Assembly (NCBI RefSeq): GCF_001306055.1
Contig: NZ_LGHJ01000019.1
Coordinates: 1-32,000 of the forward strand
Direction: 5' to 3'
DNA: 32,000 nucleotides
Source of the DNA: Bellilinea caldifistulae
Lineage (GTDB): Bacteria > Chloroflexota > Anaerolineae > Anaerolineales > Anaerolineaceae
Shown: piece by piece, positions 1 to 32,000 of the stretch
How positions within the stretch are numbered: the stretch's first letter is position 1
Layout of the letters: each line of letters begins with the position of its first letter
Made by a program: the position numbers and the translations under genes
The notes under the pieces: model-generated
What the model saw: only the letters and a program-made list of their open reading frames with translations
What the model was told of the DNA's origin: nothing
Database searches by the model: none

Positions 1-732
1 CTTCTCCAGCCGCGGCAGGCAGTCGTCTTGCAGCTTCTTCAGCGCTTTGCGCGCCGCCCGGCTTTCTTCTTCCCGCTGTGGACGCTCGCGCAGCCGCTGG
101 TTCAGTTTCTCGATGCGCGCCCGCAGGTGTTCGGCATCTATCTCCCCACTACTGCTTTCCGATCCGCCGCGTTCCTCCAGGTCTTCCTCCCCATACGTAG
201 CCTGCTCGACTTCGTTCTCCGCTTCGATCTGTTTCAGCAGTTCCTCGATCTGCACGCGCACGCGCTTCTGGTAGGTGTTTTTGCGTTTCGCCCACACCAC
301 TTTGTGTTTGTTGGCGTCCGCTTCGATCTTCGTCCCGTCTATGAAATACGTCTCCAACTTGACCTTGCCCACCTCGATCAGATACGCCAGTACCTCGCCA
401 AACACTTCATCAATCACTCCCTTCATCCGGCTGCCGCGAAAGTCGTTGATCGTGCGAAAGTCCGGGCGGTTGCCCCCGCTCAGCCACATGAAGTGGATGT
501 TCTCCCGCAGCGCTTTGGCGATCTTGCGCGAGGTATAGATCTTCTGGGTATAGGCATACACCAGCACCTTCAAGAGCATCTTTGGATGATAACTGGAAGT
601 GCCTCCCCCCTTGTATTGTGCCAGTAGGGGGCTCAAGTCAAGCTGGTCGATCGCATGGTTCACCACCCGCACCAGGTGGCCTGGCTCGATGAGGTCATCG
701 TAACTGGGTGGCAGCAGATAAGGTTGACCCAT
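1..732 (-). CDS. DDE transposase, IS5/IS1182-superfamily (DUF772-type N-terminal domain); 5' part only, C-terminus lies beyond the left window edge
   Basis: Not in the ORF track because it runs off the edge. The reverse complement from ATG (732-730) reads MGQPYLLPPSYDDLIEPGHLVRVVNHAIDQLDLSPLLAQYKGGGTSSYHPKMLLKVLVYAYTQKIYTSRKIAKALRENIHFMWLSGGNRPDFRTINDFRGSRMKG... and stays open for 244 codons to base 1. The YHPKMLLKVL..YAYTQ..SRKI...WL motif block is typical of this transposase N-terminal domain. The listed + ORFs 28..627, 47..274 and 275..538 are its antisense shadows. The exact IS family is uncertain. Confidence 0.8.
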   Translation of the reverse strand, partial: MGQPYLLPPSYDDLIEPGHLVRVVNHAIDQLDLSPLLAQYKGGGTSSYHPKMLLKVLVYAYTQKIYTSRKIAKALRENIHFMWLSGGNRPDFRTINDFRGSRMKGVIDEVFGEVLAYLIEVGKVKLETYFIDGTKIEADANKHKVVWAKRKNTYQKRVRVQIEELLKQIEAENEVEQATYGEEDLEERGGSESSSGEIDAEHLRARIEKLNQRLRERPQREEESRAARKALKKLQDDCLPRLEK

Positions 733-809
733 CACATAAGGTTTGAAGACAGGAGCGGCAGGTTTTCTTTTCATGCCCCCATTGAATCACGTTTCTCCTA
801 AAAAGAAAA

Positions 810-837
810 GGGCTGTCCCTTACTTTTTGGACAGCCC
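810..837. other. Perfect 9-bp stem hairpin (GGGCTGTCC-N10-GGACAGCCC) between the transposase start and the MFS gene; possible IS-end or insulating terminator
   Basis: Read directly from the sequence. On the minus strand the stem is followed by TTTTCTTTTT, so it would terminate transcription reading leftward into the transposase. Confidence 0.4.
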
Positions 838-880
838 CTGTTGTTTAAGTTACATCTCAATTCCTCAAGGGAGTATAAGG

Positions 881-2272
881 ATGGATAACTCAATCACTGA
901 AGAACGAATCCCTTGGAAAAGCCGCATCTGGATTTCGCTGGCTGATTCATCGGTTGCCATGCTGCAAACCATCGTTGGTGGTGGCGCTCTCACGTATTAC
1001 TTCACGCGGGTTCGTGGTCTTGAACCGAATTTAGCCGGTCTGGTCTGGTTACTTTTCGGTATCTGGAACGCCATCAATGACCCTCTATTTGGGTTCATCA
1101 GCGACCGCACCAAATCCAAACTGGGACGCCGGCGGCCCTACATTCGCTACGGCGCGCCGCTCCTGACTCTTGGCTTCATTTTCCTGTGGCTAGACCTGCC
1201 TGCTTCCCAGGTTGTAATGTTTTCCCAGATGCTGATTGGTTTATTTTTTTACGACATTCTCTATACTGCCATTGCCACCAGCATCTACATCATGCCTTAT
1301 GAAATGGCGGTTTCCAACAAAGCCCGCAGCAGTATTTTTATCTGGAAAATCATCTTCATGATTTTTCCAAACGTTTTACCTTTTGTCATTGCCGCAATTC
1401 AGCCCGGCCCTGGGGATGACCCCGCCGCCTATCGCTTCCTTCTAATCGGGATGGCCATTGTGTTAGGGCTGATTGTCTTTTCCAGCACCTTTTTTTACGA
1501 GGAAAAAGTTTTTACCCAACAAGACGAGCAGTTTCCCTTTCTCAAGTCATTGAAAGAAAGTTTTCTCAACTTTGCCTTCGTCATCTTTCTGGTAGTCAGT
1601 TTTACCGTTATTTATATACAAACAAGTCTGATGCAGGGCGTAGCCTATTACTTCGATGAAATCATGATCACACCGCTGCCGCTTTATCTTGGTTTGGCGG
1701 CCGGGATTGTGTTTGGAATCTGGTTTTGGATTCGCCAGCGTGATCCGTGGGGTGTGAAGACCTGCGTCCGCGTTTGGCTGGCTGCCTTTGCAGCCGGCTG
1801 TGTAATCATGCTGCTAGGCGGGAAAATGCTGATACCCGCCGTGGCCGGATTTTTCCTGATAGGCGTCGGTTTTGCAGGCGGAATGTACTTGATCCCGATC
1901 ATGAACGGAGATGTGATTGATTACGACGAACAACGTACCGGCTTGCGTCGCGAAGGGATGTACGCCGGGATTAACAGTCTGGTTACCAAGCCGGCCATCA
2001 GCCTCGCTCAAGCTGCATTTCTCTGGATTTTACAGGCTAACGGCTATGATCCTCTCTTGCCCAAAGGCTTGCAAACCGCTCAGGCTGAAAACGGTATTTT
2101 GCTGGCATGGATGTTGATACCAGCCATCCTCTTGACCATCAGCTGGTTGACCATGCGCTGGTACCCACTGTCCGGTTCACAATGGGATGAAGTCAAACAA
2201 AAATTAGCCGTGATTCACGATGAAAAAGAACGGCTGGCATTGCAAAAACTCCACTCCAAAACAGCCGACTAA
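881..2272 (+). CDS. MFS transporter, glycoside-pentoside-hexuronide (GPH)/MelB-like sugar:cation symporter family
   Basis: ORF 743..2272. The likely true start is ATG 881 (MDNSITEERIPWKSR...), preceded by AAGGGAG at 868-874. It has about 12 hydrophobic segments and a GPH-like DPLFGFISDRTKSKLGRRRPY motif after TM2. The upstream 46 codons of the listed ORF lie in the intergenic/IS-end region. Confidence 0.8.
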   Translation: MDNSITEERIPWKSRIWISLADSSVAMLQTIVGGGALTYYFTRVRGLEPNLAGLVWLLFGIWNAINDPLFGFISDRTKSKLGRRRPYIRYGAPLLTLGFIFLWLDLPASQVVMFSQMLIGLFFYDILYTAIATSIYIMPYEMAVSNKARSSIFIWKIIFMIFPNVLPFVIAAIQPGPGDDPAAYRFLLIGMAIVLGLIVFSSTFFYEEKVFTQQDEQFPFLKSLKESFLNFAFVIFLVVSFTVIYIQTSLMQGVAYYFDEIMITPLPLYLGLAAGIVFGIWFWIRQRDPWGVKTCVRVWLAAFAAGCVIMLLGGKMLIPAVAGFFLIGVGFAGGMYLIPIMNGDVIDYDEQRTGLRREGMYAGINSLVTKPAISLAQAAFLWILQANGYDPLLPKGLQTAQAENGILLAWMLIPAILLTISWLTMRWYPLSGSQWDEVKQKLAVIHDEKERLALQKLHSKTAD

Positions 2273-2424
2273 CCCTTGGCAGCGGAAAATAATGACGTTT
2301 GTAAGGTGACAGGTTGGACTTAACCGATACAATTAAGGTGTGATTGAAGGAGACCAACTTAATCCTTCATCTCATCGTCTATTTCAATCCCACCCTATCC
2401 CTTCCCGGAGAAAGCGAGAGTCCC

Positions 2425-3450
2425 ATGCGTAAAGAAGTGGTCCTGATCACCGGTGCAAACGGTGAAATCGGTCATGGTTTGATCACTCATCTTGGCAGAG
2501 AAGGCAAAGTGGACATTGTTGCACTGGATGTACAGCCACTGGATGAATCCCTGCGCCAGTATTGCCTGCGTTCCATTCAGGGGGACATTCTGGATGGTAT
2601 GTTGCTTGGCAGGCTGGTAGCCGAGTTTGAAATCCGCACAATCTATCATCTGGCATCTATCCTTTCGACAAAGGCAGAATACAACCCCGAAACCGCCCAC
2701 CGCGTCAATGTCGAAGGCACTCTCAATCTCCTGCGGCTGGCTGTGGAGCAATCCGGCTGGCAGGGACGGCCAGTAAAATTTATCTACCCATCCTCTATCG
2801 CTGCCTATGGTTTGCCCGATTTGGAAACCAAACTGAACGCGGGAAAAATAAAAGAGTGGATGTGGCTTGAACCCACTACCATGTATGGCTGCAATAAGTT
2901 GTACTGTGAACATCTCGGACGGTATTACACCCGGCATTACCGACAATTGGCCGCCGACCATACCCCAAACACAATTGATTTTCGCTGTATTCGTTTTCCC
3001 GGATTGATCAGTGCAGATACTGTTCCAACCGGCGGCACCAGCGATTACGGCCCGGAAATGCTCCATCATGCTGCTCAGGGTGTGCCGTATGCTTGCTTTG
3101 TCCGTCCCGATACCTGTCTGCCCTTCATGGCTATGCCTGATGCGGTTCGTTCCCTGCTGATGCTGGAAAGCGCCCCCAAAGAGAATTTGAAACATCTGGT
3201 TTACAATGTGACCAGTTTCAGCGTTACGGCGCAGGAAATTTACGAAATTGTGATGAATGCTTTTCCAACGGCGCAAATCACCTTCAAACCACACCCTAGC
3301 CGACAGGCAATTGTGGATTCCTGGCCAGCAGACGTGGACGACAGCGCCGCCCGTAAAGACTGGGGATGGTTCCCGGAATATAATAAGGAACGCGCCTTCA
3401 ACGAATATCTCATCCCTGCCATCAAAGAACGTTATGGGGTCAAGGTTTAA
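2425..3450 (+). CDS. NAD-dependent epimerase/dehydratase-fold protein, L-threonine 3-dehydrogenase-like (extended SDR)
   Basis: ORF 2344..3450. The start is taken at ATG 2425 (MRKEVVLITGANGEIGHGL, a Rossmann GxxGxxG motif), preceded by GGAGAAAGCGAGAG. A YGCNK (YxxxK) catalytic motif is present. The 360-aa minus ORF 2395..3477 is its antisense shadow. Confidence 0.75.
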   Translation: MRKEVVLITGANGEIGHGLITHLGREGKVDIVALDVQPLDESLRQYCLRSIQGDILDGMLLGRLVAEFEIRTIYHLASILSTKAEYNPETAHRVNVEGTLNLLRLAVEQSGWQGRPVKFIYPSSIAAYGLPDLETKLNAGKIKEWMWLEPTTMYGCNKLYCEHLGRYYTRHYRQLAADHTPNTIDFRCIRFPGLISADTVPTGGTSDYGPEMLHHAAQGVPYACFVRPDTCLPFMAMPDAVRSLLMLESAPKENLKHLVYNVTSFSVTAQEIYEIVMNAFPTAQITFKPHPSRQAIVDSWPADVDDSAARKDWGWFPEYNKERAFNEYLIPAIKERYGVKV

Positions 3451-3467
3451 AATTGGGGAGAAGCACA

Positions 3468-4016
3468 ATGACCACACCGGAAAAAATCACCCTTACGCCG
3501 GCAGCCGATGAAAAAGTTGTGCCGTTGATGGTTTATCTCCCCGGCAAGTTGGTTTGGGGAGATGCAGTGGTCAAAGAAGCCATACGAGTGAGCACCTGGC
3601 TGCGGACAAACGTTGCCCCCGAAGTCCTGACGCTTTTTAACGCAAAAATGCTGATACCGGCAGCCGGCGCAAAATTAAAACCAATTTTCCAACCGGAATT
3701 AAGCATCTTTGTCAGTCAGATTATCGCCTATCATTTAATCCCTCCTCATCAGGAACCACCCGATTTCGACCCCACTGAACCCAACCGCATTATGGAACCG
3801 GTTACCCTTTGGGTGGACACTTTCCGAATGGAAGGGCACCTGCGACTTTCGGCTCTTTCCTCGGTAAAGAAATATCTGGATGTTACGCGCGAGGCTTTCA
3901 CCTCCATTTACGATGTGGAAATTTCGAACCCGCTCTTGCCAGAAATGGGCACCCTGAAAGTGCCTTATTTAATCGTGAGGCAAAACCTGGCGCTTTACGG
4001 CAAAAAAACCGGTTAG
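3468..4016 (+). CDS. Hypothetical protein (182 aa), probably co-transcribed with the upstream dehydrogenase
   Basis: ORF 3453..4016. ATG 3468 is preceded by GGGGAG. I recognise no domain. Codon usage resembles the neighbouring genes. Confidence 0.55.
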   Translation: MTTPEKITLTPAADEKVVPLMVYLPGKLVWGDAVVKEAIRVSTWLRTNVAPEVLTLFNAKMLIPAAGAKLKPIFQPELSIFVSQIIAYHLIPPHQEPPDFDPTEPNRIMEPVTLWVDTFRMEGHLRLSALSSVKKYLDVTREAFTSIYDVEISNPLLPEMGTLKVPYLIVRQNLALYGKKTG

Positions 4017-4124
4017 CAGAAAGAGATTGTTCACTCCTCTCTCACTCTCGAATTTTGATAGAAATCTTACAAAATTCGGGTAATATAATGACGTCATTTT
4101 TAGAACCACTCCGGAGGACTCGAG

Positions 4125-6005
4125 ATGTCTCAGGCCGTTTCACAACACAACGCACAACCCGTACCCTTCAAGGCTGAAACCCGACAGTTGCTCAACATTC
4201 TGATCCACTCCCTTTACTCAGAGAGGGAAGTGTTTTTACGTGAACTCATCTCCAATGCCTCGGATGCGCTGACTCGTCTTCATTTTGAAACCCTCATCAA
4301 TCGCGAAATTATTGACCCCGAAACCGAATTGGCAATCTGGATTACAAGCGACCCCCAGCAGCGCATATTGATGATCCGCGACAGCGGGATTGGCATGAAT
4401 GCCGAAGAATTGAGCCAGAATCTGGGTACGATTGCCCATTCAGGCGCCAAAGCATTTTTAGAAGCGGCTCAAAAGGGAGACACAAAACTGAATGACATCA
4501 TTGGACAATTTGGGGTCGGTTTTTATTCCGCCTTCATGGTAGCGGACAAAATCGAAGTTGAGTCCCGCTCTTACCGTCCCAACGACTCTCCAGCCCGCTG
4601 GATATCTAGGGGGGAAGATACCTTTACCATCGAGCCTGCTGAAAAATCCGAACGAGGAACAACGGTAAAAATATTTCTCAAAGAAGATGCGGCTGAATTT
4701 TGTGACGAAAATCGGCTGCGTCAGATTGTCAAAAAACATTCCGACTACATCCCTTATCCGATTTACATTGGCAATGAACAAGAACCTGCCAATCGCCGTA
4801 TGTCTTTATGGCGTCAGCCACCTCATCAGGTTGGGGAAGATGAGTACCGAGATTTTTACCGCCAGTTCACACTGGATTTTCAAGACCCGCTGCTCAAACT
4901 TCACCTTGCCATTGATGCACCCGTGCAACTATATGCTTTGCTGTACATACCCGCAAGCCCGGAACGCAATCCCTTTGGTTTGAGAAAAGAAGAAGGACTG
5001 AAACTCTATGCCCGAAAAGTCCTGATTCAGGAATACTGCAAGGATCTATTACCACCGGCTTTCCTTCATTTCATGGATGGTGTGGTGGATTCGGAGGATT
5101 TACCCCTGAATGTGTCCCGAGAGTCAATTCAGTCCAATCGGGTCATGGCACAAATCAAACGGATTTTGACCAATAAAATCCTGGATACCCTGAAAGCCCT
5201 CGCAAAGGAGAAGCCGGAAGAATATAAACGCTTTTGGATTGCTCATGGCCGCAGCATTCGAGAAGCCATCGCCACCGAGCCTGATCTTGTAAGCGCCTTG
5301 CAGCCCCTCCTGCGCTTTCACTCGCTCAATCACCCGCAGGAGTGGATCTCGTTGGATGATTATTTGATGAAATCTCCTGCAAACCAGACCTGCATTTATT
5401 ACCTAATCGGCGATTATCAAAAGAGCCTGGAAAACAGCCCGCATCTGGAAATTTTCCGCAGTCGCGGCATGGATGTCCTCTTTATGACCGATCCCCTCGA
5501 TCCATTCATGGTCTTGCGAATGCCGACCTATAACGGTCATGATCTGGTCAATGCCGCCGGCGAAGATCTCAAACTACCGAAAGAGAATTCCGCAGAAACC
5601 CCTACAACCGTTTCGGCAGATAAACAGAGCGAGGATCTTGTTCAACGCTTCAAGAAAGTGCTGGGTGAGCGGGTCAGTGACATCCGCCTTTCAACCCATC
5701 CGCTCCAGGCTCCACTTCGGTTGGTCATGCCGCAGGGAGCGCTTCAGCCAGAAATACAAAAAGTTTACCGGCTGCTCAATCAAAATTTTGAACCTCCAAA
5801 ACCCATTCTTGAACTCAATCATCAGCATCCCATTCTGACATCCATGCTTAAATTCCCGCCCGAATCGCCCATTGTTCAAAAAACTATCGAGTTACTTTAT
5901 GAAAATGCCCTGTTGGTCGAAGGGCTTCACCCCAATCCGGGAGAACTCGCTCCGCGCATTCAGGACTTAATTCAACTTGCTTTGGAGAAAACCCCTCATG
6001 AATAA
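4125..6005 (+). CDS. htpG: Molecular chaperone HtpG (Hsp90 family)
   Basis: The N-terminal GHKL ATPase signature is FKAETRQLLNILIHSLYSEREVFLRELISNASDALTRL, followed by IGQFGVGFYSAFMVADK. The protein is 626 aa, and GGAGGA lies upstream of the ATG. Confidence 0.95.
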   Translation: MSQAVSQHNAQPVPFKAETRQLLNILIHSLYSEREVFLRELISNASDALTRLHFETLINREIIDPETELAIWITSDPQQRILMIRDSGIGMNAEELSQNLGTIAHSGAKAFLEAAQKGDTKLNDIIGQFGVGFYSAFMVADKIEVESRSYRPNDSPARWISRGEDTFTIEPAEKSERGTTVKIFLKEDAAEFCDENRLRQIVKKHSDYIPYPIYIGNEQEPANRRMSLWRQPPHQVGEDEYRDFYRQFTLDFQDPLLKLHLAIDAPVQLYALLYIPASPERNPFGLRKEEGLKLYARKVLIQEYCKDLLPPAFLHFMDGVVDSEDLPLNVSRESIQSNRVMAQIKRILTNKILDTLKALAKEKPEEYKRFWIAHGRSIREAIATEPDLVSALQPLLRFHSLNHPQEWISLDDYLMKSPANQTCIYYLIGDYQKSLENSPHLEIFRSRGMDVLFMTDPLDPFMVLRMPTYNGHDLVNAAGEDLKLPKENSAETPTTVSADKQSEDLVQRFKKVLGERVSDIRLSTHPLQAPLRLVMPQGALQPEIQKVYRLLNQNFEPPKPILELNHQHPILTSMLKFPPESPIVQKTIELLYENALLVEGLHPNPGELAPRIQDLIQLALEKTPHE

Positions 6006-6978
6006 ACCTGCCGTTTGGTTAACTCGACGTATTTACGAGCCTGCGGTTCAAAAAATTTCTACGGTTGCGCAGGTCGAAATCTGGCCGGCGGAGTACCCTC
6101 CTCCGCCGGAAGTCATCTTGGAGAAAGTTCAAGGTCTGGATGGTCTGCTGACGATGTTGACCGACCCCATAACGGCTGCAGTGATTGAAAATGCTCCCCA
6201 TCTCAAAGTCATCAGCCAGATGGCCGTGGGTTTTGATAACATTGACATCCAAGCCGCAACTCGCCATGGAATCCCGGTAGGCCATACCCCCGGCGTGTTG
6301 ACTGAAACCACCGCCGATTTTGCCTGGGCGTTGCTGATGGCAGCCGCTCGGCGGGTTGTCGAAGCCGACCGCGAAGTTCATCAAGGCATCTGGCGGGCGT
6401 GGGGACCGGATGTTCTGACGGGCATGGATGTCCACGGCGCCACCTTAGGCATTATCGGCTTTGGACGGATTGGGAAGGCGGTTGCCCGCCGTGCCCTCGG
6501 TTTTTCAATGAAAGTCCTCTACAACGACCCCAAACGGGATGAACAGGCTGAGAAGGATTTCCGTGTAGAATATCGGAATCTGGATGATCTGCTTCAGGAG
6601 TCGGATTTCATCAGCCTTCACACCTACTACACCCCTCAGTTACATCATCTCATTAATCGCCAGCGTTTTGAGCAAATGAAAGATGGGGCAATTTTGATCA
6701 ATACAGCCCGCGGTGGTCTGGTGGACTACCAGGCTCTTTATTGGGCATTAGAGTCAAAAAAGCTTGCTGCGGCCGCGCTGGATGTCTTTGACCCCGAACC
6801 CATCCCACCCGGTCATCCTTTGTTACACTTTCCCAATCTTATAATCACCCCGCACATTGCCAGCGCCAGCACCCGTACTCGTCAAAACATGGCCCTGATT
6901 GCTGCGGAAAACCTGATTGCCGGATTGCGAGGTGAAAAACTGACTTACTGTGCCAACCCTCAGGTCTACAACGTCTGA
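5998..6978 (+). CDS. D-isomer-specific 2-hydroxyacid dehydrogenase (glyoxylate/hydroxypyruvate reductase-like)
   Basis: ORF 5977..6978. The likely start is ATG 5998 (MNKPAVWLTR), which overlaps the htpG stop (ATGAATAA). An NAD-binding GIIGFGRIGKAVARRA motif and the catalytic R..E..H pattern (NTARGG ... TPHIASAS) are present. Confidence 0.85.
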   Translation: MNKPAVWLTRRIYEPAVQKISTVAQVEIWPAEYPPPPEVILEKVQGLDGLLTMLTDPITAAVIENAPHLKVISQMAVGFDNIDIQAATRHGIPVGHTPGVLTETTADFAWALLMAAARRVVEADREVHQGIWRAWGPDVLTGMDVHGATLGIIGFGRIGKAVARRALGFSMKVLYNDPKRDEQAEKDFRVEYRNLDDLLQESDFISLHTYYTPQLHHLINRQRFEQMKDGAILINTARGGLVDYQALYWALESKKLAAAALDVFDPEPIPPGHPLLHFPNLIITPHIASASTRTRQNMALIAAENLIAGLRGEKLTYCANPQVYNV

Positions 6979-7166
6979 TTAACGCTCAAATTGTGATGAA
7001 AATACCTCAAAAAAGGGATTTTTGTTAACTCAAAATTCGTGATAAATACGGTATCCTTATAACAGTTTGACAGACAACTATGCTCTATTCTGACCTTTGC
7101 CGTTTTTCTTCTTGGGAAGGGAACAGAATTTGAATCTATCATCATATTCTTTCTGGAGGAACACTC

Positions 7167-9278
7167 GTGGACCAAAAAGCTCTGAATGGCTTACTCAGGC
7201 CGAATAAAATTGCGGTGGTGGGGGCCTCTGCAACCCCCGGAAAAATTGGTTATACAGTTGTGAAAAATTTACTGGAAGGCGGTTATCAAGGAAAAATCTA
7301 TCCCGTCAATCCCTCCGCAACAGAAATTCTGGGCTTGAAAGTATATCCTTCCATCCGTGATATCCCTGAAGACATTGACGCTGCCATCATTACCATCCCG
7401 GCAAAGGCAGTACTACCCACCGTTGATGAATTGGGCGCCAAAGGCGCAAAAGGGATGATTGTCATCACCTCCGGCTTCAGTGAAGTTGGTTTGAAAGAAC
7501 TGGAACGCGAACTGGTCGAAAAGGCCAACAGTTACGGTATTCGCGTATTGGGACCGAATATCGTGGGTGTGCTTTCAAATTCTGACAAGATGAACGGTTC
7601 TTTTGCCCCCTTCCTACCTTTGGAAGGTAAGGCTTCACTGGTTTCCCAATCGGGAGCGCTGCTGATTGCCATTGATGCCGCCAGTTATATTCGTCGGGTT
7701 GGTTTTGATAAGCTCATTTCGATCGGCAACATGTCCGATGTGGATTTTGCCGACCTGATTACCTGGCTGAACGAGGATCCCAACACTTCCTGCATTTCTC
7801 TTTACATCGAAGGTTTTCGGGATGGGCGGCGATTTATCGAAGCAGCCCGCAATGCGAATAAACCCATCATCGCTCTCAAAGCGGGTGTTTCAGCGCATGG
7901 CGCAGCTGCTGCTGCCTCGCACACCGGTTCGCTTGCCGGAGCCGCCAAAGTGTATGGGGCTGCTTTCCAGCAGGCCGGCGTGGTTCAGGCAACTGACCTG
8001 AACGATCTGTTCAACCGCACCTTATCCCTCTCCCTGCAACCGCCCATGAAAGGCGATAACTTACTGGTCATCACCAATGGCGGTGGTGTAGGTGTTCTGG
8101 CAACCGACGCCGCAGAAAAATCGGGCGTCCCGCTTAAATTTGCCCCAGCAGATGTGCAGGCTGAGTTAAAGAAGCACATGCCTGAATTTGGCTCGGCCAA
8201 AAATCCGGTTGATCTGACCGGAATGGCCGGGACAGAGTGGTATCAGGCTTCCATCCGCTTTGCCTTTGCCCATCCATGGGTTGACGGTCTGGTTGTTCTC
8301 TATTGTGAAACCGCCATGACTGACCCGCTGGAAATTGCCAAAGGCATCAAAAAAGCCATTGTCGATTCGGGTGTGACCGATAAGCCAGTGACGGTTTCCT
8401 TCGTAGGTGGTGAAAGATCCGAAGAAGCCATGCGCTGGCTGGTTGAAAACGGCATACCGGCTTATGGTGCCCCCGATCTGGCGGTTAACGCCATTGCCGC
8501 CTTGCGTGAATATGCCCGTATGAAAGAAATTGTCCGCGAGGAAGCCATGCCTTGTCTGGCTCAGGATCGAGAGCGTGCCTTGAAGATCATTAACAAAGCT
8601 CGCAGCGAGGGGCGCGACTCGTTGACCGAGATCGAAGCCAAGGAAGTCTTCGAGTGCTACGGTTTACCGGTAACCCCCACCCGCCTGGCGCGCAACGAGG
8701 ACGAGGCTGTGGCTCTGGCTCGCGAAATCGGTTATCCGGTTGTAATGAAAATCGTCTCCCCCGACATCCTCCACAAGTCGGATGCGGGTGGCGTACGGGT
8801 CAACATCAAAGATGATGCTGGCGTTCGCGAAGCCTTCAAAACGATTATGAAGAACGCCAAAGAATACAAGGCAACCGCCAATATTCATGGTATTGCTGTA
8901 CAGGAAATGGCCCCGTGGGGCACCGAGGTCATTCTTGGCTCGGTCAACGATCCAACCTTTGGCCCAACCATGATGTTTGGTCTGGGCGGCATCTTTGTCG
9001 AGGTTCTCAAGGATGTCACCTTCCGTGTTGCGCCGGTGACGTCCAGCCAGGCTTTGCGCATGCTGGACGAGATTCGGGGTGCCCCCATTATTGCTGGTGT
9101 GCGCGGTGAGGCCCCGCGTGACCGTCAGGCGCTGGCTGATGTGATTTGTCAGTACTCGACCATGATTCTCGACCTGGCTGATGAAGTAAGCGAATCGGAC
9201 GCCAATCCCGTCTTGGTTTACGAATCCGGCAAAGGACTGAAAGTGGTGGATGCCCGCATCATCCTCAAGAAAAAATAG
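7167..9278 (+). CDS. Acetate--CoA ligase (ADP-forming) family, fused alpha/beta (CoA-binding + succinyl-CoA-synthetase-like + ATP-grasp domains)
   Basis: GTG start at 7167, preceded by GGAGGA (7155-7160). The N-terminus has the CoA-binding motif IAVVGASATPGKIGYTVVKNL..IYPVNP. The central region contains AAAASHTGSLAG, which includes the phospho-His loop. The C-terminal part is an ATP-grasp domain (GYPVVMKIVSPDILHKSDAGGV). Length is 703 aa. Confidence 0.88.
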   Translation: MDQKALNGLLRPNKIAVVGASATPGKIGYTVVKNLLEGGYQGKIYPVNPSATEILGLKVYPSIRDIPEDIDAAIITIPAKAVLPTVDELGAKGAKGMIVITSGFSEVGLKELERELVEKANSYGIRVLGPNIVGVLSNSDKMNGSFAPFLPLEGKASLVSQSGALLIAIDAASYIRRVGFDKLISIGNMSDVDFADLITWLNEDPNTSCISLYIEGFRDGRRFIEAARNANKPIIALKAGVSAHGAAAAASHTGSLAGAAKVYGAAFQQAGVVQATDLNDLFNRTLSLSLQPPMKGDNLLVITNGGGVGVLATDAAEKSGVPLKFAPADVQAELKKHMPEFGSAKNPVDLTGMAGTEWYQASIRFAFAHPWVDGLVVLYCETAMTDPLEIAKGIKKAIVDSGVTDKPVTVSFVGGERSEEAMRWLVENGIPAYGAPDLAVNAIAALREYARMKEIVREEAMPCLAQDRERALKIINKARSEGRDSLTEIEAKEVFECYGLPVTPTRLARNEDEAVALAREIGYPVVMKIVSPDILHKSDAGGVRVNIKDDAGVREAFKTIMKNAKEYKATANIHGIAVQEMAPWGTEVILGSVNDPTFGPTMMFGLGGIFVEVLKDVTFRVAPVTSSQALRMLDEIRGAPIIAGVRGEAPRDRQALADVICQYSTMILDLADEVSESDANPVLVYESGKGLKVVDARIILKKK

Positions 9279-9296
9279 GGCATAACAATAAACGTT

Positions 9297-9340
9297 ATCA
9301 AGCCGGGCGATCAAAGATTCTGCCCGGCTTGATTTTTTTA
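9297..9340 (+). terminator. Rho-independent terminator shared by the convergent genes ending at 9278 (+) and 9338 (-)
   Basis: The 12-bp perfect stem ATCAAGCCGGGC (9297-9308) / GCCCGGCTTGAT (9322-9333) is followed by T7 (9333-9339). Confidence 0.75.
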
Positions 9341-9757
9341 CTTCTGGGTTTGTAAAAGCCGTTGCCAGGCCCCTTTCCAGGGTGTACCAAGGCGGTTACG
9401 CTCAGCCACCTGAATCTTCTGTAATTTTTGAGCAATCCACACAGAAAGCAAAGCAACCTGATTCCAATCCTCGTCCTTTAGAGACTCCAGCATTGCCCGC
9501 CCCAATTGATTGACCCACTCCCACTCCATACGAAATCGCTCAGCCTTGACCCAGTATCCCCGCTTTTCCCATGCCTGAACCGAAATATCAATGGTTTCGC
9601 CAATTTCAATCAAGGCCAGGCCGATAAATGCTGCCAGATCACGAGTATTTTCATCGGCCTGTTCTTGCTTCATCAATTCCCGGATTGCCAGAACAACCCC
9701 TTTGGTCAATTGTGTCCGTTGTTTTCCAGCGCTTTCCGGGTTAATTAAGCGGCTCAT
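9338..9757 (-). CDS. Hypothetical protein (139 aa)
   Basis: ORF 9338..9943. The start is taken at ATG 9757 (MSRLINPESAGKQ...), preceded by GAGGAG. The longer N-terminal extension would run through the tRNA promoter and att region. No domain recognised. Confidence 0.55.
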   Translation of the reverse strand: MSRLINPESAGKQRTQLTKGVVLAIRELMKQEQADENTRDLAAFIGLALIEIGETIDISVQAWEKRGYWVKAERFRMEWEWVNQLGRAMLESLKDEDWNQVALLSVWIAQKLQKIQVAERNRLGTPWKGAWQRLLQTQK

Positions 9758-9875
9758 AGTTCTCCTCGATGAATAAAGATTGGCGCAATTATACCAGCCC
9801 GGCTTCATAGATAGAATAAAAATTCTTGAAAAAGTGAATTTTTCCCCAGCCGTTATACTCTTCAACCGTGATAGG

Positions 9876-9884
9876 TGGTATAAT
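9876..9884 (+). promoter_or_regulatory. Extended -10 promoter (TGGTATAAT), inferred to be the original tRNA-Leu promoter; it now precedes only the truncated 5' tRNA copy and the integrase
   Basis: The TGnTATAAT motif lies 17 nt upstream of the first tRNA-homologous base (9901). It is a motif call only. Confidence 0.5.
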
Positions 9885-9898
9885 TGGCGCGCAAACCA

Positions 9899-9944
9899 GC
9901 GGGGAAGTGCTGGAACTGGCAGACAGGCATGACTTAGGATCATG
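9899..9944. repeat. attL: 46-bp direct repeat, a truncated copy of tRNA-Leu (2 nt of 5' flank plus the tRNA from base 1 through the 3' side of the anticodon stem)
   Basis: GCGGGGAAGTGCTGGAACTGGCAGACAGGCATGACTTAGGATCATG is identical base for base to 17179-17224. The flanking bases differ on both sides (A9898 vs T17178; C9945 vs T17225). Confidence 0.92.
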
Positions 9945-10031
9945 CCATTTGGCTAAGCAAACATTCACCCGTAAATCTGGCGGTATCGCGCATGGCCACC
10001 CCCACAAATACGGCATTTTGGAGGGTGGCTC

Positions 10032-10988
10032 ATGTCTTCTTCAAAAACGCGGCACATTACCCGCACTCATGTTTTTACCTTCGGTTTGGATCACCTCAGC
10101 ACTGCCATTGAAGCCTTCATCATAGATAGGCAATCCAGCGGACTATCTTCCAATACCATCCAGTTTTATCGAAACTGTCTCAGGCGATTTATTGAGTTTT
10201 GCGATAGCCAGGCAATCACCCAAATTGACCAGGTCGCACCGGATACCATCCGGGCTTATCTTTTGTGGCTGGAACAGAACGGCCACAATCCCAGCGGTCG
10301 CCATGCCCATTATCGAAGTCTGCGCGCCTTTATGTTCTGGCTGGAAACTGAATTGGGTGAAGATACTTACCGCGCCCCCATCCGTAAGGTCAAACCGCCT
10401 AAAGTGCCAAAAGAGATTATCGAAGGCGTCAGCCTGGATGACGTTCAACGGATGATTGACGCATGCAAGGGCAACCGCTTTACCGATTTACGGGATAAAG
10501 CCCTTCTGTTTTTCTTGCTGGATGCCGGCACACGCGCCAGCGAAGCCCTTGCCGTTGACCTTGCCGATGTGGACTTTGCCACCGGCGGCGTCCTGATCCG
10601 CAAAGGCAAAGGGAATAAATCCCGCATGGTCTACTTTGGCAAGAATACCCGCCGCGCCATCACCGCTTACCTCAAAAACCGTGAAGATGATCATCCTGCC
10701 CTGTGGGTCAATGAGAAAGGCGAACGCCTTACCCGCTTTGGGCTGGATAAAGTCCTGCGTGTGCGTGCCAAAGAAGCCGGTATCACCAACCCACCCAGCG
10801 CGCATGATTTTCGCCGGGCTTTTGCCCTGAATATGCTACGATCGGGGTGCGACGTGTTCACCCTTCAAAGGCTCATGGGACACAGTGATCTAACCGTCTT
10901 GCGCCGGTATCTTGCCCAGAACGAAAATGACTTACAGCAAGCCCATCAGCGGTTTAGCCCGGTTGAAAATTTGGCAAAGAAAGGATAA
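10032..10988 (+). CDS. Tyrosine recombinase/integrase, XerC/XerD-like (no obvious arm-binding N-domain)
   Basis: An N-terminal SAM-like core-binding domain (AIEAFIIDRQSSGLSSNTIQFYRNCLRRF) is present. The catalytic residues are R in GTRASE, K in KGKGNKSR, HxxR in AHDFRRAF, H in GHSDL and Y in RRYL. GGAGGG (10020-10025) lies upstream of ATG 10032. Confidence 0.92.
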   Translation: MSSSKTRHITRTHVFTFGLDHLSTAIEAFIIDRQSSGLSSNTIQFYRNCLRRFIEFCDSQAITQIDQVAPDTIRAYLLWLEQNGHNPSGRHAHYRSLRAFMFWLETELGEDTYRAPIRKVKPPKVPKEIIEGVSLDDVQRMIDACKGNRFTDLRDKALLFFLLDAGTRASEALAVDLADVDFATGGVLIRKGKGNKSRMVYFGKNTRRAITAYLKNREDDHPALWVNEKGERLTRFGLDKVLRVRAKEAGITNPPSAHDFRRAFALNMLRSGCDVFTLQRLMGHSDLTVLRRYLAQNENDLQQAHQRFSPVENLAKKG

Positions 10989-11139
10989 AACAGCCGGAAT
11001 TTTCCCTCCAGAAAGCCCTAGAAAGCCCGTTCTAGCCTTCACAGGTCATTTGATATGGATTGTCCAAAGAACGGGCAAATTTCGGGCTTTGGTTGCTCAG
11101 TATGGCAGGCATGCCCAAAAAACTGACGTTTTCCTGAAC

Positions 11140-11538
11140 CTAGTCCGTAGGCGGTTCAGCCTGCGCCGCAGCCTCATCAATCCTGCGTTCAAGGTCGGTA
11201 ATCCGGGCTTCCAATTCAACCGCATTCCGAAAACGCAAGACGGCATCCAGTACTGTTTTAGCAGCCGCAAGCCGTGCGCCCGGTAGTCGGCGGTCGGTCA
11301 CAAGGTCGGACAACGCATCAAGCGCGCCGCTCTGCATACTGAGCAGCCTCCGCATGGCTTCTTCCAGCAACCCACTTTCTGCCTCTTGCAAGGCTTCACG
11401 GAAGGCCGGCTGCCGCAGCCAGCGGTAAGCGGTCTTTTCGCCGATACCGCACTTATGCGCCGCCTCCCGTGCGCTTTTACTGGTCAGCAGGGCTTGAAGA
11501 AAGCGTTTTTGCCTTGCGGTTAGGTCGTTTCGGGTCAT
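11140..11538 (-). CDS. Small HTH protein with terminase-small-subunit-like layout (132 aa)
   Basis: LTARQKRFLQALLTSKSAREAAHKCGIGEKTAYRWLRQPAFREALQE, followed later by ARLAAAKTVLD, follows the pattern of Terminase_2-type TerS N-termini (L-x-x-KQ-x-F...A-A-x-x-AG-x-x-x-x-TA-x-x...P-x-V-x-x-x-I). The assignment is by recalled motif similarity, not by a search. Confidence 0.55.
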   Translation of the reverse strand: MTRNDLTARQKRFLQALLTSKSAREAAHKCGIGEKTAYRWLRQPAFREALQEAESGLLEEAMRRLLSMQSGALDALSDLVTDRRLPGARLAAAKTVLDAVLRFRNAVELEARITDLERRIDEAAAQAEPPTD

Positions 11539-11758
11539 CTTCTGTCATCCTGACATACTGGCGCAATTGCCAGCGGTCAAAATGGATTGTACCAGCAAAC
11601 AATCGCACCAGGTAGCCAAACGTCACCAGCGCCGCCGTGACTTCCGCATCCGTTGCGCCTTCCAATGCCAGCCGGAAGCGGGCAAGGTCGAAATCCCGCC
11701 GCACTTCCGGCGGCAGGTTGGCCAGAAGGTCGGCAAGCGGAAGTTCGCGGTAGTTCAT
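11477..11758 (-). CDS. Hypothetical protein (93 aa), element-encoded
   Basis: ORF 11477..11800. ATG 11758 (MNYRELPLADLL) overlaps the TGA stop of the upstream gene as ATGA, suggesting translational coupling. Its 3' end overlaps the next gene by 62 nt. No recognisable domain. Confidence 0.45.
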   Translation of the reverse strand: MNYRELPLADLLANLPPEVRRDFDLARFRLALEGATDAEVTAALVTFGYLVRLFAGTIHFDRWQLRQYVRMTEDDPKRPNRKAKTLSSSPADQ

Positions 11759-12540
11759 TCTACCCAAACAACATTCTCGCCTTCTGGTGAAGGCATCCAC
11801 AGCGGGATAGGCGTCCGTGAGGGTTCATGGTCACGGCAGCGGGTGATTGCGGTCAGCGCCTGGCTGAAGGCGGTTTGCATCCGTTGAAGCCCAACCTCCA
11901 CCTCCTGCCATTTGGCGGCGATTTTCTTCTCCCGGTCGCTCATGAAGCGTTCTTCCGCCTGGTCAATCGCCTTGTGCATGTCCGCAACAGCAGCATCGAA
12001 GCCCGTCAGCCCGTGCTTTGCCTGATACCAGGCCGGATATCCCTCACGCAACACCCGGCAATCTTTGCGGTCGGTCACGGTCAGCAGAATTTCTGGCAAG
12101 GAACGCCCGGCATTCAACAAAGTTTCAAATTGCGGCCAGCGGCGCAAAGCGTAAGCCTGGAACACCGATTCATCCTGCGGGTTCGCCGCCGTGCGCTCTT
12201 CTTGAAGTTTTGCGAAAGCCTGATTGCCAAGTTCCTGAATGCGCCCATGCCACAGGTGGAGCACCTCAACGGCTTCATCCACAATCAGATTACAAGCAGC
12301 AGCGGAAACGGACGGGTCAAGCCCGGCCTTGCGCATTTGACGCACACCCTCAAAGGCCAGCGTCACGATTTCAGCGATTGGCTCATGCACCTGACGCAGT
12401 TCATAAATTGGATTTTCAACGGTAACACCTGCTTGAATGCGTAAACCGTTGAAATCACTCGTAACACGGCGCGGCAGATAGCGCCGGGCAATGTCCGCCA
12501 GTTCAGCGGGAGTATAGTAAACAGCAGGCTGATTAGCCAT
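11755..12540 (-). CDS. Hypothetical protein (261 aa), element-encoded
   Basis: This long ORF has AGGAG upstream of ATG 12540 and its own TGGTATAAT promoter. No domain recognised. The + strand ORFs 11827..12444 and 12018..12425 are antisense shadows. Confidence 0.6.
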   Translation of the reverse strand: MANQPAVYYTPAELADIARRYLPRRVTSDFNGLRIQAGVTVENPIYELRQVHEPIAEIVTLAFEGVRQMRKAGLDPSVSAAACNLIVDEAVEVLHLWHGRIQELGNQAFAKLQEERTAANPQDESVFQAYALRRWPQFETLLNAGRSLPEILLTVTDRKDCRVLREGYPAWYQAKHGLTGFDAAVADMHKAIDQAEERFMSDREKKIAAKWQEVEVGLQRMQTAFSQALTAITRCRDHEPSRTPIPLWMPSPEGENVVWVE

Positions 12541-12590
12541 TTCTCACACTCCTATAGAAAATATGTTTTGCGAACGGGTGTTCTGTATTC

Positions 12591-12599
12591 ATTATACCA
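12591..12599 (-). promoter_or_regulatory. Extended -10 promoter (TGGTATAAT on the minus strand) for the 261-aa/93-aa/TerS-like gene block
   Basis: The reverse complement of 12591-12599 is TGGTATAAT. A TTGGGC -35-like hexamer lies 16 nt upstream, and the motif sits about 50 nt upstream of ATG 12540. Confidence 0.45.
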
Positions 12600-12654
12600 C
12601 CGAACACTTTTTGCCCAACATAATACGCATTGTCTTGGGCATCCTCACCGGTCG

Positions 12655-12900
12655 TCAGCCGGTCTTGGACGGGTCACCTCCCGTATACGGCGCAATTTTC
12701 GCCAGAAGTTCAAGGCAATCGCCTTCGCTCAGGTCAGGTACAGCCTCCTGAAGCCGCCGCACCTGGTCAAGGATTGCGGGCCGGTCAAGGGCATCCAACC
12801 GGTAAAATGCCCGGTACAGCGGATGAAGCCGCTCAATTTGCTTGCGGTCGAGTTCCATCACCGCAAGAAGCGACAAAGGCGGGCAGTAGTCACCGGTCAT
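12655..12900 (-). CDS. Hypothetical protein (81 aa), element-encoded
   Basis: ORF 12655..12993. The start is taken at ATG 12900 (MTGDYCPPLSLL), which overlaps the end of the upstream gene by 11 nt. No domain recognised. Confidence 0.45.
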   Translation of the reverse strand: MTGDYCPPLSLLAVMELDRKQIERLHPLYRAFYRLDALDRPAILDQVRRLQEAVPDLSEGDCLELLAKIAPYTGGDPSKTG

Positions 12901-13270
12901 TTGTTCGCTCCATCGCCAACCGCAAGAGTTCATCAGCCACCGTTGGAACATCCGCCAGCGGCACAGCGGGTAAGGTGATCCCATCCCGGCCAAACATATA
13001 AAACTTGCCGTGCTTCAGATACTTGCGCCCAATGGCCCGCAAAGCCTCCTGTTCAGTATCGGAAAAGTATCTTCCGGCCGGAAAGGTGTCAAAGTGGATA
13101 CGAGCATATTTCCGCCGTGCCGTTACCCGCAAATAGGGCATCCGGTTTGCCTTGCAAAAATGCCAAAAAGCATTCAAAACCGGCAAAGGCGTACCTTCCC
13201 GCGCAACGATATAGCCAGTTTCGCAGGCTTGCTCAAAGATTTGTTTGTATCTGCCCCGTAGTGTGGTCAT
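12890..13270 (-). CDS. Hypothetical protein (126 aa), element-encoded
   Basis: ORF 12890..13405. The start is taken at ATG 13270 (MTTLRGRYKQIF), with GGAGG 7 nt upstream. The longer version would read through the repeat field. No domain recognised. Confidence 0.5.
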   Translation of the reverse strand: MTTLRGRYKQIFEQACETGYIVAREGTPLPVLNAFWHFCKANRMPYLRVTARRKYARIHFDTFPAGRYFSDTEQEALRAIGRKYLKHGKFYMFGRDGITLPAVPLADVPTVADELLRLAMERTNDR

Positions 13271-13292
13271 TCCTAACCTCCGATCTTGACTT

Positions 13293-13400
13293 GGTGACGA
13301 AGGGTGACGAGAAAATGGCGTTTTTTGATTTTTCCCCCTTAAGTGGTCACTTAAGAAAGAAAACTTGAAAAGTGGCCTTTTCTCGTCACCTCTCGTAACC
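13293..13400. repeat. Iteron/palindrome field: candidate replication origin or operator cluster of the element
   Basis: Tandem 10-mers GGTGACGAAG GGTGACGAGA (13293-13312) face the inverted tandem TCTCGTCACC TCTCGTAACC (13381-13400), with 17/20 matches as an inverted repeat and a 13-bp perfect core GGTGACGAGAAAA / TTTTCTCGTCACC. Between them lie a T-rich tract (13321-13333) and the palindrome CTTAAGTG-GT-CACTTAAG (13338-13355). The field is immediately downstream of the replicase stop at 13402. Confidence 0.6.
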
Positions 13401-13401
13401 G

Positions 13402-15552
13402 TCATACTCCAATCCCTTTGAAAAACTTTCCGTTCTTTCTCACTTCGCGTTCAAAACCATGTGCCACCATGAGTTTTGAGAATAACTGAATGGACTTCAC
13501 CGCCTGCGGGACGCCGTTTAAGCGGCAGTGCTGCTCATAGGTGGCGAATAAGTCGCTTGCCTTTGTCTCAAGTCGCGGGTCGAGTTTACAGGTCGCCAGA
13601 AAATCGGCCAGTGGGTCGCTGTCCGCGCGCCAGGCTTCGGCGGCTTGAACGCACTGCGGCGGCGGGTTCAGCCCTTCCCGCTGGTAAGCCAGACAGCCTT
13701 CCAATGCCCAATTCAGGATACCGGGCAGTTCGGCTTGAAGTTTTGCCCTCAGGTTCTTGTCTTGATTTTGTCCCTCAAAGCGCGCAAGGAATGGGATCAG
13801 CACCACCCGCCGCCAGAACGCAGGTGAAACGTCCCGCACCTTTGGCAGGTCGTTCGCCGCCAAAAATAACTTGAATTGCGGCATGTAGGTTCTCTCGTGT
13901 TCGTGCTTTCGCGATCCCGTTACCGGGTCTTGACCGGTAACCAGTTTCAAAACCGCCTCATTCAGTGTGCCAACCGTCGAAGTTTCTACAGCAACCACCA
14001 GCCGCGCGCCCTCCAACGCCATCAGGCTTTCCTGGTGGCCGCCTTTGTTCGGGTCAGTGGTAAAGGTTGAAAAACTGGTGCTTTTGGCACAGTCCCCCAG
14101 CGCGGCGCGCAGGGTATCAAGCAACGTAGATTTCCCGTTCAGCCCCCGCGCCCCGTGACAGAAGAAAAACACCTGTTCACGGGTAAGGCCGGTTAGGGTA
14201 TAACCAACCGCCCGTTGGATGAAGGTAATCATTTCCTGGTCATCCAGGAAGACTTCCCTCAAAAACTGCTCCCAACGCGGCGCTTTGGCTTGCGGGTCGT
14301 AATGCGTCCCGGCGCATTGGGTCAGGTAATCATCCGGCTGACCTTCCCGAAAGTCCCCCGTTTCCAGGTCTACAATGCCATTCTGCACAGCCAGCAGTAA
14401 AGGTTTTTGATCAAATTTCCTGCCGCTTTTGGCCAGGTTCGGGCGGCTCTTGGCAATTTCCAGCATCGAACGCAGACGATACCCGTTTTCTGAATTCAGT
14501 AAAAACGTCATCGTTTTCTTCCGCAAGTCGGCATCTTGAATGCCGAACGCCTGTGCCTGCCGCTCCCGGATGGCTTCCAGCGCCAAACGTTCAACCGCGC
14601 CATCGTCATCTGTCACCCACACCGGCGAACGGAAGACATACCAGCGGCGGGTATCATGCCGATAGCAGATTTGTTTCTCGTGTCGGTCGCCAAAAAATTC
14701 AGCATTGCCGGCATCGGTCAAGGCATAGCCTGGTTGATAACGACATACTGATTGAGCAATCCGGGTGACTTCGGCATCATCCAGCGGCGGCTGGCACTGT
14801 GCCTGATTAAGTACCCTCAATGCTGCCAAAATCGCGGGTTCATCCATCCCCGCCCGGCGCATCCGCCCGGCCTCACTGGTCAGCCAGGTGTTCCGTTGCC
14901 CTTGTAACACCTTTCCGCCCTGTGCCTGCTGCCCCTGTGGCTTGTGTCCGTTCGGCGTGCTTTGCCCGGCGGTAAGCAGGTTCAGCAACCATCCGGGCAG
15001 GTCGGCGGGTTCGTCATTTTCCGGGTCAGAGGACGCTTCCCAAACATAGGCATTCCCGCTTGAATGAATTGACGGCGGCGCAACCACAAAACCGCCATCG
15101 GCGCGAATGTCCAAACCGGGACCAAGCGCACCGGCGGAAGATTTTAGGTATTGAACACCCGCCGGGTATTTGAAGTACAAGTGCCGCCCACCGCCGCCGG
15201 TCAAGGATTCAAGGGTGGCAGGTAACCGCCCGAATTTGGCTTCAAGATCAAGCAAGGTTGCGTCCCCGTCATGTCGCGGGTCAACGTCCAGCACCACTAA
15301 ACCACTTTCGCACCCGGTCGCAATGCCTACGTTGGCTTCAGGTTGCATCGTCCACCAGACCGCGATTTGGTCAAGATCAATGGTGGCATCCTTGAAGCCA
15401 CGCGGGACAAGCGCGCCGATCGGGTGCTTGCCAGGTGATTGACAATTAGGGTTGCCACAGGTACAGCACCCATTATGCACCGAATGCACCGGAAAAACGC
15501 GCCAGCCGCGCAAGGAATACGTCACAAGTTCAGTTATCGAGATTGTGTTCAT
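13402..15552 (-). CDS. Bifunctional primase-polymerase (PrimPol) fused to a P4/D5-type SF3 helicase (phage/plasmid primase, P4 family)
   Basis: The N-terminus reads GWRVFPVH...CQSPGKHP...ANVGIATG..SGLVVLDVDPRHDG...GGGGRHLYF, which carries the PrimPol DxD and sGGG-H motifs. The C-terminal half has the Walker A motif HGARGLNGKSTLLD and a D5_N/P4-type NTPase region. Length is 716 aa. Confidence 0.9.
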   Translation of the reverse strand: MNTISITELVTYSLRGWRVFPVHSVHNGCCTCGNPNCQSPGKHPIGALVPRGFKDATIDLDQIAVWWTMQPEANVGIATGCESGLVVLDVDPRHDGDATLLDLEAKFGRLPATLESLTGGGGRHLYFKYPAGVQYLKSSAGALGPGLDIRADGGFVVAPPSIHSSGNAYVWEASSDPENDEPADLPGWLLNLLTAGQSTPNGHKPQGQQAQGGKVLQGQRNTWLTSEAGRMRRAGMDEPAILAALRVLNQAQCQPPLDDAEVTRIAQSVCRYQPGYALTDAGNAEFFGDRHEKQICYRHDTRRWYVFRSPVWVTDDDGAVERLALEAIRERQAQAFGIQDADLRKKTMTFLLNSENGYRLRSMLEIAKSRPNLAKSGRKFDQKPLLLAVQNGIVDLETGDFREGQPDDYLTQCAGTHYDPQAKAPRWEQFLREVFLDDQEMITFIQRAVGYTLTGLTREQVFFFCHGARGLNGKSTLLDTLRAALGDCAKSTSFSTFTTDPNKGGHQESLMALEGARLVVAVETSTVGTLNEAVLKLVTGQDPVTGSRKHEHERTYMPQFKLFLAANDLPKVRDVSPAFWRRVVLIPFLARFEGQNQDKNLRAKLQAELPGILNWALEGCLAYQREGLNPPPQCVQAAEAWRADSDPLADFLATCKLDPRLETKASDLFATYEQHCRLNGVPQAVKSIQLFSKLMVAHGFEREVRKNGKFFKGIGV

Positions 15553-15922
15553 CGTCGCCGTCCCAAAGTTCTAACTGCACCGCATTTGCCAAACCGATAA
15601 TCTTCACCGCCCGGCGGACGGTTCGCGCTTTCCATTGCTTCACCGCTTCCGGCGCAGGGTCAAGCCAGTAGCCGCTTCCCCCCTTCGCCGTGCTTGATAA
15701 AATCGGGTATCCTGCCCGGCGTAGGGCTTCAATCCGCGCCCGCAGTTCTCGCTCCGAACAGCCCCGCGCTGCGGCAAGGTCGGTCATGCTGATTTTTTCT
15801 CCCGCAGGTAATTGACGCAAAATGTTCACAAGTGTATAATCCAAATAGCGAACGCTGCCCCGCGTTCTCAAGCCTTGCCCGCCGCCGCCAACGGCGGGTT
15901 CTGTTTTGTTAGTTTTGTCCAT
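15530..15922 (-). CDS. Winged-helix HTH DNA-binding protein (HTH_11/BirA-N-like), element-encoded
   Basis: ISMTDLAAARGCSERELRARIEALRRAGYPILSS..GYWL is a typical wHTH. Its 3' end overlaps the primase start by 23 nt. Confidence 0.65.
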   Translation of the reverse strand: MDKTNKTEPAVGGGGQGLRTRGSVRYLDYTLVNILRQLPAGEKISMTDLAAARGCSERELRARIEALRRAGYPILSSTAKGGSGYWLDPAPEAVKQWKARTVRRAVKIIGLANAVQLELWDGDDEHNLDN

Positions 15923-16103
15923 GCTGCACCTCAGCCCCGCTTGCGTTTTCTTTGGTTTTCTCTTCGCTTTGCTTTTTTTGAAACGACTTTGAAAGTTCCC
16001 GGCGAATGACCGCTGAAGGCGTTAGGAATTCGGTTTCAGCCCGCCGCTGGACTTCTTCCCAAAGCCAGCCGGGAAGCCGGATTGCAAAAATTTTTTGGGA
16101 CAT
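15909..16103 (-). CDS. Ribbon-helix-helix (CopG/Arc-like) regulator, 64 aa
   Basis: ORF 15909..16196. The start is taken at ATG 16103 (MSQKIFAIRLPGWLWEEVQRRAETEFLTPSAVIRRELSK, a beta strand followed by two helices as in RHH proteins). AGGAG lies 7 nt upstream. It is the first gene of the leftward operon and overlaps the next gene by 14 nt. Confidence 0.7.
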   Translation of the reverse strand: MSQKIFAIRLPGWLWEEVQRRAETEFLTPSAVIRRELSKSFQKKQSEEKTKENASGAEVQHGQN

Positions 16104-16117
16104 AGGACATCTCCTAA

Positions 16118-16210
16118 AACGGTAATTATTTGAAATACCGTTACTATAATACGATATATTACAACGATTGACAACAATAAAAAAATCTGTTATCATTTTT
16201 TTACCGTTAC
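16118..16210. promoter_or_regulatory. Divergent back-to-back promoters with three TACCGTT operator copies (genetic switch of the element)
   Basis: The rightward promoter is TTGACA (16168-16173), 17 nt, then TATCAT (16191-16196). The leftward promoter is TTGTCA (complement of 16169-16174), 17 nt, then TATTAT (complement of 16146-16151). The two -35 hexamers overlap. Operator-like sites are AACGGTA (16118-16124) inverted against TACCGTTAC (16136-16144), plus a third TACCGTTAC (16202-16210) at the predicted rightward transcription start. Confidence 0.6.
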
Positions 16211-16238
16211 ATAAACCTTAAAAAATTGGAGATTTCCC

Positions 16239-16952
16239 ATGCAAGGACATGCTCAACTGGTTTATCCCCGTTCCTGGACACGCGGCAAGCCCACATTGAA
16301 AGGTGATTACATCACCATCAGCCAGCCTGAAGAGTATCAGCCTTACGAATGTGCCAATCTGGTATTTGACTTTTCCGGCTTACGGACGCCAAAGGACGTT
16401 ACCGCTTTTGTCGGCCAGTACGGACTTTTGAAACGTACTGAAGGGCTTGAAAAAGTCACGGACATTTTGGCGGAAGCGGCGGCAGTAAGGCTTTTGTTCC
16501 AAATGGTGATTGCCATCCGCAGGGTAGATACTTCTTTCCTGCGGGACATTTGGCAAATTTCGGACTTTGCCAAACTGTTTGAAGCCCCTCCGAAAGATGA
16601 TGATGAATTACTGGCTCAAGCCTCCGTGCTTGTAGCATGGACTATCAACGAAAACCTTGCGGGCGTCCCTCACGGTCTCATCCCTGAAGCGGCATTTGAA
16701 GTGGACGGCGTCAGCGGGTCGCCAGGTATTTTTCTTTGGGTGGCTTATCCCGATAATCTGCTTCAATACATTTACTATCAACTGGCAATGACTATAAACC
16801 TGAAAACTCCGCTTGCTTCATGCACCGAATGCGGAAGGATTTTCAAGGTCGAGCATGGCAATCAGGAATATTGCTCCAGCCGTTGCTCCAACCGGGCAAG
16901 AATAAGACGCTTCCGAGAAAAACGGCAGCCAGGTCAAAAACAGCCGCAATGA
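16239..16952 (+). CDS. Element-encoded protein with C-terminal CGNR-type zinc-ribbon-like motif (237 aa); N-terminal domain unknown
   Basis: GGAG lies 7 nt upstream of ATG 16239. The C-terminus, CTECGRIFKVEHGNQEYCSSRCSNRARIRRFR, resembles the zf-CGNR pattern C-x2-C...F....WC-x3-CGNR-x-K. This is recognised by motif, not by a search. Confidence 0.6.
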   Translation: MQGHAQLVYPRSWTRGKPTLKGDYITISQPEEYQPYECANLVFDFSGLRTPKDVTAFVGQYGLLKRTEGLEKVTDILAEAAAVRLLFQMVIAIRRVDTSFLRDIWQISDFAKLFEAPPKDDDELLAQASVLVAWTINENLAGVPHGLIPEAAFEVDGVSGSPGIFLWVAYPDNLLQYIYYQLAMTINLKTPLASCTECGRIFKVEHGNQEYCSSRCSNRARIRRFREKRQPGQKQPQ

Positions 16953-16989
16953 ATAGCAGCCGCCGATCAAAACGTGCTAAATCTCCCCC

Positions 16990-17017
16990 TTGTCACATTG
17001 TGACAACCCGCTATAAT
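16990..17017 (+). promoter_or_regulatory. Element-borne sigma70-like promoter (TTGTCA-16-TATAAT) overlapped by the perfect palindrome TTGTCAC-ATT-GTGACAA; points at the rebuilt tRNA-Leu
   Basis: The -35 hexamer is at 16990-16995, the -10 at 17012-17017 and the palindrome at 16990-17006. No other convincing promoter motif is visible between here and the tRNA 5' end at 17181. Confidence 0.5.
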
Positions 17018-17178
17018 TGTGCTAGCGTCAACGGGTTATTTACACCCAATCTTAAAAAATCAACCGCAAAAATGGGCTTTTACGGCACATGATTAGCCCA
17101 TTTTGCGGGCGGCGGGTGGCAAAAAAGCACCGCCATATCTGGCTTAAAACGGGCAAAAAACGCCCATTAAGCCAAAAT

Positions 17179-17224
17179 GCGGGGAAGTGCTGGAACTGGC
17201 AGACAGGCATGACTTAGGATCATG
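17179..17224. repeat. attR: 46-bp direct repeat forming the 5' part of the intact tRNA-Leu
   Basis: Identical to 9899-9944. Confidence 0.92.
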
Positions 17225-17262
17225 TGCCGAAAGGCGTGCGGGTTCAAGTCCCGCCTTCCCCA
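17181..17262 (+). tRNA. tRNA-Leu, anticodon TAG (class II, long variable arm), no encoded CCA
   Basis: Folded by hand. The acceptor stem is GGGGAAG/CTTCCCC. The anticodon stem is CATGA/TCATG with loop CTTAGGA, placing the anticodon at 17215-17217. The variable arm is TGCCGAAAGGCGT, the T arm is GCGGG-TTCAAGT-CCCGC, and the discriminator is A17262. Confidence 0.9.
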
Positions 17263-17288
17263 CTCAAATTAAAATTCTTTAAACAAGG

Positions 17289-18737
17289 ATGATCAAGTTG
17301 AAACTCGAAATCCAACCCCGAGATGACCATCAGGTCAATGTGATTGCTGAATTTGAGACCGAACTTTTAGAGCAATTCAAACGCCGTTCAGCGCGAAAAA
17401 TTGCAGAAAAAACCCGTATCCCCGGTTTTCGCCCCGGCAAGGCACCTTATGACGTTGTGCGTCGGGTCGTGGGAGAAGAAGCTCTAATCGAGCAAGCTAT
17501 TGAAGACTTGATTGATGAATACTATCCAAAAATTTTGGAAGAAGCCAGCCTCAAACCCGGCGCAGCCGGTAATTTAGAAAAAATCCTCAGTTTGGACCCG
17601 CCAAAATTTTCCTTCCTCGTCCCGTTAGAGCCGGAAGTTGACTTAGGCAATTACAAAGATATTCGTCTGGAATATTCCCCGCAGGCCGTTGAAGAACAAG
17701 AAGTAACCGACTTCCTCAAGCGTTTGCAAACGAATTACGCCACGGCTGAACCGGTTGACCGCCCTGCTCAGGAAGGTGACTTGGTTTACATCAAATTTTC
17801 CGGAAAATTGACGCACCCCGCCGAAGGAGAGGACGAGATGGTTTTTCCGGAACGGCCAGCTCAATTCATTTTGGGCAGCGATTTGATGGAGAACCGCTCT
17901 TTCCCGTTTCCCGGCTTTTCCGAAAATTTGACTGGTAAAAAAGAAGGCGATGCTTTCACCCTCACCTACACCTTCCCGCAAGACGAGAAGGATGAAGCCC
18001 TGCGTGGTAAAGAGGTCGAGTTTCAAGTGACCGTGCAGAGCGTCAAATCGCTGATCTTGCCTGAACTCAATGACGAATTCGCCCAGACTATCGGTCAATT
18101 TGAAACATTGGAAGACCTTAAGAAGGCAATTCGTGAGCAGTTAGAAAATGCAAAAAAAGAAGAGGCCGATGAAACCTTTTTCAATCAACTTTTCGAACGG
18201 CTGCAAGCCCAAGCAACCATCAAATACCCGCCTCAGGTACTGGAACATGAGATTGAACATTTGTTGGAGGACTTCCAGCACGATTTGAGCCGACAGGGGA
18301 TGGAACTGGACACTTATCTCAAGATGGTCAATAAAGACCGTGAAACCTTCATTCGAGAAGAACTCGAACCGATTGCCCGCCGCCGGCTTGAACGTTCGTT
18401 GATCATGGAAAAATTCGCCGACGTGGAACAAATCAAAATTGACGAAACCAATTATCAGCAGGCCATTCAAGACTCATTGCGTGATTTGCAATCCATGCCA
18501 ATGGACAAAAAACCCACAAAGGCTGAACAAAACCAACTCACCCAAGAGGTATTGATTTACAATATCAATCGCAGGCTGAATCAAATGATCCTGAATCGGA
18601 TGAAAGCCATTGCTACCGGACAAGCTTTGGAAGAACAACCTGCCGAACAAGGCCTCGCCAGCGAATCCTCAACCGAGTCTGATTCCGGTAACGAGCCTGT
18701 TCAGGAAGAGAATCAGGACGCGCCTGCTGAGGAATAG
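17289..18737 (+). CDS. tig: Trigger factor (ribosome-associated PPIase chaperone)
   Basis: A trigger factor N-domain with the ribosome-binding motif ([14 protein letters not shown]), a central FKBP-like region and an acidic C-terminal tail are present. It lies directly upstream of clpP. The start could instead be TTG 17298, which is better spaced from AAGGA. Confidence 0.9.
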
Positions 18738-18772
18738 TCCTCAAATCAATTCAACCAGCCAAAGGAGAAACC

Positions 18773-19378
18773 ATGTCCATTCCGGCTTTTCAAAATATCA
18801 TCCCTATGGTCATCGAAAGTACTGGCCGCGGTGAGCGTGCTTACGATATCTACTCGCTGCTTTTGAAAGAGCGCATCGTATTTGTTGGTACTCCAATTGA
18901 TGACCAGATTGCTAACCTGATTGTAGCTCAACTGCTTTACCTGAGCAAAGAAGATCCCGATAAGGGTATCCAAATGTACATCAATTCCCCCGGTGGAATG
19001 ATCTACGCAGGCATGGCAATCTACGACACCATGATGATGATCCCCAACAAAATCAGCACGGTAGCTGTTGGCGTTACCGCCTCGTTCGGCACGGTTCTGC
19101 TGGCAGCCGGCACCAAAGGACAACGCTATGCACTGCCCCATGCAACCATCCACATGCACCAGCCGCTCGGTGGTGCTTCGGGTCAGGCTTCGGACATCGA
19201 AATCCAGGCCAAAGAAATCCTGCGACTGAAATCGCGTTTGAACGAAATTCTGGCCGAATGCACTGGCCAGCCGTTGGAAGTCATCGAGCGGGATACCGAG
19301 CGGGATTTTTACATGGATGCCCAACAAGCAGTTGAATACGGGCTGGTGGATCAGGTTCTCACCCCACCGAAAAAATAA
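18773..19378 (+). CDS. clpP: ATP-dependent Clp protease proteolytic subunit ClpP
   Basis: The sequence reads [55 protein letters not shown]...ASFGTVLL...[12 protein letters not shown], consistent with the Ser-His-Asp triad context. AAAGGAGA lies upstream. The 218-aa minus ORF 18746..19402 is its antisense shadow. Confidence 0.96.
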
Positions 19379-19383
19379 CCCCT

Positions 19384-19415
19384 TTCCGGCAGGGTTAAGC
19401 AAAACCCTGCCGGAA
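19384..19415 (+). terminator. Stem-loop after clpP (TTCCGGCAGGG-N10-CCCTGCCGGAA), possible terminator
   Basis: The stem is an 11-bp perfect match. The T tract (CCCTTTTCT) is displaced by 5 nt, so efficiency is uncertain. Confidence 0.5.
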
Positions 19416-19431
19416 ACATCCCTTTTCTGAC

Positions 19432-20223
19432 ATGCTCCTCAATAATTTTCCGCAAATTAAAGCCCTCATTTTGGACATGGATGGCGTACTCTGGCGGGGA
19501 AAGCAGCCAATTGGTGACCTCGCCCGGATTTTTGAAAGAATTCAAAACCTTGGGCTCAAGTACACCTTTGCTACCAACAATGCAACTGGCAGCATCGGTC
19601 AATATGTGGATAAACTACGCTCCTTTGGGGTTGATGTTCAACCTCAACAGATCATCAACTCGCCAATCGCAGTTGCCCATTATCTCAAACAACTGCATCC
19701 GGAAGGGGGTGCAGTTTATTTGATTGGTGAAACCGGTTTAATCGAAGCCCTCGAACAAGCCGGTTTTCATCACGCTGAGGATGGTGTTGTGGCTGTGGTG
19801 GCCGGGTTGGATCGCCAGTTTACTTACGAAAAGTTACGCAAGGCATCTCTGCTGATACAAAAAGGTATCCCATTTATCGGAACCAACCCGGATAAGACCT
19901 TTCCCTCCCCCGAAGGGTTAACCCCCGGTGCCGGTTCCATTCTGGCTGCTATCGAAACGGCCAGTGGAACCCCACCCCAAATCATGGGAAAACCTTATCC
20001 TCATCTTTTTCAATTGGCGCTCCAACGTATGGGAACTCAACCGCACGAAACACTTGTGATCGGCGACCGCTTGGATACCGACATTTTGGGGGGAATGAAT
20101 GCCGGTTGTAAAACCGCCTTGGTGCTTAGCGGGGTTACCGGTCTTGCCGAAGCCGAACAATTTCAACCCAAACCGGATTGGATTGCCAGCTCCCTCGGTG
20201 AATTGGTGGGGGTTGATTCCTGA
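19432..20223 (+). CDS. HAD-superfamily hydrolase, subfamily IIA (NagD/sugar-phosphate phosphatase-like)
   Basis: Motif I is LILDMDGVLW. The sequence FATNNAT, GKPYP and a C-terminal GDRLDTDILGG motif are typical of HAD-IIA. Confidence 0.8.
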   Translation: MLLNNFPQIKALILDMDGVLWRGKQPIGDLARIFERIQNLGLKYTFATNNATGSIGQYVDKLRSFGVDVQPQQIINSPIAVAHYLKQLHPEGGAVYLIGETGLIEALEQAGFHHAEDGVVAVVAGLDRQFTYEKLRKASLLIQKGIPFIGTNPDKTFPSPEGLTPGAGSILAAIETASGTPPQIMGKPYPHLFQLALQRMGTQPHETLVIGDRLDTDILGGMNAGCKTALVLSGVTGLAEAEQFQPKPDWIASSLGELVGVDS

Positions 20224-21312
20224 ATGGTTGAAAAAGAACCGCCCTCTCTAAAACCACTGATTTACGATCTCGATTATACCGATCTCGAGAATCTGGTCAG
20301 AGATTGGCAGCAGCCTTCGTTTCGTGCTCGTCAGATTTGGGAAGGCTTGTATCAAACATACTGGCGTAATCCCGAAGAATTTACCAACCTGCCGCTTTCT
20401 TTGAGACAAAGGTTGGCAGATAGTTTTCGGTTCATTTCATTAGAACCCATTCAAATCCTCCATTCCTCCGATCGGGAAACCATCAAAACGCTCTTCCAAT
20501 TACCGGATGGATGAGCAATCGAAGCAGTATTGATGAAGTATGAGAAACGCCGCACGTTGTGTATCTCCACACAATCGGGCTGTGCGATGGGCTGCGTGTT
20601 TTGTGCTACGGGTCAAATGGGATTCAAGCGGAATTTGACCAGCGGTGAAATTGTCGAACAGGTTATTTATTACGCAAACCTGCTTCGCCGGGAAGGCGAA
20701 TCGGTCACCAATATCGTCTTAATGGGTATGGGCGAGCCTTTCCATAACTACGATGCCACCATGGCCGCCATAGACCGGCTCAATCACCCATTGGGCATGA
20801 ATTTAGGGGCGCGAAGGTTTACCATCTCAACCGTAGGACTGGTACCCATGATCCGCCGTTTTGCCGCAGAACAAAGACAGATTAATCTGGCTATCAGCCT
20901 GCATGCAGCCGATGACGAGCTACGCACCTCAATGCTGCCAGTTAACAAAAAATACCCGCTCAGCGAATTGATGGCAGCCTGTCGGGATTATGTTGCCCAA
21001 ACCCACCGCCGCCTCACCTTTGAATGGGCATTAATCCAGAATGTGAATGATTCCGTTGAAACCGCCCGCAAACTCGCCCGGCTTTTGGAAGGTTTGTTGT
21101 GTCATGTCAATGTCATTCCCCTGAACCCCACACAAAAATACGCTGGAAAAGGAAGTACACGCGAGCGTGCCCTGGCGTTCAAGGCCGAATTGGAACGCCA
21201 TGGTGTTCCCTGCACCATCCGCATCCGGCGCGGTATTGATATTCAGGCTGGCTGCGGTCAGCTGGCAATTCAACAAGCCCAAAACTCCCCTTCCAATCCC
21301 CTTATGATATAA
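20224..21312 (+). pseudogene. rlmN: 23S rRNA/tRNA (adenine-C2)-methyltransferase RlmN (radical SAM), interrupted by one in-frame TGA at 20512-20514
   Basis: ORFs 20224..20514 and 20530..21312 are in the same frame. The reading across the stop is ...[48 protein letters not shown], a continuous RlmN motif block (DG-x-IE-x-V...CxxxCxxC). This may be a true nonsense mutation, a sequencing error or readthrough. Confidence 0.7.
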
Positions 21313-21322
21313 TCATCCCGCT

Positions 21323-22231
21323 ATGGCAGAATTCTTCTCAAAATGGAAAGAGGCGCTCAACCGAACCAGTAAAGCTGCTTTTGGCAGACTGGCAACCGTA
21401 TTTGGGGCAACCGAGATTGATGAATTCACCTGGGAAGAACTGGAAGCCCTCCTTCTTCAGGCTGATTTGGGCATCCAGACTACCCAGGAAATACTCAATG
21501 TCCTCCAGAAAAAAGCAGCCCAACAGGGTATTATTCGAGCCAGTGATCTACGCAACCTGCTGCGCAGTGAACTGATTCAACGCCTTGACCCCGCCCCGCC
21601 GATTGATCTGGACCACCACAAACCGGCAGTGGTGTTAATAGTCGGAGTAAATGGCTCCGGTAAAACCACCACCATTGCCAAACTGGGTAAAAAATACTCC
21701 CAGCAGGGCAAGAAAGTCCTGCTTGGCGCAGCCGATACCTTCCGTGCAGCAGCAGTGGATCAATTGGAAATTTGGGCCGAACGTCTTAACCTGCCCATTG
21801 TCAGCGGGCAGCCCAACGCTGATCCGGGAGCTGTGGCGTACGACACCATTCAAGCAGCCATTTCTCGGAATGTGGATTTAGTTTTTATAGATACGGCCGG
21901 TCGTCTGCATACCCGTTATAACTTGATGGAAGAATTAAAAAAAGTCTACCGCGTCAGCGGTAAGGCTTTACCGGGCGCACCTCACGCTACCTGGCTTGTG
22001 CTGGATGCCACTACTGGCCAAAATGCGCTCCAGCAGGCAAAAGCATTCAAAGAAGCCGTGCAGATTACCGGAATCATCCTTGCCAAACTCGATTCATCCG
22101 CCCGCGGGGGTATGGCATTTGCCATTCAAAAAGAATTAGGCATACCGATCCTGTTCGCCGGGTTGGGCGAACAACCGGATGACCTTCAACCTTTTGACCG
22201 CGAGGCTTTTGTGGATGGCATTCTGGCCTGA
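21323..22231 (+). CDS. ftsY: Signal recognition particle receptor FtsY (NG domain only, short form)
   Basis: The G1 motif is VGVNGSGKTTTIAKL. DTFRAAAVDQL, DTAGR, the LAKLD motif (TKLD-type) and GLGE..DDL are also present. Length is 302 aa. Confidence 0.93.
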   Translation: MAEFFSKWKEALNRTSKAAFGRLATVFGATEIDEFTWEELEALLLQADLGIQTTQEILNVLQKKAAQQGIIRASDLRNLLRSELIQRLDPAPPIDLDHHKPAVVLIVGVNGSGKTTTIAKLGKKYSQQGKKVLLGAADTFRAAAVDQLEIWAERLNLPIVSGQPNADPGAVAYDTIQAAISRNVDLVFIDTAGRLHTRYNLMEELKKVYRVSGKALPGAPHATWLVLDATTGQNALQQAKAFKEAVQITGIILAKLDSSARGGMAFAIQKELGIPILFAGLGEQPDDLQPFDREAFVDGILA

Positions 22232-22252
22232 ACCATTCATACGGGAGGAAGT

Positions 22253-23333
22253 ATGCAGGAATTAATTGATCAACTGACGGAATATTCCCGTCAAATCCAT
22301 GATCTAATGGAGCATCTTTGACTTCGCCAGAAAGAAGTCAGAACTCGAATTCCTCGAAAAACAAGCCGAAGATCCAACCTTGTGGGATGACCCGGTTCGT
22401 GCCCAACAACTGATGAAAAAACTTTCCGCTTTGCGGGAAGAAGTCCACGAGTGGGAAAAACTTCAAAAAAGAATCACCGATTTGCTCGATCTGGCACAAA
22501 TGGAAGATGAAAGCCTGTTGCCGGAAATCGAACAAGAGGTGGAAGATCTGCAAAAAATCCTTGAACAAAAGGAATTAAGCACCCTGCTCTCCGGGCCTTA
22601 TGATCAGGGGAATGCCCTGCTTGCAATCCATGCTGGCGCGGGTGGAACGGATTCACAGGATTGGGCGGCCATGCTCCAACGCATGTATCTTCGCTGGGCG
22701 GAGCGTTCCGGTTACGAGACCGAAATCCTGGACATGACCGAAGGGGAAGAAGCCGGCATCAAAAGCGTTACCATTGCCGTCAATGGAAAATATGCCTACG
22801 GCTACTTGAAATCCGAAAAAGGAGTTCATCGGCTCGTGCGGCTTTCTCCCTTTGATGCAGCCCATCGTCGTCACACCTCCTTTGCGCTGGTGGAGGTCCT
22901 GCCAGAAATTGAAGATGATGATGAAATTGTCATCAACCCGGAAGACGTCCGGATTGACATTTTTAAATCATCGGGGGCTGGTGGCCAAAATGTCCAGAAG
23001 AACGCCACGGCAGTGCGCCTTTTGCACCTGCCCACCGGTATCATTGTGACGTGTCAGAACGAACGTTCCCAAACCCAGAATCGCGAAAATGCATTTCGCG
23101 TTCTGAGAGCTCGCCTGGCAGCATTAAAACAGGAACAGCAGGAAAAAGAATTGGAAGCCCTGCGTGGTGAATATCAAAAAGCCGAGTGGGGTAGCCAGAT
23201 ACGTTCTTATGTCCTGCATCCTTATCAATTGGTCAAAGATCACCGCACCGATTACGAAACCGGCAACACACAAGCCGTCCTGGATGGCGAATTGGACGGC
23301 TTCATTGAGGCTTATTTACGCTGGAAACGCTAA
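22253..23333 (+). CDS. prfB: Peptide chain release factor 2 with programmed +1 ribosomal frameshift: join(22253..22318, 22320..23333)
   Basis: Frame 0 reads ATG 22253 ... ATG GAG CAT CTT TGA (MQELIDQLTEYSRQIHDLMEHL-stop). The canonical shift site CTT TGA C is at 22316-22322, with an internal SD (GGAG, 22309-22312) 3 nt upstream. The +1 frame continues as DFARKKSELEFLEKQAEDPTLWDDP... into ORF 22380..23333. The RF2-specific SPF motif (RLSPFDA) and the GGQ motif (SGAGGQNV) are present. GGGAGGA lies upstream of the ATG. Confidence 0.93.
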
Positions 23334-23337
23334 ACCG

Positions 23338-24312
23338 CTAATCCAGCATCTTTGCCAGTTCGAATAATTTCAGGTCAATTTGTTTTTTGTTGCTGACCAC
23401 TTCCTCCAGCGGGGTTGTGCTCACCTGACTTTTGATCATACCGACCAGCACGCCGTATTCACCTCTTTCAAGGGCCTCAACGGCTCCGGCCCCAAGCCGG
23501 CTTGCCAGAATCCGATCATACGCGCCGGGGTCGCCTCCACGTTGAACATGCCCCAAGATGGTAACTCGTAGATCGAAACCCAGGCGCTCGCGGTGCTTTT
23601 CAAAATACGAACCAAGCTTGGTAGCATTGTACTGAGCGCCTTCAGCAACTACCACAATAGCGTGGGCTTTACCGCGCTCATAGGCGCGTACCAGTCGTTG
23701 AGCAATTTCCTCGGGGTCAACCTCAACCTCAGGTATGACCACCGCTTCTGCACCGCCGGCAATGGATGCCATCAAAGCCAGATAGCCACAATCCCGCCCC
23801 ATCACTTCCACCAAAAAAGCGCGTTGGTGAGAAGATGCCGTAATTTTCAAGCGGTCAATGGCCTCCAGGGCAATATTCAATGCCGTATCCACCCCGATGG
23901 TGATGTCCGAACCATAGAGATCATTATCAATCGTCGAAGCCACCCCCACTACCGGAAAACCATGTCGGTGTAGCGCCAGTGAACCGGTTTGAGAACCGTT
24001 CCCACCGATCACCACCAAACCCTCAATCCCAAATTGATTCAATGAACGAATCGCCTTTAATTGTCCGGCCTCAGTCTTGAATTCTGGCGAACGGGCACTG
24101 CCCAGAATTGTACCGCCCCGCTGTAAAATTCCCCCCACATCTCTGGCGCCCAGAGGAAAAATTTTACCATCAATCAAGCCTTCATAGCCGTTGCGCACAC
24201 CGTAAACTTCCCATCCGCGAATCGCTGCCGTTCGGACTACAGCCCGAATAGCCGCATTCATACCGGGTGCGTCCCCCCCGCTGGTTAACACAGCAATTCT
24301 ACGCATGATCAT
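23338..24312 (-). CDS. pfkA: ATP-dependent 6-phosphofructokinase
   Basis: The sequence reads RRIAVLTSGGDAPGMNAAIRAVVR...GGNGS...TIDNDL...MGRDCGYLAL..., the PFK-A family signature. The start may be ATG 24312 or the second Met at 24306. It is convergent with prfB, with only 4 nt between the stops. Confidence 0.93.
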   Translation of the reverse strand: MIMRRIAVLTSGGDAPGMNAAIRAVVRTAAIRGWEVYGVRNGYEGLIDGKIFPLGARDVGGILQRGGTILGSARSPEFKTEAGQLKAIRSLNQFGIEGLVVIGGNGSQTGSLALHRHGFPVVGVASTIDNDLYGSDITIGVDTALNIALEAIDRLKITASSHQRAFLVEVMGRDCGYLALMASIAGGAEAVVIPEVEVDPEEIAQRLVRAYERGKAHAIVVVAEGAQYNATKLGSYFEKHRERLGFDLRVTILGHVQRGGDPGAYDRILASRLGAGAVEALERGEYGVLVGMIKSQVSTTPLEEVVSNKKQIDLKLFELAKMLD

Positions 24313-24539
24313 ACCCTCCGAAAATACTACTCTCCAATGATAGCTGTCTGTACGATTTTAACACAGTTTTGAGATACTGCCGCCTTTGGAATTGTGGCAT
24401 TCCATCATCCTCTATGCAAAGAACAGGTGACACTCGTGAGCAAAAAAGCGGCAATATTTCAGTAGAAAGGCGAGTATGGGTTTGCTACAATCAGTACGGT
24501 AGTGGCAGGCAAATCCTGAACCACAGAAAAGGACTATCC

Positions 24540-26642
24540 ATGTCTTCACGGCGAATTCAAAAGCACCCCATCCTGCCGGCAATCGAAAAACCAACCCTTA
24601 CTTTTTTCTGGCAGGATCAACCCCTGGTGGCACACGTTGGTGAAACCATTGCATCAGCCCTGATTGCGAACAACATCCATGTATTCGGACATCATCCCAG
24701 AGACGAATCGCCTCTGGGAATTTTTTGTGCGAACGGGCAATGTGCCCAGTGCATGGTCATTGCTGATGGTAAACCGGTCAAATCCTGCATGGAATTGGTC
24801 AAAGAAGGGATACATGTTTATCCCGCAAACGGTCTGCCGGCTTTACCAAAGGATGACCTTCTTCCCCCCATGAAGGAGATCAAAACCCTGCAATATCCGG
24901 TCTTAATCATTGGAGGAGGGCCGGCTGGTCTTTCGGCTGCCATTGAATTAGGGAAGCATGGCGTTTCGGTTTTGCTGGTGGACGATAAACATCGGCTTGG
25001 AGGAAAACTGGTTTTGCAAACCCACCGTTTCTTTGGTTCCAGCGAGGCGGTTTTCGCCGGAACTCGGGGAATTGACATTGCTACCCGTCTTGAACAAGAA
25101 GTCAGATCATTTCCCTCCATAGACATCTGGTTGAACAGCACTGCCCTGGCCGTATTCGAAGATCAAAAAGTGGGTATTCTAAAAAATAACCACGAGTATG
25201 TATTGGTTCAGCCGCAAGTTTTGCTGGTTGCCTGCGGCGCCAGGGAGAAATTTCTTGCATTCGATGGAAATGGATTGCCAGGCGTCATTGGCGCCGGGGC
25301 TTTCCAAACCCTGGTAAACCGGGATCTGGTCAAACCATGTGACCGATTATTTATCGTGGGCGGCGGCAACGTCGGCTTAATTGCCGGCTATCACGCTTTG
25401 CAGGCAGGCATTGAGGTCGTTGGACTGGTCGAAGCCTTACCAGAATGTGGGGGTTACAAAGTCCACAAAGATAAACTGGTGCGCATGGGGGTGCCGATCT
25501 ACACTTCCCACACAATAGTAAGCGCCAACGGGAAAGATCGGGTTGAATCGGTGACCATTGCTCAGATTAACGAAAATTTTAAACCCATTCCAGGCACGGA
25601 ACAACATTTTGAGTGCGATTGTGTGCTGATTGCGGTCGGTCTGGATCCAGTAAACGAATTCTATCAAAAAGCGCTCAAATACAACCTGCCCGCCTTTGTT
25701 GCCGGTGATGCTGAGGAAATCGCCGAAGCGTCTGCTGCCATTTTTTCCGGCAAAATAAAAGGGCTGGAAATTGTCCGTCACCTTGGACATCCCGAGGTTG
25801 AAATTCCTCCAGATTGGTACCAAACCGGCGAAATCCTCAAATCCAAACCCGGTAAAATTTACTCGGAGCAGTTACCCGAATTAGATGGTGGGATTTTACC
25901 GGTGATTCATTGTCAGCAGGAAATCCCGTGCAACCCCTGCACAACCTTGTGTCCACTGGAATTGATCGTGATTGAAAGCGAGGATATTCGCGGTGTTCCG
26001 CACTTTATTGGAGGTAACTACAATTGCAAAGGTTGCGGAAAATGCGTGGCAGGTTGTCCTGGTCTTGCTGTTACCTTGGTAAACAGCCGAAAAGACCCCC
26101 AAAACCCGATTGTTTCAATTCCTTACGAATTTCCACGGGAGAGCTTAGAAGGCAAGGAAACTGTGACCGTCATTGATATCGATGGAGCAGATCTAGGTGA
26201 TGTGCCGTTGGTCGGCATCCATGCTATTCCTGACAATGACCGAACCTTAATTGTACGAGTTCAGGCACCTCGTGCAATCGCTACCCGCATCGCCGGCATA
26301 CGCCTCCAGCCGCCTGAATTGACGCGCCCCCTTGATCACGATATTGAAGCAATTAAAAACGAAACCATCGTATGCCGTTGCGAGCATGTAACCGCCGGAG
26401 AAATCCGTGAACTGATCCGGCAAGGCTATCGGGATATCAATGAAATCAAAGCGCTATCACGTGCCGGTATGGGAGCTTGCGGCTCCAAAACCTGCGGCAA
26501 TATCATCCTGCGCCTTTTCCGCGAAGAGGGCATTCCATTGGATCAGGTGACCGAAAATACCCGACGGCCGCTTTTCGTTGAAGTTCCGCTTGGAGCTTTT
26601 GCAGGTATTTCAATGGAGGATGAGGAAGATCACCATGCCTGA
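24540..26642 (+). CDS. Multidomain Fe-S flavoprotein: N-terminal 2Fe-2S domain + FAD/NAD(P) pyridine-nucleotide-disulfide oxidoreductase + Cys-rich ferredoxin-like segment + C-terminal BFD-like 2Fe-2S domain (sarcosine/opine/proline dehydrogenase alpha-like)
   Basis: ORF 24369..26642, with the start taken at ATG 24540 (MSSRRIQKHPIL). The motifs are GIFCANGQCAQCMV..KSC, the dinucleotide fold VLIIGGGPAGLSAA, CKGCGKCVAGCPG, and the BFD-like CRCEHVTAGEIRELI...GACGSKTCG. Its stop overlaps the start of the partner gene by 8 nt. Confidence 0.7.
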   Translation: MSSRRIQKHPILPAIEKPTLTFFWQDQPLVAHVGETIASALIANNIHVFGHHPRDESPLGIFCANGQCAQCMVIADGKPVKSCMELVKEGIHVYPANGLPALPKDDLLPPMKEIKTLQYPVLIIGGGPAGLSAAIELGKHGVSVLLVDDKHRLGGKLVLQTHRFFGSSEAVFAGTRGIDIATRLEQEVRSFPSIDIWLNSTALAVFEDQKVGILKNNHEYVLVQPQVLLVACGAREKFLAFDGNGLPGVIGAGAFQTLVNRDLVKPCDRLFIVGGGNVGLIAGYHALQAGIEVVGLVEALPECGGYKVHKDKLVRMGVPIYTSHTIVSANGKDRVESVTIAQINENFKPIPGTEQHFECDCVLIAVGLDPVNEFYQKALKYNLPAFVAGDAEEIAEASAAIFSGKIKGLEIVRHLGHPEVEIPPDWYQTGEILKSKPGKIYSEQLPELDGGILPVIHCQQEIPCNPCTTLCPLELIVIESEDIRGVPHFIGGNYNCKGCGKCVAGCPGLAVTLVNSRKDPQNPIVSIPYEFPRESLEGKETVTVIDIDGADLGDVPLVGIHAIPDNDRTLIVRVQAPRAIATRIAGIRLQPPELTRPLDHDIEAIKNETIVCRCEHVTAGEIRELIRQGYRDINEIKALSRAGMGACGSKTCGNIILRLFREEGIPLDQVTENTRRPLFVEVPLGAFAGISMEDEEDHHA

Positions 26643-27801
26643 ATCCAATCACAGTCATTATGAGGTCATCATCATCGGGGCCGGATCAATTGGCACGCCG
26701 GCAGCCTTCTTTCTCGCCCTTAATGGGATTAAGACGCTGGTGATTGACCGGGCTGCCAGCCCAGGCCAGGAATCAAATAAACGCGCCATCGGTGGTATAC
26801 GCGCAACCCATTCTGACCCCGCCAAAATCCGCCTTGGCTTACGCAGCATAGAGATCTTTTCAACCTGGAAAGATACCTACGGGGATGATATTGAATGGTA
26901 TCCCGGCGGTTATGTATTTGTGGCTTATCGGGAACGCGAGGAAAAAATCCTCAAAGAATTGTTGGTTAAACAGCATTCTTTTGGCCTGAATATCCACTGG
27001 TTGGATAAAAAACAATTGTTGGAAGTGGTTCCCGATTTGAATCCAAATAATCTGATCGGCGGCACCTACTCCCCAGAAGATGGCAGCGCTTCACCCATGT
27101 TGGCGGTTCACGCTTTTTACCGTCATGCCCGTCGCCTGGGTGCCGAGTTTCATTTCAATGAAACAGTCCAGAAATTTACATTGAAAAACGGGGAAATTCA
27201 AGCTGTTCATACCGACCACGCCACATACACGGCGGATATCGTCATCAACGCAGCAGGCGGGCATGCCAGGCAAATTGGAGAACTTGCCGGACTTGACCTG
27301 CCCGTTTTTCCCGACTCACATGAAGCAGCGATCACCGAACCCGTTACCCGATTTCTCAACCCGATGATTGTGGATATCCGGCCGGCACCAGGCTCCTCCA
27401 ATTTTTATTTTTACCAGCACCTTACCGGGCAAATTGTGTTTTGCATCACCCCTTCACCCAATATCTGGGGAACGGATACTGAGGAAACCAGTCAATTTCT
27501 GCCAATGGTATCACGTCGCATGATCGAAGTGATGCCGCGCCTGAAACATATCCGTGTCCGCCGCACATGGCGGGGTCTTTACCCCATGACCCCCGATGGG
27601 TTTCCAATAATCGGTTATGCCCAAAATCCGCGCAACTTCCTGCTGGCAGTCGGAATGTGCGGACAGGGCTTCATGCTCGGGCCAGGTGTGGGAGAACTGC
27701 TGGCGCGTTTGGTGCTGAACGAAACCGAGCCGGATGACGAGGTCATCCTTCAAATCCTTTCACCACAACGTCAGTTTGCCGGGCAGGAAATGCTGAAATA
27801 A
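26635..27801 (+). CDS. FAD-dependent oxidoreductase, DAO family (sarcosine oxidase beta / D-amino-acid or proline dehydrogenase-like)
   Basis: ORF 26578..27801, with the start taken at ATG 26635 (MPESNHSHYEVIIIGAGSIGTPAAFFLA, a GxGxxG FAD fold). It is translationally coupled to the upstream gene. The C-terminal GMCGQGFMLGPG motif is typical of the DAO family. Confidence 0.8.
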   Translation: MPESNHSHYEVIIIGAGSIGTPAAFFLALNGIKTLVIDRAASPGQESNKRAIGGIRATHSDPAKIRLGLRSIEIFSTWKDTYGDDIEWYPGGYVFVAYREREEKILKELLVKQHSFGLNIHWLDKKQLLEVVPDLNPNNLIGGTYSPEDGSASPMLAVHAFYRHARRLGAEFHFNETVQKFTLKNGEIQAVHTDHATYTADIVINAAGGHARQIGELAGLDLPVFPDSHEAAITEPVTRFLNPMIVDIRPAPGSSNFYFYQHLTGQIVFCITPSPNIWGTDTEETSQFLPMVSRRMIEVMPRLKHIRVRRTWRGLYPMTPDGFPIIGYAQNPRNFLLAVGMCGQGFMLGPGVGELLARLVLNETEPDDEVILQILSPQRQFAGQEMLK

Positions 27802-27829
27802 GCCGTACCTTATGGTATCATTGGCAGCG

Positions 27830-27860
27830 CACTCTGCTGGTATTCAGAGTGTAAATTTTC
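27830..27860 (+). terminator. Probable rho-independent terminator after the oxidoreductase pair
   Basis: The stem CACTCTG (27830-27836) / CAGAGTG (27845-27851) is followed by TAAATTTTCTT. Confidence 0.45.
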
Positions 27861-27885
27861 TTATAGATGTTTCTGGATACTCATT

Positions 27886-28590
27886 ATGATTTCGCCGATT
27901 AGCGCCTTGATCTTTGACTTTGACGGTCTGATAATGGATACCGAAAGCCCCGAATTTGAAACATGGCAGGAAATGTTTCGAGAATTTGGGGCAGAACTCA
28001 AATTTGAAGAATGGGTTGCCTGTCTGGGGACCTCTGCAGCGGCATTTGATGCCGCCGGAATTCTTTATCAACGTACCGGTATTACCACTGATAATCATAC
28101 CCTCTGGACAGAGCAAAAGCGACGCTCCATTCAAAAAGCAAATCAATTGCAGCCATTACCGGGAGTAGTCCATTTGCTGGAAGAAGCCAAAAGTGCTGGT
28201 ATGGTTCTAGCCGTTGCCTCCAGTTCACCACGCGCTTGGGTCCAGGGTCATCTCGAACGGCTGGATTTATGTTCATACTTTCGATTTATACTAACAAAAG
28301 AGGATGTCCAGACGGTCAAACCTGCTCCTGACCTCTACTTGAAAGCCATCCAGATGCTTCAGGTAGAGCCTGCCCAGGCAATCGCCCTGGAAGATTCACC
28401 CAACGGAATAAAAGCTGCCCGGCAGGCAGGTCTTTTTTGCATTGCAATTCCCAACCCTATCAGTATAAGGTTAGATTTATCAGAGGCAAACCTGATTTTA
28501 AAAAGCCTCACCGAATTAAATCTCCAACAACTGGCGGAAATCGTCACCCACCACAACAACGGTCATTCCCCAGTGAAGATCAAGGTTTAA
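27886..28590 (+). CDS. HAD-superfamily hydrolase, subfamily IA (beta-phosphoglucomutase/phosphatase-like)
   Basis: Motif I is LIFDFDGLIMDTE. VASSS, the KPAPD motif and EDSPNGIKAA are also present. Confidence 0.82.
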   Translation: MISPISALIFDFDGLIMDTESPEFETWQEMFREFGAELKFEEWVACLGTSAAAFDAAGILYQRTGITTDNHTLWTEQKRRSIQKANQLQPLPGVVHLLEEAKSAGMVLAVASSSPRAWVQGHLERLDLCSYFRFILTKEDVQTVKPAPDLYLKAIQMLQVEPAQAIALEDSPNGIKAARQAGLFCIAIPNPISIRLDLSEANLILKSLTELNLQQLAEIVTHHNNGHSPVKIKV

Positions 28591-28609
28591 ACTTTTCTTA
28601 TTTCACACC

Positions 28610-28637
28610 TTGAAAGTCGGGCGGGAAAAGGTATACT
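28610..28637 (+). promoter_or_regulatory. Candidate sigma70-like promoter for relA/spoT (TTGAAA-16-TATACT)
   Basis: The -35 hexamer is at 28610-28615 and the -10 at 28632-28637, about 36 nt upstream of ATG 28673. Motif call only. Confidence 0.4.
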
Positions 28638-28672
28638 TACAACCATAAATAACCAGTGAAAACGGGCGCAGC

Positions 28673-30880
28673 ATGAAAATTGACAGCCTGATGGAAATTC
28701 TGCCGCAAAATTACTCGGTGGTTGACCGGGAGATGGTGATGCGTGCTTATCGCTTTGCCGAAGCCGCTCACCAGGGGCAAAAACGCGCCTCCGGTGAACC
28801 CTATGTGAGTCACTGTCTGGCAGTTGCCGCCATTCTGGCTGAAATGCAGGTACCCCCGGCAGTCGTCATCGCTGGTTTACTTCATGATACGGTTGAAGAC
28901 ACCATAGTAACCCTCGATGATATCCGTAAAGAATTTGGCGACGAAGTTGCCAGATTGGTTGACGGGGTGACCAAATTAACCAATCTCCCACGAGTCTCCC
29001 GCGGTGATCAGCATGGCGGTAGTGCAATCGCCGATGAAGACCTGCTCCCCGAACCGGTTGAAACGACTACACGCAGCCGGCGCAAGGACATGACCAATGA
29101 AACCCTGCGTAAAGTCTTTCTGGCAATGGGAGACGACATCCGGGTGGTCTTGATTAAACTGGCTGACCGCCTGCATAATATGCGCACGCTGGGTTACATG
29201 CCGGAAGAAAAGCGCAAACGCATTGCCCAGCAAACGCTGGATATCTTCGCGCCCCTCGCTAACCGCCTCGGTATCTGGCAGATCAAGTGGGAACTGGAAG
29301 ACCTGGCGTTTCGCTATGTCAACCCGGAAAAATACCGCGAAATTGCCGAAAATCTGGCAGAACGGCGTCAGGATCGCGAGCGTCAGATTCAGCAAATTAT
29401 CCAACGAATGCAAACCATCCTCCGGGAAAACGGGATTAAGGCTGAAATCAGCGGCCGCCCAAAACACATTTATTCCATCTACAAAAAGATGGTTGAAAAG
29501 GGAAAAACCTTTGAAATGGTACGCGACCTGCGTGCAGTGCGTTGCATTGTTAAAGATATCCCTTCCTGCTACGCAGCGCTGGGGGTCATTCATACCCATT
29601 GGCGTCCCATCCCGCAGGAATTTGACGACTATATCGCAGCACCCAAGGACAATTTTTATCAATCGCTCCATACTGCCGTTATTTACGATGACGGTAAACC
29701 GCTGGAAGTGCAAATCCGCACGATGGAAATGCACCAGAACGCCGAATACGGTATCGCTGCACACTGGCGTTACAAAGAACGCGGGCCAAAAGATGAACTT
29801 TACGAACAACGCATCAACTGGTTGCGAAAGTTAATGGAATGGCGTCAGGAAATTGAAGATGCCCAGGAATTTGTGGAAGGCATGAAAAGTGACGTCTTCC
29901 AGGATCGCGTGTATGTCTTTACTCCCCGCGGAGATATCATTGATTTACCGGCCGGCTCGACCCCCATTGATTTTGCCTACCATGTCCATACCGAAATTGG
30001 CAACCGTTGTCGGGGGGCTAAAGTAAACGGCAAATTGGTTACCTTAGATTACACCCTCAAAACCGGTGATCAAGTCGAAATCCTGACCGCCAAACAGGGC
30101 GGTCCCAGTCGCGACTGGCTCAACCCCTCATTAGGATTGGTGAAAACCCAGCGTGCCAGATCGAAAATCCGGGCGTGGTTCAAAAAGCAAGACCGCGAAC
30201 AAAACCTGACCCAGGGTAAAGCCATGTTCGAGAAAGAATTGCGCCGCCTTGGGATTACCGATGTGGATGTTGAAAAGCTGGCACAGGATTTTGACTTTAA
30301 GAACGCGGATGATTTGTATGTTGCCATCGGATGCGGGGACATTGGCCTGGGCAGGGTGATTAACCGTATCAGCGATGATAATGCCAAGAAAGATCCCTTC
30401 ATTTTTACCTTGCACCAACCTAAGGAAAGTAAACCTCCCGGAAATGGTGTTACCGTCCTTGGGTTGAAAGGCTTATTGACCACCTTTGCTCGTTGTTGTA
30501 ATCCGGCCCCCGGTGATGAAATTGTCGGCTACATTACTCGCGGACGCGGCGCGACGATTCATCGTCAGGACTGCCCGAATGTACTGCGTTTGAAAGAACG
30601 CGAACGGATTGTCAAAGTGACATGGGGTGAACCCCATCAAACTTATCCGGTTCATGTACTGGTAAAAGCTTATGACCGTCAGGGGCTAATGAACGACATT
30701 TCGATGATTATCAGTAACGAAGAGGTGAATTTACTCGATATTGACTTGAAAGTCACCCATAATCTGGCATCGATTCACATGGTGGTTGAAGTCAGTGATA
30801 TCAATCAACTCAGCCGGGTTCTGACCCGGATCGAGAACCTTCCGAACGTTCTGGAAGCCCATCGCACCAATCCGGGTTAA
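28673..30880 (+). CDS. Bifunctional (p)ppGpp synthetase/hydrolase, RelA/SpoT (Rel) family
   Basis: The domains are HD (HQGQKRASGEPYVSH...LHDTVEDT...DRLHNMRTL), synthetase (RPKHIYSIYKKM...YQSLHT), TGS (VFTPRGDIIDLPAGSTPIDFAY) and a C-terminal ACT-like domain. Length is 735 aa. The 277-aa minus ORF 28976..29809 is its antisense shadow. Confidence 0.94.
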   Translation: MKIDSLMEILPQNYSVVDREMVMRAYRFAEAAHQGQKRASGEPYVSHCLAVAAILAEMQVPPAVVIAGLLHDTVEDTIVTLDDIRKEFGDEVARLVDGVTKLTNLPRVSRGDQHGGSAIADEDLLPEPVETTTRSRRKDMTNETLRKVFLAMGDDIRVVLIKLADRLHNMRTLGYMPEEKRKRIAQQTLDIFAPLANRLGIWQIKWELEDLAFRYVNPEKYREIAENLAERRQDRERQIQQIIQRMQTILRENGIKAEISGRPKHIYSIYKKMVEKGKTFEMVRDLRAVRCIVKDIPSCYAALGVIHTHWRPIPQEFDDYIAAPKDNFYQSLHTAVIYDDGKPLEVQIRTMEMHQNAEYGIAAHWRYKERGPKDELYEQRINWLRKLMEWRQEIEDAQEFVEGMKSDVFQDRVYVFTPRGDIIDLPAGSTPIDFAYHVHTEIGNRCRGAKVNGKLVTLDYTLKTGDQVEILTAKQGGPSRDWLNPSLGLVKTQRARSKIRAWFKKQDREQNLTQGKAMFEKELRRLGITDVDVEKLAQDFDFKNADDLYVAIGCGDIGLGRVINRISDDNAKKDPFIFTLHQPKESKPPGNGVTVLGLKGLLTTFARCCNPAPGDEIVGYITRGRGATIHRQDCPNVLRLKERERIVKVTWGEPHQTYPVHVLVKAYDRQGLMNDISMIISNEEVNLLDIDLKVTHNLASIHMVVEVSDINQLSRVLTRIENLPNVLEAHRTNPG

Positions 30881-30896
30881 AGACGAGGACGATCCC

Positions 30897-32000
30897 ATGA
30901 CGGATTTAATATCGGTTAATCAAGCGCTTTCACAAATCCTCTCTGAATTCTCGTCACTGCCACCAGAAGAGATCGAAATATCCGAAGCGCTTTTCCGTAC
31001 ACTGGCTGAAGATATCCACTCGCCCTTCGACCTGCCGTTGTTTTCCAATTCGAGTGTAGATGGCTTTGCAGTCTGTGCCTCAAAAGATATCCGTGCCGGT
31101 TTGAGAGGAAATTTTACCCTGCCTGTGGTAGGCGATATTCCCGCAGGCGTACAAACCAACCTCCGGCTTGGAAAAGGTGAAACCGCTCGCATTATGACCG
31201 GCGCCCCCCTACCGGAAGGAGCAGATGCCGTATTACCTGTCGAAGACACCAGTTATCCGTACCGTGACGGTTCCGCACCGCTTCCCACCGAAGTGACTTT
31301 TTACCGCTTTCCCAAGCCGGGAGAAAATGTCCGTCCACGCGGTCAGGATGTTCAAAAAGGCCAGAAATTACTCATCAAAGGCAGAAAACTCCAGCCCCAA
31401 GATATTGGCATGCTGGCAACACTCGGACTTGACCGAATACCCGTCGTCCGAAAGCCAAGAATTGCCCTCTTTTCCAGCGGTGATGAATTGCTGTCTCCCG
31501 GTATTCCTCCCCAACCCGGTAAAATATTTGATGCCAACAGTTATTCACTGGGGCTGCTGGCCCAGCGTGAAGGCGCCGAAGTCATCCGTCTGGGGGTTGC
31601 CAGGGATCAGTATCAAGCCGTAGTGGATTTGTTCGAGAAGGCCAAAAACGCCAATACCGACCTGATTCTGACCTCTGCTGGTGTGAGTGTGGGTGCTTTC
31701 GATTTTGTTCGTCAGGTATTGGAAGAACACGGGCAGGTCAAACTCTGGCGAGTCAATATGCGCCCCGGAAAACCCCTGACGTACGGTTCATTTGCCGGTA
31801 TACCGGTTATCAGCCTGCCGGGCAATCCCGTTTCTGCATTCGTTGGTTTTCTGGTGTTTGTTCGCCCGGTCATTGCAAAACTTACTGGACTGGAACCCAC
31901 CCCACCCGCCACCCTACCGGTCATCCTTGAGCATCCCGTGCTTTCGGATGGAAGAGAAAGCTACTTGCGTGCCATTGTCCAAAAAACGCAAGATGGTTTT
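30897..32000 (+). CDS. moeA: Molybdopterin molybdenumtransferase MoeA (3' end beyond the window)
   Basis: Not in the ORF track because it runs off the right edge. From ATG 30897 (GAGGA 9 nt upstream) it reads MTDLISVNQALSQILSEF...FDLPLFSNSSVDGFAV...ARIMTGAPLPEGADAVLPVE...ENVRPRGQD...VRKPRIALFSSGDELL...IFDANS...DLILTSAGVSVGAFDFV...WRVNMRPGKPL...LPGNPVSAFV. These are the canonical MoeA motifs, and the frame stays open for 368 codons to base 32000. Confidence 0.9.
   Translation, partial: MTDLISVNQALSQILSEFSSLPPEEIEISEALFRTLAEDIHSPFDLPLFSNSSVDGFAVCASKDIRAGLRGNFTLPVVGDIPAGVQTNLRLGKGETARIMTGAPLPEGADAVLPVEDTSYPYRDGSAPLPTEVTFYRFPKPGENVRPRGQDVQKGQKLLIKGRKLQPQDIGMLATLGLDRIPVVRKPRIALFSSGDELLSPGIPPQPGKIFDANSYSLGLLAQREGAEVIRLGVARDQYQAVVDLFEKAKNANTDLILTSAGVSVGAFDFVRQVLEEHGQVKLWRVNMRPGKPLTYGSFAGIPVISLPGNPVSAFVGFLVFVRPVIAKLTGLEPTPPATLPVILEHPVLSDGRESYLRAIVQKTQDGF

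Follow-up and report, generated by a model that had tools for sequence, protein, structure and literature searches.

The 32,000-nucleotide stretch of the Bellilinea genome analysed here (the window) contains a 7.3-kb mobile element inserted in a leucine tRNA gene, which the element rebuilds from its front half and not, as is usual, from its back half. The element is bracketed by a perfect 46-nt direct repeat (forward strand, 9899-9944 as attL and 17179-17224 as attR, with a spacing of 7,280 nt), which is far above chance since the runners-up in the window reached at most 31 nt and 74% identity. The repeat covers positions -2 to 44 of tRNA-Leu(UAG), from 2 nt 5' of the first tRNA base through the whole 3' arm of the anticodon stem, and the 7,280 bp that it delimits have a G+C content of 0.55-0.58 vs. 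0.46-0.50 in the flanks. The attL copy is a truncated tRNA 5' half. At attR the gene is intact; it is the single tRNA of the window, called by ARAGORN as tRNA-Leu(tag) at 17181-17263 and placed by Rfam at 17181-17262 (54 bits), on the forward strand. Element DNA lies before its 5' part, and its 3' part belongs to the host together with the downstream trigger factor gene tig (17289-18737, forward strand; Pfam Trigger_N and Trigger_C), which is followed by clpP (CLP_protease) and marks the host side of attR. An earlier note had already reported the repeat and the intact tRNA at the far end, and our analysis confirmed both, as well as the positions it gave for the promoter TGGTATAAT (9876-9884), the ATG of int (10032), the TTGTCA-16-TATAAT element promoter (16990-17017) and the palindrome over the latter (16990-17006).

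The first gene of the element, int (10032-10988, forward strand), encodes a Xer-like tyrosine integrase of 318 aa (Pfam Phage_integrase, 1e-34, plus SAM-like N-terminal domains) whose nearest relatives of solved structure are XerA and XerD and whose catalytic set R168, K193, H258, R261, H284 and Y293 was invariant in the family alignment. Its ATG lies about 87-88 nt past attL; int is intact and wholly outside the identity block. Three features follow on the reverse strand: a small-terminase-like HTH protein (11140-11538; PHROG terminase small subunit, 2e-8; Pfam HTH_Tnp_1_2), a replication primase-helicase with Prim-Pol, PriCT and D5_N domains (13402-15552; Pfam 1.9e-45, 2.2e-17 and 1.6e-29, respectively; PHROG DNA primase, 3e-135) and two small regulators, an HTH_11 protein (15530-15922) and an Arc-like protein (15909-16196). 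A CGNR zinc-finger/HNH-like ORF (16239-16952) is found on the forward strand, preceded by a promoter-like TTGACA-17-TATCAT (16168-16196); this ORF region is a possible source of read-through toward the tRNA. No family match was obtained for several ORFs of the element, and the viral contig scan yielded no relative. In size, terminal integrase, primase-helicase, small-terminase-like gene, small repressors and the lack of capsid and tail genes the element resembles phage satellites of the PICI and P4 types. These are mobilised by a helper phage; the present element is satellite-like in gene content, and its host belongs to the phylum Chloroflexota.

In attL a 29-nt element spacer (9945-9973, forward strand) stands where the 3' half of the tRNA would be, as it does in attP, and comparison of the two sequences revealed no significant similarity. 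It is followed by the motif ATCTGGCGGTA (9975-9985, forward strand), which is conserved in the left arms of all family members and is an inverted copy of ACCGCCATAT in the right arm (17129-17138); to judge from the sequence, it is a putative arm or accessory-protein site. The right arm of attP (17024-17180, forward strand), which is also the putative leader of the tRNA, includes four hairpins and the motif GGGTGGC (17114) and showed a fold z-score of -4.84; no U tract was seen after any of these four hairpins.

The native arrangement of the site was given by four uninterrupted relatives (L001, L002, L004 and L005), which are colinear with window positions 9600-9898 and continue with tRNA-Leu(UAG) and then tig. 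In all of them the extended -10 promoter TGGTATAAT is invariant and directly 5' of the intact tRNA, and it was also found in L018 and L029. Since these empty sites place the window DNA up to 9898 before an intact gene, the native promoter (forward strand), which now precedes only the truncated 5' half, has been separated from the working tRNA. The assignment of 9876-9884 to the native promoter region, which the earlier note had staked on the upstream DNA of such relatives, held in 4/4 of them. Both halves of the attR tRNA showed zero mismatches to L001, L004 and L005. The element thus presents the traits of tRNA targeting, namely tRNA-derived direct repeats, a tyrosine integrase adjoining the att site, an attB in relatives and an attP junction (see below). 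Its layout is of the 5'-end or "reversed" type, in which the block comprises the 5' portion of the tRNA, with the intact gene at the end opposite its native promoter.

The same 5'-half architecture was found in a second genus, Thermanaerothrix (L016 and L017), as independent insertions; the host gene upstream differs, and both repeat copies hold the tRNA variant of that host. The CGNR/HNH-like ORF is missing from L016. Sisters with integrases 64-81% identical are inserted in this same tRNA and have the standard 3'-half block (L029, L024-26, L022, L018-21, L027 and L030), which indicates that the switch in polarity was recent. These ordinary anticodon-loop integrators (Williams 2002 class; L029, L025, L018 and L022) share with the window element the integrase clade, the tRNA-Leu(UAG)-tig target, the orientation, the int adjoining attL, the arm motifs, the element promoter and a block boundary at the anticodon loop. 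They differ in that their block extends from the loop to the tRNA 3' terminus, which leaves the host promoter driving the gene, whereas the window element carries positions 1-44. Measured against the arm motifs, moreover, the core of the window element is displaced by roughly one helical turn (right/left spacing of 84/42 vs. 75/53 nt in the sisters). Elsewhere in the integrase family, L031, L032 and L034 have whole-tRNA repeats and L036 has a 5'-half block that includes the TATAAT of the tRNA itself.

The attP junction was found on L028, a metagenome contig of 1,465 bp that holds 176 residues of an integrase with 97% identity. This contig is colinear with window positions 16941-17224 joined to 9945-10560, in the order right arm with TTGTCA-16-TATAAT, tRNA 5' half, left arm and int. 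It could be a free circle or the junction of a tandem array, and it gives the attP sequence in both cases. The blocks of the 5' type (window, L017 and L028) and of the 3' type (L025 and L029) share only 12 nt, CTTAGGATCATG, corresponding to tRNA positions 32-43, that is, the anticodon loop and 3' stem arm (9933-9944, forward strand; 17213-17224 in attR). As nothing else is common to both block types, we infer that this is the crossover zone, and on this comparison the exchange probably takes place within the anticodon loop or the 3' stem arm. A perfect 7-bp inverted repeat (GGCATGA/TCATGCC) surrounds the loop in the attL and attP of the window element. In the anticodon-loop sublocation class of Williams 2002, the exchange lies in the 7-nt loop and the stem arms on either side serve as core sites.

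In the model that we propose, a satellite-like integrative element of 7.3 kb sits in the tRNA-Leu(UAG) upstream of tig in a Bellilinea-like genome of the Anaerolineae, and its lineage switched recently from the ordinary 3'-half attP of its sisters. Its attP carries tRNA positions 1-44 rather than the usual segment from the anticodon loop to the 3' end. Recombination gives a left product with the host promoter, the truncated 5' half and int, and a right product with element DNA, the element-borne 5' half, the host 3' half and tig, an arrangement in which the working tRNA is physically detached from its native promoter. The tRNA would then be transcribed from within the element, most likely from the promoter described below and possibly also by read-through from the upstream ORF, giving a precursor whose structured leader would be removed by RNase P.

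The element promoter, hereafter P2 (TTGTCA-16-TATAAT, 16990-17017, forward strand), was detected in the promoter scan as a sigma-70-like sequence with 11 of 12 consensus positions, a score that reflects consensus match only. It is overlapped by the perfect palindrome TTGTCACATTGTGACAA (TTGTCAC-ATT-GTGACAA, 16990-17006) and lies 163 nt upstream of the tRNA with no terminator in between. P2 is the best candidate to transcribe the reconstituted tRNA in the integrated form, and attP and int in the circle. It is conserved in L016, L017, L028, L029 and L025. However, its equal conservation in the 3'-half sisters marks it as a general element promoter and not as an adaptation to the swap, and it is no proof of a role in tRNA expression because those sisters keep P2 without needing it for the tRNA. 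The simplest view of P2 is that it serves int in the circular form, where it would face attP and int. It must also be considered that the palindrome looks like an operator, which is awkward for an essential tRNA.

With regard to int, the scan for terminators between 9944 and 10032 found none, as the earlier note had observed, and the host promoter would read through the tRNA fragment into the gene. A hairpin at 9991-10034 (forward strand), with a predicted energy of -24.5 kcal/mol and a pairing probability of about 1, holds both the Shine-Dalgarno sequence of int (GGAGGG) and its AUG in paired form; the hairpin sequence is conserved among the family members, which show little covariation. Since the ribosome-binding site and start codon are buried in this structure, transcription from the host promoter need not yield integrase, and translation of int would be damped. 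The earlier note had read the whole locus as a promoter swap between host tRNA and integrase. This reading stood as far as the native promoter is detached and, as the junction in L028 made visible, an element promoter precedes attP and int in the excised or tandem form. It did not stand for the placement of int behind the host tRNA promoter, which is not special to this element because int is directly downstream of that promoter in the ordinary-type sisters too.

Three other explanations must be weighed. The layout may be as described and the start of the tRNA transcript may differ from P2, lying at a right-arm promoter that escaped recognition or resulting from read-through from the upstream ORF, an alternative that we consider unlikely. 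P2 is 163 nt away, vs. the 11-16 nt upstream of the tRNA at which most native promoters of the clade end (26 nt in L029), and elements of the 5' and 3' types have different sequences from ACCGCCATAT to the tRNA. The last 60 nt or so of the right arm, unique to the 5' type, are one candidate region, in which L017 has a TACAAT some 40 nt before the tRNA; this motif is not conserved, being TAAAAC in the window, and the usual -10 position holds CATTAA (CACTAA in L017), which lacks the critical final T. The other candidate is the TTGACA-17-TATCAT at 16168-16196, which has an extended TG and the same strand as the tRNA, but L016 does without the upstream ORF and yet retains P2.

A considerably less probable reading is that the attR tRNA is silent or weak and that another tRNA-Leu(UAG) gene decodes CUA, the displacement of the promoter having no physiological consequence. 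The count of one tRNA applies to the 32-kb window, and the members of the wider family that make duplicate whole tRNA genes show that redundancy is possible in such systems. On the other side, the tRNA at attR is complete and has the sequence found in the relatives, and it was the only tRNA called near tig in 10/10 of the tig-scan loci in which ARAGORN found one. In Thermanaerothrix, moreover, the element-borne 5' stem arm has a substitution complementary to the host 3' arm (CGTGA/TCACG vs. CATGA/TCATG), as a functional chimeric tRNA would need. Finally, given that the nearest sisters (integrase identity of up to 81%) are all of the 3' type at this site, the 5'-half duplication might be a secondary rearrangement of an ordinary insertion, and the element a dead remnant without recombination via a 5'-half attP. 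Exactly the predicted junction is nevertheless present on L028, the second host genus repeats the architecture between different flanks, the repeats match perfectly and int is undamaged; this explanation is extremely improbable and close to refuted. To our full explanation, comprising a 5'-half attP, detachment of the promoter, an element-driven tRNA and a recent switch from a 3'-half attP, we assign a probability of about 0.7.

The novelty that the earlier note had claimed for this arrangement was too strong: the layout is real and is of a rare, already described kind. Passages in PMC8371274, PMC5495485 and PMC6563490 describe the same separation from the promoter for pTN3-like archaeal elements and note that it is seldom seen in bacteria, citing Williams 2002 and Zhao & Williams 2002; PMC8371274, for its part, calls such integration seldom encountered in bacteria after Williams 2002. 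In the pTN3/TKV4-like elements of Thermococcales, which have archaeal SSV-type integrases, the passages in PMC8371274 and PMC5495485 (S2 Fig legend) give the attB as the 5' half of a tRNA-Leu gene, and state that the full tRNA is rebuilt but loses its original promoter, its expression being ascribed to that of the integrase, and that the tRNA promoter ends up facing the integrase sequence. Unlike the present int, however, which is intact and outside the block, theirs contains attP within its ORF and is split on integration ("suicidal"). They are also archaeal plasmids or viruses, whereas the present element is a satellite-like unit with PrimPol and terS in a bacterial host.

To our knowledge, exceptions to the ordinary polarity of tRNA integration are rare and hardly studied. 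The element described here is a clean bacterial exception for which the empty site, the attP junction, a second host genus and ordinary-type sisters are all at hand, and this combined evidence likely bounds the crossover to 12 nt. It shows that tRNA complementation can change polarity inside a clade of closely related integrases. Regarding annotation, island finders that seek only 3' tRNA fragments will miss such elements. The system also offers a handle on what keeps int quiet behind a strong tRNA promoter, and on whether placing an essential tRNA under an element promoter stabilises the element or burdens the host. In this regard, a tentative and rather unlikely extension is that the operator-bearing promoter controls an essential tRNA, probably of single copy, in an addiction-like capture, that the SD/AUG hairpin makes int synthesis depend on the integration state and that the family has two forms. 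If this were true, a competing copy of GGGUGGC in the right arm would be co-transcribed only in the circular form, and a deletion removing the right end of the element would be lethal, giving an addiction-like stabilisation. Two configurations of the family would then parasitise the same host genera, differing in the half of tRNA-Leu(UAG) that they carry, and the family would be a natural matched pair in which to test why 3'-end integration dominates in bacteria.

ARAGORN identified a tRNA-Leu (anticodon TAG) at 17181-17263 as the sole tRNA in the 32-kb window, and the corresponding Rfam call spanned 17181-17262 with 54 bits. A repeat search of all 32 kb revealed a perfect direct repeat of 46 nt whose copies, 7,280 nt apart, occupy 9899-9944 and 17179-17224; the remaining repeats were at most 31 nt long, with no more than 74% identity. 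The repeated block starts 2 nt upstream of tRNA base 1 and ends with the anticodon stem, at the final base of its 3′ arm. Therefore, the observation of the earlier note that a 5′-half identity block brackets the element was confirmed. In addition, all the features it listed were found in place: TGGTATAAT at 9876-9884, the int ATG at 10032, the promoter-like sequence TTGTCA-16-TATAAT (P2) at 16990-17017 on the forward strand and the palindrome overlapping it at 16990-17006. An Rfam scan of 9700-17400 (E ≤ 1) returned only the tRNA and two sub-threshold chance matches, with no known RNA family in the arms.

Species-representative genomes were scanned using the trigger factor protein as query, which yielded Bellilinea/Anaerolineaceae genomes with 81-91% identity. 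In four empty-site relatives (L001, L002, L004, and L005) a single copy of the block lies within an intact tRNA-Leu(UAG), directly 5′ of the trigger factor gene (tig). In alignments, the DNA 5′ of the tRNA in these four loci was colinear with window positions 9600-9898, with GGTATAATTGGCGCGC invariant in all of them and GGTGGTATAATTGGCGCGCAAACCA present in L001, L002, and L005, and the window DNA upstream of 17179 was unrelated to the upstream DNA of the empty sites. Given this colinearity, 9876-9884 can be assigned to the native promoter region of the tRNA, and the proposal made from the window alone withstood comparison with uninterrupted loci. The element has parted this native promoter region from the intact tRNA-Leu(UAG). 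[quoted passage not shown] Such a break in the assembly would be expected if an element carrying the tRNA 5′ half (5′-type) had duplicated it in that genome, and chance is another possible origin.

The G+C content between the repeats was 0.55-0.58, against 0.46-0.50 in the flanks. The left host flank encodes an ADP-forming acyl-CoA synthetase and a 139-aa ORF, and the right one encodes trigger factor, ClpP and a HAD hydrolase. Within the element, int (10032-10988, forward strand) encodes a tyrosine recombinase of 318 aa whose closest solved relatives are XerA and XerD, and whose catalytic residues R168, K193, H258, R261, H284, and Y293 were invariant in an alignment with eight relatives. The reverse strand encodes a small-terminase-like HTH protein (11140-11538), a Prim-Pol/PriCT/D5_N primase-helicase (13402-15552), an HTH regulator (15530-15922) and an Arc-like protein (15909-16196). 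A CGNR-zinc-finger/HNH-like ORF follows on the forward strand (16239-16952), and several further ORFs had no family match. This content resembles that of a small phage satellite or an integrated replicon. As judged from the gene set, the element (9945-17178) looks like a PICI/P4-like satellite of Chloroflexota, with an integrase, a small-terminase-like HTH protein, a PrimPol-D5 primase-helicase and Arc-like/HTH regulators, and structural genes are absent. In the relative L022, Terminase_6N/6C fragments and a primase of the DnaG type occur instead. The CGNR ORF was found in the window, L017 and L025, with unrelated sequence in its place in L016 and L028, where P2 and the right arm are nevertheless kept; its position resembles a variable slot for cargo or regulators beside P2. 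A scan of viral contigs using the integrase as query revealed no relatives.

A natural junction was found in L028, a metagenome contig of 1,465 nt. It presents, in order, a right arm with TTGTCAC-ATT-GTGACAA and TATAAT, ACCGCCATAT, the tRNA from position −2 to 44, a 29-nt spacer, a left arm and int, whose product was 97% identical over the 176 N-terminal residues present. This contig follows window 16941-17224 and then 9945-10560 colinearly; its right arm shows five differences, and its left arm is identical over the first 134 nt. L028 thus has the sequence predicted for the junction of an excised circle or of a tandem pair, which shows that the element really recombines via an attP carrying the tRNA 5′ half, with P2 then facing int. 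The earlier note had anticipated that after excision an element promoter would lie upstream of attP and int, and this is the order seen in L028. Two Thermanaerothrix assemblies (L016 and L017) have the same architecture, with an integrase 94% identical, between ftsH and tig; their upstream host gene, ftsH, differs from that of the window. Among the genomes with a 5′-type element are GCA_032334255.1 and GCA_049701815.1. Their repeat consists of 45 nt, tRNA positions 1-45. Since this block begins exactly at G1, the two extra upstream identity bases of the window are probably coincidental. The 5′ half of the Thermanaerothrix tRNA differs at three positions, among them a compensatory pair of the anticodon stem, and the host version occurs in both copies of the repeat. 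This fits selection either for a chimeric tRNA that works or for efficient recombination.

Elements whose integrases are 64-81% identical (L029, L024/L026, L022, L018-21, L027, and L030) use the same tRNA in the same orientation, with int adjoining the complete tRNA. In L029, a complete example of this 3′-type, the full tRNA lies at 8858-8939 and int at 9001; the second, partial copy, which reaches from the anticodon loop to the tRNA 3′ end, occupies 15537-15586, and tig comes next. Likewise, joining the ends of L025, an element-length contig, gives an attP carrying CTTAGGA through the 3′ end. As the sisters at 64-81% are 3′-type and L016/L017 at 94% are 5′-type, the switch from 3′-half to 5′-half took place on the short branch that separates 81% from 94% integrase identity. 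The identity blocks of both types overlap only at tRNA positions 32-43 (loop and 3′ stem arm), and strand exchanges would fall within these 12 nt if the cut sites of the two kinds of integrase coincide. A further relative with an integrase 61% identical, L023, has a 3′-half block on tRNA-Leu(UAG) (167-204 and 7500-7581). Its host context is an RRM-protein gene, not tig, and its tRNA lies on the strand opposite to int; therefore, the orientation of the core relative to int is also variable within the family.

The integrase family has more than 1,000 members, and more distant ones were also compared (L031, L032, L034, and L036; about 50-55% integrase identity). In L031 the whole tRNA-Arg(GCG) gene is duplicated (76 nt; 9855-9930 and 19319-19394), in L032 the whole tRNA-Lys(TTT) gene with its flanks (82 nt; 9858-9939 and 14640-14721), and in L034 the whole tRNA-Met(CAT) gene with a flank (82 nt at 95%; 9808-9889 and 20748-20829). 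Four changes distinguish the distal copy of L034, among them a compensatory pair in the T-stem and a mismatch in the acceptor stem, and this copy received no ARAGORN call. L036, with about 50% integrase identity, has a 5′-type block on tRNA-Arg(TCG) from −23 to +40 (9879-9941 and 18259-18321). This block reaches 23 nt upstream of the gene and takes in its own TATAAT, so that the element carries a copy of the tRNA core promoter, one explicit answer to the promoter problem. Given such varied duplications, the family is flexible in the amount and part of the tRNA gene carried. An ancestor carrying the whole tRNA is supported only indirectly, by the whole-tRNA repeats of these distant members, since direct similarity tests were mostly null. 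In global alignments against shuffles, the 29-nt spacer after attL in the window showed no significant similarity to a tRNA 3′ half from which it might have decayed (p = 0.47; for the L017 spacer, p = 0.04), nor did the 31 nt before the loop in 3′-type attPs to a 5′ half in either of two comparisons (p = 0.46 and 0.64).

Both types share P2, a highly conserved stretch just 3′ of it, a GGGTGGC motif (at 10023 and 17114 in the window) and inverted arm motifs. The latter, ATnTGGCGGTA/ACCGCCAnAT, flank the core on each attP arm of every family member (9975-9985 and 17129-17138 in the window), with one copy in the right arm of 5′-type elements and two in that of the 3′-type. They lie 84 and 42 nt from the loop in the 5′-type and 75 and 53 nt from it in the 3′-type. 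The span between motifs thus hardly changes (126 versus 128 nt), with the core moved by about one helical turn. These motifs are probably arm or accessory-protein binding sites; no recognised arm-binding domain was found in the Xer-like integrase. The right arm from P2 to the tRNA (17024-17180, 157 nt), a putative leader, folds into four hairpins (z = −4.84). A nested palindrome, GGCTTAA..GGGC..GCCC..TTAAGCC, ends 6 nt 5′ of the tRNA in 5′-type elements only.

Transcription of the intact tRNA would start inside the element. The best candidate start is P2, which has 11 of 12 consensus matches and is conserved across the family. No right-arm hairpin is followed by a U tract, and no intrinsic terminator was predicted in the 157 nt from P2 to the tRNA. 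Read-through could also come from a second promoter-like site on this strand, at 16168-16196. P2 lies far from the tRNA, and the native promoters of the clade mostly end 11-16 nt upstream. No convincing −10 box was found at this usual distance from the attR tRNA, where the window has the hexamer CATTAA and L017 has CACTAA; a TACAAT in L017 was discarded as an alternative for want of conservation in the window. P2 is equally conserved in 3′-type sisters. More simply, it would serve primarily to express int from the circle, and its use for tRNA transcription would be a co-option. The palindrome overlapping it may be an operator.

At the other end, the host promoter would transcribe a 44-nt tRNA fragment and continue toward int. 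The earlier note saw no terminator between the truncated tRNA and int, and our scan agrees, with no terminator-like site found between attL and int. The Shine-Dalgarno sequence (SD) and AUG of int are both paired in a predicted hairpin of 13-15 bp (9991-10034; −24.5 kcal/mol; pairing probability near 1), so that transcription need not yield integrase. The hairpin may keep int untranslated on transcripts that start at the host tRNA promoter. Relatives whose integrases are 62-97% identical conserve the hairpin sequence, and covariation, with a double change in 1 of 10 pairs of a MAFFT alignment, lends the pairing weak support. In the minimum-energy structure of the circle-form leader, the right-arm GGGUGGC pairs with the left-arm GCCACCC, and the SD pairs elsewhere and stays mostly paired; competition by an anti-SD in the circular form is a speculation. 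In 3′-type elements int is also placed behind the host tRNA promoter, and part of this transcriptional scheme is not specific to the 5′-half configuration.

With regard to known systems, PMC6563490, in a passage citing Zhao & Williams (2002) as well as archaeal cases, describes recombination at the 5′-distal part of the tRNA as "considerably less frequent" than at the 3′ part. In pTN3-like archaeal elements, integrases use the 5′ half of tRNA-Leu, the rebuilt tRNA is "expressed from the integrase promoter" and the tRNA promoter may transcribe a C-terminal integrase fragment (PMC8371274, PMC5495485). The window element works like these in that the rebuilt tRNA is parted from its promoter. However, it is not a member of the pTN3 family, since its attP lies outside an intact Xer-like int and the defining split integrase is absent. 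Regarding the interpretation of the earlier note, the structural half of the promoter separation is strongly supported and the transcriptional half is a plausible proposal. The principle that the note put forward has been published already. The 5′-half arrangement is of a known but rare kind, of which the window element is a further case. Its additional value resides in a natural attP junction and in sister elements of the 5′-type and 3′-type that share both their tRNA target and their host genera.

Follow-up and report, generated by a model that had tools for sequence, protein, structure and literature searches.

What kind of element lies between the two copies of a perfect direct repeat in Bellilinea caldifistulae, and how is it placed in the tRNA-Leu gene of its host? 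We analyzed a 32,000-nucleotide stretch of this genome (the window), for which an original prediction from inspection of the DNA had proposed a 46-bp repeat bracketing 7.28 kb. The repeat is exact (9899-9944 = 17179-17224, spacing 7,280 bp). We read the DNA that it encloses, with a probability of roughly 55%, as an intact, recently mobile, self-replicating integrative element of a rare Anaerolineae family, most likely a minimal PICI-like phage satellite.

Boundaries, gene content, and spread of the element

The GC content of the element is 53.7% versus 50.2% for its flanks, a modest difference in the direction that had been judged by eye, and every flanking window of the same size is at or below 50.8%. 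The tRNA-Leu(TAG) gene (17181-17263, + strand) is the only tRNA gene of the 32-kb window. An independent gene call returned the gene order and sizes first proposed, namely int (318 aa), leftward genes for proteins of 132, 93, 261, 81, and 126 aa, an intergenic repeat field, genes for proteins of 716, 130, and 64 aa, and a rightward gene for a 237-aa protein (Table 1). All of these ORFs are intact. The divergent switch, as a pair of predicted promoters, was identified by consensus matches, and profile searches agreed with the identities assigned to the Xer-like integrase, the PrimPol-helicase, and the winged-helix (wHTH), ribbon-helix-helix (RHH), and CGNR-like proteins, with a weak RHH match and a zf-CGNR match below its cut-off. 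As predicted, they detected no capsid, portal, lysis, or conjugation genes in the element, and no relaxase, coupling protein, or T4SS signature (Pfam, PHROGs, and NCBIfam); a large terminase is also absent. For the four ORFs (93, 261, 81, and 126 aa) that had been listed as lacking a recognizable function, searches of Pfam, PHROGs, NCBIfam, and PADLOC gave no family match. Nothing in these searches, PADLOC included, supports the suggestion that a defence or interference function resides in these genes.

The original prediction looked to related genomes for an empty site, and one was found: the window without the element (9601-9944 + 17225-17600) is colinear with Bellilinea sp. KatS3mg047, in which the same site is uninterrupted and tig is 96% identical to that of the window. 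The uninterrupted order of the 139-aa gene, tRNA-Leu, and tig was present in 28 of 83 informative Chloroflexota genome loci. Two Thermanaerothrix genomes contain, at the same site, element DNA that is ∼90-100% identical over most of its length; where a homologue exists, the element proteins are 84-97% identical in the Thermanaerothrix MAG and 67-97% identical in the Thermanaerothrix isolate. Since tig is only 39% identical in these hosts (49% for the flanking 139-aa protein), the element has moved recently. Nucleotide comparison of element copies also shows a regulatory module that has been cleanly swapped. In addition, a distant family member (L013) has a 30-nt terminal overlap that closes it into a 7,845-bp circle, which carries a homologue of the hallmark 261-aa protein, a TerS-like gene, a separate excisionase-type HTH gene (HTH_17), int, and a D5_N primase. 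These data fully support the proposal of a mobile tRNA-Leu element: it is a real, precisely inserted, recently mobile island.

Table 1. Features of the element and its junctions, with positions in the window
Feature	Position	Strand	Basis
Host tRNA-Leu promoter (predicted), extended -10 TGGTATAAT	9876..9884	+	sequence
attL	9899..9944	+	displaced tRNA-Leu(TAG) 5' half, beginning 2 nt before the tRNA and ending with the anticodon stem; perfect repeat
Xer-like tyrosine integrase, 318 aa	10032..10988	+	Phage_integrase PF00589 at 1e-34; SAM-like N-terminal domain
Small-terminase-like HTH protein, 132 aa	11140..11538	-	PHROG HMMs, homologues, AlphaFold/Foldseek
93-aa protein	11477..11758	-	gene overlap and joint conservation with the TerS-like gene; no family match
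Family hallmark protein, 261 aa, all-helical	11755..12540	-	conservation, AlphaFold
81-aa protein	12655..12900	-	conserved, precedes the 261-aa gene throughout the family; no family match
126-aa protein	12890..13270	-	no family or PDB match
Candidate replication origin	13293..13400	.	iterons and palindrome
PrimPol/PriCT_1/D5_N/SF3 helicase replication protein, 716 aa, P4 alpha family	13402..15552	-	HMMs
Winged-helix HTH_11 protein, 130 aa	15530..15922	-	PF08279, 29.1 bits (cut-off 25)
Arc/CopG-like RHH protein, 64 aa	15909..16103	-	phrog_6506 (Arc-like repressor) at 7.5e-5, weak
Divergent promoter switch (predicted)	16136..16210	.	leftward TTGTCA-17-TATTAT, rightward TTGACA-17-TATCAT
237-aa protein, C-terminal CGNR-like zinc ribbon	16239..16952	+	PF11706 (zf-CGNR), 21.3 bits, below cut-off (24)
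Putative outward element promoter, TTGTCA-16-TATAAT	16990..17017	+	11 of 12 consensus positions
Strongly folding conserved leader, outward promoter to tRNA	17018..17178	+	fold energy, conservation
attR repeat (17179-17224) within rebuilt intact tRNA-Leu(TAG) (17181-17263)	17179..17263	+	repeat, tRNA call

Attachment sites and predicted flanking promoters

The intact tRNA-Leu gene lies at the end of the element distal to int, and tig starts 25 nt past its 3' end. Repeats of the 5'-half type, 45-46 nt long, bound the window element and the related elements L009 and L144, the integrases of which are both 94% identical to that of the window. A third relative, L010 (integrase 81% identical), is bounded by a 51-nt repeat that starts with the first nucleotide of the anticodon loop and extends to the 3' end of this tRNA. 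Each copy of the element has a repeat that matches the tRNA variant of its own host. Because the 5'-half and 3'-half repeat types overlap only in CTTAGGATCATG, we place the crossover in the anticodon loop. The best NCBIfam models for the integrase are XerA, XerD, and XerC, each below its cut-off, and this Xer-like enzyme would recombine attP with the anticodon loop of tRNA-Leu(TAG). The 5'-half att configuration, an unusual mirror-image arrangement, was unnoticed in the original prediction. The sister element L010 uses this anticodon loop too, but its repeat is of the usual 3'-half kind.

Promoters were assigned solely by consensus matches. In L091 and L068, where the site is empty and the tRNA intact, the TGGTATAAT motif of the putative host tRNA promoter likewise directly precedes the tRNA. 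No terminator-like site was found between this promoter and int, and after integration it is predicted to read through the 5' tRNA fragment into int. At the far end, the rebuilt, working tRNA would lie behind the outward promoter of the element, the -35 of which falls within the palindrome TTGTCACATTGTGACAA. This promoter faces attR, tRNA-Leu, tig, and clpP, and would thereby place the tRNA and both downstream genes under the element's own control. The outward promoter and leader are common to the window element, L009, L144, and the 3'-type sister L010. The leader core (17024-17180) has a predicted fold energy of -55.8 kcal/mol (z = -4.84 versus shuffles), and its variation among these copies is too small for a covariation test. 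The leader may function as attP arm DNA, as RNA, or as both.

Replication, regulatory, and TerS-like genes

The 716-aa protein contains Prim-Pol, PriCT_1, D5_N, and DUF5906 domains, matches PF09250 (2e-45), PF08706 (2e-29), and phrog_1156 (3e-135), and scores 250 bits against TIGR01613 (cut-off 109). Immediately 3' of its gene is the candidate origin, where an iteron and palindrome field had been noted. Three of the four exact copies of GGTGACGA in the 32 kb are located here (13293, 13303, and 13383(-)), with a one-mismatch copy at 13393(-), giving two 10-bp-phased iterons, a 72-bp AT-rich spacer (36% GC) that contains a palindrome, and two inverted iterons. Positions 13301-13500, which include most of the candidate origin, are 100% identical between the window and L009. 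The PrimPol-helicase would fire this iteron origin directly downstream of its own gene. The 126-aa protein (91-93% identical in L009 and L144) occurs only with the PrimPol-type replication module, and relatives with a different replication module lack its gene.

The divergent promoter pair (16146-16196) lies inside a 27%-GC stretch (16104-16238), and the switch is flanked by the window's only two exact copies of TACCGTTAC. This switch would control a single 5-kb leftward operon, which begins with the RHH gene and also encodes the wHTH protein and the PrimPol-helicase, and a rightward gene for the CGNR-like protein. The RHH protein is 89% identical in L144, and L009 has a different RHH-like gene. 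The 237-aa protein, a candidate maintenance regulator, is 93% identical in L144; in L009 an unrelated 200-aa protein, with an N-terminus that resembles an HTH by eye, takes its place. This replacement is, judging from the sequences, an immunity-type module swap.

The operon appears to end in a conserved module of the 81-aa, 261-aa, 93-aa, and TerS-like genes. The description of the 132-aa protein as TerS-like was borne out by several analyses. It matches nine PHROG families, eight of which are TerS (phrog_2538 at 2e-8), its homologues carry PF03592 and are annotated as terminase small subunit, and its AlphaFold model combines an HTH with a long helical hairpin, for which the top Foldseek matches are the 2ao9, NV1, and Sf6 small terminases (weak E-values, 0.14-0.8). 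In a search of 50,697 phage records, it was closest to proteins of Streptococcus satellite phages (31-38% identical). Together, the profiles and the model suggest a TerS role. Since the Pfam Terminase_2 score (20.3 bits, below the cut-off of 26.1) and the Foldseek scores are weak, this protein may instead serve as a regulator of the HTH type or as a recombination directionality factor.

The 93-aa protein is 86% identical in L009, 75% in Anaerolinea thermolimosa (L143), and 66% in L010. The 81-aa protein is 75-90% identical in L144 and L009 and 47-48% identical to the product of a syntenic gene in L002, L003, and L007. For the 261-aa protein we found 18 homologues, of which all source-named ones are from Anaerolineae, 12 matches among 1.84 billion representative proteins, and no match in the 50,697 phage records; the family is rare and confined to Anaerolineae. 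This protein is 77-89% identical in relatives with only ∼50%-identical integrases. Structure prediction, which had been expected to be informative for the unassigned proteins, gave a confident all-helical model (pLDDT 89.9) that has no Foldseek match in the PDB or BFVD. In L144, an otherwise near-identical element, an unrelated 222-aa helical protein replaces it.

Lifestyle and comparison with known systems

The TerS-like protein, an origin that directly follows the primase-helicase gene (an arrangement known from PICIs), and the gene content of relatives indirectly support a satellite lifestyle. Three 8-kb elements that lack capsid and portal genes (L003, L007, and L012) encode a phage large terminase (phrog_7579 at 1.7e-69) that is 52% identical to terminases of Meiothermus and Thermus phages; in these 7-8-kb relatives it stands in place of the TerS-like module. 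After excision and replication, the TerS-like protein would recruit the large terminase and capsids of a helper phage to element DNA, with the helical 261-aa protein as a possible helper-interaction factor. Against this reading are the absence of a large terminase from the window element, the weak TerS scores, the lack of family members among IMG/VR viral contigs, and the failure to find AlpA, Stl, Sid, Psu, or Cpm homologues in the element. Thus, the satellite-like layout originally proposed is upheld in part, by the TerS-like evidence and the large terminase of relatives, and an integrative plasmid remains its main competitor.

Such a plasmid, which we consider a possible but clearly less probable explanation, would need no helper: it would excise, replicate as a 7-kb circle from the PrimPol-helicase origin, and reintegrate, spreading by transformation, vesicles, or mobilization in trans. 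In the plasmid database, the primase has its closest relative on an isolate-derived ∼6.9-kb circular plasmid with an integrase, from Thermaerobacter sp. FW80, so that this type of replication and integration core can belong to an ordinary small plasmid. L013 also assembles as a circle, and no family member was found in the viral collections searched. The TerS-like protein would then serve either as a regulator of the HTH type or as a directionality factor for excision, as its mostly generic HTH matches in Pfam and the position of its gene next to int, a frequent place for directionality factors, would allow. However, L013 has its excisionase-type gene besides a TerS-like gene, and the 132-aa protein combines TerS families and a TerS-like architecture with satellite phage homologues. 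Moreover, relatives that share the backbone and hallmark genes have a bona fide phage large terminase, the only known role of which is to package DNA into capsids.

The same terminase modules, which indicate capsids rather than conjugation, and the lack of any conjugation signature in Pfam, PHROGs, or NCBIfam make it unlikely that this is an integrative mobilizable element that rides a conjugative system through a cryptic oriT without a relaxase of its own, even if its compact size, an integrase and replication core common to many such elements, and the half of its genes without assignment would fit. Still less probable is a miniature autonomous temperate virus with the 261-, 126-, 93-, and 81-aa products as structural proteins. 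Some viruses have helical capsid proteins, and the 261-aa protein is highly conserved with a confident fold that matches nothing, but terminase packaging requires a portal and an HK97-type capsid, for which there is neither room nor signal here, viral structure and sequence collections gave no match, and a major capsid protein would not be expected to be exchanged as this protein is in L144. A decaying prophage remnant or fixed island is the least credible of all, given perfect repeats, intact ORFs, the same compact size in at least six independent relatives, near-identical copies in divergent hosts, and mosaic module exchange between copies.

The FW80 plasmid (unnamed2, NZ_CP037897.1), a small circle, resembles the element in encoding a tyrosine integrase and a P4-family primase (42% identity across 98% of the protein) and in its gene order, with a 259-aa gene following the primase. 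It differs in that its integrase is only 30% identical, and no homology was detected between its 259-aa and 136-aa proteins and the 261-aa and TerS-like proteins. A few bacterial islands and pTN3-like archaeal elements have the 5' half of a tRNA gene as attB (PMC8371274). The pTN3 integrases are SSV-type and "suicidal", their gene being split on integration, whereas here int stays intact with attP outside it, and the 3' half of this tRNA serves a sister element whose integrase is 81% identical. Satellite phage P4 likewise integrates in a tRNA-Leu gene, exists as an integrated element or a plasmid, and has a replication protein of the same primase family (TIGR01613). Unlike this element, P4 rebuilds the 3' portion of its target tRNA and lacks TerS; homologues of P4 sid, psu, delta, cos, and vis were not detected here (Pfam and PHROGs).

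Minimal virion-packaged elements such as the PICMIs of Vibrionaceae (PMC10803314) share the 6-8-kb size, the core of int, regulator, and primase, and the absence of capsid-remodelling genes, and a packaged concatemer is a plausible fate for this element also. PICMIs lack terS, have alpA and iolg, and integrate beside fis, whereas this family has TerS-like or TerS + TerL modules and tRNA-gene sites. Compared with PICIs, of which SaPI is the prototype and which include the Streptococcus "Javan" satellite phages, the element is about half the usual size (7.3 kb), resides in a Chloroflexota host, lacks AlpA, Stl, Cpm, and Ppi homologues, pairs a Xer-like integrase with an att site in the 5' half of a tRNA gene, and carries hallmark 261-, 81-, and 93-aa genes that were found, as far as searched, only in this family. 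It shares with PICIs the lack of capsid, tail, and lysis genes, an integrase at one end, a divergent regulatory switch, a primase-helicase with an iteron origin directly downstream, and a small-terminase gene distal in a long operon, the product of which resembles, in this element, proteins of the Streptococcus satellite phages.

Integration at a tRNA-Leu gene

The sequence under study is that of record DF967971.1, from Bellilinea caldifistulae (Anaerolineae, Chloroflexota). The original prediction of an element bracketed by a perfect 46-nt direct repeat held up: the two copies are exact and spaced 7,280 bp apart, the element is richer in GC than its flanks (53.7% versus 50.2%, with all equal-length flanking windows at or below 50.8%), and the same ORF sizes and order were recovered in an ORF scan and in an independent gene call. 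In the Islander approach, an integrated element is recognized by an intact tRNA gene together with a displaced, co-oriented fragment of it (a 5' fragment lying upstream), a tyrosine integrase gene in the interval, and an unoccupied site in a relative (PMC4383910). The sole tRNA gene in the window, tRNA-Leu(TAG), is preceded by a co-oriented 46-nt 5' fragment of itself, and an integrase gene (PF00589 at 1e-34) lies between the two. An empty site, which the prediction had proposed to seek in relatives, was found in Bellilinea sp. KatS3mg047 (L091), with which the window is colinear across the junction when positions 9945-17224 are removed. In this relative the gene for a 139-aa protein, the promoter, the whole tRNA-Leu gene, and the trigger factor gene (tig) are contiguous, and the tig product and the 139-aa protein are 96% and 90% identical to those of the window. 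A scan of the genome collection for this tRNA returned 120 loci, and 28 of the 83 informative ones had the same uninterrupted order.

Elements at the same site are present in a Thermanaerothrix metagenome-assembled genome (L009) and in the isolate Thermanaerothrix sp. 4228-RoL (L144). Their proteins are 84-97% (L009) and 67-97% (L144, genes with a homolog there only) identical to those of the window; the tig products of these hosts are only 39% identical and their flanking 139-aa homologs 49%. Most of the element is 90-100% identical in DNA sequence between the window and L009; the block at 15900-16900 (the ribbon-helix-helix (RHH) gene, the promoter switch, and the CGNR gene) is unrelated and is replaced in L009 by a different RHH-like gene and a gene for a 200-aa protein whose N terminus looks HTH-like by eye only. 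The isolate shares the regulatory block of the window (93% and 89% identical) and has, in place of the 261-aa gene, one for an unrelated 222-aa helical protein. The insertion is precise and recent, and the differences among the three copies are mosaic exchanges in an active population rather than signs of decay.

Features of the element, its host, and related elements
Feature	Record	Positions	Strand	Remark
Native tRNA promoter, extended -10 TGGTATAAT	window	9876-9884	+	same motif directly before the tRNA at empty sites
Left repeat, 5' tRNA fragment	window	9899-9944		
Integrase gene	window	10032-10988		
Iteron field, candidate origin	window	13293-13400		directly 3' of the primase-helicase gene
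Promoter switch	window	16146-16196		
Palindrome TTGTCAC-ATT-GTGACAA	window	16990-17006		
Outward element promoter TTGTCA-16-TATAAT	window	16990-17017	+	consensus match at 11 of 12 positions
Leader, 157 nt	window	within 17018-17180		element promoter to tRNA
Right repeat	window	17179-17224		
tRNA-Leu(TAG)	window	17181-17263		
rlmN, two ORFs	window	20224-21312		
NACHT/nSTAND1 block	L010	13078-16308		
Split large terminase	L003	5578-6965		247-aa ATPase and 218-aa nuclease genes, 13-nt overlap
Split large terminase	L007	5397-6784		lengths and overlap identical to L003, both complete
Split large terminase	L012	11315-12664		nuclease gene shortened by contig end
Att site, tRNA-Pro(GGG) 3' half	L143 (Anaerolinea thermolimosa)			spacing 7,626 bp
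Att site, tRNA-Arg(TCT) 3' half	L003			inferred from contig ends
Att site, tRNA-Leu(TAA) 3' half	L002 and L012

The tRNA-Leu(TAG)-tig locus serves more generally as an integration hotspot in Chloroflexota. In L074, an integrase remnant accompanies a fragment of the tRNA 5' half that lies 3.1 kb upstream of the tRNA gene; three loci have an integrase that is 47-53% identical and divergent from the tRNA, with primase matches in two of the three (L088, L092, and L106); and in L121 the tRNA and tig are separated by an insertion of ∼4.4 kb. In L010, which carries a sister element, genes for a 1,076-aa NACHT/nSTAND1 protein and a 150-aa protein separate the tRNA-Leu promoter from the host gene for the 139-aa homolog; this block may be a separate defense-type insertion beside the same hotspot. 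The att sites of further relatives are formed by the 3' halves of different tRNA genes. Two of these relatives, L002 and L012, come from a single assembly (GCA_034436795.1) and are distinct family members, only one of which has a large terminase; each abuts a copy or part-copy of the same tRNA-Leu(TAA). The sequence of the two copies agrees from the anticodon region through the 3' end, as expected of a tandem array of two elements at one tRNA that was split by assembly.

Attachment-site geometry and promoter arrangement

The repeat begins 2 nt before the tRNA and ends with the final base of the anticodon stem, and the att site mirrors the usual arrangement. The displaced 5' fragment retains the native tRNA promoter, which is now aimed at the integrase gene, 88 nt downstream, with no terminator-like site in between, and the intact tRNA is at the opposite end of the element, 7.3 kb from that promoter. 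At this end, the element has an outward promoter, and the leader that separates it from the tRNA folds strongly (z = -4.84 versus shuffles, four hairpins) and is conserved in L009 and L144 and partly in L010. The four leader sequences vary little, and the Rfam match was to the tRNA only; the leader could function as RNA, as attP arm DNA, or as both. Because tig starts only 25 nt past the tRNA, there is no space for a promoter of its own, and we infer that tRNA-Leu, tig, and clpP would be transcribed from the element promoter in a lysogen. Such an arrangement would show how an element can compensate for cutting the tRNA-tig-clpP transcription unit. In the circular form, the same promoter would read across attP into the integrase gene.

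A perfect palindrome, identical in L009 and L144, encloses the -35 region of the outward promoter. Since this palindrome is identical in L009 despite the different regulatory module there, the factor that binds it is probably one other than the CGNR-like protein.

The arrangement recurs in the elements of L009 and L144, with repeats of 45 nt; each repeat matches the tRNA of its own host, a tRNA that differs from that of Bellilinea at three positions. The sister element (L010/L011; integrase 81% and 261-aa protein 79% identical) is inserted at this tRNA-Leu-tig locus in a different host, and its att site is ordinary, with the whole tRNA adjoining the integrase gene and a 51-nt repeat that runs from the first anticodon-loop base to the 3' end. 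The two repeat types overlap in CTTAGGATCATG only, which confines the crossover to the anticodon loop or the 3' strand of its stem, the classical position. The outward promoter and leader recur at the far end of the sister element in L010, so the promoter predates the flip. Sister elements with the same anticodon-loop crossover and opposite tRNA halves are a clean case for the evolution of attP identity blocks; under the extended satellite reading set out below, the 5'-half and 3'-half variants within one integrase clade would constitute a natural experiment on identity-block flipping.

According to a review, the original promoter of rebuilt bacterial tRNA genes is retained "with very few exceptions", and sites in the 5' half typically belong to archaeal pTN3-like elements and occur only seldom in bacteria (PMC8371274), so the 5'-half arrangement is rare, not unprecedented. 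Two further candidate features at the att arms were not supported. A vestigial tRNA 3' half, as an ancestor with a complete tRNA in attP would have left, was sought in the 33 nt after attL (9945-9977), but these aligned locally no better than shuffled sequences, which reached the scores in 3574/5000 and 1741/5000 cases, and CCGCCATAT-type sequences seen by eye near the att arms of relatives are not enriched in the window (12 matches versus 12.5 expected).

Gene content, candidate origin, and the 261-aa protein

The gene identities that had been read from the sequence (Xer-like integrase, PrimPol-SF3 helicase, wHTH, RHH, and CGNR-type proteins) were supported by HMM searches. The integrase has Phage_integrase and SAM-like N-terminal domains, and its top NCBIfam-type scores are to Xer models. 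The 716-aa protein contains Prim-Pol, PriCT_1, D5_N, and DUF5906 domains and scores 250 bits against TIGR01613 (P4-family primase; cut-off 109). The 130-aa protein belongs to HTH_11 and the 64-aa protein bears a weak likeness to Arc, and the CGNR zinc ribbon of the 237-aa protein has a sub-threshold score. No capsid, portal, large terminase, tail, lysis, relaxase, or T4SS gene was detected in Pfam, PHROG, and NCBIfam searches of the element proteins, in agreement with the original prediction, and the 93-, 261-, 81-, and 126-aa proteins had no match in Pfam, PHROGs, NCBIfam, PADLOC, or PDB sequences. The original prediction would place any defense function among the unrecognized genes; PADLOC gave no support for one, the only match being a weak WYL-like one to the wHTH protein. 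Outside the element, rlmN is present in the window as two ORFs, of 96 aa (RlmN_N) and 260 aa (Radical_SAM), 15 nt apart, and as a single gene of 346-355 aa in the hosts of L009, L010, and L144; the split could reflect a frameshift, a pseudogene, or a sequencing error.

The iteron field consists of two GGTGACGA iterons 10 bp apart, a spacer (72 bp, 36% GC) that holds a palindrome, and two inverted iterons. Of four exact occurrences of this octamer within the 32 kb, three fall in the field, and the segment 13301-13500, which includes most of the field, is 100% identical in L009. Its layout matches that of SaPI-type origins, and the field is a candidate replication origin. The promoter switch consists of back-to-back promoters in 27%-GC DNA and is bracketed by the only two exact copies of TACCGTTAC in the window.

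The 261-aa protein had 18 homologs among 5.8 billion clusters, and all of those with a source name were from Anaerolineae; a profile of it retrieved 12 proteins among 1.84 billion representatives and five loci in a metagenome scan. Its gene is always between the 81-aa-type gene and the TerS-like gene, in elements of 6.6-8.0 kb whose replication modules vary (PrimPol-SF3, or a DnaG-type or PrimPol primase with a separate helicase), and the protein is 77-89% identical where integrases are ∼50% identical. A distant member (L013, profile E = 7e-38) forms a 7,845-bp circle through a 30-nt contig-end overlap and encodes an integrase, an excisionase-type HTH_17 protein, a D5_N primase, and the 261-aa-type and TerS-like proteins. 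The AlphaFold model of the 261-aa protein is confident and all-helical, with a C-terminal hairpin (pLDDT 89.9). Foldseek searches of PDB and BFVD with this model gave nonspecific helical-bundle matches only (E >= 0.04, TM <= 0.29), and the protein had no match in 50,697 phage records. This hallmark of the family is highly conserved and confidently folded, yet no structural relative was found. Together, these elements represent a previously undescribed Anaerolineae family of minimal integrative replicons, probably of a satellite nature.

Terminase-like genes and comparison with known systems

The 132-aa protein matched nine PHROG families, eight of which are annotated as small terminase (best 2e-8). 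Its own score falls below the cut-off of Pfam PF03592, a domain present in many of its homologs, which are annotated as terminase small subunits. Its AlphaFold model (pLDDT 79.7) consists of a three-helix HTH and two ∼40-residue helices, in line with the N-terminal HTH and long oligomerization helices of small terminases; the window has no large terminase beside it. The top Foldseek matches, all with weak E-values, were the phBC6A51 protein 2ao9 (probability 0.98, TM ∼0.5), which has been treated as a small terminase, and the small terminases of NV1 and Sf6 (7joq and 3hef). Its 24 matches in 50,697 phage records include 13 to Streptococcus satellite phages (31-38% identical, down to 1e-12).

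In three relatives (L003, L007, and L012), the 93- and 132-aa genes are replaced by a gene for a 163-aa HTH protein and a split large terminase. The ATPase part of this terminase matches phrog_7579 at 1.7e-69 and is 52% identical to TerL of Thermus phage Riverbug and to the "terminase, ATPase subunit" of Meiothermus phages MMP7 and MMP17, so that a split terminase seems native to that phage lineage. An 8-kb element with a terminase, but without portal or capsid genes, would have to borrow the capsids of another phage, and we place the probability that the element is a phage satellite at a little over one half. Counted against this reading are the lack of a known helper phage, the absence of the family from viral collections (neither the primase nor the 261-aa protein has a relative there, and the TerS profile gave only two weak, small contigs), and the missing TerL and low Pfam score of the window element itself.

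That the element is instead an integrative plasmid in need of no helper is unlikely in our estimate, given the packaging genes of its relatives. It is favored by a Thermaerobacter plasmid of ∼6.9 kb (L136, NZ_CP037897.1) with an integrase and a 42%-identical primase, which indicates that the replication-integration core is workable as a plain plasmid. The 259- and 136-aa proteins of this plasmid, considered as homologs on account of their matching positions, were rejected, as no homology was detectable. In its record, three CDSs are repeated with identical protein accessions (including 20-1056 and 6906-7942) and a partial integrase is at the end; the 8,456-bp "complete" circle is probably over-assembled, with a real unit of ∼6.9 kb.

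If the phage satellite reading is extended, these elements would be the first phage satellites of Chloroflexota, a minimalist 7-8-kb family with interchangeable packaging cassettes (TerS only, or TerS with a split large terminase of Meiothermus/Thermus phage type). The 261-aa protein, a new all-helical fold, would capture or reshape helper capsids, and integration would deliberately swap promoters, placing transcription of tRNA-Leu, trigger factor, and ClpP under control of the element and that of the integrase under the host tRNA promoter. Taken as a whole, this proposal is tentative and somewhat doubtful. Full-text searches, with incomplete coverage, returned no paper that links phage satellites and Chloroflexota, and to our knowledge the phages of Anaerolineae are barely known. 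The presence of the family in three cultured strains (B. caldifistulae, A. thermolimosa, and Thermanaerothrix sp. 4228-RoL) makes excision, replication, and packaging directly testable.

Among known systems, pTN3-type elements have a similar 5'-half att geometry. However, their integrase is of the SSV type, with attP inside its own gene, which is split on integration, whereas the integrase gene here is intact, 88 nt from attL, and not of the SSV type. PICMIs have a core of int, alpA, and prim next to fis and lack terS (PMC10803314); the element has no alpA, is at a tRNA rather than fis, and contains a TerS-like gene, and is not a PICMI. The satellite-type layout of the original prediction stands in part. 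The likeness to P4 is limited to the tRNA-Leu target and the alpha-type primase-helicase family (TIGR01613), as no PHROG or Pfam match to sid, psu, delta, or cos functions was found in the ten element proteins. PICIs are defined by excision, replication, and packaging induced by a helper phage, and have a small terminase or another gene that redirects packaging, for which the 132-aa protein is a candidate here. Membership in the PICIs fails on size (∼10-15 kb versus 7.28 kb here and 6.6-8.0 kb in relatives) and on the AlpA- or Stl-type regulator, for which Pfam, PHROG, and NCBIfam searches gave no match, the divergent promoter pair being accompanied by RHH, HTH_11, and CGNR-like regulators. 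The organizing logic is nevertheless closest to that of PICIs, with which the element shares an integrase at one end, the absence of phage structural and lysis genes, and a replication module in which a PrimPol-D5_N-SF3 protein and a candidate origin parallel the PICI primase/replicase and its adjacent iteron origin.
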